A stretch of 64,000 nt of DNA, from NCBI GenBank assembly GCA_036351195.1, contig JAZBOQ010000241.1, positions 4,331 through 68,330 on the forward strand, read 5' to 3'. Position 1 is the first letter of the stretch, and the number at the start of each line of letters is the position of its first letter. Below, in pieces: positions 1 through 64,000 of the stretch. This stretch comes from Thermoanaerobaculales bacterium. GTDB taxonomy: Bacteria > Acidobacteriota > Thermoanaerobaculia > Thermoanaerobaculales > Sulfomarinibacteraceae. The notes under the pieces are model-generated. The model was not told the origin of the DNA. It saw nothing but the letters and a program-made list of their open reading frames with translations, and searched no databases. A program made the position numbers and the translations under genes.

Positions 1-159
1 ATTCACTCCCCCTTACGAAATTTGCGCACACCAACAAGAAATAGACGTCCCGGCGTCAGAAGTCAATCGGATTCCGCGCCGAACCCGGCCTTTGACCGGC
101 GGCGCCCGCGACCGTCGCCGGGCTGCGATATGCTTCCCATCCGCGAAAGGACCCGACGA

Positions 160-1461
160 ATGGCCGCTTCCACACCCCGTGACCTTCTCATCGTTTTCGG
201 CTCGGTACAGCGCGTCATGCGCACCGAACGGCTGGCCCGCGAGCGCGGCCTCGACGTGGACACCGTACCGGCGCCGCGCTCGGTGAGCTCGCAGTGCGGC
301 GTCGTCTTGGAGGCCCGTTCCGACGAGGCGGGCGCGCTGTCGGATGCCCTGGCCACCCTCGACCTTTCGCCCACGGCGGTCTACCGCAACCAGCTCGGCA
401 CCTGGACGCCGTCGACCCTGCACTCGACCACGTCCATCGACGCGGTCAAGCTCACCGAGGGCTCGGCCTACGGAGGCTGCGGCGCCAAGCTCGCCAAGGG
501 TCTGCTCCACACCGTGCTCTGCGGATTGCCCCGGGTCGACTCCGACGCCCTCATCGTCGGTATCGAGTCCGCCGACGACGCCGGCGTGGTGAAGCTCACC
601 GACGAGCTCGCCATCATCCACACCACCGACTTCTTTCCGCCCATGGTGGACGACCCCTACACCTTCGGCCGCATCGCCGCCACCAACGCCCTGTCCGACG
701 TCTGGGCGATGGGCGGCACTCCGTTGGCGGCGATGAACCTGGTCAGCTATCCGCTCAAACAGCTCGGCAAGGAGACGCTGAAAGAGGTCCTCCGCGGCGG
801 TCTCGAGACCATGGCCGAGTCGGGAGCGGTCCTCGCCGGCGGCCACACCGTCGAGGGCGCCGAGCTGCTCTACGGCCTCGCCGTCACCGGCACCGTCCAC
901 CCCGACGCCATCTGGCGCAACGGCGGCGCCATTCCCGGCGATGTCCTCGTTCTGACGAAACCGCTGGGTACCGGGCTCGTGACCACGGCCGCCAAGGGCG
1001 GGCTGGCCCGGCCCGACGACGTCGCCACCGCCATGCGCTGGATGACGACGTTGAACCGCGACGCCGCCGAAGCGCTGCACACTTCCGCGCCGCACGCGGT
1101 CACCGACGTCACCGGCTTCGGCCTCGCCGGCCACGCCGCCGAGATGGCCGAGGCCTCGGGCTGCGCCATCGAGCTCGATCTCGCCGCGCTGCCGGCCATG
1201 CCCGGCGCCCTCGACGCCGCCGCCACCGGCCTCGTCCCGGTGGGCGCCGGCAAGAACCGGACGAGCATCGCCGCGGTCCTCGAGATCGCCGACGGCGCCG
1301 ATGAGCTGCGGGTCGATCTCGCCCTCGACCCCCAGACCTCCGGCGGCCTCCTCGCCGCCGTGCCCGCCGATCAGGCCGATGACCTCCTCCGCCGCCTTCC
1401 CGCCGCCGCCGTCGTCGGCCGCGTCGTCGACGGCGCGGCGGGGACTGTCCGGCTGCAGTAG
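160..1461 (+). CDS. selD: Selenide, water dikinase (selenophosphate synthetase) with N-terminal DUF3343 / putative Se-S carrier-like domain
   Basis: ORF 22..1461. SelD hallmarks: 'GSAYGGCGAKLAKG' (Cys/Lys active-site loop; Cys, not Sec), 'DDAGVV', 'TTDFFPPMVDDPYTFGRIAATNALSDVWAMGG'. The first ~75 aa, 'LLIVFGSVQRVMRTERLARERGLDVDTVPAPRSVSSQCGVVLE', fit the DUF3343 pattern with its conserved Cys. Start set at ATG 160 (AAGGA about 8 nt upstream); ATG 130 is an alternative. Confidence 0.9.
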   Translation: MAASTPRDLLIVFGSVQRVMRTERLARERGLDVDTVPAPRSVSSQCGVVLEARSDEAGALSDALATLDLSPTAVYRNQLGTWTPSTLHSTTSIDAVKLTEGSAYGGCGAKLAKGLLHTVLCGLPRVDSDALIVGIESADDAGVVKLTDELAIIHTTDFFPPMVDDPYTFGRIAATNALSDVWAMGGTPLAAMNLVSYPLKQLGKETLKEVLRGGLETMAESGAVLAGGHTVEGAELLYGLAVTGTVHPDAIWRNGGAIPGDVLVLTKPLGTGLVTTAAKGGLARPDDVATAMRWMTTLNRDAAEALHTSAPHAVTDVTGFGLAGHAAEMAEASGCAIELDLAALPAMPGALDAAATGLVPVGAGKNRTSIAAVLEIADGADELRVDLALDPQTSGGLLAAVPADQADDLLRRLPAAAVVGRVVDGAAGTVRLQ

Positions 1462-1487
1462 GACCTCCCCGACAATGCGATGGGAGG

Positions 1488-1564
1488 GGTGCCAGGCACG
1501 CCGACTCGCTGATGCGCGCTTGAGAACCAGTGTCGGGTTCGGGCGAGTCGGGATGCCAGGCACC
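1488..1564. repeat. Hairpin element bounded by GGTGCCAGGCAC-type motifs
   Basis: 'ggtgccaggcacgccgactcgc' (1488-1509) and 'gcgagtcgggatgccaggcacc' (1543-1564) form an inverted pair just after the selD stop. The same GCCAGGCAC boundary motif flanks a hairpin at 9890-9940. Confidence 0.5.
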
Positions 1565-1711
1565 CGGCCCGCGTATTCTCGACGGTGCGCGATCGTCACC
1601 ACATCGTCTGCCAGCGCCGGCGGGACGCATCTCCGACTCAAGAAACTGCAATATCTTTGCGATTCCTTCGCGTCTTCGTGGCTCCGTGGCTCCGTGGCTC
1701 TGTGGATCGTC

Positions 1712-1772
1712 TGGTCGCAGGCGTTCCAAGAGGATCCCCGCGGCGACGGCGACGCTCAGGCCCGTTTCCCAA
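1712..1772 (-). pseudogene. Relic 3' end of a SpoU/TrmH-type methyltransferase gene (fragment only)
   Basis: Minus-strand translation '..ETGLSVAVAAGILLERLRP..' matches the C-terminal tail of the intact methyltransferase at 2735-2790 ('ESLNVAVAAGILLERLRG*'). There is no methyltransferase body upstream and no stop at the equivalent place. The nucleotides differ at several synonymous sites. Confidence 0.45.
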
Positions 1773-1783
1773 CCTCCCGGATT

Positions 1784-1812
1784 CTGACAAATATACTTAT
1801 ATCTGCTAGAAT
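1784..1812 (+). promoter_or_regulatory. Sigma70-like promoter and possible operator upstream of vapBC
   Basis: 'CTGACA' (1784-1789), a 17-nt spacer, then 'TAGAAT' (1807-1812), forming an AT-rich island in GC-rich DNA. The spacer holds the inverted half-sites ATATA..TATAT, typical of TA autoregulation sites. The ATG lies 20 nt downstream. Confidence 0.5.
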
Positions 1813-1831
1813 TACAGAAAGGCGGCAAACC

Positions 1832-2077
1832 ATGGAACTTCGGACACATCTTGGAAGCAATGGCAGGGTCGTCATTCCGGCATCGGCGCGGCGGGCTCTC
1901 GGGATCGAGCCGGGTGACGAGCTGATCCTCGTGGTCGAGGATGGGGAGATCCGTCTGTGCACAGCCAGACAAGCAGCTCGAAAAGCCCAAGAGCTGGTCC
2001 GGCAATACAGCCAGCCCGGGGGAAGCCTTGCCGACTCCTTGGTGGCGGAACGGCGCGAAGAGGCTGCCCGTGAGTAA
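1832..2077 (+). CDS. vapB: AbrB/SpoVT-family antitoxin (VapB-like)
   Basis: 'MELRTHLGSNGRVVIPASARRALGIEPGDELILVVEDGEIRL' is a swapped-hairpin AbrB/MazE motif. 81 aa. Overlaps the downstream PIN gene by 8 nt. Confidence 0.85.
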   Translation: MELRTHLGSNGRVVIPASARRALGIEPGDELILVVEDGEIRLCTARQAARKAQELVRQYSQPGGSLADSLVAERREEAARE

Positions 2078-2456
2078 CTTCGTCCTCGACGCTTCGGCAC
2101 TGTTGGCTCTCCTTCAGGACGAGCCGGGTGGGGATCGGGTTCTCACATCGCTTCCCGGCGCACTCATCAGCTCGGTCAACCTCTCCGAGGTCGTGGCGAA
2201 GCTCGCCGAGCTGGGGATGCCGGAGTCCGACATCCGCCTTGCACTGAGCCTCGGGTTGGATGTTGTCCCATTCGACGTAGCTCTCGCATTCTCTGCAGGC
2301 GCCCTTCGACCTGCCACGCGATCGATGGGTCTCTCTCTCGGCGATCGCGCCTGCCTCGCTCTCGCACGATCTCGCTCTCTGCCCGCTCTCACGACCGATC
2401 GGGCCTGGCGGGACATCGACATCAATGTCGAGGTGGAGGTCATCCGACCGGACTGA
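2070..2456 (+). CDS. vapC: PIN-domain ribonuclease toxin (VapC-like)
   Basis: GTG start at 2070. 'FVLDASALLALLQDEPG...NLSEVV...LSLGDRACLALA...LTTDRAW' carries the acidic PIN residues (D near the N-terminus, E, D, D). 128 aa. Classic antitoxin-toxin overlap. Confidence 0.85.
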   Translation: MSNFVLDASALLALLQDEPGGDRVLTSLPGALISSVNLSEVVAKLAELGMPESDIRLALSLGLDVVPFDVALAFSAGALRPATRSMGLSLGDRACLALARSRSLPALTTDRAWRDIDINVEVEVIRPD

Positions 2457-2520
2457 GAGACGAGCCTTCGGATCCTCTTCATCACCGACGGTTCGCCCGT
2501 GCCGGTGGATTCATTACACG

Positions 2521-2563
2521 ATGGTGTTGATGACGCACCTACGTGGAAACACCATGGTGTTTC
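2521..2563. repeat. Perfect 18-bp palindrome plus an extra half-site
   Basis: 'GAAACACCATGGTGTTTC' (2546-2563) is its own reverse complement. A third 'ATGGTGTT' half-site lies at 2521-2528. Located in the non-coding stretch between vapC and the SpoU gene. Confidence 0.4.
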
Positions 2564-2734
2564 GCGGCTGATGTGACGGCATTCAGGGGTGGAAGAGCTT
2601 CCTGAACAAACCGGAGGTGATCGTGAACATGGGCTCCGGAGAGCGAATCGGTGCTGCCCACTGTTGCTGCAACCTGACGCTGTCCGCTGACCCTGAATCC
2701 TGCCGCAGCCTGCTGTCGCTGACCCTGAACCTGA

Positions 2735-3478
2735 TCACCCGCGCAGCCGCTCGAGAAGGATCCCTGCAGCCACGGCGACGTTGAGCGACTCGACCTCGCG
2801 GTCGAGGGGGATCGTCACCTCGCCGGTGGCGACGGCGAGGGCCTCCGGTGAGAGCCCGGCGCCCTCGGCGCCGAGCAGGAGGACCGTGGGGCTACCGGGG
2901 CTCCAGCGGTCGATGGGAATACCGCCGGGGCCGCCGGCCCAGACCTCGCCGCCCGATTCGCTCATCCGCTCCACAACGCGAGCGACCGGTACATCACGCG
3001 TGACGGGCAGTCGGAAAACCGTACCGGCCGAACCGCGCACCGCGGAGTGGTGGAAGGGGTCGGCGCAGCCCGGCGAGAGCAGGACGGCGCGGGCGCCGAG
3101 GCCGGCGGCGGAGCGCACGATGGCGCCGAGATTGCCTGGATCCTGGACGGTGTCGAGCCAGACCGCGGCGCCCTCGCGCGCCGGCCACGGAGGCCGGCGG
3201 GGGTCTGCGACCACCGCGAGCACGCCCTGGGGGTGCTTCGTCGGCGCGACGTCGTCGAGAACGGCCGCGTCGAGGGTGAAGGTCTCACCGGCCGCAGCCA
3301 CGATCTCGGGATCGGGCTCGACGCCCTCCGCCAGGTAGAGCTCGAGCAACGGCACACCCCACCGCACGACATCGGCGACGAGCCGCCGGCCGTCGACGAT
3401 GACCTGACCCTCCGGGCGGCGTTTCACGCGTCGTCGGAGATCTTTGAGGCGGGCGCCGTGCTTGCCGAGTTTTTCCAT
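2735..3478 (-). CDS. SpoU/TrmH-family RNA 2'-O-methyltransferase
   Basis: 'DPGNLGAIVRSAAGLGARAVLL', 'GSAGTVFRLPV' and 'LDREVESLNVAVAAGILLERL' are SPOUT motifs. Start moved to ATG 3478 ('MEKLGKHGARL'). Confidence 0.85.
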   Translation of the reverse strand: MEKLGKHGARLKDLRRRVKRRPEGQVIVDGRRLVADVVRWGVPLLELYLAEGVEPDPEIVAAAGETFTLDAAVLDDVAPTKHPQGVLAVVADPRRPPWPAREGAAVWLDTVQDPGNLGAIVRSAAGLGARAVLLSPGCADPFHHSAVRGSAGTVFRLPVTRDVPVARVVERMSESGGEVWAGGPGGIPIDRWSPGSPTVLLLGAEGAGLSPEALAVATGEVTIPLDREVESLNVAVAAGILLERLRG

Positions 3479-3493
3479 GGGGATATCGTACAG

Positions 3494-3742
3494 GGTTAAG
3501 GGTGAAGAGTGAGGCCGCACGCAGCCTTCGGCGCGTGCTGGTGAGGACCTCACCGCCTCGCGCTGCTCGGCGCTTCGTGGTGAGAAGGTAAGAAGGTCAG
3601 CGCTCCCTTCGGTCGCAGTAAAGAGTTAGGGGTTAAGGGTCAGCGCCGTTCGCCCCTCACAGCGACCGAAGGGAGCGGCCTCACTCTTCACCTTCTAACC
3701 TTCTAACTTTCTCACCCTCTCACTTTCTTACCCCCTCACTCA
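3494..3742. repeat. Nested palindromic element built from (T/C)TTCTAAC-type short repeats (family shared with 35306-35393)
   Basis: Outer arms 'ggttaagggtgaagagtgaggcc' (3494-3516) and 'ggcctcactcttcaccttctaacc' (3678-3700). Inner arms 'gcgctcccttcggtcgc' / 'gcgaccgaagggagcg'. Shares 'gagaaggtaagaaggtc' and 'caccttctaac.ttctaac' with the element at 35306-35393. Fills the divergent intergenic region between the trmH-like and aminotransferase genes. Confidence 0.6.
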
Positions 3743-3825
3743 CAAACTCCTGGATTTCCATGATCTTTATGAGATAATGCCGGGCCGTTCTGGCCGGATG
3801 AACCGGCCGGAGGACCGGAGGCAGC

Positions 3826-5039
3826 ATGAGTCTTTCCCTCATCGCCAAAAACGTCGGCGAGTCGGCCACCCTGAAGCTCAACGAGATCGCTGCAATCCTG
3901 CGCGCCAAGGGCGACCCCGTCATCCACCTCGGAGGCGGCGAGCCCAAGGGCAAAGCGCCGCTGGACGCGGTGCTCGCCGCCACCTCGGCGGTGGCCTCCG
4001 GCGAGATCCGCTACACCCCGCCCGACGGCACGCCCGAGCTCAAGAAGGCGATCATCCGCTACACCGAGGAGTTCTACGGCTTCCGCCCGGCGCCGGAGAA
4101 CGTCATGGCCTCGGGCGGCGCCAAGCAGGCCATCATGACCGCCCTGCACGCCCTCATCGACCCCCAGGAAGAGGTGATCTTCCCGGTGCCCTACTGGGTG
4201 AGCTACCCGGACATGGTGAAGATCGTCGGCGGCGTTCCGGTGGCGGTGGAGCCCGAGGACGGTTCCTTCGTGCCGCGCATCCAGGACATCGAGCAGGTGG
4301 TGGGCTCGTACACCAAGCTGGTGATCATCAACAGCCCCAACAACCCCTCCGGCGCGGTCTACCCCGAGGAATTCATCGCCGACGTCGTGGAGTTCTGCGA
4401 GCGGCGCGGGCTGTGGTTGATCATGGACGACATCTACCACCGGCTGGTCTTCGACGGCCGCAAGCCCATCAACCCCTACGACTACGCCAAGGACCGCAGC
4501 GAGAACTCCAAGCTCATCCTGGTCAACGGGGTCTCCAAGCAGTACGCCATGACCGGCTTCCGCATCGGCTGGGCGGTGGGCAACCGCAAGCTCATCGAGG
4601 CCATGACCAACATCCAGGGGCACGAGACCTCGGGCCCGTCGGTGCTGCTGCAGCACGCCGCGGTGGGCGCCATCAACGGCCTGCAGTCGCCGGTGGAGGG
4701 TCTGCGCGCCACACTCGAGAACAACCGCAACGTGCTGATCAACGAGCTCCGCGCCTTCGAGGGCGTGACCGTCGAGAACCCCGGCGGCACCTTCTACTCC
4801 TTCCCCGACTTCTCGCACTACTCCAAGGACTCGGTGGCCTTGTCGAAGTTCATCCTCGACAAGGTCCAGGTGCTGACCGTGCCGGGCGTCGAGTTCGGCA
4901 TGGAGGGCTACCTGCGGCTGAGCTTCTGCGGCACCATCAAGGAGATCACCGAGGGCATCGAGCGCATCAAGTGGGCGCTGGATCCCAACTCCCCCAACGA
5001 GCTCTACATCGGCGAGCGCAAGCTGGTGAGGGACTGGAC

Positions 5040-5043
<4 letters not shown>
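3826..5043 (+). CDS. Class I/II pyridoxal-phosphate aminotransferase (aspartate aminotransferase-like)
   Basis: 'INSPNNPSGAVY' and 'SKQYAMTGFRIGW' (PLP-lysine motif). 405 aa. GGAGG precedes the ATG. Confidence 0.85.
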
Positions 5044-6698
<1,655 letters not shown>

Positions 6699-6730
6699 AG
6701 GAGTCAGCTCACAGCGCAACGTCTTGCAAA

Positions 6731-6863
6731 ATACCGAATTCCAGGAGAGGGCGAAGCTCAAAGGCAGGTTGCCGGCGAGGGCGCCGACGCTACAAAGTAC
6801 TGAGCTCCCTTGTAGTGCCGGCGCCCTCGCCGGCGTGATCTCGTCCCGGTAAGGTCATCACTC
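6731..6863. repeat. ~133-nt structured repeat, copy 1 (inverted relative to copy 2 at 11487-11620)
   Basis: The reverse complement aligns end to end with 11487-11620 at roughly 90% identity by eye. The core is a long GC hairpin: 'gccggcgagggcgccgacgctacaa...ttgtagtgccggcgccctcgccggc'. Additional outer inverted arms ('cgtcttgcaaaataccg' / 'cggtttttgcaagagg') extend it to about 6715-6890. Lies between convergent genes. Confidence 0.8.
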
Positions 6864-6966
6864 GGACGATTTGCCGGTTTTTGCAAGAGGCTCAGCGATC
6901 AGCTGTCAGCTCATCACAGGGTTGTCGATCGACGTCGAGTCGGACCGGAGGAGGTGAGCCTCTCGC

Positions 6967-7794
6967 CTACGGTTCTTTCGAGTTTGCCGTGTCCGTGAGT
7001 CCCGAAACCGGTGCGAAGGAGAGGAAGAGCCCGACCTGGCAGAAGGCAACCAAAAGCCCGGCAACGACTCCCAGGATCGTTCCAGGAATCATGGCTCTGA
7101 GAGACTCGAACCACCAGCCGAGGAAGGTCGGGACGATCGCGGCGACGAGGGCGGGCGCCATCCACGTGACGAGTGTGAGCAATGATCTCACCGGCTGCCG
7201 GATGGTCCCCCACAGACCTGCGAACCACGCCGCGATCGCGGATCTCCGACGGCTGTCGCCAAGCACCCACGCTCCTCGGAGCGTGGCCATCCAGATCACT
7301 CCGGCGGCCATGAGACCCAGCAGGATCCCGGTCTCAAGATAGATGCCGAGCATCGAGTCGTCAAAAGCCTCGATCGCGCGTTCCTCGAGCGTGATGTAGA
7401 CCGCAGCGATGGCCGATTGAACGAGAACCAAGACCACCACCGAGGTCAGCCCGAGGCGCGCCCAGCGCCACCAGCCGAAGAGGCCGCGGCTGAGGGTCTC
7501 CGCCAGTCGGACCCCGCTCTTTCTCGAGTAGTGGAACCACCGAACCAGCCCGGCGTGCCAGAGCACCGTCCACGCCCACAGGGTGACGCAACCCGAGATG
7601 AAGGCGAGCGCCAACGGCAGCCACACCGGTTTCACGAGCTCGATCAGGATCAGGATGATCTCTCCGTCGGGGTGATCTCCCTGGGGCAGACCGGCGAGGG
7701 CCGGCCCCACCATGGTCCACAGCACAAGCCGGGCCGGCACGAAAACCAGAGCCGATACGACAAATACAACCACGACGATCCGCCACTGATCCAT
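6967..7794 (-). CDS. Integral membrane protein, unknown function
   Basis: Multiple hydrophobic spans ('VVVVFVVSALVFVPARLVLW', 'WLPLALAFISGCVTLWAW', 'LTSVVVLVLVQSAIAAVYI'...). Start trimmed to ATG 7794, just after the upstream peptidase stop at 7841. Confidence 0.6.
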   Translation of the reverse strand: MDQWRIVVVVFVVSALVFVPARLVLWTMVGPALAGLPQGDHPDGEIILILIELVKPVWLPLALAFISGCVTLWAWTVLWHAGLVRWFHYSRKSGVRLAETLSRGLFGWWRWARLGLTSVVVLVLVQSAIAAVYITLEERAIEAFDDSMLGIYLETGILLGLMAAGVIWMATLRGAWVLGDSRRRSAIAAWFAGLWGTIRQPVRSLLTLVTWMAPALVAAIVPTFLGWWFESLRAMIPGTILGVVAGLLVAFCQVGLFLSFAPVSGLTDTANSKEP

Positions 7795-7840
7795 GGCCCC
7801 GAGGAAGCCGAACAACGGGGAGGGTGCGGTTCTCACTGAT

Positions 7841-9877
7841 CTAACCCCACGGCACGATGAGGAACCCGACCAATCGCAGGGCGCCCTCGAGCCACCACAA
7901 GGGTTCGGTATGGTCGGGATCGCGGGGCCACTCCTCGTCGTGCCAATAGTTGTCGGCGCGCCGCGTCTCCAATACCCAGGCGCCGTCAGGATCGACAACG
8001 ACCCGGATCACGACCTCGGGCGACTCGATGGTCCAGCGGATCCACCGTTCGCGACCGTCCCAGATGCGGCGTTCGATTCGTCCGGTCTCCCAATGCAGCT
8101 CCACCTCGACCGGACCGATGAGCTCGGTTCGCCGACCGAGATCGATTTCGACGCGCCACGGACCGGACTTCCCATCGTCATCGAGCTCCTGCCAGCCGCC
8201 GTCGCTCCAGGTCATGCCCCGAGCGGGTCTGATCCAATGATGCCGAACCTCCAACACCGCCCAGTCGGGTCGCTGGTCGGATCGGATCACGCCGTCGAAG
8301 AACCAGCCGAGATCCTCGCCCAGCGAACGCTCGAGGGCTACCCGGAGGTCGTCGCCGGTGGGATGGGTGTAGCGGTGCTCGCGGACATAGTCGCGAACGG
8401 CCCGCAGCAGTCGATCCTCGCCGTAGAGTCCTCCGAGCGTTTCCACCGCCAGAGCCGGTTTGATATATGTGGCCAGAAAGGCATCCAGGATCCGGCGCTG
8501 TTCCCAGTTCGGGAGATCCATCACCACCGGGTGGTCCTCCAACGAGACCAGGACGCGATCCATCCCCCAATCCCGAGCCAAGGGGGTATCCGGCACCAAT
8601 TCATCTCTGATGAGATCCGAGACGCAACGGTTCTCCGCCCAGCTCGTCAGACCCTCATCGAGCCAGGCCTCTTCGAACTCGTTGGAGGCGAGCATCCCCT
8701 GGAAGTACTGATGGCCGAACTCGTGCGCCGTTACCGCCTCGATGGCGGTCCTCCACGAGAACACCGGCGAGGCGTCGAGGCGACTCGCCCCGGTGGTGAA
8801 GAGGGTGGGATACTCCATTCCGCCGGCCGCCCGCGCATCCGGCGGTGGCGACACGACCGTCAGCCGGGCGTGCGGGTAGGGCCCGAAGTACAGGCCGAAC
8901 CAGGCCACGCTGAGGCGCGCCGCGCGGATCATTCTCGGGATCAACACACCGTGGGTCTTCGGTACCAGGAAACGAATGGTCATGGGGGGCAACTCGAGAT
9001 CGGCGGCGCCGAGGTCCAGGAGCTCGCTCGCCCGTTCGAGCCAGACCATCGGAACGTGGCGACCTGGGTCGAACTCGACATCGAAGACATCCATCAGATC
9101 CGGTGGGGCGGTGGTCCAGGCGAAGTCGTGGACACGCCGTGCGCGGAACTCGACCACATCGCCGGTGCCGACGGGTTCGCGGATTATTTCCTCGCCGGTG
9201 GCGCCCACCACCCAGCCCCTCGGGATCGTCATCCGAACTCGATAGTCGCCGAAATCGGCGAAGAACTCCGTCGAGAGGTGGAACTGGTGGCAGTTCCATC
9301 CGTCCTCGCCTTCGAAGACGGCGAGCTTGGGAAACCACTGGGCCACCATGTGGAAATCGCCGGAGTACCCGGTCCGGGCCACCACCCTCGGCAGCTGGGA
9401 AACGAAATCGACCTCCACCGTGACCGACTCACCCGGGAAGACCTCTCTCGGGAGGACGACCCGAGCGGCGGTGAAGTCGTGCACGTTGCCGTCATCGGGC
9501 CGTTCAAAACTCATCCCGGGCAACAGGTCAGTGCCGTCGGAGAGTTCGATTCGGGTGACTCGGGTCCAACCCCAGTCGCCGTCGAGTTTCCTGATCCCAG
9601 CGATGGGTTCACGCGAGAGCTCGCGTACGAAGGTGCTCCCCGTGCTCGCGAAGGCGTTGAGATAGAGGTGGAACCAGAGCTCGGAGGTTGCCGCCGACGT
9701 GGTGTTGCGCCAGCGGATGGTCTCCGACCCGGTCAGCCGGTGAGATTCGGCGTCGAGGACAACGTCGATGTCGTAGGAGGCGACGTCGGTGTCCTGGGCA
9801 ATAACGGGTAAAGTCACCACCAGCAGACACACAATGCATCCAAGGGATTTCACAGCACGAGTGTAGCGCTGCCTCAT
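7841..9877 (-). CDS. M1-family zinc metallopeptidase (aminopeptidase N-like), secreted
   Basis: 'HEFGHQYF' followed by 'WLDEGLTSW' gives the gluzincin HEXXH-18-E signature. Signal-like N-terminus 'MRQRYTRAVKSLGCIVCLLVVTLPVIAQ' from ATG 9877. Confidence 0.85.
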   Translation of the reverse strand: MRQRYTRAVKSLGCIVCLLVVTLPVIAQDTDVASYDIDVVLDAESHRLTGSETIRWRNTTSAATSELWFHLYLNAFASTGSTFVRELSREPIAGIRKLDGDWGWTRVTRIELSDGTDLLPGMSFERPDDGNVHDFTAARVVLPREVFPGESVTVEVDFVSQLPRVVARTGYSGDFHMVAQWFPKLAVFEGEDGWNCHQFHLSTEFFADFGDYRVRMTIPRGWVVGATGEEIIREPVGTGDVVEFRARRVHDFAWTTAPPDLMDVFDVEFDPGRHVPMVWLERASELLDLGAADLELPPMTIRFLVPKTHGVLIPRMIRAARLSVAWFGLYFGPYPHARLTVVSPPPDARAAGGMEYPTLFTTGASRLDASPVFSWRTAIEAVTAHEFGHQYFQGMLASNEFEEAWLDEGLTSWAENRCVSDLIRDELVPDTPLARDWGMDRVLVSLEDHPVVMDLPNWEQRRILDAFLATYIKPALAVETLGGLYGEDRLLRAVRDYVREHRYTHPTGDDLRVALERSLGEDLGWFFDGVIRSDQRPDWAVLEVRHHWIRPARGMTWSDGGWQELDDDGKSGPWRVEIDLGRRTELIGPVEVELHWETGRIERRIWDGRERWIRWTIESPEVVIRVVVDPDGAWVLETRRADNYWHDEEWPRDPDHTEPLWWLEGALRLVGFLIVPWG

Positions 9878-9889
9878 CGCGATGGCAGG

Positions 9890-9940
9890 GGAGCCAGGCA
9901 CGCAACAATGTCCGCGGCGAACATTGTTGGTGCCAGGCAC
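9890..9940. repeat. Hairpin flanked by direct GCCAGGCAC motifs
   Basis: 'gagccaggcacgc AACAATGT ccgcggcg ACATTGTT ggtgccaggcaccc'. Same boundary motif as 1488-1564. Lies in a divergent promoter region. Confidence 0.45.
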
Positions 9941-10003
9941 CCTTCGATCGGACCCGGAAAGACCTGGCCAACGTGGAGGTTGATCGTTACATTGGATACC
10001 GTG

Positions 10004-10444
10004 ATGAAGCGTTTCGCCGTTTTCGTTCTCGTTCTGCTGATCGCCGCTACGGCGTCAGCCGACGACACCGACAAGCAGTTCGACCTGGCGCTGGAAGAGG
10101 CCCTGCAGCGCCCGCCGGACCCCCGCACCCAGGCGCGGCTGGCCCGGTGGAACGACGACCCCATGGCGAGAGTCGCCATGCACATGGCGTCCGAGCAGGC
10201 CCGGATCATGGGAGGCAACCAGCCCGGCATGGGCCAACCGCGGGCCCTGGTGTTCTCGATCAGGTTGCAAAAAGAGCTCGCCACGGCGCTGATGGTGGCG
10301 TCATCCGCCGGTGGAGTGACCTTCTACGAGCGGCGAATGGCGGTCATCACCTGGCCCTGGGAAGAGGGCGAGGAGCCGAAGCCGGCCATGCCCCTGGACG
10401 AGCAGCTCACGGTGATGCTCGGCGAGCGCCTCGAAAACCCCTGA
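10004..10444 (+). CDS. Secreted hypothetical protein
   Basis: Signal peptide 'MKRFAVFVLVLLIAATASA'. 146 aa. No recognisable motif. Confidence 0.55.
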   Translation: MKRFAVFVLVLLIAATASADDTDKQFDLALEEALQRPPDPRTQARLARWNDDPMARVAMHMASEQARIMGGNQPGMGQPRALVFSIRLQKELATALMVASSAGGVTFYERRMAVITWPWEEGEEPKPAMPLDEQLTVMLGERLENP

Positions 10445-10496
10445 GCCGCCCTCTCGCCCGCCATCGCATGCAAACCGCAGATCACGCCCTATTCAA

Positions 10497-10769
10497 CTAG
10501 AGCCGATCCTTGAGATTCTGCGCGTTCTTGAAGCGGACATACTTCGACGCCGAAATCTCGATGGTTGCGCCGGTGGCGGGGTTGCGGCCCTGGCGCGCCG
10601 GACGCTCGGAAATGAGAAAGGTCCCGAAGTTCGGCACCGTGACCTTGTCACCTTCGGCGAGATACTCACCGGCGAGATCGAAGATGTTGTCGTACACCAT
10701 TGCCACGTGGGTCTTGGGAATCCCCGTCAGATCGGCGATCCGGTCAACCAGGTCCGCTTTGCCAGCCAT
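10497..10769 (-). CDS. hup: HU-family nucleoid DNA-binding protein
   Basis: 'MAGKADLVDRIADLTGIPKTHVAMVYDNIFD...FGTFLISERPARQGRNPATGATIEI' is a canonical HU/IHF arm. 90 aa from ATG 10769. Confidence 0.9.
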   Translation of the reverse strand: MAGKADLVDRIADLTGIPKTHVAMVYDNIFDLAGEYLAEGDKVTVPNFGTFLISERPARQGRNPATGATIEISASKYVRFKNAQNLKDRL

Positions 10770-10847
10770 CGTCGCAGCCCCCTTTGAGTGGATCAAAACT
10801 AGCGCGGTCGCTGCAAACGGGTCAAGCGCGATGAGTAGAATGCTCCC

Positions 10848-11432
10848 ATGACCACCAAAGCCGCACCCTGGACCACATTGGACACCGAAATCCTCGGAAC
10901 CTATCCCATCTTCGAGCTCTCACGCAGCCGGCAGCGCTCACCGATCTCCGGCCGCGAGCACCATTTTTTCAAGCTCGACTGTCCGGACTGGGTCAACATC
11001 GTCGCCGTCACCGGCAGTGGCGAGATGGTCCTCGTCACCCAGTACCGCCACGGTACCGACTCCATGACTCTGGAGATTCCGGGCGGCGCCGTCGACCCGG
11101 GCGAGGATCCCGCCACCACCGCGGCCCGGGAGCTCGAGGAAGAGACCGGCTACCGCCCAGCGGAGCTGGTGGAGATCGGCGCGGTGGAGCCGAACCCCGC
11201 GTTTCTCTCCAACCGCTGTTGGACCTACCTGGCCCTTGGGTGCCGCGCCGACGGCCAGACCCACTTCGACCCGTCGGAGGAAATCGAGGTCTCGCTGGCG
11301 CCGCTCGCCGACTTCGGCCGACTCATCGACAGCGGCGAGATCACCCACTCGCTCGTCGTCGCCGCGCACGACCACCTGCGCCGCGGCATCAGTCGCGGCG
11401 CAGACTGGGTCGCTCGCCTACCGCAATCTTGA
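10848..11432 (+). CDS. NUDIX hydrolase (ADP-ribose pyrophosphatase-like)
   Basis: Nudix box 'GGAVDPGEDPATTAARELEEETGY'. Confidence 0.85.
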   Translation: MTTKAAPWTTLDTEILGTYPIFELSRSRQRSPISGREHHFFKLDCPDWVNIVAVTGSGEMVLVTQYRHGTDSMTLEIPGGAVDPGEDPATTAARELEEETGYRPAELVEIGAVEPNPAFLSNRCWTYLALGCRADGQTHFDPSEEIEVSLAPLADFGRLIDSGEITHSLVVAAHDHLRRGISRGADWVARLPQS

Positions 11433-11486
11433 TTTCCTGATGTTGAGTATTGAATTCAGCCTCCTGTAAGATTCGGCGAATCGACA

Positions 11487-11620
11487 GAGTGATGGCCTCA
11501 CCGGGACGAGATCACGCCGGCGGGGGCGCCGGCACTACAAGGGAGCTCAGTAATTTGTAGCGCCGGCGCCTTCGCCGGCGATCTGCCTTCGAGCTCTGTC
11601 TTCTCCTGGAATTCGGTATA
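11487..11620. repeat. ~133-nt structured repeat, copy 2
   Basis: See 6731-6863. Here it is enclosed by different outer inverted arms: 'gaattcagcctc' (about 11451) and 'gaggctgaattc' (about 11629). Confidence 0.8.
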
Positions 11621-11757
11621 TCTGCTAGAGGCTGAATTCCCATCGCATCCGCTCCATCAGCGCCACGTGAGATCGGTTGCGATGGAAGTCATCATTCATC
11701 ATTCATCATTTTGTGGCGGGAATGCGGCGGCGCCTCCATTTCGTTGCCCCTGGAGCC

Positions 11758-12294
11758 ATGAAAAACACCACCACGACGATCCTCTTTGCGGCTGCGATGC
11801 TCGCCGCCGCCGTTCCCGCCACAGGAGACGACGACATGCTCCAGCCCGGAATGCCCTTTCCCGCCTTCGAACTGCCCGCCCACGACGGCACCACGGTGTC
11901 GAGCGCCGATCTCGAAGGGACCCCCTACCTGATCTTCTTCTACCCCAAGGCCAACACCGGTGGTTGAACCGTCGAGGCCAACCAGCTGCGGGACAGCTGG
12001 TCCGACCTCCAGGCGCGCGGAGTCACCGTCATCGGCGCCTCCTACGACACCATCGAGGCCAACCGGTCCTGGGCCGAAAAGAACAACCTGCCCTTCAAGC
12101 TGCTCTCCGATCGCGACAAGACCCTCGCCGAGCAGGTGGGCGCCGCGCGCGCTCTGATCCCGGTTCCGAAACGGATCTCCTACCTCGTCGCCGCCGACGG
12201 CTCGGTGCTCATTGCCTACCCCAAGGTCGACCCCAAGACCCACGCCGAGCAGGTCCTCGCTGACCTCGACCGCGTCATCCCACCACGCGACTGA
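11758..12294 (+). CDS. Bcp-type peroxiredoxin with in-frame UGA (predicted selenocysteine) at the peroxidatic position
   Basis: The frame reads '..FFYPKANTGG[TGA 11965-11967]TVEANQLRDSWSDLQARGVTVIGASYDTIEANRSWAEKNNLPFKLLSDRDKTLAEQVG..RISYLVAADGSVLIAYPKVDPKTHAEQVL..' and ends at TGA 12292-12294. This matches the canonical Bcp motif FYPKDxTPGCTxEA. The ORF track stops at 11967. Start is uncertain: ATG 11758 gives a signal-like N-terminus, while ATG 11836 has a strong AGGAGA SD and would give a cytoplasmic form. Confidence 0.75.
11974..12009 (+). promoter_or_regulatory. SECIS-like stem-loop downstream of the peroxiredoxin UGA
   Basis: Upper stem CCAGCTG (11982-11988) / CAGCTGG (11994-12000) with G-rich apical loop CGGGA. 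Lower stem GAGG (11974-11977) / CCTC (12006-12009). The apical loop begins 24 nt after the U of the UGA, inside the range used for bacterial SECIS models. Confidence 0.6.
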
Positions 12295-12330
12295 ACCACT
12301 TCAGAGGGCACCACGGGTAACCAGAGAAAC

Positions 12331-12354
12331 GGCGGGCTGCAACAGCAGCCCGCC
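12331..12354. terminator. GC-rich hairpin between convergent genes (probable terminator)
   Basis: 'GGCGGGCTGC aaca GCAGCCCGCC' is a 10-bp stem. A second hairpin, CCCGGCC..GGCCGGG, follows at about 12359-12385. No clear U-tract. Confidence 0.45.
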
Positions 12355-12411
12355 CGTACCCGGCCGGTTTCGCCCGAAGGCCGGGTGCAAGAGAACCTTC
12401 CGGCCTGGGTC

Positions 12412-13935
12412 TCACCTCTCGTCGGCCGCGTCGCCCGCGGGCCCGTCCGAGAGCCGGCCGACCCATCCCTTCATCGCATCGGCGGCCATGTCGCGGCAAC
12501 CAAGCCCGAACGCCAACGCGATGGCGACCGCGATGGCCCCGATGAGGGCGCCGAACGCAAGAGTGATGATCTCGTTGGCGAGACCCATCTGGCGGAGGGC
12601 CATGGCGCCGGCGAGGAAGAGAATCGCCACCCGGGCGGCGAGCCCGAGCACCGGCGCCTGAGCGGAGCGGCCGGCCTCGATCGTTCTGGCCGCCAGATCT
12701 CCCAGGAAGAGGCCGATACCCAAGATCACCAGACCCAGGGCGACATGACCGGCAAAGACCATGAACTCGGTGATGAGAACGGCCAAGGCCTCGAAGTTCA
12801 ACAGCCGGAGCGCCTCGATGGTCGCGAAGAGCATCAACGCGACCAGCACGAGATGCCCGGCGATCTCCGACGGTGTCTGGCGGTCTTCTTCGGGCTCGTA
12901 GGCGATGCCGAGGCGCCCGAGAATGTTGTTGAATCCGACCCCGGCAAGGAGATTCGCCACGAGGCCGGAGACGATCCGCCCGACGAAGAAGGCGATGGCC
13001 AACACCAGCGACGCGCCGAAGAGCAGCGGCAGCGCCGCGAGGATGGTCTCGAGCATCTGGCTGGCCGGTGCGGTGATGGCCTCGAGCCGCAGCGTGTTCA
13101 GCGCGGCGACGAGAACCGGAATCAGAATGAGTACATAGACCAGCAGGCCGATGAGCCCCGAGAGCTTCTGGTCGCCGAGGGCCTTCGCGAGACCCGTGTT
13201 GTCCGCCAGCTGGTCGGTCCCCACCGCGGCCAGCAGATTGGAGACGATTCTCTGGATCACCCGCGCCAGCAACCACCCAGCGGCGAGGATGAGAAGGGCC
13301 GCGAGCAGGTTGGGCAGGAAGGCGAGCATCTTGTCGAGCATCCCCTGCACCGGATCGAGCAGCCCTTGGAGCTTGAGGGCGCCCAGAATCGCGGGCAGGA
13401 AGAGGAGGAAGACCAGCCAATACACCGCCTCGCTGACCGTCTTGGCGATCGGAACATGGGACTCGCCGTCGAGCCCGGCGCCCTGTCCCAGCTTCTCATC
13501 CAGCGCCATCGCCGTCAGGACCCGGTTGACGACGAATCGCAGCCCGGTGGCGATGCCCCAGGCGATGACCGCGAGAATCGCCGGACCGATGAGGTTCGGC
13601 AGGTAATCGGCGATGGTGCCCAGGAACCGGTTGAGAGGTTCGGTGATCAGGCGCAGTCCCAGCGCCTCGAAGAAGGCCACCAGGACAAAGAGCATGAGCA
13701 GCCAGAAGACCGCTCGGCCCGCCCATTTTTCAATTTCGGGGACCCTTTCGGCATCCTCTCCCACCAACCACTCGGCCATTCGGTTGTCGACCTTGGTTCG
13801 GCGGAGGCCCCTCTTCACCAGGATCCCCGAGACGAAGGCGATGAGCCATCCCACGACCAGGATTGCCAACGCAATGAGCATCTGGCCGAGATTGGCGGTG
13901 AGAAACTCCCTTGCGACGTCGATGATCTGCTGCAT
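12412..13935 (-). CDS. Membrane protein with about 5 'conserved TM helix' repeats (MscS-associated family)
   Basis: Repeated module such as 'LIALAILVVGWLIAFVSGILVKRGL', 'AILAVIAWGIATGLRFVVNRVL', 'LAALLILAAGWLLARVIQRIVSNLL', 'LVLAIAFFVGRIVSGLVANLL'. Directly downstream of mscS. Confidence 0.7.
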   Translation of the reverse strand: MQQIIDVAREFLTANLGQMLIALAILVVGWLIAFVSGILVKRGLRRTKVDNRMAEWLVGEDAERVPEIEKWAGRAVFWLLMLFVLVAFFEALGLRLITEPLNRFLGTIADYLPNLIGPAILAVIAWGIATGLRFVVNRVLTAMALDEKLGQGAGLDGESHVPIAKTVSEAVYWLVFLLFLPAILGALKLQGLLDPVQGMLDKMLAFLPNLLAALLILAAGWLLARVIQRIVSNLLAAVGTDQLADNTGLAKALGDQKLSGLIGLLVYVLILIPVLVAALNTLRLEAITAPASQMLETILAALPLLFGASLVLAIAFFVGRIVSGLVANLLAGVGFNNILGRLGIAYEPEEDRQTPSEIAGHLVLVALMLFATIEALRLLNFEALAVLITEFMVFAGHVALGLVILGIGLFLGDLAARTIEAGRSAQAPVLGLAARVAILFLAGAMALRQMGLANEIITLAFGALIGAIAVAIALAFGLGCRDMAADAMKGWVGRLSDGPAGDAADER

Positions 13936-14061
13936 ACCACTCCTCCTCGGGTCATCCGGCCGACGCGGGCGACCCCGACACGCTCATCGCGCCAAGTGCC
14001 GGGCGATCGGACGACGCCTCACGCTGAATTTTGTCCTTTGACACCATGAGTCTACACGACG

Positions 14062-14091
14062 AAAAAGAGCGGAGCCCCGGAGCTCCGCTCT
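14062..14091 (-). terminator. Rho-independent terminator after mscS
   Basis: On the minus strand, 'AGAGCGGAGC tccggg GCTCCGCTCT' is followed by TTTTTCGTCGT. Confidence 0.7.
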
Positions 14092-14146
14092 GCTGTCGAT
14101 GATGTTTTCGATCGTCGGATGTCCTGAAGGCTCCGTCGATACCCGG

Positions 14147-14956
14147 TTACGACGCCTGGTGCATGTGCACGTCCTGCTGCGGGAAGGGGAAGGAGCAACC
14201 AGCCTCTTCCAGGCCCTCCTTGAGGGCGCGGGTCAGATCGAAGCGCAGCGGCCAGTAGTCCGAGCCGTTGCACCACGGGCGGACCACCAGGTCCACCGAC
14301 GACGCGCCGAGCTCGGCGACGGCGATCTGCGGCGCCGGCTCGGCCAGCACCCGCTCGTCGGCAGTGACGATCTTCTTGATGGTGTCCATGGCGAGCTGGA
14401 TGTCGTCGCCGTAATCAATGCCGACGACGAGATCGATGCGCCGGGTGTCGAAGCCGTTGTAGTTGGAAATCGTGCCGCCCCACACCTGGGAGTTCGGCAC
14501 CGTGATCATGACGTTGTCGCCGGTCCTCATGACGGTTGAGAAGATGCCCAGCGAGACCACGGGACCGGTGACGCCGCCCGCCTCGACGAAGTCCCCGACC
14601 TTGAACGGCCGAAAGACCAGCAGCATGACTCCGGCGGCGAAGTTGGAGAGGGTTCCCTGCAACGCGAGACCGACGGCGAGACCGGCGGCGCCGAGAACGG
14701 CAACCAGAGAGGCGGTCTGGATGCCGAAGAGGCTCAGCACCGCGATCACGACAACGGCCATGGCCAGGTAGTAGACCAGCGACGAGACAAACGGGATCAA
14801 GGTGGCGTCGACCTCCCGCTTCTGCATGGTCTTGCGGATGCCGCCGCGGATGATCCCGGCGACCATCCGGCCGATGATCAGCAGCGCGATGGCGCCGATG
14901 ACCCTGATCCCCCAGGTTGTGATGATCGGAACAATGCTGTTGAAATCGAAATCCAT
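14147..14956 (-). CDS. mscS: Small-conductance mechanosensitive channel
   Basis: 'LGAAGLAVGLALQGTLSNFAAGVMLLVFRPFKVGDFVE' is the TM3 pore helix and start of the beta domain. '...TVPNSQVW' also present. 269 aa. Confidence 0.9.
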   Translation of the reverse strand: MDFDFNSIVPIITTWGIRVIGAIALLIIGRMVAGIIRGGIRKTMQKREVDATLIPFVSSLVYYLAMAVVVIAVLSLFGIQTASLVAVLGAAGLAVGLALQGTLSNFAAGVMLLVFRPFKVGDFVEAGGVTGPVVSLGIFSTVMRTGDNVMITVPNSQVWGGTISNYNGFDTRRIDLVVGIDYGDDIQLAMDTIKKIVTADERVLAEPAPQIAVAELGASSVDLVVRPWCNGSDYWPLRFDLTRALKEGLEEAGCSFPFPQQDVHMHQAS

Positions 14957-14980
14957 GTCATGCCCCCTCAGTCAAACGGA

Positions 14981-15772
14981 TCAGAAGTTGAAGACCACCG
15001 AGACCTTGGTGGTGGTGTCGGTGTCGTCGTAGGTGTCGTCGATGGGCTGATTCCGGTAACGGACCAGATAGCTGAACTGCAGCGCCATGAGATCGGTCAG
15101 GGCCGCCTTCACGGCCGTGTCCGACGCGAGCCTCCAGTTGGAGCTGTCGTCGAAGTTCGGGTAGTAGAGCAGGCGCTGCGCCAGGGACGCGTTCTTGCTG
15201 AAGGCCCAGTCCCACTTCAGGCCGGCAATGCCGCCGAGCCAGTCGTCGGTCTCGGTGTACTCGCGCTCCGTCATTTCGTCGAAGAAGATCTGGTCCTCGC
15301 TGGTCCAGGTCAGACCGGCGTCGAAGCTCAAGGTGTGTTTGTCGGTCTTGACGGCGATGTACTCGGCGCCCGCCTCGGCGATGGTGCGGGAGTCGAATCC
15401 GCCGAAGGTGTCCTTGGCCCAGCTCAGACCCGCGAAGAGCGACCAGCGGTCGTTGAGGGCGCGGCTGCCCCGCGCGCCGACCAGGTACTGCTCGGCGGTG
15501 ACCTCACCGTCATCCTCCGCCCGGGTGAAGGTGGCGACGAAGGCCATTCCCCACGGAGTCGGCCGGCGTTCGGACTTGAAGTCGAGCCCGAGCGACGAGG
15601 TGTCGGTGTTGCCGCTGGTGCCGACGTAGGACAGCCCGAGAGCATTGGTCCAAAGCGGCTCCGGCGCCGCTTCCTCGGCGGCATCGTCCTGGGCCATCAC
15701 CGGTCCCGCGGCGAGCGCGGCCACGAGGGCGAGCGTTGCTGTGATGTGGCGATTCGTTCGACGGTTGATCAT
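14981..15772 (-). CDS. DUF481-family outer-membrane beta-barrel protein (YdiY-like)
   Basis: Signal peptide 'MINRRTNRHITATLALVAALAAGPVMAQ'. 'LGLSYVGTSGNTDTSSLGLDFKSER'. Alternating beta-strand pattern ending in '..KVSVVFNF'. Confidence 0.75.
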   Translation of the reverse strand: MINRRTNRHITATLALVAALAAGPVMAQDDAAEEAAPEPLWTNALGLSYVGTSGNTDTSSLGLDFKSERRPTPWGMAFVATFTRAEDDGEVTAEQYLVGARGSRALNDRWSLFAGLSWAKDTFGGFDSRTIAEAGAEYIAVKTDKHTLSFDAGLTWTSEDQIFFDEMTEREYTETDDWLGGIAGLKWDWAFSKNASLAQRLLYYPNFDDSSNWRLASDTAVKAALTDLMALQFSYLVRYRNQPIDDTYDDTDTTTKVSVVFNF

Positions 15773-16257
15773 GGTTCCTCTCCTGATGGGTGCTGGTTGC
15801 AATCGTTAAAATATCGCGTCTGAGGAACATCAACGCGGGCCGGTCCCGGTTTCTTCCTCCTCCGGTCTCCCTGTTCGTCGGATCGTGGGATCTTACCTGA
15901 TTCCGATCCTGATTCGACACGGTTCCGCGGCCCGGCGTACCACGACGAATCAGCCCTGTCCCCATATGAGACAGGAACCGGCGGAAATCGTCACACCGGC
16001 ATAGAAATAACCGGGCACGCTTATTGCGAATGGTTAGCGATTGGAGGGCTGGAAGCGTTGTGGGTTCAATTCAAATCGGGTGCTCTTCCCGCGACGATGT
16101 TTGACAAAGCGACGACAATCCATCCCGGCAAATCGAAGCTGAACGCCTATAATTTCCCTCTTATCGGAGGGGGCAGACCGATGTATCGCGGCGGCGGCAG
16201 CGGCCGTGAATACGATCGACCGCCAACCCGACGACACAATCCGAACCCGGAGAGACC

Positions 16258-19200
16258 ATGAAACGCACCACAACGGCCGTTCTCTGCCTGCTGACCATCG
16301 CCCTCGCCGCCACCAGCGCCACCGCCCAGACGCTGCCCCCGGCAATGAGCGGGACGCCTCCGACCGAGAGCTTCATCGGCGAGGGCTTTTGTTTCGACGC
16401 CGAGATGTCCAATCCGGGAGGCGACCCGGGATACGGACCGTACCTTCGGTTGATCGTTCCCACCGGATTGACCTTCGACTCGGCGTCGGTCTTCGGCCTC
16501 GACCTCGCCGGGCTCGGGTTGATCACCGACGCCGGGGTCTTTCCCCCGGCACCGGGCAACCAGCTCACCGACCCGTTGACCGGAACCCTCGTCACCGGTC
16601 CCGAAGGCTCCCGGCTCTACACCTTGATGGCGCCGGTCGGTTCGGTGGTCTTCGGTCAGCCCGACACCGTCTTCTCGATCTGCATGTCCATCGGCCTGCC
16701 GCCCGATGCCGTCGTCGGCACACCCCTCGACGTCACCCTGCAGCCGGTCTACCTCTTCGGCGACACGCCGACCGGCGACAACGGGCCCATCGAGGGAACC
16801 GCGTCGACCGATCCGGTCACCCCCACCCTCATCCTCTTCGAAAAGAACGCCACCGGGGGCAAGAACGCCGCCGGCCCCTCCGATACCGCCGGCTACACCC
16901 TGACGGCGGACGTCGCCAACCAACAGACGGTCACCGATCTCGTGTTCTCCGACACCCTGCCGGCGAGCTTCATCTACACCGGCCACTCGATCTCGGGCTC
17001 CGGCGTCGGGTGCACGACGACCACCGCACCGGCGGTGGGCGCCAACGGCGGACTTCTCGAGGTGAGCTGCGCCTCGGTGCTCGGCACCACCGGTGCGGGC
17101 GAGATCGTGGTCGACATCGCCGGGTACGCCGATGACATCCTCGACCACGAAAACTGCGACTTCCAACCGCTGCCCAACAGCGCGACTCTCGACGCACGCT
17201 ACCTCGGTCTCGGGCTGCCGCAGGCGTCGGACACCGCCGAGTTCGTCACCCAGCACCTGGTCATCGAGAAGAGCGCACCCGCCGGCGGAGCCCCCGGCTC
17301 CCCGCTGACCTACACCATCGACTTCCGGGTCTCGGACTACATCGACGCCGACAACCTCGTCCTCGTCGACACTCTTCCCGACGGGATCGACTTCACCACC
17401 GCCGGCCCCTTCACCCTGATCTACGAGGGCAGTTCCTACCCCATTGCACCGGTTGTCCAACAGGACACCCCGAGCGTCGGCCGGACGACGGTGACCTGGG
17501 ACCTGAGCGCCGCCATCGGCGCGATCCTCGCCGGCGGGACCTCGGGCTCGTTGAGCTACCCGGCGACGGTTCAGACGCTGTACGACGCAACCGGCATCGA
17601 GGTGTTGGCCAACGACGGTCTGCCCAACACGGTCAACGGCGCCTTCGACCTGGTCGGCGCCCTCAACCCCGCGTGCTTCGACAACTCGAGCGCCACCGTC
17701 ACGATCCTTCCGGTGAACATCAGCAAGACCATCGTCAACCCGGCGCCGGCGTACCGGCCGGGGGACACGGTGATCTTCTCGCTGACCATGTCGATTCCCT
17801 CCGGCGATTCGGCCGACATCGTCTTCACCGACTACCTGCCGCTGCCGGTCTTCGACGTGACCACCATCGATCCCACCTGGGGCGGCCCGAATGTCTACCC
17901 CGGACCGGCGACCTCGCCGGAATCTGCCGCGATCCTCGGCGCCACCCCGCCGCTGGTCACCCCCAACCCGGCGGAGAACTCGGTTCGCATCGAGTTTCCG
18001 GATATTCTCACCGGCGGCCTGCCCCAGACCCTCGAGGTCCGGCTGGCTGTCCAGGTCACCGATCTGCCCTTCTCCGACCCGCTGTTCCTGACCAACCTGT
18101 TCGCCGCCGAGTCCGCCAACACGCCGCAACAGACCTCCACCGACCTCCAGCCCGTCTTCCTCCAGGTCCGCGCTCCCGAGCTCGTGATCACCAAGGGCGT
18201 CTTCGCGACCACCAACGGCGGCGCCACGATCACCCCGGCGCCGCCGGCGAACCTCCTCGACGATCCCGTCGAGGGCGACCTCACCAACGGCGACGCCGGC
18301 GACGTCGTGACCTTCGTCGCCACCGTCGAGAACCAGGGCGGCGCCCCCGCCGGCAACGTCCGGATCTGGGACAGCGTGCCCGCCGGCCACACCGGCTGCA
18401 GCGTCGTCTCGGTGGTCAACGGCAACGGGACCCCATTGACCTTCACCGGCGACTTCTTCGACGCGGGCAACCCGCTGCTGCTCGACACCGATCTCATTGC
18501 CAACGATGAGGACCCGTCGACCTACGGCGCCGACACCGCCATCGTCACCTTCGCCTGCACCCTCGACACCGTGGTCGAGCCGCGCCAGGTGATCACCGAC
18601 ACCGCCTCGGCGCTGTGGACCACCGCGGTGGGCACTCCCGGTGTCGACGACTACCCCCGGATCGACGACGACGCGTCGGTGACCATCGCCGACACGACGA
18701 TTCTCAAGAGCGTGCTGCCGACGAACGCCGTCGTCGGCCAGGTGGTGACTTACACGGTCACGGTGACGGTCCCGGGCGGCACCTCGAGCCCGGTGACATT
18801 GACCGACGACCTCACCGGCCGGGTCGCCTTTGTCGACTGCCTCTCGGTCAGCGCCAGCCCCGGGATGTCCACCACCATCGGCAGCTTCGCCGACGCCTGC
18901 AACGACCCGACCAATCCGACGGTGACCGGCAACGGACGCTATCTGAACTTCGACCTCGGCACCGTCACCAATCCGGGCTCGCCCAATGCCGATGCCGGCA
19001 CGGTCACCTTCACCTACACCGCGGTCGTACTCAACACGAGCTCGGTGAACCATGGCAACCAGCCACGCAACCGGGCGACCTGGAGCTGGTCCGGAGGTTC
19101 GGTGGAGAGCCGGGTCCGCGTCACCGTCCAGGAGCCGCAGCTCCGCGTCGTCAAGGAAACCGTGCCCGAACCGCTGCCGCCGGTGGACGCCGGCGACACC

Positions 19201-22200
19201 GTCTCCTTCCGGATCACGGTGGATCACACCAACCCATTGGTGGTTCCGGCCTTCGACGTCGCGTTGTCCGACGTCCTCCCGGCCGAGCTCAGCTACGTCG
19301 CTGCCACCCTCGACTGCACCGGCGGCACGCTCGTACCGGACAGCTGCGGGTTCGCCGGCGACACCCTCACCGCGAGCTGGGCGCTCTTCCCGACCACCGG
19401 CCAGACGGTGATCACCTTCGACGCCATCATCGACATCGCTGCGGCGCCGGGAACCATTGCAACCAACACCGCGTCGATGCTGTGGTCGAGCCTCCCCGGC
19501 GCGGTCTCCGGCCCGCTGAGCCCCTACAACAGCAACTCGTGCGAGCGAACCGGCGTCGAGGCGCCGCTGCTGCCCTACTGCGGTAGCGGCAACGACTACA
19601 ACGCGCTGGATCCGGCCACCGTGACCATCGCTTCGGTCGGCCTCGCCAAGGGTATCGTCGCCACCTCCGAACCTTCCACCGGGGACGGCCAGTACCGGGC
19701 CGGGATCGACGATCTCACGGTGGGCGAGACCGCGACCTTCCACATCACCGCGACCATCCCCGAGGGGACCACTCCGCTGGTCGTGATCACCGACACCCTG
19801 CCCTACACCAACGGGGTGATGGAGGTGGTCTCGGCGTCGCTGGTCAGTATCGGCGGCAACCTTCTGCCGACCAACGTCCCCCCGATCACCGACATCAGCG
19901 ACGCCCAGCTCGCCGACGGACTCGTCGACACCGTCAGCTTCGACTTCGGCCAGGTGATCAATATCCCCGACGGAGCAGTCACTCTCGATGACGAGCTCGT
20001 GGTCGCGGTCGTCGGCCGACTCGTGGACATTCCGGCCAACCTCAACGGCGACGAACTCACCAATGACGCCTCGGTTCAGTTCGGCCCCGGCCTCGACTCC
20101 ACCGCATCGGCGGACGTCGACGTCGTCGAGCCGCTGCTGCAGATCACCAAGACCGGCAATGCCACCACGGGCGACGCCGGCGACATCGTGACCTATACCG
20201 TGACCGTCGACCACGTCCCGCCGACCCCCGCGTCCACTGCGAACGCATTCGATCTCGTCATCACCGACGCGATCCCGGCGGGAATGACCTATGTCGCCGC
20301 ATCGTTGACCGACACCGGAGCGGTGCCCGCGGACAGCCTCGGCGAGGCCGCGGGAGTCATCACCGCGGTGTGGAATGAGTTCCCGCTGGGCAGCATCGGC
20401 GAGTTCACCTTCCAGGCCTCCATCGACCCGGGCGCTCAGCCGGGCGCCAACCTCAACAACACCGCCAACGGTCAGTGGGACACCCTCCCGGCCGACGGCG
20501 ATCCCAACGAGCGAACCCACACCGCGTCGGACAGTCACAACGTTCTCATCACCTCTCCCGGAATGACCAAGACCGTCTTCGCCACCTCGGAGCCGTCCAC
20601 CGGCAACGGCATCAACGGCCCCGAGCCCGATCTCACCATCGGCGAAGAGGTGACGTACCGCTTCGTCGCCACCTTCCAGGAGGGCGTCACGCCCACGACC
20701 CTGGTCGAGGACCAGCTGCCGACGGGGACCGCGATCCTATCCCACGTCAGCTCGCGAGTGGTCTCGGTCGGCGGCAACCTCAGCGGCCCGAGCCTCCCGA
20801 CGGCGGGTACTGCCGGGGTTCCCAGCGACAGCAACACCGACACCTACGACGATCTCGTCGTCTGGTTCCTCGGCGACGTGACCAACGTTCCCGACGGGGT
20901 GGAGGACGACAACGACCGAATCGAGTTCGAGGTGGTCGCGATGGTGGTCGATGAGCCGCTCAACCAGGGCGGTCTCGACGATCTCTCCAACACCGCCACC
21001 GTCGGCTACACCGGGGGATCGGCCTCGGCGGTCGCCGACGTCGATTTCGTCGAGCCCGAGCTCCGGATCACCAAAAGTGTGACCGACCCGGCGGACGGCT
21101 TCGTCGATGCCGACGATGTCGTCACGATCGAGCTGCTTATCGAGCACTTCGGTTCGACCGCGGACGCGTTCTCGGTGGAGATCACCGACGTCTTCCCAGA
21201 CCCCGGTCTGTCGTGGATCAACGACGGAACCGTCACCACCACCTGCCCGGGCGGCGTGGTGGTCGACTCCACCGGCGACCCGACCATCGAGTTCGCCATC
21301 GGAACCCTGTCGATTGCCGACGCCAGCTGCGTGGTGTCCTACCAGGCACGCGTCGACGCCATCGTCCAACCCGGCGTGACCTACACCAATCTGGCCACCG
21401 CCCAGTGGGACTCGACCCCGGCCTTCGTCGCCGGTGAGACCCGCCGCCAGACCACCACCGACACCGCGAGCGTGACCGTGCTCGCACCGTCGCTGGTCAA
21501 GATCGCGCAGAGCACCAGTCTCGCCGACACCGGGATGACCTTCTACCACCCGGCGGACTTCGATCTCGCCATCGGCGAGACCGTGACCTACCAGCTGACC
21601 GTCATCTTCCCCGAAGGCCGGACCGACACCGCGGTGGTAACCGACACGCTGCCCGCCGACGCCGTCGGCGTCATCGAAGCGGTCGGCGCCAGCGTCTCGT
21701 CCCTCGGCGCCAGTCTTTCGACGACCCTGCCGGGCACGCCGCAGTTCTTCGACAACAACCTCGGCGACGGGCTCGACGACACCGTGGTCTTCGACTTCGG
21801 CACCGTGTTCAACTCGCCCGACGGGGTGTCCAACGACGACGACCGGCTGGTGCTGCTCGTCGTCGGTCGCGTCGTCGACGTCACCGACAACACCGACGGT
21901 GACTGGCTGACCAACACCGGCACCTTCACCTTCGCCACCGGCGGGCCGCTCACCGACACCGCCCTGATCGACGTCGTCGAGCCGGACATGGTGGTGACCA
22001 AGAACATGGGCCCGGTGGTCAATGGGCTGGTGACCCTCAGCGTCCAGATCGCCAACAACGGCACCGCGCCGGCCTACGACATCATCCTCGAGGACGTGCT
22101 CAACGACAGCCTCTGGAACACCGCGACGATCAGTCCGCTGGTGGTGCCGGCGGGCTACACCTTCAGCACCGCGGCAGGCCCCGGCGCCGGCGACACCACC

Positions 22201-25200
22201 ATCACCATGGCCTCGGACGCCGGCTCCTCGCCGCCCGACAACTCGGTGGAACCGGGCGAGATCATCGCCTTCCAGTTCCAGGTCGCCCTCGCCGACCCGC
22301 TCAACCCACCGGCGACGGTGCCCAACACCGCCACCAACACCCAGACCACGTCACTGCCCGGAAGCGATCCCGACGAGCGTGAGCTGCCGCCCACGTCGGG
22401 CAGCGACGTGCTCGATCTTCCGATCCTCGACGCCACCAAGAGCGCCACCCTCATCGCCGACAACGACGGCTCGGGAACGGTCTCGCCCGGCGACATCATC
22501 CGCTACACGATCTCCGTCACCAACACCGGCGCCGGGGCCGCCACCCTGGTCGTCGTCACCGACACGCCCGATCCCAACGGCATCTTCCTCGCCGGCACGG
22601 TGGTCGCGCAGCCGGGCGGCACCGTGCTCACCGGGAACACCGGCGGGGACACGACCGTCGAAGCGGCCTTCCCGGCCATCGCCGCCAACTCCACCGCGAC
22701 CGTGACCTACGATGTGGCGATCCCGGCCCCGTTGGCGAACGGCATCGACCAACTGGTCAACCAGGCGGTCATCGACAGCGAGCAAACGCCCCCGTTCTCG
22801 TCGGACGACCCGACAACGGGTCCCGACGACGACCCGACGGTGGTGCCCATCGACGCCGCCCCAGACATCGCGGTGGCCAAGACCGACGGCGCCACCAGCA
22901 CCATTCCGGGCGCGACCCTGACCTACACCGTGACGGTGCAGAACCTCGGCAACCAGAACGCGGTCAACGTCGTCCTGACCGACGCCGTCCCCGCCGGTAC
23001 GAGCTTCGTCAGCGCCTCGGATGGCGGCGTCGAGGTCCCGCCGGGCAGCGGCAGCGTGGTCTGGCCGGCCTTCGACCTGCCCGCCGGCGCAACCGTCGTC
23101 CGCACACTGGTCGTGGATGTTCTGAATCCGCCGCCCGCCGGGCTCGCCACCATCGTCAACACCGCAACCGCGGCCGACGACGGAACCAACGGCCCGGATC
23201 CCAACCCGGGCAACAACACCGGGATCGACACCAATGACCTGATCTACGCCGATCTCGCGGTCACCAAGACCGACAATCCCGACCCGGTGGTCGCGGGCGA
23301 GACCCTCACCTGGACCCTCACCGTCACCAACAACGGTGTCTCCGCCGCCACCAACGTCGTCCTCGACGACACCATCCCGGCCGGCGTCACCGTCAACTCG
23401 ATCTCGGCGCCCTGCGCCGCCGGCTTCCCCTGCACCATCGGCAGCCTCGCCGCCGGAGCGAGCGCGACCGTGACCATCGACGTCACCGTCGCCGCCGACA
23501 CCACCGGCACGTTGTCGAACAGCGCCACCGTCGCCGCCGACGAGGTCGACCCCGACCCGACCAACAACACGGACACCGAGCCGACGACCGTCGGTCAGTC
23601 CACCGACCTCGAGGTCGTGAAGTCCGACAACACCGACCCAGCGGTGGCCGGCGAAGGCCTCGTCTGGACCCTTATGGTGACCAACAACGGCCCGTCCGAC
23701 GCCACCGGCGTCGTCCTCGACGACACCATCCCGGCCGGCGTCACCGTCAACTCGATCTCGGCGCCCTGCGCCGCCGGGTTCCCCTGCACCATCGGCGACC
23801 TCGCCGCAGGTGCGTCGGCCACCGTGACCGTCGATGTCGCCGTCGACGCCGACCTCACCGGCGTGCTCGACAACACCGCGACGGTCACCGGCAACGAGCC
23901 CGATCCCGACCCGAGCAACGACACGGACACCGAGCCCACCGACATCATCCCGGTGGCCGACCTGGTCGTCACCAAGACCGGCCCGGGCAGCGTCGCCAGC
24001 GGCACCGATCTCGTCTTCTCCATCGAGGTCGAGAACCTCGGACCCTCCGACGCCACCGCGCTGCTCATCACCGACCCGACGCCACCCGGACTGAGCTTCG
24101 TGTCGGCCACCGCGCCGTGCGCCGCCGGTTTCCCGTGCTCGGTGCCGGCCCTCGCCGCGGGCTCGAGCTTCAGCTTCGACGTCACCTATGCGGTGCCGGC
24201 GGGCTACACCGAGCCCGATCCGATCCTCAACACCGCGTCGGTGAGCTCCGAGGTCCAGGACCCGGATCCCACCAACAACACCTCATCGTCGTCCACCGCC
24301 GTCGACCGGACGCCGGTAGCCGATCTCCAGATCGTCAAGACCGGACCGCCCTCGGCTGCCGTCGGATCGACCGTGACCTACCAGCTGGAGATCAGCAACC
24401 TCGGCCCCGATGATGCCGCCGATGTCGTCATCGACGACCCGACCCCTGCCGGCCTCGGCTTCGTCTCGGCCTCCGCGCCGTGCGCTGCCGGTTTCCCGTG
24501 CACCCTCGGCACCCTCAACTCCGGCGCCGCGATCACCGTGGAGGTGACGTTCTCCATCCCGCCGGGTTATACGACCCCGGATCCCATCGCCAACACCGCC
24601 ACCGTGACGAGCTCCACCGACGACCCCGATCCGTCCAACAACACCGACACCGACACGACGCCGCTGGGCGCCGACACTGCCGACCTCGCGCTGACCAAGA
24701 TCGGGCCGAGCCAGGCGCTGCCGGGCGACGACGTGAGCTACACGATCACCGTCGTCAACAACGGTCCGGCGACCGCCACCGGCGTCGTCCTCGACGATCT
24801 GACCCCCGCCGGGTTGAGCTTCGTCTCGGCCACCGCGCCTTGCGCCGCCGGCTTCCCGTGCGCCCTGGGCGACATCGTGCCGGACGGGACCGTCCTCGTC
24901 TCGGTCACCTTCAACATCCCAGCCGGCTACGGCGGACCCGATCCGGTGGTCAACACGGCCGCGGTCACCGGCAACGAGCCCGACCCCGATCCGTCCAACA
25001 ACACCGACACGACCTCTACCGGTTTAGCAGGCGACGCCGCCGACGTGGGCGTGGTCAAGACCGGTCCCGCAGCCGCTCCCCAGGGCACCGACGTGACCTT
25101 CGAGATCACGGTCACCAATAACGGCCCGGGCGCCGCCACCGCCGTCACCCTGGATGATCCGACCCCCGCGGGCCTGATCTGGGTCTCGGCCAGCGATCCC

Positions 25201-26610
25201 TGTGCTGCCGGCTTCCCGTGCTCGCTGGGCGACATCGCCGCCGGCTCGGCGATCACCGTCCAGGCGACCTTCTCGATCCCGGCCGACTACCTGGCGCCGG
25301 ATCCCATCGTCAACACCGCCACGGTGAGCACGACCTCGCCGGACCCCAACCCGGGCAACGACAGTTCGTCGCACCCGGTGACCCTGGCTCCGGTGGTCGA
25401 CCTCGCGGTGGTCAAGACCGACAGTCCCGACCCGGTGGTCGCGGGCACCGCCCTGACCTGGACCGTGACCGTCAGCAACAACGGACCGTCCGACGCCACC
25501 GGCGTCGTCCTCGATGACACGCTGCCGCCGGAGGTCACCCTGGTCTCCATCTCGGCGCCCTGCGCCGCCGGCTTCCCCTGCACCATCGGTGATCTCGCCG
25601 CCGGCGCGAGCGTCGATGTGGTGGTGGACGTCACGGTCAACCCCGATGCCACCGGAACCATCACCAACACGGCAACGGTCACCGGCAACGAGACCGACAT
25701 CGACCCGTCCAACAACACCGACACCGAGCCCACCGGGGTCAACCCCGAGGCCGATCTGGCCGTGGTCAAGACCGCGAGCCCGGAGCCGGTGGTTGCGGGC
25801 GACACGGTGACGTGGACGATCACCGTGACCAACAACGGGCCGTCCGACGCCACCGGCGTGGTGGTGGACGACACCTTCCCGCCCGAGGTCACCGTGACGT
25901 TGATCTCGGCGCCCTGCGCCGCAGGCTTCCCGTGCACCATCGGTGATCTCGCGGTGGGGGCCTCGGTGGTCATCACCATCGACGCCACCGTCGACGTCGC
26001 GACCCAGGGGTCGATCACCAACACCGCAACCGTGTCCGGCAACGAGCCGGACCCGGACCCGGGCAACGACACCTCCACGGTCGTGACGACGGTGGACTAC
26101 GTCGAGATCGGGATCACCAAGTCGGTAAACGACCCGCCATCGGGCGCCTGGCAGCTCGGCGACGTCGTCACCTGGACCATGGAGGTCGTGAACACCGGCA
26201 CCATCGAAGCGACGGGCATCGTGCTCACCGACGACATCCCCGACCTCACCGCCTACTACCCCGAGAGCATCGTTCTCGACGGGCTCTCACTCAGCGATGC
26301 CGACGATGGCGACGCCGGCCGGTTCGACGTCGTCAACAACCGCATCGTCGTCGACCTCGATCCGATTCCGGCCGGAGGAAGCCGCATCGTCACCTTTGCA
26401 GTGGCGATCAGCTCCCAGCTTCCCAACGGGTCGCACATCATCGAAAACACCGCCGCGGTGACATCGCCCGCCGGTTCAGTGACCTCCGATACGGTGGTCG
26501 TCCCGGTCATCGTCACCGGCATTCCCACGGTCTCGGATCTCGGCCTCGCCGTGCTGATCATGCTCATCGGCCTCGCCGGGATGATGGTGCTGCGGCGCAG
26601 AGTCTACTGA
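16258..26610 (+). CDS. Giant (3450 aa) secreted DUF11 / conserved-repeat-domain surface protein with IPTL-CTERM-like sorting tail
   Basis: Signal peptide 'MKRTTTAVLCLLTIALAATSATAQ'. Dozens of Ig-like modules of the pattern 'L.(I/V)TK....P.PV.AG..LTYT(L/V)TV.N.GPS.AT.V.L.D.(L/I)P.G..'. C-terminus 'IPTVSDLGLAVLIMLIGLAGMMVLRRRVY*' (26521-26607) consists of an IPT(L/V)S motif, a TM helix and an Arg cluster. Confidence 0.9.
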   Translation: MKRTTTAVLCLLTIALAATSATAQTLPPAMSGTPPTESFIGEGFCFDAEMSNPGGDPGYGPYLRLIVPTGLTFDSASVFGLDLAGLGLITDAGVFPPAPGNQLTDPLTGTLVTGPEGSRLYTLMAPVGSVVFGQPDTVFSICMSIGLPPDAVVGTPLDVTLQPVYLFGDTPTGDNGPIEGTASTDPVTPTLILFEKNATGGKNAAGPSDTAGYTLTADVANQQTVTDLVFSDTLPASFIYTGHSISGSGVGCTTTTAPAVGANGGLLEVSCASVLGTTGAGEIVVDIAGYADDILDHENCDFQPLPNSATLDARYLGLGLPQASDTAEFVTQHLVIEKSAPAGGAPGSPLTYTIDFRVSDYIDADNLVLVDTLPDGIDFTTAGPFTLIYEGSSYPIAPVVQQDTPSVGRTTVTWDLSAAIGAILAGGTSGSLSYPATVQTLYDATGIEVLANDGLPNTVNGAFDLVGALNPACFDNSSATVTILPVNISKTIVNPAPAYRPGDTVIFSLTMSIPSGDSADIVFTDYLPLPVFDVTTIDPTWGGPNVYPGPATSPESAAILGATPPLVTPNPAENSVRIEFPDILTGGLPQTLEVRLAVQVTDLPFSDPLFLTNLFAAESANTPQQTSTDLQPVFLQVRAPELVITKGVFATTNGGATITPAPPANLLDDPVEGDLTNGDAGDVVTFVATVENQGGAPAGNVRIWDSVPAGHTGCSVVSVVNGNGTPLTFTGDFFDAGNPLLLDTDLIANDEDPSTYGADTAIVTFACTLDTVVEPRQVITDTASALWTTAVGTPGVDDYPRIDDDASVTIADTTILKSVLPTNAVVGQVVTYTVTVTVPGGTSSPVTLTDDLTGRVAFVDCLSVSASPGMSTTIGSFADACNDPTNPTVTGNGRYLNFDLGTVTNPGSPNADAGTVTFTYTAVVLNTSSVNHGNQPRNRATWSWSGGSVESRVRVTVQEPQLRVVKETVPEPLPPVDAGDTVSFRITVDHTNPLVVPAFDVALSDVLPAELSYVAATLDCTGGTLVPDSCGFAGDTLTASWALFPTTGQTVITFDAIIDIAAAPGTIATNTASMLWSSLPGAVSGPLSPYNSNSCERTGVEAPLLPYCGSGNDYNALDPATVTIASVGLAKGIVATSEPSTGDGQYRAGIDDLTVGETATFHITATIPEGTTPLVVITDTLPYTNGVMEVVSASLVSIGGNLLPTNVPPITDISDAQLADGLVDTVSFDFGQVINIPDGAVTLDDELVVAVVGRLVDIPANLNGDELTNDASVQFGPGLDSTASADVDVVEPLLQITKTGNATTGDAGDIVTYTVTVDHVPPTPASTANAFDLVITDAIPAGMTYVAASLTDTGAVPADSLGEAAGVITAVWNEFPLGSIGEFTFQASIDPGAQPGANLNNTANGQWDTLPADGDPNERTHTASDSHNVLITSPGMTKTVFATSEPSTGNGINGPEPDLTIGEEVTYRFVATFQEGVTPTTLVEDQLPTGTAILSHVSSRVVSVGGNLSGPSLPTAGTAGVPSDSNTDTYDDLVVWFLGDVTNVPDGVEDDNDRIEFEVVAMVVDEPLNQGGLDDLSNTATVGYTGGSASAVADVDFVEPELRITKSVTDPADGFVDADDVVTIELLIEHFGSTADAFSVEITDVFPDPGLSWINDGTVTTTCPGGVVVDSTGDPTIEFAIGTLSIADASCVVSYQARVDAIVQPGVTYTNLATAQWDSTPAFVAGETRRQTTTDTASVTVLAPSLVKIAQSTSLADTGMTFYHPADFDLAIGETVTYQLTVIFPEGRTDTAVVTDTLPADAVGVIEAVGASVSSLGASLSTTLPGTPQFFDNNLGDGLDDTVVFDFGTVFNSPDGVSNDDDRLVLLVVGRVVDVTDNTDGDWLTNTGTFTFATGGPLTDTALIDVVEPDMVVTKNMGPVVNGLVTLSVQIANNGTAPAYDIILEDVLNDSLWNTATISPLVVPAGYTFSTAAGPGAGDTTITMASDAGSSPPDNSVEPGEIIAFQFQVALADPLNPPATVPNTATNTQTTSLPGSDPDERELPPTSGSDVLDLPILDATKSATLIADNDGSGTVSPGDIIRYTISVTNTGAGAATLVVVTDTPDPNGIFLAGTVVAQPGGTVLTGNTGGDTTVEAAFPAIAANSTATVTYDVAIPAPLANGIDQLVNQAVIDSEQTPPFSSDDPTTGPDDDPTVVPIDAAPDIAVAKTDGATSTIPGATLTYTVTVQNLGNQNAVNVVLTDAVPAGTSFVSASDGGVEVPPGSGSVVWPAFDLPAGATVVRTLVVDVLNPPPAGLATIVNTATAADDGTNGPDPNPGNNTGIDTNDLIYADLAVTKTDNPDPVVAGETLTWTLTVTNNGVSAATNVVLDDTIPAGVTVNSISAPCAAGFPCTIGSLAAGASATVTIDVTVAADTTGTLSNSATVAADEVDPDPTNNTDTEPTTVGQSTDLEVVKSDNTDPAVAGEGLVWTLMVTNNGPSDATGVVLDDTIPAGVTVNSISAPCAAGFPCTIGDLAAGASATVTVDVAVDADLTGVLDNTATVTGNEPDPDPSNDTDTEPTDIIPVADLVVTKTGPGSVASGTDLVFSIEVENLGPSDATALLITDPTPPGLSFVSATAPCAAGFPCSVPALAAGSSFSFDVTYAVPAGYTEPDPILNTASVSSEVQDPDPTNNTSSSSTAVDRTPVADLQIVKTGPPSAAVGSTVTYQLEISNLGPDDAADVVIDDPTPAGLGFVSASAPCAAGFPCTLGTLNSGAAITVEVTFSIPPGYTTPDPIANTATVTSSTDDPDPSNNTDTDTTPLGADTADLALTKIGPSQALPGDDVSYTITVVNNGPATATGVVLDDLTPAGLSFVSATAPCAAGFPCALGDIVPDGTVLVSVTFNIPAGYGGPDPVVNTAAVTGNEPDPDPSNNTDTTSTGLAGDAADVGVVKTGPAAAPQGTDVTFEITVTNNGPGAATAVTLDDPTPAGLIWVSASDPCAAGFPCSLGDIAAGSAITVQATFSIPADYLAPDPIVNTATVSTTSPDPNPGNDSSSHPVTLAPVVDLAVVKTDSPDPVVAGTALTWTVTVSNNGPSDATGVVLDDTLPPEVTLVSISAPCAAGFPCTIGDLAAGASVDVVVDVTVNPDATGTITNTATVTGNETDIDPSNNTDTEPTGVNPEADLAVVKTASPEPVVAGDTVTWTITVTNNGPSDATGVVVDDTFPPEVTVTLISAPCAAGFPCTIGDLAVGASVVITIDATVDVATQGSITNTATVSGNEPDPDPGNDTSTVVTTVDYVEIGITKSVNDPPSGAWQLGDVVTWTMEVVNTGTIEATGIVLTDDIPDLTAYYPESIVLDGLSLSDADDGDAGRFDVVNNRIVVDLDPIPAGGSRIVTFAVAISSQLPNGSHIIENTAAVTSPAGSVTSDTVVVPVIVTGIPTVSDLGLAVLIMLIGLAGMMVLRRRVY
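23248..26100 (+). repeat. Eight tandem ~119-aa DUF11 modules, each with the invariant Cys pair P-C-A-A-G-F-P-C
   Basis: Unit starts: DLAVTKTD, DLEVVKSD, DLVVTKTG, DLQIVKTG, DLALTKIG, DVGVVKTG, DLAVVKTD, DLAVVKTA. Each unit contains '(S/T/D)(A/D)PCAAGFPC(T/S/A)(I/L/V)'. There are two subtypes: units 1, 2, 7, 8 versus units 3-6. Confidence 0.85.
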
Positions 26611-26623
26611 AGGTGAGACCGAA

Positions 26624-26651
26624 GGCTGCGGGCCCTGACGGGCCCGCAGCC
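26624..26651 (+). terminator. GC hairpin immediately after the giant gene
   Basis: 'GGCTGCGGGCCC tgac GGGCCCGCAGCC' is a perfect 12-bp stem, 14 nt after the stop. No U-tract. Confidence 0.5.
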
Positions 26652-26672
26652 GCTCATCGCTATACTCGATAG

Positions 26673-29102
26673 GTGATCGCAGAACAATACGACCCCGAAT
26701 CAGCGAGCTCGGTCTGGCCGAGCTGGCGAATCCTGACCCTGTCGGCAGTCGTCTGCACCTGGCTGATCGTGGCGGCGACACGTTTCTTCGTGAACTGGAA
26801 GGGAGATGCCGCCGAGCTGCTGCTCCTCATCGCCGGCAACGCCCTCATCACCACCGCCGGCGCCTGGCTCTTCCACCTCCGATGGCTCGCCACGGGCAGC
26901 CTGCACGACCGCCGGATCCGCAACGCCTACCTGCCCATGGCCTTCTACTTCCTGCTCCGGTTGGCGGTGGCCCCGGTTCTGATCTTCACTCCCGAGGTGA
27001 CGGCAGCCGACGGCGTCGCCTGGCTCCTGGCCCAGGCCACCGCCGTGATGGTGCTCCTGCTCCCGGTTCGCGACGAGATGGACACCGTGGAGCGAGGTCA
27101 GGCGGTGCGAAGCGGCGTCGCCATCAGCATCGCAGTGGCCACCGCCGCGGTGCTGGACGTGCTGGACCGGACCGGCGTGGTGTCCGGCGTGCAACCGGCG
27201 GAGGTCGGCCTCTGCGTCGCTTTCGCCGCCGCCTCGGCCATGCTGTTGATCTGGCGTCAGAACGAAGGCCGGGACCTCTGGCTCGGGGTGGCCATGATGC
27301 TGGTGGCCGGCTCCCACCTGGTCCTCGCCATGGGTCGGGCTCCCTACGACGCATCCGTCATGTGGGGACTGCTGCTCTTCCTCATCGCCCTGTCGGCGCC
27401 CATCATCGGCTCCACCGGCGAGAACGCCACCCGGCTGCTCGACCAGGACGCCATGCACGATCGACTGACGCGCCTGCGACGCCGCACCGAAATCCTCCTC
27501 GACACATTGCCGGCCATGGTCTTGTCGGTGGACCGCGAGCGGAAGATCCACTACGCCAACCAGCGCGCCCGCGCCGCCATGGTCATTCCGCCGCAGATCG
27601 ATCCGTCGGAGCGCCTCGACTGGCTCCAGCGCATCCATTCCCACGATCGCCCCCAGGTGCACAGCGCCGTCGCCTCGGTGCTGGACCGCCCCGGCGGCGT
27701 CTGGGAAGGGGTGATCCGAACCCAGGGAGCACGCGGCGAGGTCCACTGGCTGAGCGCCCGAATGCACCAGGTGGTGGACCCGACGGCGAATCAGACCCTG
27801 GTCCAGATCGTGGCCACCGAGATCACCGATCTCTACCTCGCCCAGCAGAGCGCCGAGGCGCAGCAGTCGCGGCTGGCGTTCCTCTCGAACCTCGGCCAGA
27901 GCATGGCCGGCGAGGTGGAGGAGGAACGCATCCTGGAGCGCTATCTCGAAACCGGCCAGCAGGCGGTGTCGATGAAGGCCCTCCTGCTCTACCGACCCCA
28001 CCCCGGCGGCAACGACCTCCGGCTGGCGGCCGCGGCCGGACCGGGAGCCGAGCTCTTCGATCACCACCGCAACCAACCGCTGGAGGGAAAAGAGCACCCC
28101 TGCCGCATCGCCTTCCAGACCGGCGTGCCCCGCTCGGCGGCCGTCGAGGAGCTCGTCCCCGCCGACGATGCCGCGCGGCTGGGCGCCGAGCACGACATCC
28201 GCTACATGAGCTTTCTGCCCCTGCTCGCCGCCGGGGACGTCATCGGTGTCCTGGTCACGGCCTCGAGCATCCCGCCAAGGTTCGCTGCCGAGGAGACCGA
28301 TCTGATGACCCAGATCGGCTTCCTGCTCGGCGGCACCATCTACGTCGCTCAGCTCGTCCGCGAGCTCAATGAGCAGCGGGCCGTCGCCTTCGAAGCGTCC
28401 CGCCTGAAGTCCGAGTTCCTGGCCAACACCTCGCACGAGCTTCGAACACCCCTGACCGCGATCATGGGATTCCTGCGCCTGGTCATCGACGGGACCATCA
28501 CCGACGCCGAGAAACAACGCGAGTACCTGACCATCGCCCACGACTCGGCCGAGAAGCTGCTGACCATCATCAACGACGTGCTCGACCTGGCCAAGATCGA
28601 GGCGGGACGGCTCGAGGTTCAGCAGGGCCCGGTGCCGGTGCGGTCGGTGCTCGAAGGCGTCGAGACCCTCTTCAAGCACCAGATGAAAAACAAGGGCATC
28701 CGCTTCTCCATCTCGTCGGACACCCCGGGGCTCGTGCTGTGGGCGGACCCGGACCGGACGACCCAGGTCCTCACCAACCTCCTGTCCAACGCCATGAAGT
28801 TCACCCCGCGCAACGGCACCATCGACGTCGATTGCCTCCAGGAGAACCAGGCGGTCACCTTCACCGTCGTCGACAGCGGAATCGGCATTCCCAAGGCGGA
28901 CATCGAGAAGGTCTTCTCCAGCTTCTATCAGGTCGACGGCTCCACCACCCGCGAGCACGGTGGAACGGGGCTCGGGCTGGCCATCTCGCGCCGCCTCGCA
29001 GAGCTCATGGGCGGCACTCTGGACCTGGAGAGCGAGGGCCACGGCAAGGGCGCCACCGCCCGCCTCACCCTGCCCGAGTACGACGAGGAATCCATGACCT
29101 GA
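26673..29102 (+). CDS. Membrane sensor histidine kinase (multi-TM N-terminus, PAS, GAF-like, HisKA, HATPase)
   Basis: H-box 'SRLKSEFLANTSHELRTPLTAIMGF'. N/G boxes 'LLSNAMKFTP', 'VVDSGIGIP', 'GGTGLGLAISRRLAELMGG'. About 250 aa of hydrophobic helices at the N-terminus. GTG start. No receiver domain and no adjacent response regulator. Confidence 0.85.
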   Translation: MIAEQYDPESASSVWPSWRILTLSAVVCTWLIVAATRFFVNWKGDAAELLLLIAGNALITTAGAWLFHLRWLATGSLHDRRIRNAYLPMAFYFLLRLAVAPVLIFTPEVTAADGVAWLLAQATAVMVLLLPVRDEMDTVERGQAVRSGVAISIAVATAAVLDVLDRTGVVSGVQPAEVGLCVAFAAASAMLLIWRQNEGRDLWLGVAMMLVAGSHLVLAMGRAPYDASVMWGLLLFLIALSAPIIGSTGENATRLLDQDAMHDRLTRLRRRTEILLDTLPAMVLSVDRERKIHYANQRARAAMVIPPQIDPSERLDWLQRIHSHDRPQVHSAVASVLDRPGGVWEGVIRTQGARGEVHWLSARMHQVVDPTANQTLVQIVATEITDLYLAQQSAEAQQSRLAFLSNLGQSMAGEVEEERILERYLETGQQAVSMKALLLYRPHPGGNDLRLAAAAGPGAELFDHHRNQPLEGKEHPCRIAFQTGVPRSAAVEELVPADDAARLGAEHDIRYMSFLPLLAAGDVIGVLVTASSIPPRFAAEETDLMTQIGFLLGGTIYVAQLVRELNEQRAVAFEASRLKSEFLANTSHELRTPLTAIMGFLRLVIDGTITDAEKQREYLTIAHDSAEKLLTIINDVLDLAKIEAGRLEVQQGPVPVRSVLEGVETLFKHQMKNKGIRFSISSDTPGLVLWADPDRTTQVLTNLLSNAMKFTPRNGTIDVDCLQENQAVTFTVVDSGIGIPKADIEKVFSSFYQVDGSTTREHGGTGLGLAISRRLAELMGGTLDLESEGHGKGATARLTLPEYDEESMT

Positions 29103-29211
29103 CCCGCCGTGCCGGGAACAATTCTCGGTTTCGAGATTCCCCACTTCTGAGAATGCCCCGTTGCGAGAACCGTGCGCTTCCCATCAGCCCGGAAATGATG
29201 GTATACAGGGG

Positions 29212-29240
29212 TTGACAGACTCAGAACACTATTATATTCT
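29212..29240 (+). promoter_or_regulatory. Sigma70-like promoter in an AT-rich island upstream of the efflux operon
   Basis: 'TTGACA' at 29212-29217. Candidate -10 hexamers are 'TATATT' (15-nt spacer) or 'TATTCT' (17-nt spacer). Imperfect inverted repeat 'ctattatat..ttatatag' follows. Strong SD 'GAAGGAGG' before ATG 29275. Confidence 0.5.
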
Positions 29241-29274
29241 TAAATGGTTATATAGCGAAGGAGGCCCAGTCGCC

Positions 29275-30618
29275 ATGCGATGGATTCCAGCCAGTCTTCT
29301 GATCACCCTCACCGCGGCCGGCGGAGCGTCCGCTCAGGTCCTCACAGTGGACCAGGCGGTCGCGGAGGCGCTCGTCGCCAACCCCGCGGTTCAGGCCGCA
29401 TCGGCCCGCGCCGAGGCCGGCCAGGCCCGCACCGGTCAGGCGAAGGGCCACCGGTGGGGCCGGCTCGATCTCGCCGAGACCTTCAGCTACACCGACAACC
29501 CGGCCGAGGTCTTCGCCATGACCCTCAACCAGGGAACCTTCGACTTCGATGAGTTCTTCACCTCGGATCCCAACACCCCCGACGGCCTCTCCACCTGGAT
29601 GACGACCCTCGACTTCACCCTGCCGGTCTACACCGGCGGTACGATCGGCACCCGGGTCGAGCAGGCGGAGTCCATGGCCGGGGCCGCGGTGGAGACCGCC
29701 CGCCACGCCGCCGAGCAGGCCGCCTTCGACACCAGCACCGCCTTCGTCAATCTCGCCAAGGCGAGGGAGAACGTCGAGCTGATGAGCAAGGCCCACCGCA
29801 CCACCACCGAGCACGTGGCGCTGGCCGAGCGCTACGCCGAGCAGGGCCTCATCCTCGCCGCCGACGTCCTCGAGGCCCGGGTCTACCTGTCGGAGATGGA
29901 CGAGTTGCTCGAGCAGGCGAAGAACGGCGCTCGACTCGCCGAGGCGGCGCTCAACTTCCACATGGGCGCTGACCAGAGCACCCCACGCACCCTCGCTCCC
30001 CTGCCCCAGCCCAGCGCCGTCTCGGGCGAGCTCGACGACTGGATCCAGGCGGCGGTGGACCGTCGCCACGACCTCTCGGCGGCGCGCCAACAGCTCGCCG
30101 CCGGCCGCCTCGAGACCAAGGCCGCGCGCGCCGGCTACCTGCCCGAGGTCGCCGTCGTCGGCCGCTACGGGCTCTACGACGATCAGATCTTCGGCTCCAA
30201 CGGCCACTCCGGTTCCATCATGGCGGTGGCCAAGATCAACCTCTTCGGCAGCATCGCCGACAGCAAGGCCAACCGCGCCGCCGAGCTCGACACCGTCGGC
30301 TTCGAGGCGGACATCCGCCGGTTCGAAGAGGGCGTTCGCCTCGAGGTCCGCCAGGCCTGGCAGGATCTCGCCACCGCCCGCGCTCGCCGCGCCACGGCCG
30401 AGGACGTCCTCGCCGCGGCCAACGAGGCGCTTCGGGTCCGGGAGCAGCGCTTCACCCAGGGCCTCGAACGGATGGTCGACCTGCTCGACGCCGAGACCGC
30501 TCTCCGCGAAGCCGAGACCCGCGCGCTCGTCGCCCGCTACGATGTCGCCCTGAGCACCTACCGGCTCCACTTCGTCTCTGGAGCGTCCCTCATTCCCGCC
30601 ACGGAGGAGTCCCGATGA
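29275..30618 (+). CDS. TolC-family outer-membrane efflux protein
   Basis: Signal peptide 'MRWIPASLLITLTAAGGASAQ'. Duplicated coiled-coil/beta repeat pattern typical of OEP proteins ('LTVDQAVAEALVANPAVQAA', 'LDDWIQAAVDRRHDLSAARQQL'). Confidence 0.85.
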   Translation: MRWIPASLLITLTAAGGASAQVLTVDQAVAEALVANPAVQAASARAEAGQARTGQAKGHRWGRLDLAETFSYTDNPAEVFAMTLNQGTFDFDEFFTSDPNTPDGLSTWMTTLDFTLPVYTGGTIGTRVEQAESMAGAAVETARHAAEQAAFDTSTAFVNLAKARENVELMSKAHRTTTEHVALAERYAEQGLILAADVLEARVYLSEMDELLEQAKNGARLAEAALNFHMGADQSTPRTLAPLPQPSAVSGELDDWIQAAVDRRHDLSAARQQLAAGRLETKAARAGYLPEVAVVGRYGLYDDQIFGSNGHSGSIMAVAKINLFGSIADSKANRAAELDTVGFEADIRRFEEGVRLEVRQAWQDLATARARRATAEDVLAAANEALRVREQRFTQGLERMVDLLDAETALREAETRALVARYDVALSTYRLHFVSGASLIPATEESR

Positions 30619-31697
30619 ACACCCGCCGCATCCTCACGACCGTCACCCTCGCCACCCTCAGCCTGACCGTGGTCGCCTGCGGTTCGCACGAGGCCGAGCT
30701 TGCCGAGGCTGAGCTCGCCCCGGTCACCGTCAGCATCCAACCGGTCGAACGCATCACCGACACCCAAGCCATCGAGGTCCGCGGCATCGTCCGGCCGGCC
30801 CGGGAGGCCTCCCTTTCGAGCCGGGTCATGGGGCCGGTGACCGCCGTCCACGTCGGCGCCGGAGATCACGTCGCCAAGGGGCAGACGCTCATCGAGATCC
30901 AGGCCGAAGCTTCCGACGGCCAGCTCGCCCAGGCCAGCGGTGCCCTCGCCCAGGCCACGGCCGCCCTCGCCCTGGCCGAGCGCAACTACCAGCGCTACCA
31001 GGCGTTGCACGCCGAGGCCGCCGCCTCGGACCTCGAGCTCGACATGGCCCGCATGCAGTACGACCAGGCCCGGGGCGCCGTCGTCCAGGCCGAAGGGGCG
31101 GTGCAGGCGGCCGACTCGGTGGCCGCCGAGTCGCTGGTGAAAGCGCCCTTCGCCGCCCGCGTGGTGAGAACAATGGTCGAGGCCGGCGACCTGGCCGCAC
31201 CGGGCCGGCCGCTGGTCCAGGTCGAATCCCGCGAGGGCCAGCAGATCTGGCTCGACGTCCGCGAGGCCGACATCCACCGCCTGACCGTCGGCGACGAGCT
31301 CGACGTCCGCCTCGACGCGCGGCCCGCTCTCGGCGCCGTCACCGGAACGGTCGCCGAGGTCGCCCCCTCGGCCGATCCGGCGACCCACACCTTCACGGTC
31401 AAGGTCGACCTCGGCGAGCTCCACATCCCCTCGGGGATGAGCGGCCGCGCGGCGATCCCCGGCGACGCCGGCGACCGCCTGCTGGCGCCGGCGTCGGCGG
31501 TCCACCGCCGCGGCGGGCTCGAGCTCGTCGTGGTCCGGGCCGACGACGGCAGCGCCCGCACCCGCGCCGTCACCACCGGCGCCGAGCTCGGCGAGGGCCG
31601 CATCGAAATCCTCTCCGGGCTCGACGAGGGCGACCAGGTCGCCGTCGACCTGGCGGCTCCCGTCGCCGACGGCACCCCGTTGGAGGTGATCCGATGA
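30615..31697 (+). CDS. Efflux RND periplasmic adaptor (membrane fusion protein), lipoprotein
   Basis: Lipobox 'LTVVAC'. HlyD-type lipoyl, hairpin and beta-barrel pattern ('VGAGDHVAKGQTLIEI', 'LVKAPFAARVV', 'DQVAV'). ATGA overlaps with both neighbours. Confidence 0.85.
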   Translation: MNTRRILTTVTLATLSLTVVACGSHEAELAEAELAPVTVSIQPVERITDTQAIEVRGIVRPAREASLSSRVMGPVTAVHVGAGDHVAKGQTLIEIQAEASDGQLAQASGALAQATAALALAERNYQRYQALHAEAAASDLELDMARMQYDQARGAVVQAEGAVQAADSVAAESLVKAPFAARVVRTMVEAGDLAAPGRPLVQVESREGQQIWLDVREADIHRLTVGDELDVRLDARPALGAVTGTVAEVAPSADPATHTFTVKVDLGELHIPSGMSGRAAIPGDAGDRLLAPASAVHRRGGLELVVVRADDGSARTRAVTTGAELGEGRIEILSGLDEGDQVAVDLAAPVADGTPLEVIR

Positions 31698-34600
31698 CCG
31701 ACGAAACCCCCACCGGTACGGCTTCCGGCGAGGGCAAGCCCACGCCGCTGGAGCTCGAGCAGGCGCGCCGGGAGGCGCTCCGGCTCAAGATGACCCGGCG
31801 CAAGCTCGGCCTGGCCGGCCGAGTCGGCCGCGCCTTCCTCGAGTCCAAACTGACCCCGCTCATCGTTGTCGGGTCCCTGCTCCTCGGCGCCTTCGCCATC
31901 ATGGTGACCCCCTCGGAGGAGGAGCCGCAGATCAAGGTGCCGATGATCGACGTCATGGTCGGCTTCCCCGGCGCCACCGCCGAGGAGATCGAGCACCGCG
32001 TCATCACACCCCTGGAGAAGCTCCTCTACGAGATCGAGAACGTCGAGTACATCTACTCCACGTCGCAGCCCTCCGGCGGCCTCATCGTCGTTCGCTTCCT
32101 GGTCGGCAGCGATCCCGACCGGGCGGCCAACCGGGTGCACACGAAGATCCTCTCGGCCATGGACGAGATGCCGGAGGGCCTCGCCCAGCCTCTGGTCAAG
32201 CCGCGCACCATCGACGACGTGCCCGTGGTCGCCTACACGCTGTGGAGCGAGACCGCCACCTCCACCGAGCTGCGCCGGGTCGCCGACGAGCTCAAGGTCG
32301 AGATCACCAAGCACCCCCGCGCCGCCCAGGTCTGGGTCACCGGCGGTCAACGCCGAGTGGTCCGGGCGGACTTCGACCGCGAGCGGCTGGCGTCGTACAA
32401 CGTCTCCCTGCTCCAGGCCTACCAGGCTCTGGAGAGCGCCAACCGGCGGCTTCCCGCCGGCGCCACCGCCGTCGCCAACACCGAGGTGCTCGTCGACGTC
32501 GGCGGCTTCCTCACCGACGCCGACGAAGTCGGCAACGTGGTGGTCGGCGCCTACGGCGGCCGGCCGGTCTACCTCAAGGACGTCGCCACCATCACCGACG
32601 GGCCCGAGGAACCGAGCTCCTACGTCTGGCTCGGAACCGGCCCCGGCGCGCCGGAGAAGGGCATCGAACGCGCGGGGCTCGACCTCCCGGCGGTGACCGT
32701 CTCGGTGGCCAAGAAGCCCGGCACCAACGCCGTGGACATGGTCCACGATCTCGACCGGGTCCTGGCCCGGCTCGAGGGGCGGATCATCCCCTCCGACGTC
32801 GAGCTGCTCAAGACCCGCGACTACGGCGAGACGGCAAAGGAGAAGTCCGACGAGCTCCTGACCCACCTGTGGTCGGCGACCCTGGCGGTGATCCTGCTGA
32901 TGTGGATCACCCTGTCGCGGCGCGAGGCCGTCGTCGTCGCCGTGGTCATCCCGGTGACCCTGGCGCTGACCCTGGCAGCCTCCTACTTCTTCGGCTACAC
33001 CCTGAACCGGGTCAGCCTCTTCGCGCTGGTCTTCTCCATCGGTATCCTGGTCGACGACGCCATCGTCGTCGTCGAGAACATCCACCGCCACATCAAGCTG
33101 CGCTGGGGCAAGATCAAGCAGGCCACCGTCTACGCGGTGGACGAGGTCGGCAACCCGACGATCCTCGCCACCTTCGCCATCATCTCGGCGCTGCTGCCGC
33201 TGGCCTTCGTCCGCGGCCTCATGGGCCCCTACATGCGGCCCATCCCGATCAACGCCTCGGCGGCGATGCTCTTCTCGCTGGGCGTCGCCTTCACCATCTC
33301 TCCCTGGCTCGCCTACCGGCTGTTCAAGAAAGAGGCCGAGTCGGCGGAGCTCGACAAGGACAGCCCCCCCGAGGACACCGGGCTGCCCGAGGAGGGGCGG
33401 ATCTCGCGCCTCTACGGCGCCGCCATGCGGCCCCTGATCCGCTCGGGCATCTGGCGCACCGTCTTCCTCGCCGGCGTCGCCCTGCTGCTCGTCGCGGCCA
33501 TGGCCACCGTCGGCGTCGGCTTCACCACCGTCAAGATGCTGCCCCACGACAACAAGTCCGAGCTCCAGGTGGTCATCGACGCTCCCGAGGGCTTCACCCT
33601 CGAGCAGACCAACGCCGCGGCGCGCGAGATCGCCGGCGTCTTTCGCAGCATGCCGGAGGTCACGGACTACCAGGTCTACGTCGGCACCTCGGCGCCGTTC
33701 AACTTCAACGGTCTCGTCCGGCACTACTTCCTGCGCTCGGGCGCCAACGTCGCCGACATCCAGGTCAACTTCGTCCACAAAGAAAAGCGAGACCTCCAGT
33801 CCCACGACCTCGCCAAGAAAGTCCGCGAGATGATCGTCCCCGTCGCCGAGCCCCTCGGGGTCACCCTCAAGGTCACCGAGATCCCGCCGGGGCCGCCCGT
33901 GATGTCGACCCTGGTGGCCGAGGTCTACGGCCCGACCCTGGACGGCCGCCTCAAGGTCGCCGAGCAGGTCAAGGAGGTCTTCGCGACCACCGACGGCGTC
34001 GTCGACGTCGACTGGGAGGTCGAGGCCGTCGGCCCCAAGCTCGACGTCGTCATCGATCGCGAGAAGGCCATCCGCGCCGGCGTCACCGTCGAGCAGGTGG
34101 CGCGGACCGTCCGGGTCGCCCTGTCGGGCGCCGACGCCGGACTGCTGCACGCGCCCACCAGCCGCGAGCCGGTGCCCATCCGGCTGCGCCTCGACCGCGC
34201 CCAGCGGGCCCACATCGACGACCTCCTGCAGCTCTCGGTGCACGGCGCCGGCGGCCGCATGGTGCCGTTGTCGGAGATCGCCCACGTCGAGGACGTCCAG
34301 CGCGAACGCAACCGCTACCACAAGAACCTGCAGCCGGTGACCTACGTCTACGGCGAGGTCGCCAACCGATTCGAGGCGCCGGTCTACGCCATCTTCGAGA
34401 TGCAGCAGCGGCTCGAGGAGATCCTCACCCCCCACGGCGAGCCGCTCGAGATCATCGCCACCACCCTGCCCGAGGACTCCACCCGCTACATCATGAAGTG
34501 GGACGGTGAGTGGCACATCACCTACGAGGTCTTCCGCGACATGGGCATCGCCTTCGCGGTGGTGATGGTGCTCATCTACGTCCTCATGGTGGGCTGGTTC

Positions 34601-35035
34601 AAGAGCTTCATCACCCCGGTGATCATCATGGTGCCGATTCCGCTGACCCTGGTGGGCATCCTGCCAGCGCACGGCATCTTCTCGGTCTTCTTCACCGCCA
34701 CCTCGATGATCGGCTTCATCGCCCTGGCCGGGATCATCGTCCGCAACTCGATCCTGCTGGTGGACTTCATCAACCTCGAGCTCAGAGCCGGCGAGCCTCT
34801 CGAGGAGGCGGTGGTCAAGGCCGGCGGCGTGCGGTTGGTGCCGATTCTGCTGACCCAGCTGTCCACCATCGCGGGCGCCTCGTTCATGCTCTCCGACCCG
34901 ATCTTCCAGGGCCTCGCCCTGGCCATGATCTCGGGAATCATCGTCTCCACCGCGCTGACCGTCGGGGTCATCCCGGTGCTCTACTTCATGTACCTGAAAA
35001 CGGTTGGTGTTGAAAACGTTGTCGAAATCGACTGA
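31694..35035 (+). CDS. RND-superfamily efflux permease (AcrB/CzcA-like)
   Basis: 1113 aa with a 12-TM, two-large-loop architecture. 'SIGILVDDAIVVVENI' and 'GIIVRNSILLVDF' are RND signature helices. Confidence 0.9.
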   Translation: MTDETPTGTASGEGKPTPLELEQARREALRLKMTRRKLGLAGRVGRAFLESKLTPLIVVGSLLLGAFAIMVTPSEEEPQIKVPMIDVMVGFPGATAEEIEHRVITPLEKLLYEIENVEYIYSTSQPSGGLIVVRFLVGSDPDRAANRVHTKILSAMDEMPEGLAQPLVKPRTIDDVPVVAYTLWSETATSTELRRVADELKVEITKHPRAAQVWVTGGQRRVVRADFDRERLASYNVSLLQAYQALESANRRLPAGATAVANTEVLVDVGGFLTDADEVGNVVVGAYGGRPVYLKDVATITDGPEEPSSYVWLGTGPGAPEKGIERAGLDLPAVTVSVAKKPGTNAVDMVHDLDRVLARLEGRIIPSDVELLKTRDYGETAKEKSDELLTHLWSATLAVILLMWITLSRREAVVVAVVIPVTLALTLAASYFFGYTLNRVSLFALVFSIGILVDDAIVVVENIHRHIKLRWGKIKQATVYAVDEVGNPTILATFAIISALLPLAFVRGLMGPYMRPIPINASAAMLFSLGVAFTISPWLAYRLFKKEAESAELDKDSPPEDTGLPEEGRISRLYGAAMRPLIRSGIWRTVFLAGVALLLVAAMATVGVGFTTVKMLPHDNKSELQVVIDAPEGFTLEQTNAAAREIAGVFRSMPEVTDYQVYVGTSAPFNFNGLVRHYFLRSGANVADIQVNFVHKEKRDLQSHDLAKKVREMIVPVAEPLGVTLKVTEIPPGPPVMSTLVAEVYGPTLDGRLKVAEQVKEVFATTDGVVDVDWEVEAVGPKLDVVIDREKAIRAGVTVEQVARTVRVALSGADAGLLHAPTSREPVPIRLRLDRAQRAHIDDLLQLSVHGAGGRMVPLSEIAHVEDVQRERNRYHKNLQPVTYVYGEVANRFEAPVYAIFEMQQRLEEILTPHGEPLEIIATTLPEDSTRYIMKWDGEWHITYEVFRDMGIAFAVVMVLIYVLMVGWFKSFITPVIIMVPIPLTLVGILPAHGIFSVFFTATSMIGFIALAGIIVRNSILLVDFINLELRAGEPLEEAVVKAGGVRLVPILLTQLSTIAGASFMLSDPIFQGLALAMISGIIVSTALTVGVIPVLYFMYLKTVGVENVVEID

Positions 35036-35037
35036 TC

Positions 35038-35086
35038 TTCTTTTTCTGGCCTCCCTTTCGCGGCGAAATGGAGGCCAGAAAAAGAA
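35038..35086. repeat. Very strong hairpin directly after the RND stop codon
   Basis: 'TTCTTTTTCTGGCCTCC' (35038-35054) pairs perfectly with 'GGAGGCCAGAAAAAGAA' (35070-35086). Inner 'tttcg/cgaaa' pairs extend the stem to about 22 bp with one mismatch. Loop is CGG. Confidence 0.7.
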
Positions 35087-35109
35087 AATGAAGAATGGAG
35101 AACATCGCA

Positions 35110-35301
35110 ATGACTGTCAATGAAGCTTTGAGAGCCATGGCCGGCATCGTCGTGCTGCTCACCCTCGCCCTGGGCACCTGGGTGAGCCCCTACTGGTATC
35201 TGTTCACCGCCTTTGTCGGCGTCAACCTGCTGCAGTCCGCCTTCACCCGCTGGTGCCCGGCGATGACGATTTTCAGGAAGCTCGGATTGAAAGAAGGTTG
35301 A
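35110..35301 (+). CDS. DUF2892 (YgaP transmembrane-domain-like) small membrane protein
   Basis: 'RAMAGIVVLLTLALGTWVSPYWYLFTAFVGVNLLQSAFTRWCPAMTIFRKLG' shows two TM helices and the conserved C-P motif. GGAGA lies 8 nt before ATG 35110. ATG 35095 is also in frame. Confidence 0.7.
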   Translation: MTVNEALRAMAGIVVLLTLALGTWVSPYWYLFTAFVGVNLLQSAFTRWCPAMTIFRKLGLKEG

Positions 35302-35305
35302 GCGG

Positions 35306-35393
35306 GTTAGAAAGTGAGAAAGCGAGAAGGTAAGAAGGTCGACGCACACCGATGACACCTTCTAACTTTCTAACCTTCTGACTTTCTAACTTC
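35306..35393. repeat. Palindromic TTCTAAC-repeat element (same family as 3494-3742)
   Basis: 'gttagaaagtgagaaagcgagaaggtaagaaggt' ... 'accttctaactttctaaccttctgactttctaac'. The arms are roughly complementary and are built from reiterated 7-9-mers. Confidence 0.6.
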
Positions 35394-35426
35394 TGCTCCT
35401 TGTAACCAACCACCCACGGAGGACAC

Positions 35427-35711
35427 ATGAAGCTTCTGATGATCATCGTCGAGAGCCACTGCCGGGAGGAGCTGGAGGTGCTGTTGCAGCGCAAAGGCAT
35501 CACCGGCTACACCGAGATCCCCGGCGCCCACGGTGTCGGCGCCAGTGGTGTCCGCATGGGCTCGCGCGCCCACCCGGACACCTCGTCCATCTTCTTCACC
35601 GTGGTCGACGAAGAACAGATCGGTGATCTCAAAGAGTCCATCTGCTCGTTCTGCGATGCCGCCGAGAAGAAGATGCACATGATTCAGTGGGCGGTCGAAG
35701 AGGTTGTCTAG
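35427..35711 (+). CDS. P-II-fold small protein (GlnB/CutA/DUF3240-like), transporter-associated
   Basis: 'MKLLMIIVESHCREELEVLLQRKGITGYTEIPGAHGVGASG..' follows the P-II beta-alpha-beta plus T-loop pattern. The second half, 'IFFTVVDEEQIGDLKESI', fits as well. Contains a 'CSFC' motif. GGAGGA SD. The stop codon lies in the loop of a 9-bp hairpin (35700-35721). Confidence 0.6.
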   Translation: MKLLMIIVESHCREELEVLLQRKGITGYTEIPGAHGVGASGVRMGSRAHPDTSSIFFTVVDEEQIGDLKESICSFCDAAEKKMHMIQWAVEEVV

Positions 35712-35724
35712 CGACAACCTCCGA

Positions 35725-35828
35725 GGTATTAGGTGTTAGGTATTGGGTGCTCGCTCATCGCAAGCTCTCCGGGCGCGCACCGCAGTACCTGCGACGGACC
35801 TAATACCTAAGTGCTAATACCTAATACC
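35725..35828. repeat. Palindromic element with AATACCTA-repeat arms
   Basis: 'ggtattaggtgttaggtattgggt' (35725-35748) and 'acctaatacctaagtgctaatacctaatacc' (35798-35828). Same architecture as the TTCTAAC elements but a different oligomer. Confidence 0.55.
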
Positions 35829-35860
35829 TTTGGATACACATGACCAGGAGAAGAACCCTT

Positions 35861-35950
35861 ATGAACGACGTCTTGATGATCCTCGGATTTATCGTGGTGT
35901 GGGTGGCGCTGCAGTACGTCATCCTGCCCAAGCTCGGTGTCGGCACGTGA
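35861..35950 (+). CDS. Tiny membrane ORF (29 aa to TGA); possible UGA read-through to TAG 36035-36037 (58 codons including the recoded UGA)
   Basis: AGGAGA lies 9 nt before the ATG. 'MNDVLMILGFIVVWVALQYVILPKLGVGT[TGA]AVPNPRTGGSGCSIERPDSGKPESDPSS*'. An 8-bp hairpin begins 16 nt after the TGA. An intrinsic-terminator-like structure covers the distal stop. Confidence 0.4.
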   Translation: MNDVLMILGFIVVWVALQYVILPKLGVGT

Positions 35951-35963
35951 GCCGTGCCCAACC

Positions 35964-35982
35964 CCCGAACCGGCGGTTCGGG
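35964..35982 (+). promoter_or_regulatory. SECIS-like hairpin after the mini-ORF UGA
   Basis: CCCGAACC (35964-35971) / GGTTCGGG (35975-35982) with loop GGC. The loop starts 24 nt after the U of the UGA, the same spacing as in the peroxiredoxin gene. No U-tract follows, so it does not look like a terminator. Confidence 0.35.
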
Positions 35983-35999
35983 ATGCAGCATTGAAAGGC

Positions 36000-36052
36000 C
36001 CGATTCCGGCAAGCCGGAATCGGACCCGAGTTCTTAGTTTTGATTTCTTTTT
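36000..36052 (+). terminator. Intrinsic terminator-like hairpin plus T-rich tract
   Basis: 'CCGATTCCGG caag CCGGAATCGG' (36000-36023), followed by 'acccgagTTCTTAGTTTTGATTTCTTTTT'. Confidence 0.6.
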
Positions 36053-36103
36053 GAGTTCCATCGCAAGCTTCGAGGTTTGACGGGATCGTTCACCCGCGGG
36101 GGA

Positions 36104-36275
36104 CCCTTCGACGCGGCGACCTCGGAGGTCGCCTTGCTCAGGGTGACAGGAAGCTTGTTGCCATCCTGAGCACCGTCACGCCGCTCCTCCGCGCCCAATC
36201 CCAAAAGGACAATGCCACCAAGAACCTGTCATCCTGAGCGGAGCGGCCGCCGCGGCCGCGGAGTCGAAGGATCTC
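36104..36275. repeat. Inverted pair of 'GTCATCCTGAGCG...GAGTCGAAGG'-type repeat units
   Basis: Left unit 'cccttcgacgcggcgacctcggaggtcgccttgctcagggtgaca' is the inverse of right unit 'tgtcatcctgagcggagcggccgccgcggccgcggagtcgaaggatctc'. This unit type recurs as intergenic repeats in many bacterial genomes. Confidence 0.55.
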
Positions 36276-36317
36276 AGGAGGGTGCGCCATCGCCCCCGAG
36301 CTGGATCACCTGCGATG

Positions 36318-36400
36318 AAACTCATCACTCAAAACTCATAACTTAAAAATCTGGATCATCCCGCCATTTGCGGGATGATCCAAAACCAAGAACTCTTAAC
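36318..36400. repeat. AACTCAT-flanked hairpin element, copy 1 (family with 60524-60599)
   Basis: 'aaactcatcactcaaaactcataactta', then the hairpin 'GGATCATCCCGCCATTTGCGGGATGATCC' (36353-36381), then 'aaaaccaagaactcttaac'. Lies just downstream of the stop of the minus-strand GWxTD gene. Confidence 0.7.
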
Positions 36401-36413
36401 GGCCGCGAAGTCC

Positions 36414-37883
36414 TTATTCGACCGTGACATCGAGCTCCAGATCGTGCTCGATGGACACGCCCGAGACCTTGTCCGTCACCTTGAACTCGAACTTGTAGGA
36501 GCCGGTCTCCGGCAGGACGCCCAGATTGATGTCGTTGGCGTAGATGTAGAGATCGTTGACGATGGCCTTCACCGGCAGCGTCATGGTCAGCGGCCGGCCG
36601 AGGCGCTGGGTGCCGCGCTTGAGGGTCACCCTGACCTCGATCTCGGGCTCGCCGGCGTCGTTGAGCCCCGGGCGGATGATGTGGCCCAGGTACGAGACCA
36701 CCGCCGTGTTTGGAAGCTCGAAGGTTGCCAGCGGCATGGCGTGTAGCGGCCCGAAAGCGAAGGGTGATCCGAGCTGCCACGTCTCTTCCGGCGTCACCGC
36801 GAGCCCGAAGGTGATCGGCGTCATCCAGGTGCCCTCGACGGGCGCCGCAGCCACCACGACCTCGTCCGACCACACGATCTGGGCGGCGCCGTCCGCGGCC
36901 CCGGCGACCTCCACCGTATAGGTTCCTGCTGCGAGGGGAAAGGTCAGGTGGTAGGCGGTGCCGGTGGGCGCCTTCAAGGCGTCGGCCGCGATCTGGAAGG
37001 TGCTCGCCACCTCTCCGTCGGCGGCGCTCACCCGTCCCGCCAGAACATCGAGATTCGGGGCGTCGGCCGGCAGCTCGAGGTGGAGCCAGAAGGGCCGATT
37101 ATTCGGATCTGCAACCCCCACCATGGACACCACCCGAAGCTGCTCGTTCAGGGGCGCACTGTCGGCGTCGAGCCAGGCGAGCTGGGCCGCCGTCGGCGCC
37201 TCACCCCCGGGAACCGAGACCGGTTTCGGGACCTCAGTCAAATCCGGGTGGAGAAGGTAGACCTCGGGCGCCCGGGACATGGCGCGAAGAGCCATGGTTG
37301 CATCCTGGTGCGACCGATCGAGGGTGAAGTTGTTGGACTCGGGCTTTTCTTCGTAGAAGGTGAAGATCAGGCGCGATCCCTTGGCCTTGAATTTCTCGGG
37401 GAGCTGCTGGGGGTCGTAAAACCACAGCTTGGCGTTGGCGCGCACCTCGTCAGTACCCACCGCCAGGTCGTCGATGCGCTGAACGGTCTCGGTGGGGAAC
37501 CGGTTCTCCGAATAGTGCGGTGCGCCCATGAGGATCAGCACGCGGCCGCGATCGGTGAGTGCGCCGCGCCGCTTCTCCCAGCTGTACTGCTCGTCGGCGT
37601 AGCGAACCTTGTTCTCGAAGTCGGCCTTGAAGGGGTTGAAGGCGCCGGTGGGATCCGGGTTCCGCCTGGCCCAGAAGAGGTCGATAAAGGCCTTGGCCTG
37701 GGCCTCGGTGGTGATCTTCTTCCACTCTTTCTTCTCGTCCTTGGTCAGGAGGTAGCCGGCGGGGCTCTCGTCCCACTCGAGCAAATTCTCGGTCTCGGCG
37801 GCGCCTCCCTCCTGGGCGAACACTCCCGGGACCGTGCACAGGGCGAGAATCAATCCGGTGACGATGAAGAGTCGAGAACGCAT
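36414..37883 (-). CDS. GWxTD-domain secreted protein
   Basis: Signal peptide 'MRSRLFIVTGLILALCTVPGVFAQ'. 'FWARRNPDP....F..R..YADEQY' and 'RRGALTDRGRVLILMGAPH' correspond to the GWxTD domain signature (W replaced by A here). Confidence 0.7.
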   Translation of the reverse strand: MRSRLFIVTGLILALCTVPGVFAQEGGAAETENLLEWDESPAGYLLTKDEKKEWKKITTEAQAKAFIDLFWARRNPDPTGAFNPFKADFENKVRYADEQYSWEKRRGALTDRGRVLILMGAPHYSENRFPTETVQRIDDLAVGTDEVRANAKLWFYDPQQLPEKFKAKGSRLIFTFYEEKPESNNFTLDRSHQDATMALRAMSRAPEVYLLHPDLTEVPKPVSVPGGEAPTAAQLAWLDADSAPLNEQLRVVSMVGVADPNNRPFWLHLELPADAPNLDVLAGRVSAADGEVASTFQIAADALKAPTGTAYHLTFPLAAGTYTVEVAGAADGAAQIVWSDEVVVAAAPVEGTWMTPITFGLAVTPEETWQLGSPFAFGPLHAMPLATFELPNTAVVSYLGHIIRPGLNDAGEPEIEVRVTLKRGTQRLGRPLTMTLPVKAIVNDLYIYANDINLGVLPETGSYKFEFKVTDKVSGVSIEHDLELDVTVE

Positions 37884-38013
37884 AGCTGCCTCCAAGCACA
37901 CAAAATCGGCGCCCTATGGTACGGCGTCCGCCGGCGCGTCTCAAGGGTTGGAGCTCAGCGCAGCCAGGCTTCTCCGCCGTCGACGCAGCGCGACCGCGCC
38001 ACCGCGCACCCGC

Positions 38014-38168
38014 GGTGGGCCAAGGCCCACCCTACCTGGCAGACCGGAATGCTGAAGCGGAGCGCGCCGGAGACTGCAGCGCCGTAGGGTGGGCGACCTC
38101 GCAGCCCGGAATGCGGAAGCGGAGCGCGTTGGAGACTGCAGCGCCGTAGGGTGGGCCTTGGCCCACCA
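38014..38168. repeat. Two tandem ~62-nt units bounded by GGTGGGCC..GGCCCACC palindromes (REP-like)
   Basis: Units 'c(c/a)g(a/c)ccggaatgc(t/g)gaagcggagcgcg(cc/tt)ggagactgcagcgccgtagggtgggc' lie at about 38036-38094 and 38098-38156. Palindromes 'ggtgggccaaggcccacc' and 'ggtgggccttggcccacc' flank them. Confidence 0.7.
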
Positions 38169-38206
38169 GATCGCCTCCCGGCTCCGAAAGGCAATCCGTG
38201 TTTACC

Positions 38207-38479
38207 TCACGCCCCCAGGGCCACTTCATCCACGACCCCGACGACGACGGCGCGGATGGGCGCCTCGGGATCCTCGAGAACCTGGCGGGCGCCATTTCCC
38301 TCATCGAGCACGAGGACGGTCTCGCCGGCGCCCGCATCGACGGTGTCCATGGCGATGACGTAGTTCCCGGTCTTCTCGCCGAGGAAGTCCAGGAGGTCCA
38401 CCAACAGCAGGCGGCGCCCGGCGACGATGGGCAGGTGGATGGTCGAAACGACGGTGCCGGCGACCTGACCGATCATCAT
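38207..38479 (-). CDS. BMC vertex pentamer protein (EutN/CcmL/PduN family), copy 3 in operon order
   Basis: 'MMIGQVAGTVVSTIHLPIVAGRRLLLVDLLD...VIAMDTVDAGAGETVLVLDEGNGAR....IRAVVVGVVDEV'. 90 aa. Confidence 0.85.
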   Translation of the reverse strand: MMIGQVAGTVVSTIHLPIVAGRRLLLVDLLDFLGEKTGNYVIAMDTVDAGAGETVLVLDEGNGARQVLEDPEAPIRAVVVGVVDEVALGA

Positions 38480-38751
38480 GACACCACCTCGTGCACGGCG
38501 TCGGCGATGCCGACGATGGCGTGATCCACCGGAACGAAGGTCTCGGGCAGAGTCAGCGCAGCCTCGCGGCTGGCCACGTAATAGACGAGCTCCCCCGGCC
38601 CCGCCATGCAAACGGCGTCCGCCGCCACCACCGCACCTCCTCGAGGCTCGAGCCGCCGGTCCAACGGTTGGATGATGAGCAACCGGGTGCCCTCGAGACC
38701 GTCCACGATCTCGGTGGCCACGACGGTGCCTTCGACCTTTGCGAGGTGCAT
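38476..38751 (-). CDS. BMC vertex pentamer protein (EutN/CcmL/PduN family), copy 2
   Basis: 'MHLAKVEGTVVATEIVDGLEGTRLLIIQPLD...VVAADAVCMAGPGELVYYVASREA...VDHAIVGIAD'. 91 aa. 4-nt overlaps with both neighbours. Confidence 0.85.
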   Translation of the reverse strand: MHLAKVEGTVVATEIVDGLEGTRLLIIQPLDRRLEPRGGAVVAADAVCMAGPGELVYYVASREAALTLPETFVPVDHAIVGIADAVHEVVS

Positions 38752-39353
38752 CAGGCACCCCCTTCCTTGATGCGGGTCCAGAACTCGGAAGCCGACTCCA
38801 GATTGGCGAACATCTCTTCGTGGAACTGCGGGATCACCACGCTGGCGATGAGTTTCTCTCCGGGAACGACGGCCTCCACCGCGAGCTCCACGGCGACCTC
38901 GACCTCGGCCAACGGGCCCGAGAGCACGCTGTAACCCTTGCCTCCGAGGTTGTCCGCCAGTCGGATCTCCACCAGGCTGACCTCCGCCCCCTTGAGGGCG
39001 CGGTCGACGGCCCCGACGGTGGCGGCCACGGTGCGGGTTTCCACCAGACCCAAGGCTTCCCCGGTGGGTCGGCCCCGGCGTCCGAGAATCGCTTCTTTCA
39101 CATCCGGGTGCGCCGCCGGGAGAAAGACGTCGTCCAACAAAGCCGACTGCCCCGCGTCGAGACCGGCCTCGTAGGACTCCTCGACGCAGGCCACATCGCC
39201 GCCCAGCAGCACCAGGTAGTGTCCGGGGTGGATGGTCCCGGAGCAAGCGGTCGCCACCGGGGCGCGCTTGACCATGGCGTCTCCGGCCATCACGCCGATC
39301 GCGATGGAGGAGTACTCGAGCAACGCCACGGCAGGCTGATGGATCAGGCTCAC
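38751..39353 (-). CDS. Tandem-domain BMC shell protein (BMC-T, PduT-like)
   Basis: Two BMC domains: 'AVALLEYSSIAIGVMAGDAMVKRAPV' and 'ALGLVETRTVAATVGAVDRALKGAEVSLVEI'. 200 aa. GTG start overlapping the aldehyde dehydrogenase stop (GTGA). Confidence 0.75.
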   Translation of the reverse strand: MSLIHQPAVALLEYSSIAIGVMAGDAMVKRAPVATACSGTIHPGHYLVLLGGDVACVEESYEAGLDAGQSALLDDVFLPAAHPDVKEAILGRRGRPTGEALGLVETRTVAATVGAVDRALKGAEVSLVEIRLADNLGGKGYSVLSGPLAEVEVAVELAVEAVVPGEKLIASVVIPQFHEEMFANLESASEFWTRIKEGGA

Positions 39354-40789
39354 ACGATCCTCAGACCACCGGCGATGGCCAGGCGTCGTTCGCGGGACAG
39401 GCTGCGCGGCCGGGTCAGGCCCTCACCGGTCGGGCTCGCGATGGAGAAAGAGGTGAAGCCCTCACCTCCGTCGCCGAGGCCGGCCAGGGTGGAGGCGTTG
39501 GCGACGAAGATGCTGACGTCGATCTCGCGCGCCATGCGGGTGATGGTGTCGACGTTTCTCGAGAAGATGGACGCCGTGTGGCAGCACCCGTGCTCGGCCT
39601 CGATGGCGAGGGAGATGGCGCGATCCACGTCGGGAACCCTCGCCACCGGCATCACCGGCATCATCTGCTCGGTCCACAGCAGGGAGTGCTTCACCGGAAC
39701 GTCGGCCACCACGAGCCGAATGTGGTCGACGTTGCGAACCCCGATCTCGGCCAGGATATCGCCCGCGTTCTGGCCGATGAGCTTGGGGTTCACCTTGCCG
39801 GGCGTCCCGTCGTGGGCGGCTTCTTTGAAGACCACCCGGTCGAGCTTGGCGAGCTCGTGCTCGGCGAGGACGTAGGCGCCGGCCGCGCGCATGGCGTCGA
39901 GCAGGGCGTCGGCCACCGACGCGACGACGAAGACCTCTTTCTCATCGGTGCAGATGAGGTTGTTGTCGAAGGAGGCGCCGCGAACGATTTCGCGCCCGGC
40001 GAGCTCGAGATCCGCGGTCTCGTCCACCACCACCGGCGGGTTGCCGGGGCCGGCGAGGATGGCGCGCTTGGTGGTCTTCTGGGCTTCGGCCACCACCCCC
40101 GGCCCCCCGGTGATCAAGAGAATCCGCACCCCGGGGTGGTGCATCAGCGCCTGGGCGCTGGCGATGGTCGGCTCGGCGACCCCGGCCACCAGGTTGGCGG
40201 GACCCCCGGCGTCGGTGACGGCGCCGTTGATGAGCCGGATGGTGTGGGCCGAGACCGCCTTGGCGTTGGGGTGGGCGTTGAAGACGACCCCGTTGCCGGC
40301 GGAGATCCCGGCGATGGTGTTGTTGATGATGGTGGCCGTGGGGTTGGTGGTCGGGGTGATGGCGCCGATGATGCCGAAGGGGGCGGGCTCGGTGAGGGTG
40401 AGGCCGCGATCACCGGTCCAGGTTTGGGGCTCCAGGTCCTCCGGACCCGGCGCCTTGTCGATGACGAGGCTGTTCTTCTTGATCTTGTCCTCGGTGCGGC
40501 CGAGGCCGGTCTCGCTGTGCGCCATTTCGCTGAGCTCGACCACGTGCTCGCGCATGACCTGCCGGATCCGGTCGACGATCCGGTGCCGGCCGTCGAGACC
40601 GCAGCTGCGGTAGGTCTCGAAAGCCTTGCGGCACGCCTCCACCGCCGAGTCCACGGTGGCGTGAATGCCGTCGGCGCCGGTGGCGGTCCCGACCTGCGGC
40701 GGCGCGGTCGGCGCGGCGTTCGTCGCACCCATCTTGTGCCTCACCCGCTCGATGATCGCGCGGACTTCGTCATCGTTGATGGTCTTCAT
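39350..40789 (-). CDS. CoA-acylating aldehyde dehydrogenase (PduP/EutE family) with N-terminal targeting-helix-like extension
   Basis: 'NPTATIINNTIAGISAGNGVVFNAHP', 'GGPGVV', and the catalytic-Cys region 'SFDNNLICTDEKEVF'. The N-terminus 'MKTINDDEVRAIIERVRHKM' is followed by the Ala/Pro-rich linker 'GATNAAPTAPPQVG'. Confidence 0.85.
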   Translation of the reverse strand: MKTINDDEVRAIIERVRHKMGATNAAPTAPPQVGTATGADGIHATVDSAVEACRKAFETYRSCGLDGRHRIVDRIRQVMREHVVELSEMAHSETGLGRTEDKIKKNSLVIDKAPGPEDLEPQTWTGDRGLTLTEPAPFGIIGAITPTTNPTATIINNTIAGISAGNGVVFNAHPNAKAVSAHTIRLINGAVTDAGGPANLVAGVAEPTIASAQALMHHPGVRILLITGGPGVVAEAQKTTKRAILAGPGNPPVVVDETADLELAGREIVRGASFDNNLICTDEKEVFVVASVADALLDAMRAAGAYVLAEHELAKLDRVVFKEAAHDGTPGKVNPKLIGQNAGDILAEIGVRNVDHIRLVVADVPVKHSLLWTEQMMPVMPVARVPDVDRAISLAIEAEHGCCHTASIFSRNVDTITRMAREIDVSIFVANASTLAGLGDGGEGFTSFSIASPTGEGLTRPRSLSRERRLAIAGGLRIV

Positions 40790-40802
40790 CAGCGTCTCCC
40801 GC

Positions 40803-40900
40803 GGTGCCAGGTCAGACGATTCAGACGGTTTTCAATGGTCCGTTTCGGCTTGCTGAATCGTTCCCGAAGGAAAACCGTCTGAATCGTCTGACCTGGCACC
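40803..40900. repeat. 98-nt hairpin element inside the BMC operon, copy 1
   Basis: 31-bp arms 'ggtgccaggtcagacgattcagacggttttc' (40803-40833) and 'gaaaaccgtctgaatcgtctgacctggcacc' (40870-40900), with a 36-nt loop. Fills the gap between the pentamer stop (40908) and the aldehyde dehydrogenase start (40789). Confidence 0.85.
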
Positions 40901-40907
40901 GTTCCGT

Positions 40908-41222
40908 TCAGCTCGCCCACTCGCCGTCCGCAGGCGTCTTGCGGTAGCGGACCTCGCCGCCCACCTCCCAGCTGTCCACGATGGCCATGACCACCGCGTC
41001 ACAGGGCCGGTCGGCGGTCATCTCGGTCTGCCGGGCCGACGATCCCGAGGCCCAGAGCACCACGTCCCCCTCGCCGGCCCCGACGCTGTCCACCGCGACC
41101 ACCTGGCCGTCGGCCTCCTCGCCGTGGAGATCGAGGCGCTGCACGAGCAGGAACTTCTGCCCGACGAGGCCCTCATCCTTGCGGCTGGCCACCAGCGTGC
41201 CGGCCACCTTGCCGAGGAGCAT
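40908..41222 (-). CDS. BMC vertex pentamer protein (EutN/CcmL/PduN family), copy 1
   Basis: '[31 protein letters not shown]...[24 protein letters not shown]....DAVVMAIVD'. 104 aa. Confidence 0.85.
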
Positions 41223-41527
41223 CAGCTCTTCCGCTTGGCCGACGTCGGCTCACCGCGGCCCAGGGGCAGCACCGAGTCGATGTTGCCGTGCGGGCGGGCG
41301 ATGACGTGGGTGGAGACAACTTCACCGATGTTCTGGGCGCCCCGAACACCGGCTTCCACCGCCGCCTTCACCGCCGCCACGTCACCCCGGACAACCGCCG
41401 TCACGTATCCGCCGCCAGTCTTTTCGTAGGACACCAGCTCAACTTTGGCCGCTTTGACCATGGCATCGGAGGCCTCGACCATTGCCGCGAACCCCCGCGT
41501 CTCGATCATTCCCAATGCTTCAGCCAT
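41222..41527 (-). CDS. BMC hexamer shell protein (BMC-H, PduA/EutM type)
   Basis: '[58 protein letters not shown]...[11 protein letters not shown]' is a canonical single BMC domain. Confidence 0.9.
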
Positions 41528-41552
41528 TTCCTGCTCCTTTCGTATCTCAGTT

Positions 41553-41650
41553 GGTGCCAGGTCAGACGATTCAGACGATTTTCGATGATTCGCATCAGTA
41601 TCTTGAAGCGCTCATGAAGGAAAATCGTCTGAATCGTCTGACCTGGCACC
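41553..41650. repeat. 98-nt hairpin element inside the BMC operon, copy 2
   Basis: Arms 'ggtgccaggtcagacgattcagacgattttc' (41553-41583) and 'gaaaatcgtctgaatcgtctgacctggcacc' (41620-41650). Differs from copy 1 by G>A in the 5' arm, with the matching C>T in the 3' arm. The loop sequence is unrelated. Confidence 0.85.
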
Positions 41651-41656
41651 AACCCA

Positions 41657-42280
41657 TCACTCTTCTCTTCCTGTTACCGCCTCGATCGCCTCGACAGCCG
41701 CCCGCCAACCAACATCGATGTCCTTCTCCTCCCCGCCGAGGTAGACCCGGCCCATGGAGCCGAAGGCGCGCACCTCGAGGATGTTGATCTCCGCCGCCTT
41801 CTCGGCCTCGTTAGCTGCCAAGGCCGCATAGGCCGCCGGCTCCACCTCCATCACGTACATGGTCTGGCCGGGGATGATCATGTGGCCGTGCCGCATGCGG
41901 TTGATGAGCTGGACCTGGTGGTCGTCGAGGTGGCGGATCACCTGCGACGAGAGGATCTTCGGCTTGCGCCGGTCGCCCTCGCTGATGCCGAGGTCGTCGA
42001 GGACCGCCTCGCCGGCGGCGCGGGTCTCAGCCTGGTCGTCGGAGTGGACCTCCAGCAGGCCGTAGTAGCGTTCGACGATCTGCATCCCCGGCCGCACCCG
42101 CGTCGATTTCAGAGCGATGTCTGTCAACCGGTTGATCTCGATCCCCGGCGAGATCTCGACGTAGAGGCAGGCATCTCCCGCCAGCGGTAGAAAGCCCTGC
42201 GCCGTGGTGCCCAAAAAAGCCCCGTACTGCGGCTGCAGGTTGTCGAGAAAGACATATGATCGAAGGTCAATACGATTCAC
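41657..42280 (-). CDS. Two-domain BMC shell protein (BMC-T-like, possibly permuted EutL/PduB type)
   Basis: 207 aa with two BMC-like segments: '...[22 protein letters not shown]..' and '[35 protein letters not shown]'. Operon context supports the call. GTG start. Domain subtype not resolved by eye. Confidence 0.6.
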
Positions 42281-43097
42281 CGGAACCTCCTTCGTCGCCG
42301 GTTACGATTCTGATGCCCGCCGAGGCGCCGATGCGGTTGGCGCCGGCGGTGATCATGGCCCTGGCGTCGTCCGCCGAGCCGATGCCTCCCGCCGCCTTGA
42401 CGCCCATCTTCTCGCCGACGGTCTCGCGCATCAGCGCGACATCGAAAACCGTCGCGCCCCCCGGGCCGAAGCCGGTGGACGTCTTGACGAAATCGGCCCG
42501 GGCGAGCTGGGCCAGGCGGCAGGCGATCACCTTCTCCTCGTCCGTCAAATAGGCCGCCTCGATGATCACCTTGTTGAGGGCGCCCACCTCGCGGCAGGCG
42601 TCGGAGACGCCGGCGATGTCGCGTCGGACAAGGTCGTGATCACCACCCTTGAGGGCGCCGATGTTGATCACCATGTCGATCTCCCGGGCGCCGTCGCGGA
42701 TCGCTCTGCGGGCCTCCATGGCTTTGATCTCGGGCACGTTCGCCCCAAGGGGGAAGCCTACCACCGAGGCCACCTTGACCTTGGATCCCCGAACCCGCTG
42801 CGCCGCCCGCCGCACCCACACCGGGTTGATGCAGACGGCGGCGAAGTGGTACTGCATGGCCTCGTCGCAGAGCCGGTCGATCTGATCCGGCGGCACGTCG
42901 GGCTTGAGAACCGTGTGATCGATGTAGCGCTCCAAACCCGCCGGCACATCGGCACCGTTGCCGCTGTAACCGAGCCGCGCGGCGCCGTTGGCCACCGCCT
43001 CGCGGGCGTTGTCCAAGCCGAGATCCGCTCCACCCGCCGCCAGCACGGCGAGCACCTGCCGGGTCACCTCTTCGACGAGCTCCCTGCGTTGGTTCAT
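42267..43097 (-). CDS. deoC: Deoxyribose-phosphate aldolase with ~50-aa N-terminal extension
   Basis: 'IDHTVLKPD', '[10 protein letters not shown]', '[12 protein letters not shown]', '[12 protein letters not shown]', '[15 protein letters not shown]' (Schiff-base Lys), 'VKAAGGI'. The extension is '[27 protein letters not shown]..'. Confidence 0.9.
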
Positions 43098-43642
43098 TCA
43101 CTCACTCCCACGCCGCCGGCGGCGTAGCGCTGCTCGACGGCGGTGATCTTCACCACCCGATCGGCATGTCGTCCGGGACCCCACGGAGTCGCCAACCACT
43201 CGTCCACGATCTGCCTCGCGAGACCGTCGCCGATGAGCCCGGCGCCCAGGGTCAGGACATTGGCGTGGTTGTGCTCACGGCTGTTGCGCGCCGACGAGAG
43301 GTCGTAACACAAAGCGGCGCGGACCCCGGGCACCTTGTTGGCCACCATGGCCGACCCGATGCCGGCGCCGTCGACGATGATCCCCACTTCGCAGCGCCCG
43401 GAGGCCACCTCTGTCGCCACGGCGTGGGCAAAGTCCGGGTAGTCCACCGACTCGGTGCTCGAGGTTCCGCAGTCGACCACCGACCGCCCCTGACCCCTCA
43501 GGTGATCCTTGAGCAGCTCCTTGAGCCGGAAACCGCCGTGATCGCAGCCCACCGCCACATCTCCCGACTCGGGCTCCCCACCCGCGAGAACCCGGTCCAC
43601 CACCTGGGACACGACCCGACGAATGTCCTGCTCTGTCGTCAT
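43094..43642 (-). CDS. rpiB: Ribose-5-phosphate isomerase B with N-terminal extension
   Basis: '[14 protein letters not shown]', '[22 protein letters not shown]', '[14 protein letters not shown]'. The extension is '[27 protein letters not shown]'. Start trimmed to ATG 43642 (AGGAGG upstream). Confidence 0.9.
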
Positions 43643-43655
43643 GCCCGCCTCCTCA

Positions 43656-44288
43656 TCACCACGCCTTCCAGTCTCTGATCTCTCTGCCGGCGGTTTCGGG
43701 CGGCGGCATTTCATCGGCTTCAACGCCACCCTGTTCGAGGCCTTCGACATACGCACTCAACTGACTCGAACATGTATCGACCGCCTCTGCACTCTGACTC
43801 GCGAGGGCGACGAGGGCGGCACCCTCGAGCGCCGCCACCACCAACTCGGCCACGCGATGGTTCGAGCCCACAAACCACGACGCGACGCGTTGAATCACCC
43901 CCTCGTAGATCTCGCCGACCCGTCGTCGAGCCTCGGCCTGCTCGACACCGAGTTCGTTGACAAGAGCCCCGAGGGGAAAACCGAAGTCCACGGCGTTCGG
44001 CACGGTGTGGGCCCGATAGACATCAGCCAAGGCCGACACCCGGGAAACCGGGTCGGAGCACGAGGTCTCGATCGCACCGAGCACCTCGGCCTCGACACGC
44101 CCCTCGACGGCATCGAGGACGGCCAGAAGGAGGTCGTCTTTGGTGGGAAAGAAGTGGTAGAAGCTTCCGCTGGTCGCTCGCGCCCGCCTCATGATCTCAC
44201 TCACCCCAGTCCGCGCGTAGCCCTGTCTCCAGAACAGCTCTCCGGCGGTTCGAATCAGGCGGTCTCGGGTGTGGGACTGACGGGCCAC
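43656..44288 (-). CDS. TetR-family transcriptional regulator (first gene of the BMC operon direction)
   Basis: HTH 'RDRLIRTAGELFWRQGYARTGVSEIMRRARATSGSFYHFFPTKDDLL'. GTG start at 44288. Confidence 0.85.
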   Translation of the reverse strand: MARQSHTRDRLIRTAGELFWRQGYARTGVSEIMRRARATSGSFYHFFPTKDDLLLAVLDAVEGRVEAEVLGAIETSCSDPVSRVSALADVYRAHTVPNAVDFGFPLGALVNELGVEQAEARRRVGEIYEGVIQRVASWFVGSNHRVAELVVAALEGAALVALASQSAEAVDTCSSQLSAYVEGLEQGGVEADEMPPPETAGREIRDWKAW

Positions 44289-44309
44289 GGTGATCGCATC
44301 CTTAAAAAG

Positions 44310-44321
44310 TAGAACGTTCTA
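44310..44321. promoter_or_regulatory. Perfect 12-bp palindrome, candidate TetR operator
   Basis: 'TAGAACGTTCTA' lies 22 nt upstream of the tetR start within the AT-rich stretch 44289-44434. A degenerate second site, 'atagaacaaacgatctac', follows about 50 nt further upstream. Confidence 0.5.
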
Positions 44322-44434
44322 TCTACTTCAAGATAATACACAGTTGAAACAGCGTCAAGGAAATAGAACAAACGATCTACAACGTGCAAGAGACACCGAC
44401 ACGTTCGCGAGCCGGCCGATACCTGTAAGAGAAG

Positions 44435-45349
44435 CTAGCTGAAAAAGCCAATCACGTACCGGACAGCGGTGGCAACGATGACCAGGCACAGCATCACCTT
44501 GATGGCTCGTGCGGGCACGAACTTCTGCAGCCGAGCACCGCAGTACATCCCCGCGGCGCCGCCGAGGCCGAAGAGCAGACCCAGGAGCCAGTCGGGCCCG
44601 ACGCCGATCAGGACCATGAAGACCACCCCGGCGACCGAGGTGACCAGGGTTCCCATGAGGGCGGCGCCGGCCACGGTGTAGATCGGCAGTCCGAAAACCG
44701 AGACGAAGAAGGGCGCCATGATGGCGCCGCCGCCGATGCCGTAGATCCCGCCGGCGACGCCGACGGCAAAGGCCAGAGCGGAGATGCCCGGGGTCGAGAA
44801 GCCGTAGCGCTCGCCGTAGAAGGAGTACTCGATGCGGCCGAGGCTGAACCGGAGCAGTCGGACCTTCGGCAGATCGCTCCCCTCCTCGCTTCGGGTGGTC
44901 ACGAGCTGCTGAAAACGCTCCTCAGCGGACGATCCCACCTTCGCCTTCGACCGGCTCGAGATCAGCTCCCGCAGCATCCGGAATCCGATGTAGAGCAGCA
45001 CAGCGGCGGCGAAGAGCTTGAAACGTGCCGGATCCGGCAGGTATCGCACCCGGACCACAGCCCCGATGAAGACCCCCGGCAGGGTGGCGATGACGACCAC
45101 CCAGGTCAGAGGCCAGACCATTCGCCCTTCACGGATGTAGCGCCACACCCCGGACGGGATGGCGACGACGTTGAAGAGGTGGTTGGTGGCGCTCACCGAC
45201 GGCGCGGTGTAGCCGAGAAGGCTCATCTGGAACGGCAGCAGCAAAAAGGCGCCGGAGACCCCGCCCATGGAGGTGAAGAACGAGATGACGAAGGCTGCCA
45301 GCGGCGGCACCCACGGCGCGACCGTGACCCCGGAAATCGAAAACTCCAC
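44435..45349 (-). CDS. TSUP (TauE/SafE, DUF81) family anion exporter
   Basis: 304 aa with 8 or more TM helices in two halves and Gly-rich motifs 'GGVSGAFLLLP' and 'AGGIYGIGGGAIMAPFF'. Starts 6 nt after the cytochrome gene stop. Confidence 0.8.
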   Translation of the reverse strand: MEFSISGVTVAPWVPPLAAFVISFFTSMGGVSGAFLLLPFQMSLLGYTAPSVSATNHLFNVVAIPSGVWRYIREGRMVWPLTWVVVIATLPGVFIGAVVRVRYLPDPARFKLFAAAVLLYIGFRMLRELISSRSKAKVGSSAEERFQQLVTTRSEEGSDLPKVRLLRFSLGRIEYSFYGERYGFSTPGISALAFAVGVAGGIYGIGGGAIMAPFFVSVFGLPIYTVAGAALMGTLVTSVAGVVFMVLIGVGPDWLLGLLFGLGGAAGMYCGARLQKFVPARAIKVMLCLVIVATAVRYVIGFFS

Positions 45350-45354
45350 TCCCC

Positions 45355-47652
45355 CTACCCTCCGGACAGCGCCCGCTGGAGTTGCACCTTCAAATCATGC
45401 CCCACCGGGCTTTCGGGATGGCTGGCGATCATCTGATCGACGACCACCAGGGCGGCACGATAGTTCCCCAACCGTGCGTGGTGATCCGCGAGGGCATAGA
45501 GATAGTCCAGGTTGGCGGGCTCGACCTCCACCGCGCGAGCGAGGGCCGCTCCGGCCTCACCGATCCGACCGAGCGATTGCAGAGCGAGGCCGAGGTTGTA
45601 GTGGGCGCGCGCCCTGCCGGGCCGAATCTCCGCCGCCCGCCGAAGGAATACCACCGCCTCGTCGATCCGGTTCATCTCGGCGAGCAGAAGCCCGAGGGAG
45701 TAGGCGGCCTGGCCCTCCTCGGGATAGGCGTCGAGAACCTCCCGCAAGAGCTGCTCGGCCTCGGTGTTCCTGCCCATGGAGTTGTAGAGCACCGCGAGAT
45801 TCATCTTGGCCGGGAAGAAGAGTTCGTCCACCTCAAGCGCCGCCTCGTAGGACTCGACAGCCCGCTCCATGTCGCCGAGCTGCGACCAGAGATTACCCAG
45901 GTTGTGGCCGGCGAAGGCGAAGTCCAGGGAGTAGGTCATGTCGGCAACGTGCTCTTCGATGACGGCCGCGAGTCGTTCGCGCTGGTACGGCTTCAACATC
46001 TCGTCGGGGGTTCCCGCGAGCCGGCTGGCCGCCATGGTGCGAACCGCCCGGACCGGGTCGAAGAGCAGCGGCACGAGCTTTTCCACCGTGTCCTCGGGGC
46101 TGGTGGTGTTCACGACCTCCACCGCGGTCCGGCGAACCATGGGCTCGTCGTCGGCGAGAACGAGATCGAAGAGCGCAGCGGTGTCGCCGCCCGGCGGGTA
46201 GCCGCCGAGCAGGTTCAGGGCTGTCGCCCGGACGATGGCGGGATACAGCTGGTCGCCGGCAAGCCGGATCAGGCCGGTCCGGGCTTCGGGGTCGAGCAGC
46301 CGGCCGGCGGCGAGGGTCGTCCCGTAATGCGGCTTCCGCGACCGGCCGTACCACGTCTGATACTCGGCCACCTGCCAGTCCAGGCTCTTGTCGGCGTGGC
46401 ACCCCTCGACGCCGCAGGCGTTTGGCGTCCCGATCTCCCGACTGAGGTCGGGGCGCGGCACCCGCAGACTGTGGTCGGCCCGCCAGTCGATGACCATGTA
46501 GGGCTGCTGCGGCATGTGGCACGAGATGCACAGCGCCGCAGCGGAGGGCTTCCCGTCCACCTCCTGCTTGTGGAAGTGGTGGTCGGCACTGTCGTAGGTG
46601 TCGAGACGGTGGCACTGGCCGCAGAGCTCATTGCCCTCGAAGCGCAGCTTCAGGCTGTGGACGTCGTGACAATCGGAGCAGCGCACGTCGTTGGCGTACA
46701 TCTTGGACTGGACGAAGGACCCGTAGACGTACACCTCGTCGAGAATCTGGCCGTCGGCGTGATACAACCCCTCGTCGAGAAGGCTCGGCACCAGGTTGTC
46801 CAACAGCTCGAGCCGCCCGTGCCGGAAGTCCCCCAGTTCGCCGCGCCGGGAGTGGCAGGGGGCGCAGAGCTCGACCTGCTCCCGCGACGTCAGCTCGCTG
46901 GTGCGAATGATGAGACCATCGTCGCCGGAGGCCGGACGCGCCATGGGCGGCAACTCCGCCCACTCGACGTGCTCGGAGCCCGGACCGTGACAGGCTTCGC
47001 AGCTGACGTCGATCTCCGACCAGGTGGTCTCGAAGCTCCGGGTCTCGTGGTCATAGCCCTTGACCAGGTTGGTGGAGTGGCACTCGGCGCACATCCCGTT
47101 CCAGTTCTGGGCCGGCCGGGTCCAGTGGAGCCAGTCTTCGGGGGGGATGTCGAGATCGGGATAGAGGTGGAACCACTCGCCGAGATCGCTGTTCCAGGCG
47201 ATGTTCAAACACTGGTAGCGACCCCCGGGGAAGGGAATCAGGTACTGCTGCAGCGGTTCGACTCCGAAGGTGTAGGCGATCTCGAACTCGGCCATCTCGC
47301 CGCCGGGGCCCTCGGTGTGGACGAAGAACCCCTCGTCCCGGCGGAAGAAACGACTGGTGATCCCGTGGGCCTCGAACTCGACGCCGCTGAAATCTCCGAG
47401 CACCGTCTGCTCGGAGGCGATGTCCATGGCGAGATCGTGATCAGAGCCGCGCCACGCATCCGTTGCCGCCTCGTGGCAGCCGACGCAGCGCTCGCGACCC
47501 ACGTAGCGCGGCCCGTCTGTCTCACCCGCTTCCACCGGTTCTCTGGAGTCGGTGCCGACGACCAGCGACAGCGGCACCGCCACGACGATGACCGCAGTGG
47601 CCACCACGCCAATCAGGCGCCACCGGTCGAGGCCTTCCGCCGTGCCGATCAC
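45355..47652 (-). CDS. Membrane-anchored multihaem c-type cytochrome fused to a C-terminal TPR array
   Basis: Seven CXXCH motifs (CVGCH, CAECH, CEACH, CAPCH, CSDCH, CGQCH, CISCH) plus one 'CGVEGCH' (CX4CH). N-terminal TM helix 'WRLIGVVATAVIVVAVPLSLVV'. The C-terminal ~330 aa are TPR-like ('AYSLGLLLAEMNRIDEAVVFLRRAAEIRP', 'AHYNLGLALQSLGRIGEA'..). GTG 47652 overlaps the Rieske stop (GTGA). Confidence 0.8.
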   Translation of the reverse strand: MIGTAEGLDRWRLIGVVATAVIVVAVPLSLVVGTDSREPVEAGETDGPRYVGRERCVGCHEAATDAWRGSDHDLAMDIASEQTVLGDFSGVEFEAHGITSRFFRRDEGFFVHTEGPGGEMAEFEIAYTFGVEPLQQYLIPFPGGRYQCLNIAWNSDLGEWFHLYPDLDIPPEDWLHWTRPAQNWNGMCAECHSTNLVKGYDHETRSFETTWSEIDVSCEACHGPGSEHVEWAELPPMARPASGDDGLIIRTSELTSREQVELCAPCHSRRGELGDFRHGRLELLDNLVPSLLDEGLYHADGQILDEVYVYGSFVQSKMYANDVRCSDCHDVHSLKLRFEGNELCGQCHRLDTYDSADHHFHKQEVDGKPSAAALCISCHMPQQPYMVIDWRADHSLRVPRPDLSREIGTPNACGVEGCHADKSLDWQVAEYQTWYGRSRKPHYGTTLAAGRLLDPEARTGLIRLAGDQLYPAIVRATALNLLGGYPPGGDTAALFDLVLADDEPMVRRTAVEVVNTTSPEDTVEKLVPLLFDPVRAVRTMAASRLAGTPDEMLKPYQRERLAAVIEEHVADMTYSLDFAFAGHNLGNLWSQLGDMERAVESYEAALEVDELFFPAKMNLAVLYNSMGRNTEAEQLLREVLDAYPEEGQAAYSLGLLLAEMNRIDEAVVFLRRAAEIRPGRARAHYNLGLALQSLGRIGEAGAALARAVEVEPANLDYLYALADHHARLGNYRAALVVVDQMIASHPESPVGHDLKVQLQRALSGG

Positions 47653-48149
47653 GACCGGACCACCTGGGACGGCGCGAACGCCTGTCTCGTGATGGTGGTG
47701 GAGGTGTCGACCTTGACCACCCCGTTCTCGATCCGCACCGGGTGAAGGTCCAGGGCGCGCGTTGCCGGCGGGCTGAGAACCTCGCCGCGACAATCGAAGG
47801 ACGAGGCGTGGCAGGGGCAGACGAACCGTCCCTCGTCCTCGACCCACGGGACGGTGCAGCCCAGGTGGGTGCAGCTCCGCGACAGGGCCAGAAATCCGCC
47901 GTTGTCGAGGCGGGACAGGTAGAACCTCCCCGCCGGGAAGGCGGTCACGGTCCCGGGATCGAAGCGGTCCACCGGCCCCGCGACCACCACGGCGTCGTCA
48001 TCGGCAGCCGACCGGTTCGACCGGGGTTTCAGGATGGACCCGGTGATCCACAGTCCCTCGAGAACCGCCAAGCCCCCGAGCCACAACCACAGCCGCCCGA
48101 GGAAACCGCGGCGGGTGCTCGCACCTTTCGCCGGATTCGGCGTCGCCAT
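47649..48149 (-). CDS. Rieske [2Fe-2S] protein
   Basis: 'CTHLGC' and 'CPCHAS' boxes. Tat-like 'STRRGFLGRLW' N-terminus. ATGA overlap with the cytochrome b stop. Confidence 0.85.
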   Translation of the reverse strand: MATPNPAKGASTRRGFLGRLWLWLGGLAVLEGLWITGSILKPRSNRSAADDDAVVVAGPVDRFDPGTVTAFPAGRFYLSRLDNGGFLALSRSCTHLGCTVPWVEDEGRFVCPCHASSFDCRGEVLSPPATRALDLHPVRIENGVVKVDTSTTITRQAFAPSQVVRS

Positions 48150-49555
48150 CAGGTCGCCTCCCACGGCCAGACGAGGGCCATCCCCTCGCCGCGGAACCAG
48201 ATTCCAATGACCGTGAGCACCACCAAAACCACAAACAGCAGCAACACCACCGCCTGGAGCAGCTCCTCTCGCGGCGCCCCGGTCACCTTCCGGAGCGCGA
48301 TCACGACGACGCCGACGACAACGGCCACGACCACCGCCGGCATCAGGCCGGTGAGCCCGGTCGCAGAACCCGGCGAGCCCGACCCCAGTTCATCGGCGAT
48401 GACCAGCGCCGGGGTGGCGACCGCGGCGAACCCAATGGCGAGCAGGCCGCTCCGCCGGCCCGTGGCCGACATCATCCACACGCCGTCGATGCCCTCGCGG
48501 TAGCCCAGGTACGGCAGGAGGGCGGCAAAGAGCGCGGCCGCAAGGGGGATGACCACCACCGCCACCACCGGGTGGAAGTGGAGCAGCAGTTCCTGGAACC
48601 CCAGGAAGTACCACGGCGCCTTGGCCGGATTCGGGCTCATTCCCGGATTGGCCTCCGCACCGAGAGGAGCGCTGACGAGCATCGAAGTCACCACCACCAC
48701 AGCCGTCAGCAGACACGCGAGCGCCACCTCCCGGGTGAGCAGATGGGGCACGAAGAGCACGGTTTCGGGCTTCCCGTCGATGACCTCGCCCGCGTCCTTG
48801 GGAACGACCACGCCCCGTGCCTTGCGCACTCGCCAGAAGTGCCACGCCATCAGGACGATCAACACGGCCGGCACGACGGTCGTGTGAATCGTGAAGAAGC
48901 CGATGAGCGTCGCGTCGGTGATCTCGGGCCCGCCCCGGGCGAGCTGCTGCAGCCCCTCACCGATCCAGGGGACATAGGCGAGCATCGCGGTGGAGATGGT
49001 GATCGCCCAGTACGAGAGCTGATCCCACGGCAGCAGGTATCCGGTGAAATTACCGACGAGGATGCCGAACAGCAGGGCCAGTCCGATCACCCAGTTGAAG
49101 CGGCGCGGTCCGTGATAGCCACCCGTCAGGTAGACCCGGAGCAGATGCATCAGCACGACGACCACCAGGAAGTTGGCGCTGAAGTGGTGGATCCCGCGAA
49201 TCAGGCCGCCGAAGAGCACATCGTCCTGAAGACCGGCCACCGACGCGTAGGCGGCGTCCGGCGACGGCTCGTAGACGAACATCATGAGCATACCGGTGGC
49301 GAAGAGCAGCAGCACGAGGACAAGGGACATCCCGCCCAGGCCGAACGTGTGGGTGAAGGGGATCGTCCGCACTGGAACCTGGGCCGGTCTGAGATGGAGC
49401 AGCAGAGTGTTCACCACCACCCAGCGGCGCTCCCGATCAGTGGCCGGGATCACCGGTCCCGGGAAGACCGAGCGCCACACCCGGCGCATCAACCCGCGTT
49501 CTCGCTCTTCGTGATCCTGATCGGCCACCCTGCCTCCTTCAGATGCCGGGTTCAT
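48149..49555 (-). CDS. Cytochrome b (fused b6 plus subunit-IV-like, with extra C-terminal helices)
   Basis: 'FGLGGMSLVLVLLLFATGMLMMFVY', 'IRGIHHFSANFLVVVVLMHLLRVYLTGGY' (haem His ligands), 'LPWDQLSYWA'. 468 aa. Confidence 0.85.
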   Translation of the reverse strand: MNPASEGGRVADQDHEERERGLMRRVWRSVFPGPVIPATDRERRWVVVNTLLLHLRPAQVPVRTIPFTHTFGLGGMSLVLVLLLFATGMLMMFVYEPSPDAAYASVAGLQDDVLFGGLIRGIHHFSANFLVVVVLMHLLRVYLTGGYHGPRRFNWVIGLALLFGILVGNFTGYLLPWDQLSYWAITISTAMLAYVPWIGEGLQQLARGGPEITDATLIGFFTIHTTVVPAVLIVLMAWHFWRVRKARGVVVPKDAGEVIDGKPETVLFVPHLLTREVALACLLTAVVVVTSMLVSAPLGAEANPGMSPNPAKAPWYFLGFQELLLHFHPVVAVVVIPLAAALFAALLPYLGYREGIDGVWMMSATGRRSGLLAIGFAAVATPALVIADELGSGSPGSATGLTGLMPAVVVAVVVGVVVIALRKVTGAPREELLQAVVLLLFVVLVVLTVIGIWFRGEGMALVWPWEAT

Positions 49556-49648
49556 GATACTCGGACGCGGCTACCGCGATTGAATCATTGTCTCAACTTC
49601 AACGGTGAAGATTGTCTAGAATGATTCCTCGACTCGGGGAGAGAAGCC

Positions 49649-51094
49649 ATGAAGTACGTCTGCTCCGTGTGCGCATATGTCTACGACGAAGCTGTTGAGG
49701 GGGTGCCGTGGGATGAGCTTCCCGACGACTGGACCTGCCCCGTCTGCACCGTGGACAAAGGGTTCTTCGAGAGCGAGGATGGCGGCGGGGATGAGTCCGC
49801 GCCCGCACCGGGCACGGGCACGGGCAAGGGCACGGGCACGGAAGACATCGAAACATACCTCGCCCAATGGAAACGGGACAGCCACCCCCTCGAGGGTGAT
49901 CTGGCGACGATCCAGGAAATGGCCGTCACCGGCCGGTCGGTGATCGAACCCATGCGGACTGCCAAGCCCGTCACCTCGTGGGACGAGATCCTGGTCCTCG
50001 GCGCCCAGCTCGCCGCTCTTCCCCTCAATGAAGACGAGCCCGTCTCCACCCGGACGGTGATCGGCCCAAACGCCGCCGTTCCACTGGTGCTTGACACCCC
50101 GGTCATCGTCAGCCACATGTCCTACGGAGCCCTGTCGAAAGAGATCAAGATCGCGCTCGCCACGGGAAGCGCCGCCGCCGGCACCGCCATGTGCTCCGGC
50201 GAAGGAGGCATTCTTCCCGAGAGTCTCGAGGCCTCACATCGCTACATCTTCGAGTACGTTCCCAATCGCTACTCGGTGACCAGCGAGAACCTGCGTGCGG
50301 TGGACGCCATCGAGATCAAGATCGGGCAGTCGGCGAAGCCCGGTCTCGGCGGCCACCTCCCCGGCGACAAGGTCACCGAGGAGATCGCCGCGGTCCGGGG
50401 CTTCCCGCCCGGCGAGGACATCGTCTCGCCGGCCCACTTCCCGGACATCACCTCGGCCGACGAGCTCCGCTCCAAGGTGGACTGGCTGCGCGAGATCTCC
50501 GGCGGCAAGCCGGTGGGCGTCAAGCTCGCCGCCGGCCACATCGAGGCCGATCTCGCGGTGGCCCTGGCAGCGGGCCCGGATTTCGTGACCGTCGACGGCC
50601 GCGCGGGCGCCACCGGCGCGGCGCCGAAGGTGGTCAAGGACAGCACCGCGATTCCCACCATCTACGCCCTGGCCCGCGCCCGGCGCGCGCTGGATGCGGC
50701 CGGCGCCGAGGGGGTCTCGCTGATCATCACCGGCGGTTTCCGGAACTCGGCCGACGTGGCCAAGGCTCTGGCCATGGGCGCCGACGCCGTCGCCGTCGCC
50801 TCGGCAGCCCTCATGGCGGCCGGCTGCCAGCAGTACCGGATCTGCCACACCGGCAAGTGCCCGGTGGGCATCACCACCCAGGATCCGGAGCTACGGTCCC
50901 GGATCAAGATCGCGCTCTCGGCCGAACGCTTGAAGAACTACCTCTCGGCAACGACTCACGAGCTGCAGGACTTTGCCCGGCTCACCGGACACCGCGATGT
51001 GCACGAGCTTGCAGCCGACGACCTTCGAACGACGAGCCCCGAGATCGCTCGGTACACCCCCATTGCCCACGTGGGCGAGGGTGAAGCAACATAA
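49649..51094 (+). CDS. Rubredoxin fused to a glutamate-synthase-type FMN/Fe-S domain protein
   Basis: N-terminus '[12 protein letters not shown]...DWTCPVC' is a rubredoxin knuckle pair. The rest matches the GltS central domain: 'MSYGALS', '[19 protein letters not shown]', '[14 protein letters not shown]', '[24 protein letters not shown]'. Confidence 0.8.
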
Positions 51095-51106
51095 AGGGAG
51101 AAATTG

Positions 51107-51625
51107 ATGTCGAAAACCCAAGAAAACCTGATGGCGGCCTTCGCCGGCGAGAGCCAGGCGCGCAACATGTACACCTTCTACGCCAAGGTGGCGCGGAAGG
51201 AGGGCTACCACTACATCGCCAAGATCTTCGAGGAGACGGCCATGAACGAGATGCGGCACGCCAAGGACGAGTTCGTCCTCGCCGGCAAGCTCGGCGACAC
51301 CGCCGCCAACCTCCAGGAAGCCATCGACGGCGAGCACTACGAGACCACGCAGATGTACCTCGAGTTCGCGGAAACGGCCATGGAGGAGGGCAACAAAGAC
51401 GCGGCGATCCTCTTCAAGATGATCGCTCGGGTCGAGGCCGAGCACCGGGATCGTTACAAAAAGCTGCTGGAGATGGTGAAGAACGGCACCGTCTACAACC
51501 GCGACGAGAAGATCCGCTGGAAGTGCTCGGTTTGCGGCTACATCCACGAGGGCACGGAGCCTCCCGGAAAATGCCCCTGCTGCAAGCACGCCAAAGAGTA
51601 CTTCGAGCCGGAAGGTGAGATCTGA
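51107..51625 (+). CDS. rbr: Rubrerythrin
   Basis: Di-iron four-helix motifs 'ESQARNMY', 'EETAMNEMRHA', 'GEHYE', 'VEAEH'. C-terminal rubredoxin-like 'CSVCGYIHEG....CPCC'. Confidence 0.9.
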   Translation: MSKTQENLMAAFAGESQARNMYTFYAKVARKEGYHYIAKIFEETAMNEMRHAKDEFVLAGKLGDTAANLQEAIDGEHYETTQMYLEFAETAMEEGNKDAAILFKMIARVEAEHRDRYKKLLEMVKNGTVYNRDEKIRWKCSVCGYIHEGTEPPGKCPCCKHAKEYFEPEGEI

Positions 51626-51663
51626 GCGAGCGTGACCGACGCCCTCGGCGCCTAACCCGAACT

Positions 51664-51823
51664 ATTCATGAGTGATCTACTGCGACCGACGATGTGCAGC
51701 GTCCAACAGTGTTTCCTCGCCTCGGGGTGCTCAACGTACTTTCAAGTACGCCTCCGCGCCCCTCGGATCGGAAACCCAGTTGGACACCACACCTCGTCGG
51801 TCTCGCGACGAACTCTCATGAAT
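51664..51823. repeat. ~160-nt imperfect palindrome
   Basis: Outer arms 'attcatgagtgatctactgcgaccgacgatgtg' and 'cacctcgtcggtctcgcgacgaactctcatgaat'. Inner arms 'gtccaacagtgtttcc..tcggggtgc' and 'gcgcccctcgg..ggaaacccagttggac'. Central mini-hairpin 'gtactttcaagtac'. Confidence 0.6.
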
Positions 51824-51898
51824 ACTCCGGGCTAAGTGTGAGGGGGCGACCGGCCTCGGCGAACCCGGATCGAACCCTCTGACCCCCAACATCACAAA

Positions 51899-51933
51899 CC
51901 CCGCCGACGCACGCGTCGGCGGGGTTTCGTTCT
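51899..51933. terminator. Bidirectional intrinsic terminator between convergent rbr and the C25 peptidase gene
   Basis: 'CCCCGCCGAC gcacgc GTCGGCGGGG', followed by TTTCGTTCT on the plus strand and by TTTGTGATGTT on the minus strand. Confidence 0.75.
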
Positions 51934-51949
51934 CGAGGTGACGATACGA

Positions 51950-54900
51950 CTACGGCACCATGCTGGACCACGCCCCACAGTCGCCGGTTTCGAAGCCGTC
52001 CGCGAAGACCGCCGTCAAGGCGCTGCACGGAATCGAACCCTCGATGACGACGTCGTCGATGTTCCAGCCGCAGTAGTTCCAGCTGCCGTCGGTGGAGCCG
52101 TAGGTCCACTGAACCTGCACCTGGCTCTGACCCGCCGCCGCCGGCAGATCGACGACCATCTCGGACCAGGCGGTGTCGTCGATGGTGTCGCCGCCGTTCT
52201 CCCAGACGGTGCTCCAGGTGGTTCCGCCGTCGGTAGAGAGCCGGATCCGGGCGTTATCGTAGGTGTCGCGCTCCACCCCGAGCCAACGCTGGAACCGCAC
52301 CTGCGCCGTGGTGGCCGTCGAAAGGTCGACCACCGGCGTGGTGAGCTTGAGCTCGTTCTCCGCGAGGTTCGGGGAGATGTCGCCTCCCAGGTTGACGCCG
52401 TAGACGTAGTCACCGGTGGCGCCGGAGGTCGGATCGGGTCCGCCGTAGCTGTCCTGCGCCTGACCGGTCGGCTGGCCGAAGCCCCAGCCGGTGGCCGGCG
52501 GCTCGTTGCCGTTGTCGATGGCCCATCCAGGATCGCTGTCGAAGGTTTCGGAGAAAACGACCCCCCACCCGGCGGTCTCCACCGGGTAGTAGTCGCCGCC
52601 GTTGTCATCAACGGCGGTGTAGCAGTTCGGGCTGGTGGACGCGACCTGGACGACGTACGCGGTGCAGGGATCGAGACCCTCGATCTCCACCACGTGATCG
52701 GTGGTGGTCCCGGGCACCTCCACCACCGTCGACGGCGTCCCGACTCCGAAGGTCGCCTGCGAGCTCGCCGGAAGGTTCGTGGTCCAGCTCACGATCGCCG
52801 ATTCGTGATCGACGAAGTCCACCGAAACGTCGCTGATGAAAAGGGGTTCACAGACGGGAACGCTGAAGATCGTGTCGCCCGCGTACCCGCCGGAGGCCGA
52901 CCACGTCAGGGTGAGGTTGGCGACGTGGCCGTTGGCGGCCCCGGCGCCCACCGCGATGGCGAAGTGGTCCCCGAGGCTCTGGACCTGGGCGCCCACCACC
53001 GCGTCGGGGAAGTCCGCCGCCGCGTCGGTCACCGTCACCAGGCCGGAGCCCGAGCCCAGGACGCCCGAGATGGCGGTGCCGTCGTCGGCGCCGATGTTCT
53101 CCACCGTAATCGGCAGGACGATGGCCTCGCCCGGGTTGGCGATGCCGTCGCCGTTGCCGGCGCTGTCGTCGATGAGGTGGCTGCGGTGGGCCATCCACGG
53201 GCCCTCGGGAACGATGACCTCGACGGTGCCCTGCCACGGAACCAGATTGAGGCCGGTGACCACCACGTCCAGGGTGGCCGGTTCCTCCGGGACCGGCGTC
53301 AGGTCGATCACGGCGATACCGCCCGAGACCGTCCCCCTGCCGACGAGGACGCCGTCATCGGTGACGGCCACCAGAGCAGCGTCCGCATCTGCGGTCACGG
53401 TCAGGGTTAACGAACCCACCGGAATCGCGGGATCGACGGTCACCGCCGGCGGCGCCGGCACGGCGGTGAAGACCCGCATCTCGGGGTCGCCGTGCCAGTG
53501 GAAGAGCTCGAACTCGAGCTGGGTGAAGCTCGCGCTGGGTCCTTCCCAGTTGTACATGTAGTACTTGCCGTAGAGGTAGGCCTCGGCGGGCCGGAAAGAG
53601 TGGGGGTAGATGTTGCCGCCGTCGGCGGGATCATAGTCGTCCCAGAAGCTGTCGTAGGAGCCGTGAACCAGAAGGTCGTTGTAGCCCGAGTACGAGAGAT
53701 CGGTGGCCGCCATCACACCCACGGCGCCGCCCGGGTACTTCTTCATGAACGCCTCGGCGAAGCAGTCGCCGCTGGTGTCGAAGGTGCCCGTGAGGCAGTT
53801 GATGGAGAAGACGACGGGGGTCATGGATCCGTTGGTCAAGCCATTGACGTGGGAGTTGTAAAACGGTGGATCGCCCCAACCCGTCACGTCGCCGTGGTCG
53901 CGGTGCTGCACCAGGCTGACACCGCCGTTGAGGGCGGCGGTCAGGTCCTGGGTGGACTGGGACGAGGCGGTGATCAGGTCGGCATCGTCAGACGGCACCG
54001 GCTGGCCGGCGTAGCCCGCGAAACGGTGTGGATAGCTGTCCCCCCGCCAGTAGTAGGTGGTGCAGCTGAGGTTGTCGCTGGTCGCGGCCGTGTGGATTCC
54101 CATCCCGGCCTGGTCGCGAATGAAGTGCATCGCGTGGGTCCCGGTCTCGAAGAACCAGCGCTCAGCCGTACAGCCGCCCTGAAGGTAGGCGGCCATCAGG
54201 TAGTCGCCGTGCCAGGCACCCGGCACAACGTCGCGGTCGAAGTCGAGAATCTTGGTGACCACATTCTGGCAGTCGGCCAGGGTCTGCACGGCGATCCGGC
54301 CCATCACCACATCGGGAAGGTAGTCCGACCCGTCGAGGCATGAGTAGTAGAGATCCGTCACCATCCCGCCGACATCCTGCGACGGCACCGCCGGGTGGTC
54401 GCCGCCGAGCAGCACGTACGTGAGGTCCGGATCGGCGTCATAGCGGGCCTGAAGGTACGACTTCAGGTCGGCCGACGACGTTCCGACGGTGCTCATGAGG
54501 ACGATCTCCACGGTCATGCCCTTCTTCCGCTTCCACTCGGCGAGGGGCTCGAAGGCGGAAGCCAGGGCGTCGTCGGCGATGATCAGGTACTCGACGCCGG
54601 TGGGAACCGCGTCGAGTACCTGCGCTGCGTCGAGATCGGTCGCGGTGGGAAACAGTGCGCTCCGCCGAGCCTCCTTGAGTACCTCCGCCCTCCGGTCCAC
54701 ATCGCCGACGAGCTCGATGGTCAGATGAAGCTCGCGCTGCGCGGCCACTTCGCGGCGGGCAGGGTTGAACGACAGCGGGCTGACCTCGACGACGAGGAAA
54801 CGTTGGCCGCGAACCACCACGTCGTCCGAGATGCGTGCAGGTTCGGCGGGGAACCAACGGTCGGCGGCGTACGCCTTGTCGTCCATGACGAACTCCGGCT

Positions 54901-55315
54901 CGTCGCTGCCGCAGTCCGGCGCAGGAGCCTGGCGGGGCATGACGGTGACACCGGTCATGACGACGGACGAGTCGCCATCGAGCACACTCATGCTCGCCAC
55001 CGGGCCGTTGGCCACCGGAATCAGCACCGTACGGAAGGGAAGCTCGGGCTCGCCGACGGCGCCCTGTCGGCCGAACTCGGGCACCTCGAGCACGGCAAAG
55101 GTCCCTCGCGCAAGCGAACGATCCTCGGTGTAGAACCCGGAGAGGCCCACATCCACGGCAACGCCGCCGGCAACCTCGCGCATCTCCACGACGGGGGGCG
55201 TCCCTGCCGGGGCCGGACCCAGGTCGACCCAGCTGTCGGCGGCCTCGGCGGGGGCAACCGTCAGGGTAAGACACAAAGCGATCGGAAACAGGCGCAGCAC
55301 GGAACGACGACGCAT
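51950..55315 (-). CDS. Secreted C25 (gingipain-family) cysteine peptidase with C-terminal beta-sandwich domains
   Basis: Signal peptide 'MRRRSVLRLFPIALCLTLTVAPAEA'. 'YVLLGGDHPAVPS', 'DLYYSCLDG', catalytic His region 'LVQHRDHGDVTGWG', catalytic Cys region 'VVFSINCLTGTFD'. A long C-terminal region has MAM/FN3-like character. Confidence 0.8.
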   Translation of the reverse strand: MRRRSVLRLFPIALCLTLTVAPAEAADSWVDLGPAPAGTPPVVEMREVAGGVAVDVGLSGFYTEDRSLARGTFAVLEVPEFGRQGAVGEPELPFRTVLIPVANGPVASMSVLDGDSSVVMTGVTVMPRQAPAPDCGSDEPEFVMDDKAYAADRWFPAEPARISDDVVVRGQRFLVVEVSPLSFNPARREVAAQRELHLTIELVGDVDRRAEVLKEARRSALFPTATDLDAAQVLDAVPTGVEYLIIADDALASAFEPLAEWKRKKGMTVEIVLMSTVGTSSADLKSYLQARYDADPDLTYVLLGGDHPAVPSQDVGGMVTDLYYSCLDGSDYLPDVVMGRIAVQTLADCQNVVTKILDFDRDVVPGAWHGDYLMAAYLQGGCTAERWFFETGTHAMHFIRDQAGMGIHTAATSDNLSCTTYYWRGDSYPHRFAGYAGQPVPSDDADLITASSQSTQDLTAALNGGVSLVQHRDHGDVTGWGDPPFYNSHVNGLTNGSMTPVVFSINCLTGTFDTSGDCFAEAFMKKYPGGAVGVMAATDLSYSGYNDLLVHGSYDSFWDDYDPADGGNIYPHSFRPAEAYLYGKYYMYNWEGPSASFTQLEFELFHWHGDPEMRVFTAVPAPPAVTVDPAIPVGSLTLTVTADADAALVAVTDDGVLVGRGTVSGGIAVIDLTPVPEEPATLDVVVTGLNLVPWQGTVEVIVPEGPWMAHRSHLIDDSAGNGDGIANPGEAIVLPITVENIGADDGTAISGVLGSGSGLVTVTDAAADFPDAVVGAQVQSLGDHFAIAVGAGAANGHVANLTLTWSASGGYAGDTIFSVPVCEPLFISDVSVDFVDHESAIVSWTTNLPASSQATFGVGTPSTVVEVPGTTTDHVVEIEGLDPCTAYVVQVASTSPNCYTAVDDNGGDYYPVETAGWGVVFSETFDSDPGWAIDNGNEPPATGWGFGQPTGQAQDSYGGPDPTSGATGDYVYGVNLGGDISPNLAENELKLTTPVVDLSTATTAQVRFQRWLGVERDTYDNARIRLSTDGGTTWSTVWENGGDTIDDTAWSEMVVDLPAAAGQSQVQVQWTYGSTDGSWNYCGWNIDDVVIEGSIPCSALTAVFADGFETGDCGAWSSMVP

Positions 55316-55514
55316 GGCAATTCCTCCCTGGCCTCACCGGACATTGCCCGGACATCAACAACCGGTCGCCGCCCTCCAACGATCGGCCGAGGTCCGCGGC
55401 CCCGGAATCAGGCCTGAAAAGTGTAACGCAGCCTCGGGAACATCGAGGAGACAACGATCACATCGAGCCCGGATGGGCCATAATCGTCGGGATCGGACAC
55501 GAGGAGACTGCAGA

Positions 55515-57716
55515 ATGAGATTCACGGCTTGCTGGATGATCGTCGTCTCGTCCGCCGCGTGCTGGGCAATGCCCGCGGCGGCCGTCGAGCCTGCAGCCGA
55601 GGAGGACGAGAAAATCGTCCTCGTGCTGTCGGGAGGTGGCGCGAGGGGAACGGCCCACGTCGGAGTGCTCGAGGTGCTCGAGGAGCTCCAAATCGCCCCC
55701 GATCTCATCATCGGCACCAGCATGGGCTCCATCGTCGGCGGCCTCTACGCCGCCGGCTGGTCGCCCGCCGAGATGCGGACACTCCTCGCCGAGATGGACT
55801 GGAACAGGATGTTCTCCGACCACGTGCCGAGGAACCAGAAGTCGTTTCGTCGCAAACAGGACGACCGGCCGATCCTGATCAAAGCGCGTCTTCACTTTCA
55901 GGGCTGGAAGCCCTACCTGCCGCCGGGCATCCTCGGCGGGCAACGCCTCGAGCTCCTCATGGACGCACTCGAAGCGGAGTCGGTGGCGGCCGTTGATCTG
56001 GACCAGCTCAACATTCCCTTCCGCGCGGTCGCCGCCGACCTCAATACCGGCGAGCCGGTGGTCATCGTCGACACCAACCTGGGCACCGCCATGCGGGCCT
56101 CCATGTCGATCCCGGGCGCGTTCTCCCCCGTCGAGCTCGATGGGCGAAGGCTCGTGGACGGCGGTACCGTGGCCAACCTCCCCGTGGTCATCGCCAAGGA
56201 CCTCGGGGCGACGTCGGTGATCGCGGTGGACATCTCCACCCCGCCCGATGCCGTCGAGAGCCTCACTGATTTCTTCTCCATCCTCAATCAGGCCAGCACC
56301 CTCATGTCGCAAGCCAGCCGTGATTTCAACCTCCGGTTGCTCTCCGACGACGATGTCCTCATCGAACCGGATCTCGGCGACATCAGCTTCGTCGACTTCG
56401 ACCGCTCGACGGAGGCGGCCGAGCGGGGGGCCGCGTCGGTTCGCGCCATGGCCGGCGAGCTCCAACGCTTCTCGGTGGACGACCAGGCATGGGAGGCCTT
56501 CCTCGACCGGCAACGGCGGCGGCCCCGCGGCCCGATCACGGTCGACCGCGTGCGCGTCGAGAACTCCGCGCTCATCGACGACGCCATCATTCGCCGAACA
56601 CTCTCCATCGACCCGCCCACAACCTTTGACGCGGAAAGCCTGCTCGACGAGATCATGCGCCTCCACAGCCTCCGTCTCTTCGGGATCATGGACTTCGAGA
56701 TCAGCGACGAGAACGAGCTGGTGCTGACCACGCCGCCCCCGCCCCACGGCAGGGCATCGATCCAGTTCGGCCTTGGTTTCACCGACGACTTCCAGGGCAA
56801 CACCGGCTACACGGTGGCGGTCCGCCACCAGGTGCTCCCCGTCAACCGCCGCGGCGGCGAGTGGCAGAACGTCCTGCAGCTCGGCACCATCGGCATCTTC
56901 GAAAGCAGCTTCTACCAACCCCTCGGCGCCGCCATGCGGTGGTTCATCGAGCCTTCGGCCGGCGTTCGCCGCGACCTCGTCGACGTGTGGTCCGGAGGAC
57001 AGCCGGTGGTCGAATACGAGATCGAGAGTCTCGAAGCGGCCCTCGCCGCCGGCAGGATCTTCGGCAACTGGGGCGAGCTCCGCACCACCGTCTACGCCTC
57101 GGAGTACCGCGCCGAACCCAGAATCGGCAACCCCGCCTTCCCGCCGGATGAGGAACGGGGAGGCGGCTTTCAGATCGACTTTCGGATCGACACCGTGGAC
57201 ACGACGGCCTTCCCTCGCGTGGGCACCGATGCCCTCGCCAGCTACCGGCACTCGTCCAGCGCGCTCGGGGCGGAAGAGCGAACCGAGTTCGCAGCGGCCA
57301 GGATCGGCCACTCCATCAGCTTCGGGCGGAACACCTTCACGCCCTACCTCGAGTACGGTGAAAACGCCGAACCCACCCTGAACTACCTGGACCTGTTCAA
57401 GCTCGGCGGACTCGGGCGTCTTTCCGGTCTCGGCGACAACGAGCTCCTCGGGGAGAAGGTCGCGCTCGCCCGTTTCCTCGCCTATCGGCGCCTCACCGGC
57501 TTTCAGGTCGCCGGCCTCACCGTCGACGTCTACTTCGGGGCGAGCCTCGAGGCCGGCAACGTCTACAACCTCGAGGAGAGCGTCACGGCATCGAGCCTGC
57601 TGACCTCGTGGAGCCTCTTCGCCGGCGCGAACACTCCCCTTGGACCGCTGTACCTGGGCTACGGCAGAACCGAGGGCCGCGGACGGTACTACCTGGCGGT
57701 CGGGGATCATTTCTAG
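55515..57716 (+). CDS. Patatin-like phospholipase fused to POTRA/Omp85 beta-barrel (PlpD-like, type Vd autotransporter architecture)
   Basis: 'LVLSGGGARGTAHVGVL', 'GTSMGSIVGG' (nucleophile Ser), 'LVDGGTVANLP' (Asp). The C-terminal ~350 aa show an alternating beta pattern ending in '..YYLAVGDHF'. Signal peptide from ATG 55515. Confidence 0.8.
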   Translation: MRFTACWMIVVSSAACWAMPAAAVEPAAEEDEKIVLVLSGGGARGTAHVGVLEVLEELQIAPDLIIGTSMGSIVGGLYAAGWSPAEMRTLLAEMDWNRMFSDHVPRNQKSFRRKQDDRPILIKARLHFQGWKPYLPPGILGGQRLELLMDALEAESVAAVDLDQLNIPFRAVAADLNTGEPVVIVDTNLGTAMRASMSIPGAFSPVELDGRRLVDGGTVANLPVVIAKDLGATSVIAVDISTPPDAVESLTDFFSILNQASTLMSQASRDFNLRLLSDDDVLIEPDLGDISFVDFDRSTEAAERGAASVRAMAGELQRFSVDDQAWEAFLDRQRRRPRGPITVDRVRVENSALIDDAIIRRTLSIDPPTTFDAESLLDEIMRLHSLRLFGIMDFEISDENELVLTTPPPPHGRASIQFGLGFTDDFQGNTGYTVAVRHQVLPVNRRGGEWQNVLQLGTIGIFESSFYQPLGAAMRWFIEPSAGVRRDLVDVWSGGQPVVEYEIESLEAALAAGRIFGNWGELRTTVYASEYRAEPRIGNPAFPPDEERGGGFQIDFRIDTVDTTAFPRVGTDALASYRHSSSALGAEERTEFAAARIGHSISFGRNTFTPYLEYGENAEPTLNYLDLFKLGGLGRLSGLGDNELLGEKVALARFLAYRRLTGFQVAGLTVDVYFGASLEAGNVYNLEESVTASSLLTSWSLFAGANTPLGPLYLGYGRTEGRGRYYLAVGDHF

Positions 57717-57748
57717 AAACGTATACTGGGAAACGCTCGAATTGTAAG

Positions 57749-60487
57749 GTGGTCACCCTGATCGACTCCGACGAGCACTCCGACATCGACACCGTCTGTC
57801 CGGTCACCGGTCTCCCGGTCATCCGGCGGAAGGAGTGGAGCAACGTCCCACTGGACGACAACTACTGGACCTCGGTAGAGCTCATCGGCCGCAACATCCT
57901 TCACAGCATTCCGAGCGGCCATGCCACCGGTCCCGGCGCCGCGACGGCGAACGAGCTCCAGAGAGCGGCCATCGCCCACGGCATCGAGCCCGGAGCCCCC
58001 TACGTCCACATCTCCGACTACTCGAACCTCGACCGCGCCACCCTCGAAGCCCGGCGGGTCTTCGCCACCGACCTCCGCTCGAGAAGCGGCCTCACGGGCG
58101 TCGTCTTCTACAAGACGTCGCCGCTGTTCATGCTCTCCATCCGGCTCGGCAGGCGGTTCCTCGGCCTTCCGGTGGCGGTGGAGACCCTTCCGGACTACAA
58201 CGCGGCGATTCGCCGTGCCCTGGAGATCCTCCACGCCCATGGAGTCAAGGACCTGCCCGGCGGCCGGGTTCCGGCGTCTGAGGACCATCGACGGGAATCC
58301 GGTGTTCTGGACATCGACGGCTACCACGTCCAATACCGAGTGTTGGAGAAACACATCGTGCTCGGCGCATCCTCGGGATACCTCGGCATCGAGCAGATGA
58401 GGCGCAACATCGAGCTGGAGAACATGATCCTCGCCTCCATGGACCGCAGTGAAGTGGCTCCGGCGATGGTCGTCGACATGTCAAACCTCAAAGGGATCTC
58501 GAGCGCAGCTCGGCGCACCTTCATCGCGAACCTCAAGCGCCGCCAGGAGGTCTCCCCCGTCGGTCTCTACGTCTGCCACTCGGTGAGCCCGAAGAATCGA
58601 GCGATCATCAATCTCGCCCGGCCGTTCCTCCCCGTCCGGGTCCGCGTCGCCCACGACGAAACCGAGGCGCTCGAGATCGCCCGTGCGGGAGTCTCGGCTC
58701 CAGCGAAACGCGTCGGCCGAATTCAGTCCGCGTTCTCCATTGCCGGCACGCGAAGACAGGGGGCCCAGCGCAACCACATCGATGATTTTCTCGAGCTCAT
58801 GTCCAGCATCGAGTGGGAGGTCGAGGGGCCGGTGGATGCCGCCTGGAAGCACCCGCCGGACCACCCTCTCGCCCCGCTGGTCGACGCCCTCGAGCTCATC
58901 AAGGCAGATGTCACCGAGCTCTTCCGCACCAGGAGACAGACCGAGGCCGCGCTGCGAGCCAGTGAGGAACGGTACCGGAGCATCCTCGACTCCATTGTCG
59001 ACGGCTACTACGAGATCGACTTCACCGGCCGCCTGCTCTTTTGCAATGACGCCCTGCTTCGGATCTTCGGCTACACCCGCTCCGAGTCCCTGGAGACCGA
59101 TGCGAAGCTGCTCATGGACGATTCCAACCGCTCGGTGGCCATCGGCACCTTTCAAAAGGTCTACGAGAGCGGCAGGCCCGCCCATACCGGCGACTGGGAA
59201 ATGTTGCGCAAGGACGGGACATCCATCAACGTCGAGGCCTCCATTTCGCTGATCGCCGACCAGGACGGCACGCCGACAGGCTTTCGCGGCATCATCCGAG
59301 ACATCAGCCGCCGTGTCCGCACCGCGCGCGAGAAGGCCGACCTGGAAGCCCAGCTGCAGCGATCACAGCGGATGGAGGCCATCGGCACCCTGGCCGGGGG
59401 CATCGCCCACAACTTCAACAACCTGCTCATGGGCATCCAGGGCAACGTGTCCCTGCTCCAGCGAGAGCTTCCCCCGGACAGCCCACACCTGAGCCGCCTG
59501 GAAACCGTCGAGGGCCTGGTGGAGGGCGGTTCGCGGCTCACGAGCCAGCTCCTGGGGTACGCCAGAGCGGGCCAGGTGGACGTCCGGACGGTGGACCTCA
59601 ACTCGCTGGTTGTCGACACCGCCGAAACCTTCGGTCTCACTCGCCGCGAGTACCGCATTCACACCGATCTGACCGCGGAATGCCTGCCCATCGCCGTGGA
59701 TGCGGCCCAGATCGACCAGGCTCTGCTCAATCTCCTGATCAACGCGGCCGACGCCATGCCGGGAGGCGGCGACATCACCATCACCAGCCGGCGCGCGCCC
59801 CACAGCGAGCTCCGCACCGACGCCGCACACGCCACCAAAGGAGAGTACGCGGTGGTCTCCGTCCGTGACACGGGGTGCGGCATGGACGACGAGACCATGG
59901 AGCACATCTTCGAACCCTTCTTCACCACCAAGGGCATGACCGGGGGCACCGGTCTCGGGCTGGCCTCGACCTACGGCATCATCCGCGCCCACCGCGGGTT
60001 CATCGATGTTCGTTCTACGCTCGGAGGAGGCTCGACGTTCAGCTTCTCCTTCCCCATCGCGGGCGACGCACCCCTCCCCGAGGAAGAGGCCCACGAAAGC
60101 CCGGTCTCCGGCGAGGGGACCATTCTCGTCGTCGAGGACGACGAGGCGGTTCTCGACGCCTGCTCTTCCATGCTCTCGATGCTCAACTACACCCCGATCT
60201 GCGCAGCAGGCGGCGGCGAGGCCATCGAGATCTTCCGCCAACGTCACGACGAGATCGATCTGGTGGTCCTCGACCTGATCCTCGCCGATCTCAGCGGGGC
60301 CAAGGTCTTCGACGCCATCCGGGAGATCGAGTCTTCAGCGCGTGTCCTCCTGTCGAGCGGCTACAGCATCGACGGCGAAGCGGCCGGTCTCTTGGAACGA
60401 GGGTGCGACGACTTCATTCAGAAACCCTTCACCATTCAGCAGATTTCGCGCAAGCTCGAGATCCTCCTCCGCAAGACTGACGAGTGA
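57749..60487 (+). CDS. Hybrid sensor histidine kinase / response regulator with a duplicated, non-membrane N-terminal domain
   Basis: PAS 'EERYRSILDSIVDGYYEIDFTGRLLFCNDA'. HisKA 'RMEAIGTLAGGIAHNFNNLL'. HATPase 'GTGLGLASTYGIIRAHRGFI'. Receiver 'ILVVEDDEAVL..DLVVLDLILAD..LLSSGY'. GTG 57749 chosen because the upstream in-frame part overlaps the previous gene. Confidence 0.8.
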   Translation: MVTLIDSDEHSDIDTVCPVTGLPVIRRKEWSNVPLDDNYWTSVELIGRNILHSIPSGHATGPGAATANELQRAAIAHGIEPGAPYVHISDYSNLDRATLEARRVFATDLRSRSGLTGVVFYKTSPLFMLSIRLGRRFLGLPVAVETLPDYNAAIRRALEILHAHGVKDLPGGRVPASEDHRRESGVLDIDGYHVQYRVLEKHIVLGASSGYLGIEQMRRNIELENMILASMDRSEVAPAMVVDMSNLKGISSAARRTFIANLKRRQEVSPVGLYVCHSVSPKNRAIINLARPFLPVRVRVAHDETEALEIARAGVSAPAKRVGRIQSAFSIAGTRRQGAQRNHIDDFLELMSSIEWEVEGPVDAAWKHPPDHPLAPLVDALELIKADVTELFRTRRQTEAALRASEERYRSILDSIVDGYYEIDFTGRLLFCNDALLRIFGYTRSESLETDAKLLMDDSNRSVAIGTFQKVYESGRPAHTGDWEMLRKDGTSINVEASISLIADQDGTPTGFRGIIRDISRRVRTAREKADLEAQLQRSQRMEAIGTLAGGIAHNFNNLLMGIQGNVSLLQRELPPDSPHLSRLETVEGLVEGGSRLTSQLLGYARAGQVDVRTVDLNSLVVDTAETFGLTRREYRIHTDLTAECLPIAVDAAQIDQALLNLLINAADAMPGGGDITITSRRAPHSELRTDAAHATKGEYAVVSVRDTGCGMDDETMEHIFEPFFTTKGMTGGTGLGLASTYGIIRAHRGFIDVRSTLGGGSTFSFSFPIAGDAPLPEEEAHESPVSGEGTILVVEDDEAVLDACSSMLSMLNYTPICAAGGGEAIEIFRQRHDEIDLVVLDLILADLSGAKVFDAIREIESSARVLLSSGYSIDGEAAGLLERGCDDFIQKPFTIQQISRKLEILLRKTDE

Positions 60488-60523
60488 CGAGCTGCATCAC
60501 CACGAGTCATCCGAATGCGATGC

Positions 60524-60599
60524 AACTCATAACTCATAACTCATAACTATGGTTCATCCCGCCACTTGCGGGATGAACCTTAACTCTCAACTCTCAACC
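60524..60599. repeat. AACTCAT-flanked hairpin element, copy 2
   Basis: 'aactcataactcataactcataact', 'atGGTTCATCCCGCCACTTGCGGGATGAACC' (hairpin 60551-60579), 'ttaactctcaactctcaacc'. Relative to copy 1, the stem carries an A:T to T:A swap (compensatory). Lies between convergent genes and touches the ADH stop codon. Confidence 0.7.
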
Positions 60600-61607
60600 G
60601 ACCGAGATACAGATCTTCCCGAAGTGCCCGGCCTCGGCCATGCACTTCAAGGCTTCCGGAGCGTCGTCGAACCCGAAAACGCGATCGACCACCGGCTTCA
60701 GCCGATGGGCGTCGATGGCGCGGTTCATCCTCACGAAGGCCTCCCGCGAACCGACGAGAATACCCTGCAGGCGAACCTGCTGCATCAGGATCGGAATGAT
60801 GTTGATCTCCGACGAGATCCCCGACAGCACCCCGATGACCGAGACATCGCCGCCGACCCGCACCGCTTTGAGAGACTGTTCCAGGGTTCCGGCGCCGCCC
60901 ACCTCGACCACGTGGTCCACACCGACGCCGCCGGTGAGCTTGCGGGCCGTCCGGCTCCAGGCCGGATCCTCGGCGTAGTTGATGGTCGCAAACGCGCCCA
61001 TCTCCGTCGCCCGCTCCAGCTTGGCATCGGAGCTCGAGGTGACGATGACCCTCGCGCCGAGCAACTGCGCGAACTGGAGGGCGAAGACCGACACCCCGCC
61101 GGTTCCCTGCACCAGGACCACATCGCCGGCGCTCACCGAGCCCTGCTCGGCGAGGGCGCTCCACGCGGTCAGCCCCGCGCACGTCAGGGTGGCGCCTTCG
61201 GCATCGGAGAGATGCCCGGGCACCGGAACGACGCCACCGGCCGGCACGACCAACCGCTCGGCCAGGGTTCCGTCGATGGGACCGCCCATCGTCCCCCGGA
61301 TCTTGTCCGCGTCGGGGGGACCGCCCTCCCAGGTCTGAAAGAAGCAGGTGGCGACGCGGTCGCCGACGGCGATCCCCGACACTCCCTCTCCCAGCGACGT
61401 GACCACACCCACTCCGTCGGAGCACGGTATCAGCGGCAGCGGCTGGCGCGGATTGTAGTGGCCACGCACCATCATCAGGTCGCGGTAGTTGACGGACATG
61501 GCCCGCATCTCAAGGCTCACCTGCCCCGGTCCGGGCTCGGGGTCCGGCCTCTCGGCGGGCCGGAGGTTGTCGAGTCCGAAGCTGTCCTGAATCTCGAATA
61601 CGCGCAT
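60594..61607 (-). CDS. Medium-chain (zinc-type/quinone oxidoreductase-like) NAD(P)-dependent dehydrogenase
   Basis: 'MRVFEIQD..', 'VSLEMRAMSVNYRDLMMVRG', Rossmann motif 'VLVQGTGGVSVFALQFAQLLGARV'. 337 aa. Confidence 0.8.
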   Translation of the reverse strand: MRVFEIQDSFGLDNLRPAERPDPEPGPGQVSLEMRAMSVNYRDLMMVRGHYNPRQPLPLIPCSDGVGVVTSLGEGVSGIAVGDRVATCFFQTWEGGPPDADKIRGTMGGPIDGTLAERLVVPAGGVVPVPGHLSDAEGATLTCAGLTAWSALAEQGSVSAGDVVLVQGTGGVSVFALQFAQLLGARVIVTSSSDAKLERATEMGAFATINYAEDPAWSRTARKLTGGVGVDHVVEVGGAGTLEQSLKAVRVGGDVSVIGVLSGISSEINIIPILMQQVRLQGILVGSREAFVRMNRAIDAHRLKPVVDRVFGFDDAPEALKCMAEAGHFGKICISVG

Positions 61608-61663
61608 GTGTCCTCCCGTGAGCTCGTGAATCGGGAGTCAATTCTACGCCACCCGGGTGCCGG

Positions 61664-62986
61664 TTACGGCTTCCTCCCGTAGACGAGATCGTCGGCCCGG
61701 AGCATCAGACTCCGTGTGCCCGGCGAGATCTGAAGCGCCCTCCGCACCAGGTTGTGCATCCAGTTGTCGGGGTGCGAGTAGGGACAGACCTTCATGCAGG
61801 TCGCGCAGTCGGTCCCGACGACGTTCCAGTAGCGGAAGCACGTCTCGTCATCGATGATCCAGCGCCGGCCGTCGGTCTCCTCGCTGCGGTCGCCGAGGGG
61901 GATGGCCCCCACCGGGCAGCTGACGGCGCACTTCCTGCAGATCGAGCAGAAGTCGAGGACGGTGGTGTCGTCGCTCGGGGTGTCGGGGACCAGCGGACAC
62001 TCGGTGGTCACGACGCCGATGCGGACCCTCGGCCCGAGCATCGGGGTCATGAGCAGGCCCATCCGTCCGATCTCGCCGAGGCCGGCGGCGCGGGCGACGA
62101 GGGGGGCGATGACGCGGTAGTTGCCGTCGATGTGGGCCCGGGCGGGCCAACCCAGCTCCCGAATCATCGCAGCGAGCTGGATGGCGATCTTCGCAGCCTC
62201 CACGTACTGCCGGGCCGACTCGGCGACCACCGGCGCCTCGGGTGCCCACGCCACCGCCCGGTGGTCCATCTCGACGGTGAACGCGATCGCCGACCCGTGG
62301 TCGAGCTCGATCTCGGAGCCCCAGACACCGGTTCCGCGCCCGACATGGGTGTAGATCTGCTCCGGTTCCAGCGCGGCCACACCGACATCCACCGCACCCC
62401 AGTCGAGGGCCGTTCGCTTGAGCAACGCGGTCAGCTCCCCGGCGCTTCGTCCGCAGCGCCGCTCCGCCACCGGTCCGTTCACCGAGTCCCTCAATGCCTC
62501 GGTGATTTCGAAGGCGGCATCGGCGGCGGCGAACGCCACCGGCTCGGCTTTCTCGGCATCGCGAGAGAGCAGACCCGGCAGCGACCGGGTTCGATCGTCC
62601 CCGGCACGGTTTTCCGGGCGCAGCTCGTAGTAGGCGTCGAACTCAACGCTGCCTGGCCGCAAACGCTTGCGGGCGAACATGATGTCGCGCTCGTCCACCC
62701 GGCGGGAGGGTCGGCCTGCCCCGGCGACGGGCCGCCGCAGCGGCAGCAGACAACGAACGGCGATCGCAGCGACCGCAATTGCCAGAAGGCCGTTGACGAC
62801 GGGTACCGCGGAGGGCACGAGCACCGGTGCGGCGACCAGCAGCGCGCCCGCCGCCAGAGCTGCGACGGCGAACACCCGGGCGGCGCGGCCCTCGCCCTCG
62901 CGCCACGAGACCACGGTAAAGGCGATCAGCGCGAGGGTTGCGACAAGGCCCATCACCACTGGAATCACCGTCGCGAGCTCCTTCAT
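61664..62986 (-). CDS. Membrane-anchored reductive-dehalogenase/QueG-superfamily Fe-S protein
   Basis: N-terminal TM helices. Two ferredoxin-type clusters at the C-terminus, 'CSICRKCAVSCPVGAI' and 'CATCMKVCPYS'. The preceding ~250 aa resemble the RdhA/QueG catalytic body. Substrate not inferable. Confidence 0.55.
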   Translation of the reverse strand: MKELATVIPVVMGLVATLALIAFTVVSWREGEGRAARVFAVAALAAGALLVAAPVLVPSAVPVVNGLLAIAVAAIAVRCLLPLRRPVAGAGRPSRRVDERDIMFARKRLRPGSVEFDAYYELRPENRAGDDRTRSLPGLLSRDAEKAEPVAFAAADAAFEITEALRDSVNGPVAERRCGRSAGELTALLKRTALDWGAVDVGVAALEPEQIYTHVGRGTGVWGSEIELDHGSAIAFTVEMDHRAVAWAPEAPVVAESARQYVEAAKIAIQLAAMIRELGWPARAHIDGNYRVIAPLVARAAGLGEIGRMGLLMTPMLGPRVRIGVVTTECPLVPDTPSDDTTVLDFCSICRKCAVSCPVGAIPLGDRSEETDGRRWIIDDETCFRYWNVVGTDCATCMKVCPYSHPDNWMHNLVRRALQISPGTRSLMLRADDLVYGRKP

Positions 62987-63083
62987 CGAGTCACCCTACC
63001 ACGAAGGCGTTCGACGTGGTCCGACGTCATTGACGGCCCCTCGGCCCGATGGTAGCGTCGGTCCGAGGGAGAGCCGGCGGGCC

Positions 63084-64000
63084 ATGGCGGATCAACAGCA
63101 CGACACCGAGGACCGGACCAGAACCATGCTCGGTCCCGGCGGAGGCCCGCCGGGCGGTGTCGGCGGCAACGCCATTCTGATCCTCATCGCCCACCCCGGC
63201 GGCGACGGGCTCGGCTCCCGAACGAGGTTCACCCTCGGCTCGACCCTGGCCATCGGGCGCGACTCCGAGTGCGAGCTCGCCTTCCCCGAGGTGCCCTCTC
63301 TTTCCCGCTGCCACGCCCGGATCCGATTCGGCGAGTCGGGCGTGGTGGTTGCAGATCTCGGCAGCACCAACGGCACCTTCGTCAACGACCGCCGGGTCAT
63401 GGACTCGATGCGGCTGGCCACCGGCGACCGGATCCAGTTCGGCGCGCTGCACTTCAAGTTCTTTCGCGAAGAAGACGTGGAAGCCGCCTACCACGAGGCC
63501 ATCCACCACCTCGTCATGCAGGACGGACTCACGGAGATCGGCAACCGGAGGCGGTTCGAAGATGAGCTCGCCAGGGAGTTCGCACGCGCCCAACGGCACG
63601 AACGACCACTGGCCGTGGTTGTCTTCGACATCGACCACTTCAAGGCCATCAACGACTCCATGGGCCACCTGTGCGGCGACTTCGTGCTCAAGCGGTTGGC
63701 TCGCATCTGCAGCCGACGCCTCCGGCCCGAGCAGGTCTTCGCACGAATCGGCGGCGACGAGTTCGCCATCCTCAGCCCGGAAACCGCCCTCGCGGGGGCG
63801 AAGACCATGGCCCACCGGCTCTGCCGGTCGGTGGCGGAGCACAGCTTCGAGACCGACATGGTTCCCGAGCCCTTCCAGGTGACCTGCTCGTTCGGCTGCG
63901 CCGAGCTCGACGCGGGGATGACCGCCGAGAGGGATCTCCTCGACGCCGCCGATCGGGCCCTCTACGAGGCCAAGGAGAGCGGACGCAATCAGGTCGGCTC
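63084..64000 (+). CDS. FHA-domain diguanylate cyclase (GGDEF), 3'-truncated by the window end
   Basis: My own translation from ATG 63084 (not in the ORF track because no stop falls inside the window). FHA 'LAIGRDSECELAFPEVPSLSRCHARIRF..DLGSTNGTFVNDRRV'. GGDEF 'DGLTEIGNRRRFEDEL', 'VVVFDIDHFKAINDSMGH', 'RIGGDEFAIL', 'ALYEAKESGRNQV'. Confidence 0.8.
   Translation, partial: MADQQHDTEDRTRTMLGPGGGPPGGVGGNAILILIAHPGGDGLGSRTRFTLGSTLAIGRDSECELAFPEVPSLSRCHARIRFGESGVVVADLGSTNGTFVNDRRVMDSMRLATGDRIQFGALHFKFFREEDVEAAYHEAIHHLVMQDGLTEIGNRRRFEDELAREFARAQRHERPLAVVVFDIDHFKAINDSMGHLCGDFVLKRLARICSRRLRPEQVFARIGGDEFAILSPETALAGAKTMAHRLCRSVAEHSFETDMVPEPFQVTCSFGCAELDAGMTAERDLLDAADRALYEAKESGRNQVG

Follow-up and report, generated by a model that had tools for sequence, protein, structure and literature searches.

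A Bcp-type peroxiredoxin gene of Thermoanaerobaculales with a probable selenocysteine codon at its catalytic site

The window, by which we mean the whole stretch of 64,000 nucleotides analysed here (64 kb, from a Thermoanaerobaculales bacterium), carries on its forward strand a gene for a Bcp-type peroxiredoxin whose reading frame is interrupted by a TGA (Table 1). In frame +1, the first ATG opens 69 codons, which are followed by this TGA, 108 sense codons and a terminal TGA; a second in-frame ATG provides an alternative start. Between either ATG and the terminal TGA there is a single in-frame TGA. The initial annotation had placed this triplet exactly where the codon for the peroxidatic Cys should be and had described the frame as open for 108 codons beyond it. 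Translation and alignment confirmed both points: the junction reads FFYPKANTGG-TGA-TVEANQLRD, and TGC or TGT is aligned with the TGA in 61 related loci. No other in-frame TGA in the window is flanked on either side by sequence of coding-like composition in the way this one is on both, and TGA is also the commonest true stop there (11 of 18 confident ORFs).

Table 1. Features of the peroxiredoxin locus and of selD, in window coordinates
Feature	Position	Strand	Details
selD (selenide, water dikinase), Cys type GGCGAK	430..1461 (about)	+	tblastn probe; TIGR00476
Three tandem CATCATT heptads	11690..11710	+	just upstream of promoter-like motif
Promoter-like motif GGAAT-N19-GTT, ECF sigma type	11719..11745	+	invariant in window and L001-L006
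Full CDS	11758..12294	+	178 residues including U70 (predicted Sec), then stop TGA 12292-12294
Long-form start and signal-peptide-like extension	11758..11826	+	MKNTTTTILFAAAMLAAAVPATG
Internal SD and candidate second start	11823..11838	+	AGGAG 11823-11827, 8-nt spacer, ATG 11836 (Met27)
UGA predicted to be read as Sec	11965..11967	+	U70 in long form, U44 in short form; peroxidatic residue
Putative bacterial SECIS, upper stem-loop	11981..12001	+	8-bp stem ACCAGCUG/CAGCUGGU, loop CGGGA 11989-11993

With U replaced by C, the read-through product matched the Pfam family AhpC-TSA (PF00578) over residues 31–150, across the UGA, at 106 bits (cut-off 26; E = 1.5e-30). Its best match among solved structures was the Bcp protein 3DRN (E = 2.3e-20), over 145 residues (2–146). 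The thiol peroxidase Bcp equivalog model NF006960 scored 104.9 bits, below its cut-off of 140, yet was the best-scoring model; by these scores the protein is Bcp-like and not an equivalog of E. coli Bcp. The Pfam model GSHPx gave no match to it. The active site reads P63-K-A-N-T67-G-G-U70 and is completed by R139. P63, T67 and R139 are conserved; in the alignments R139 is the counterpart of the Arg in 3DRN and 5ENU, and it does not vary among 28 homologues. The lack of a resolving Cys after the Sec, pointed out in the initial annotation, extends to the entire read-through product, which contains no Cys, and the residue at +5 of U70 is Asn; most close Cys orthologues keep a Cys at +5 (C-x4-C). 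Because of this Asn and the Cys-free sequence, we group the protein with the 1-Cys-type members. A search of the conserved neighbourhood for a thiol reductant partner (Trx, TlpA, DsbD or CcdA) found none.

Homologues continue past the UGA and carry Cys or Sec opposite it, as had been anticipated: in 80 related genomic loci, the U70 codon is TGC or TGT in 61 and TGA in 19. The TGA loci span four lineages (Thermoanaerobaculia/Holophagae, Acidoferrales, Nitrospinota and Desulfobacterales), and three further metagenome loci, checked individually, also keep TGA. The six closest relatives (L001–L006; 75–83% identity, same neighbourhood) all retain it, with a downstream frame that is open and gap-free to codon 147. 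In these six, dN/dS is 0.22–0.38 downstream of the UGA and 0.06–0.27 upstream; judged from these ratios and the open frame, the codons 3' of the UGA are under purifying selection. The gene order M1 peptidase, hypothetical, HU, (NUDIX), Bcp, MscS, DUF481 is common to Sec and Cys loci, so the two forms alternate within one orthologous gene. TGA co-occurs with a hairpin, loss of the +5 Cys and a Pro-to-Gly change at -2; at the syntenic site, some Sec forms retain the resolving Cys and others lack it. One metagenomic relative (P0017) has Trp at the U70 position; the Trp codon TGG is one base from TGA.

In every Sec form, a hairpin lies directly 3' of the UGA. Its core in the window is ACCAGCUG-CGGGA-CAGCUGGU, and a possible lower helix would enlarge it to about 11970–12015. 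Counting from the first base of the UGA, the distance to the start of the apical loop is 24 nt; this spacing had been claimed at the outset and stands, while the limits then given for the stem-loop, 11974–12009, are only approximate, the core being the shorter element of Table 1. Zhang and Gladyshev are said to have formulated in 2005 a bSECIS rule that calls for a stem-loop 3' of the UGA with an apical-loop G about 16–37 nt away. The window hairpin, with its 8-bp stem and a CGGGA loop beginning 21 nt after the last UGA base, fits that geometry. Among the nine closest Sec forms the stem sequence is invariant, with zero synonymous variation in the stem codons, and in the subclade L162–166 the stem is preserved through a Q-to-R change, which replaces an A-U pair by G.U. 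Three clades have three different hairpin sequences at the same place, and that of clade C shows 98% pairing with 2 compensatory pairs.

Folding statistics gave a mixed picture. The mean shuffle z was -1.77 in 20 Sec forms versus +0.11 in 18 Cys forms. The energy of the window's own hairpin is unexceptional in this GC-rich sequence (z = -0.14, dinucleotide shuffles of a 61-nt stretch), and its 40-nt core reached z = -2.7 against mononucleotide shuffles. No covariation was seen in the hairpin of the window's own clade, where it does not vary, and none was demonstrable in the lower helix, whose register shifts between relatives. A contiguous-stem rule fixed in advance (at least 6 bp, a loop of 3–7 nt with a G, loop start 20–31 nt from the codon) does not separate the two groups, since 14 of 23 Sec forms but also 15 of 61 Cys forms have stems of 6 bp or more, and we excluded it as evidence. 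Rfam returned no SECIS match, either at gathering thresholds on the whole window or at a permissive E-value on 11900–12100; sub-threshold matches to HgcC and mir-584 were taken as chance.

The selD gene that had been reported in the same window was confirmed, its product scoring 370 bits against TIGR00476 (cut-off 125). The N-terminus of SelD is fused to a PF11823 Se/S-carrier-like domain (48.5 bits; domain coding start at about 130–160), and this fusion is retained in L082–L091. Neither selA, selB nor a tRNA-Sec gene was found within the 64-kb window, and its remaining large ORFs are not selA or selB. ARAGORN detected no tRNA-Sec in the window, the 19 Sec-form loci or 11 selD loci. Among the relatives that have a long flank, L083 is the closest; neither selA, selB nor tRNA-Sec occurs in the 10 kb on the upstream side of its selD, which encode a sodium:solute symporter, a ROK kinase, a class-V aminotransferase, a baeRF-family protein and FHA/SpoIIE proteins.

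The mid-gene ‘stop’ of this Bcp-type peroxiredoxin is almost certainly a selenocysteine codon at the catalytic site. With high confidence, we propose that the locus encodes a Bcp/PrxQ-type enzyme with Sec as its peroxidatic residue, involving hairpin-driven UGA decoding, selenium supply through SelD, 1-Sec chemistry and a probable export of the long form. The hairpin would act as a bacterial SECIS and recruit SelB carrying Sec-tRNA(Sec); the UGA would be decoded as Sec, and translation would run on to the terminal TGA. Selenophosphate would come from the SelD encoded in the same window. In the P-x3-T-x2-U pocket, the U70 selenolate would, with R139, reduce peroxide and be converted to a selenenic acid, which an external thiol partner, either a thioredoxin-fold protein or a small thiol, would reduce directly. 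Such external reduction would be required because the protein has no resolving Cys and indeed no Cys at all. By analogy with 1-Cys Bcp enzymes, this would be a ‘1-Sec’ mechanism. The long form, translated from the first ATG, would carry a cleavable signal peptide and probably be exported to the cell envelope.

The location of the enzyme turns on which ATG is used. That the upstream start would give a signal peptide had been suggested initially, and the extension does resemble one, with a K close to the N-terminus, a hydrophobic core of 12 residues and A-T-G just ahead of DDD (MK-NTTTT-ILFAAAMLAAAV-PATG, then DDD), a fit judged by inspection at a locus that also has a conserved internal start. 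Of 21 acidobacterial orthologues, 20 have a hydrophobic extension, Sec and Cys forms alike, and these 20 keep the n-h-c pattern despite sequence divergence; L013 and L017 have lipobox-like LVTGC variants, and L019 has no extension. ATG 11758 is invariant in the window and L001–L006, indels in the stretch from there to ATG 11836 all come in multiples of 3, and the JGI gene call on contig L081 starts at this ATG.

Upstream of the gene, the motif GGAAT-N19-GTT recurs at the equivalent place in 15 of the 21 acidobacterial loci and has only 2 matches in the whole window on both strands. The consensus of SigR/SigH-type ECF sigma factors is GGAAT-N18/19-GTT, and we infer that the motif functions as a promoter; a sigma-70-like promoter was looked for upstream of ATG 11758 and none was found. 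Exactly 12 nt separate the GTT from ATG 11758, a distance that suggests a very short or absent 5' leader. This GTT-N12-ATG spacing is identical in L162, L164 and L166, and a promoter at such a fixed distance would place the extension inside the transcript, at its 5' end. The adjoining CATCATT heptads could be a regulator binding site; related heptad runs occur in L003 and L005 and are absent from L001, L004 and L006.

The best-surviving alternative is a real selenoprotein that is purely cytoplasmic, with translation starting at ATG 11836 and the hydrophobic stretch either untranslated or not a signal peptide; we regard this as plausible, though not as the likelier outcome. The internal ATG follows a strong AGGAG at 8 nt, and ATG 11758 has no good SD. 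All 21 of 21 orthologous loci have GGAG 4–11 nt before the internal ATG, and most of them form it with GGA, a rare Gly codon that makes up 12% of the window's Gly codons. Conservation of Met27 reaches at least 90%, and the equivalent Met is the start of most Bcp proteins. The Sec clades of other phyla lack the extension, as does L019, where a stop codon two codons upstream leaves the internal ATG as the only start. It is thus possible that ATG 11836 is a second start giving a 152-residue cytoplasmic form, and with its SD and ATG so conserved this short form could be the main product. A purely cytoplasmic enzyme is harder to reconcile with the invariance of ATG 11758, the triplet indels, the n-h-c pattern and lipobox-like variants of the orthologues, and the promoter-like motif fixed at 12 nt from the upstream ATG. 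From these features, we consider that the long form is probably exported.

A more elaborate scenario can be assembled for the favoured exported enzyme. It combines a Cys-free 1-Sec peroxiredoxin that a Sec-type signal peptide would direct to the cell envelope (as a lipoprotein in some relatives), a near-leaderless mRNA from a thiol-stress ECF-type promoter, a cytoplasmic isoform made from the internal SD and ATG, and an evolutionary path within one syntenic orthologue from TPGC...C through TPGU...C to TPGU...N/S/T or TGGU...N. As a joint claim this is unlikely to hold in full.

The remaining alternatives deny that the UGA encodes Sec. A pseudogene or true truncation, in which the TGA is a real stop and only an N-terminal fragment of 69 (or 43) residues is made, would agree with gene callers, which stop at the TGA (69 aa in L081), and with a window without selA, selB and selC. 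It is very improbable, since the TGA is kept in 19 genome loci and three metagenome loci above an open, gap-free downstream frame under purifying selection, the peroxiredoxin fold requires both halves, the Pfam and PDB matches cross the TGA, and the catalytic R139 lies beyond it. Recoding of another kind, by near-cognate read-through with Trp or Cys or by lineage-wide codon reassignment, might be raised on the grounds that selD is the only Sec-specific machinery seen. UGA being the commonest real stop in the window, with one in-frame TGA candidate, speaks against reassignment; the TGA occupies a redox-active Cys position, where Sec is a known replacement, the window contains both selD and a SECIS-like hairpin, and the family is a documented selenoprotein family (PMC9312934), all of which leave this explanation with very little probability. 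The possibility that the gene is an ordinary Cys Bcp whose TGC or TGT was misread in sequencing or assembly, which would take a difference of only one base at a position that the Trp of P0017 suggests can vary or be miscalled, is close to negligible, given that many studies, each with its own assembly, show TGA (an identical 1.5-kb JGI contig, L081, among them) and that the TGA goes with the hairpin, the +5 Cys loss and the -2 Pro-to-Gly change.

As a selenoprotein, the window gene belongs to an already known class, the Bcp-type ‘Prx, TxxU motif’ (Bcp/COG1225 type; WP_011365628.1) of prokaryotic selenoprotein tables (PMC9312934, PMC13188914). It resembles that class in its AhpC-TSA/Bcp fold, a predicted Sec in P-x3-T-x2-U, Cys homologues and a putative SECIS hairpin directly after the UGA. 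The view that Sec peroxiredoxins are rare does not carry over to the TxxU family, which had 12 members in 2006, mostly from Deltaproteobacteria and Clostridia (PMC1794560), and is listed in PMC9312934 as one of the prominent selenoproteins in marine metagenomes (GOS). L048, L067 and L073, all loci of Desulfobacterales, probably represent this described group. From the other Sec clades the window gene differs in sequence (38–47% identity), in its hairpin sequence, in being nested among acidobacterial Cys orthologues at a syntenic locus, and in its signal-peptide-like extension, which they lack.

A parallel had been drawn with PrxU, a peroxiredoxin of Eubacterium acidaminophilum that contains selenocysteine (Sohling et al. 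2001, as cited in PMC9312934), and the parallel is loose: both are bacterial peroxiredoxins with Sec, predicted in the case of the window protein, as the peroxidatic residue. Identity with PrxU was rejected, as the window protein scored 30.3 bits against a cut-off of 270 for NF040737 and falls in another peroxiredoxin subfamily; PrxU has about 230 residues and the window protein 152–178. The TxxU group is the right comparator. The structures 3DRN (Sulfolobus solfataricus Bcp1), 3HJP (Bcp4) and Xanthomonas 3GKK and 5IIZ, which we take to belong among the 1-Cys and atypical 2-Cys Bcp/PrxQ enzymes, have the same fold and active-site residues. Their peroxidatic residue is Cys, whereas the window protein is predicted to have Sec and, as in 1-Cys Bcp, lacks a resolving Cys. 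Caulobacter PprX, a cell-envelope peroxiredoxin that Cho et al. are said to have described in mBio in 2012, is reportedly reduced via a DsbD/ScsB-type electron transporter. The window protein resembles it in its peroxiredoxin fold, a putative N-terminal export signal and the presumed need for a periplasmic thiol reductant; unlike PprX, a Cys enzyme, it would use Sec, and no DsbD/CcdA or TlpA-like gene adjoins its gene. Sec glutathione peroxidases use a single Sec that cycles between selenol and selenenic acid with external thiols and no internal resolving Cys. Their chemistry is analogous to that proposed here, but they form an unrelated thioredoxin-fold subfamily with a UxxT motif.

With the UGA read as Sec, the antioxidant enzyme is whole again, and Thermoanaerobaculia and Holophagae are marked out as users of Sec; the overall view of bacterial selenoproteomes does not change. 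The Sec and Cys orthologues at one syntenic site form a natural series on what Sec buys a peroxiredoxin, for example whether it makes the enzyme resist over-oxidation when no resolving Cys is left. Should the export prove true, this would be a selenoprotein working in the bacterial cell envelope, and the source of its reducing power becomes the question. Annotation pipelines split the gene, wherever it is found, into a 69-residue fragment and a C-terminal fragment of 91–109 residues. More than 80 public protein clusters of 88–109 aa resemble such separately called C-terminal halves, and none of the fragment-length clusters that carry a name is named as a selenoprotein. All 16 of the C-terminal-half clusters that were read start in or just after the SECIS-coding stretch, and the three traced to contigs each lie directly after a TGA-terminated N-terminal half.

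The peroxiredoxin gene lies in frame +1, where 69 sense codons beginning with an ATG are followed by an in-frame TGA and 108 further sense codons before a second TGA, the same count past the internal TGA as in the initial annotation. The local sequence reported there, FFYPKANTGG-[TGA]-TVEANQLRD, is as found in the window. The Bcp-like character described for the second half was borne out by a Pfam AhpC-TSA match that runs across the internal TGA (residues 31–150, 106 bits, above the cut-off of 26, with Cys substituted for the TGA). When all six frames of the 64 kb were scanned for in-frame TGAs with at least 25 stop-free codons of coding-like composition on either side, this was the sole site to pass. 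TGA is also the commonest genuine stop in the window (11 of 18 confident ORFs), and together with the single in-frame candidate this argues that the organism does not read UGA as sense generally.

To compare homologues, we extracted the codon opposite the window's TGA from 80 related loci, obtained by scanning one genome per prokaryotic species. It is TGA in 19 of them (Sec forms) and TGC or TGT in the remaining 61 (Cys forms), as expected if the TGA replaces the peroxidatic Cys codon, which had been the original proposal. The TGA loci comprise six close relatives from Thermoanaerobaculia/Acidobacteriota MAGs (L001–L006, 75–83% identity), two Holophagae (L013 and L017), six Acidoferrales, two Nitrospinota and three loci from Desulfobacterales or a ‘delta proteobacterium’. 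Conservation past the TGA had been suggested as a check, and none of the six close relatives is truncated: their frames have no gaps, are open to codon 147 and end no more than a few codons from the position of the window's stop. Their pairwise dN/dS against the window is 0.06–0.27 before the TGA and 0.22–0.38 after it (dS after the TGA, 0.46–0.82). The open, gap-free frame and the dN/dS after the TGA indicate that these codons are translated and under purifying selection. Acidobacterial Sec and Cys loci have a common gene order, M1 peptidase, hypothetical, HU, (NUDIX), Bcp, mechanosensitive channel(s), DUF481, so that a single orthologous gene has Sec in some loci and Cys in others. A neighbour-joining tree nests the acidobacterial Sec forms in acidobacterial Cys forms, separate from the Sec clades of other phyla; bootstrap support is 89% for the window subclade and weak at deeper nodes. 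At the level of sequence comparison, we consider this Sec/Cys codon pairing the decisive evidence that the UGA would be read as Sec.

Among NCBIfam models the product scores highest with NF006960, the Bcp thiol peroxidase (104.9 bits, short of the 140-bit equivalog cut-off), and the top solved-structure matches are Bcp proteins (3DRN, E = 2.3e-20 over residues 2–146 of the 152-residue short form). The comparison with PrxU in the initial annotation did not hold: the PrxU model scored 30 bits against a cut-off of 270, and that identity was rejected. The Prx active site is canonical (P63, T67, U70 and R139), and the earlier remark that no resolving Cys follows the Sec extends to the whole protein, which contains no Cys. 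We compared 84 sequences, 61 Cys forms and 23 Sec forms (the window's, the 19 genome loci and three distinct metagenome loci). Of the 61 Cys forms, 58 have Cys at +5, where atypical 2-Cys Bcp has its resolving Cys; of the 23 Sec forms, only 2 do. These counts are phylogenetically non-independent, with about five Sec lineages, four of them without the Cys. The two exceptions are the Holophagae (TPGU-TKQAC). The window subclade has Gly for Pro at −2 (TGGU), and the metagenome loci L162–L166, a further acidobacterial subclade, keep the Pro and have N, S or T at +5. The chemistry is most likely a ‘1-Sec’ cycle, in which the selenolate would be converted to selenenic acid and then reduced by an external thiol partner; the conserved neighbourhood contains no candidate gene for such a partner.

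Peroxiredoxins with Sec at a T/SxxU site have been known since 2001–2006, and a COG1225/Bcp-type ‘Prx, TxxU’ family appears in current prokaryotic selenoprotein tables (PMC9312934, PMC13188914, PMC1794560), with five independent Cys-to-Sec events inferred for it (PMC1794560). The window gene shares the fold, the motif and the Sec/Cys pair of this family and is not PrxU, and we therefore regard it as a new acidobacterial-lineage member. These data support the initial interpretation of the gene as a Sec-peroxiredoxin.

The stem-loop that had been noted just 3’ of the UGA corresponds to a hairpin with an 8-bp stem (ACCAGCUG/CAGCUGGU) and a CGGGA loop starting 21 nt past the UGA; an outer helix is possible, to about 11970–12015. 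A hairpin occupies this position in every Sec form, in three different sequences: CCAGCUG-CGKGA-CAGCUGG in the acidobacterial clade, GCAGUGCG-GGA-CGCACUGC in Desulfobacterales (shifted by one base) and GCGUC-CGA-GUU-UCG-c-GACGC in Acidoferrales and Nitrospinota. The mean shuffle z-score of the 40-nt stretch was −1.77 for 20 Sec forms versus +0.11 for 18 Cys forms, 13 of the latter being acidobacterial and the rest mostly from other GC-rich genomes. No synonymous change separates nine acidobacterial Sec sequences in the stem codons (N, Q, L, D, S), and the hairpin varies at a single base, in the loop (CGG/CGU), against an average of 0.40 pairwise synonymous codon differences over the remainder of the gene. 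This counts as support but is not peculiar to the hairpin, since 6 of 113 codon runs of equal length, the hairpin's own included, vary as little or less. In L162–L166, a Q-to-R change turns an A-U pair into G.U and the stem is kept. Across 8 sequences, pairing in the Acidoferrales/Nitrospinota hairpin reaches 98%, two pairs are compensatory, and 9 of 500 shuffles did equally well. Given its dinucleotide content, the 61-nt stretch has an unremarkable folding energy (z = −0.14); a simple contiguous-stem rule did not separate Sec from Cys forms; an Rfam search gave no match to the hairpin region; and in the clade to which the window belongs the stem is invariant and so shows no covariation. The hairpin is compatible with a bacterial SECIS, for which we consider it moderately supportive.

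Two ATGs could start the protein. The product of the first begins MKNTTTTILFAAAMLAAAVPATG|DDDM... and by inspection has the n-h-c pattern of a typical signal peptide, as had been proposed for one of the starts. Of 21 acidobacterial orthologues, 20 have a similar hydrophobic extension, whether they are Sec or Cys forms (with a lipobox-like LVTGC in L013 and L017); it is absent from other phyla's Sec clades. In the window and L001–L006, the first ATG is invariant and every indel between the two ATGs has a length divisible by three, in contrast to the indels upstream of the first ATG. The second ATG (Met27) has AGGAG 8 nt before it, and GGAG lies 4–11 nt before its equivalent in all 21 loci, built mostly from the Gly codon GGA, which accounts for just 12% of the window's Gly codons. 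In one homologous locus, L019, a stop two codons upstream makes the second ATG the only start. The conserved features at both ATGs support translation of the putative signal sequence and are also compatible with a further product, a cytoplasmic one, that would start at the internal ATG. That at least some of the protein is exported seems somewhat favoured; a limited full-text search found no description of an exported Sec-peroxiredoxin in the literature.

Upstream of the gene, a GGAAT-N19-GTT motif is invariant in the seven closest sequences. Of 21 acidobacterial loci, 15 have it at the corresponding place (Sec and Cys forms), as do L162, L164 and L166; the spacing from GTT to the first ATG is always 12 nt, and the whole window, counting both strands, contains only two matches. 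No sigma-70-like promoter was found upstream of the peroxiredoxin. The motif, which we take to resemble ECF-sigma promoters of the SigR/SigH thiol-stress type, might be such a promoter; the mRNA would then be nearly leaderless, which would fit the absence of an SD before the first ATG. Three perfect tandem CATCATT heptads immediately precede GGAAT; L003 and L005 have related heptad runs there (CAKCATT, 4 copies), and L001, L004 and L006 have none. Past the peroxiredoxin stop, at 37 nt, is a 10-bp GC-rich inverted repeat; its T-rich tail is on the minus strand, which points to a terminator for the convergent mechanosensitive-channel gene, and the repeat may serve both genes.

A protein search of 5.8 billion predicted proteins with the peroxiredoxin returned full-length matches to Cys forms only (60–69% identity, labelled ‘peroxiredoxin Q/BCP’), and also more than 80 clusters of 88–109 residues. 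The 16 fragment clusters that we read start in or just past the SECIS-coding stretch (e.g. LEANRLRDSW..., VTVVGVSYD...). Three fragments traced to contigs each directly follow a 68–73-residue AhpC-TSA fragment ending in TGA, with the same synteny, and on a JGI contig with an identical copy of the window gene the gene call is a 69-residue protein. The Sec form thus appears to be common across metagenomes, where annotation routinely divides it in two. One JGI metagenome protein (P0017, 181 aa) is otherwise Sec-type and has Trp at the Sec position (TPG-W-TLEANQLRDSW); read at the protein level, this would fit TGG, one base from TGA, and the cause is a mutation that inactivates the protein or an error in base calling.

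The selD gene noted in the window was confirmed by a TIGR00476 match (370 bits). Its product is a Cys-type SelD (GGCGAK) that carries at its N-terminus, in one continuous frame, a PF11823 ‘putative Se/S carrier-like’ domain of roughly 90 residues. Metagenomic relatives (L082–L091, 66–84% identity over full length) have the same fusion. In the window no stop lies between the fusion gene and the edge of the sequence, which leaves its start position uncertain. No tRNA-Sec, selA or selB was found in the 64-kb window or within 10 kb upstream of selD in the close relative L083, and we infer that all three are in the source genome. Selenoproteins have already been reported in Acidobacteria (3 families, 4 proteins; PMC1794560). 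Upstream of selD, L083 encodes a baeRF family 10 (bacterial eRF1-like) protein (4053–5243, −) and a class-V aminotransferase of NifS/selenocysteine-lyase-like fold (5707–7035, +).

Positions of the features discussed, in window coordinates
Feature	Position	Strand
PF11823-SelD fusion	130–1461	+
selD (TIGR00476 match)	~430–1461	+
CATCATT heptads	11690–11710	
GGAAT	11719–11723	
GTT	11743–11745	
Peroxiredoxin frame	11758–12294	+
First ATG (long form, 178 residues)	11758	+
Second ATG (short form)	11836	+
In-frame TGA	11965–11967	+
Candidate SECIS hairpin	11981–12001	+
Terminal TGA	12292–12294	+
Inverted repeat	12331–12354	
Open frame of 3466 codons	16210–26607	+
Microcompartment-like cluster	38754–43756	−
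BMC-domain shell protein	38754–39422	−
Aldehyde dehydrogenase	39353–40831	−
BMC-domain shell protein (weak match)	41660–42301	−
DeoC/LacD-family aldolase	42270–43097	−
RpiB	43097–43756	−
Multihaem cytochrome c/TPR protein	45358–47997	−
Cytochrome b	48152–49570	
Rubredoxin fusion, then rubrerythrin	49625–51622	+
Gingipain-like peptidase C25	51953–55333	−

Elsewhere in the window, adjoining genes encode a rubredoxin fused to a glutamate synthase-like FMN domain protein and a rubrerythrin, a pairing typical of oxidative-stress defence in anaerobes or microaerophiles, which fits a Sec-using lifestyle. The bacterial microcompartment-like cluster includes shell proteins and enzymes. The single 3466-codon open frame has strong coding composition (GC3 0.91), the peptidase C25 carries a MAM-like C-terminal domain, and the cytochrome b gene adjoins that of an 880-residue protein with multihaem cytochrome c motifs and TPR repeats.
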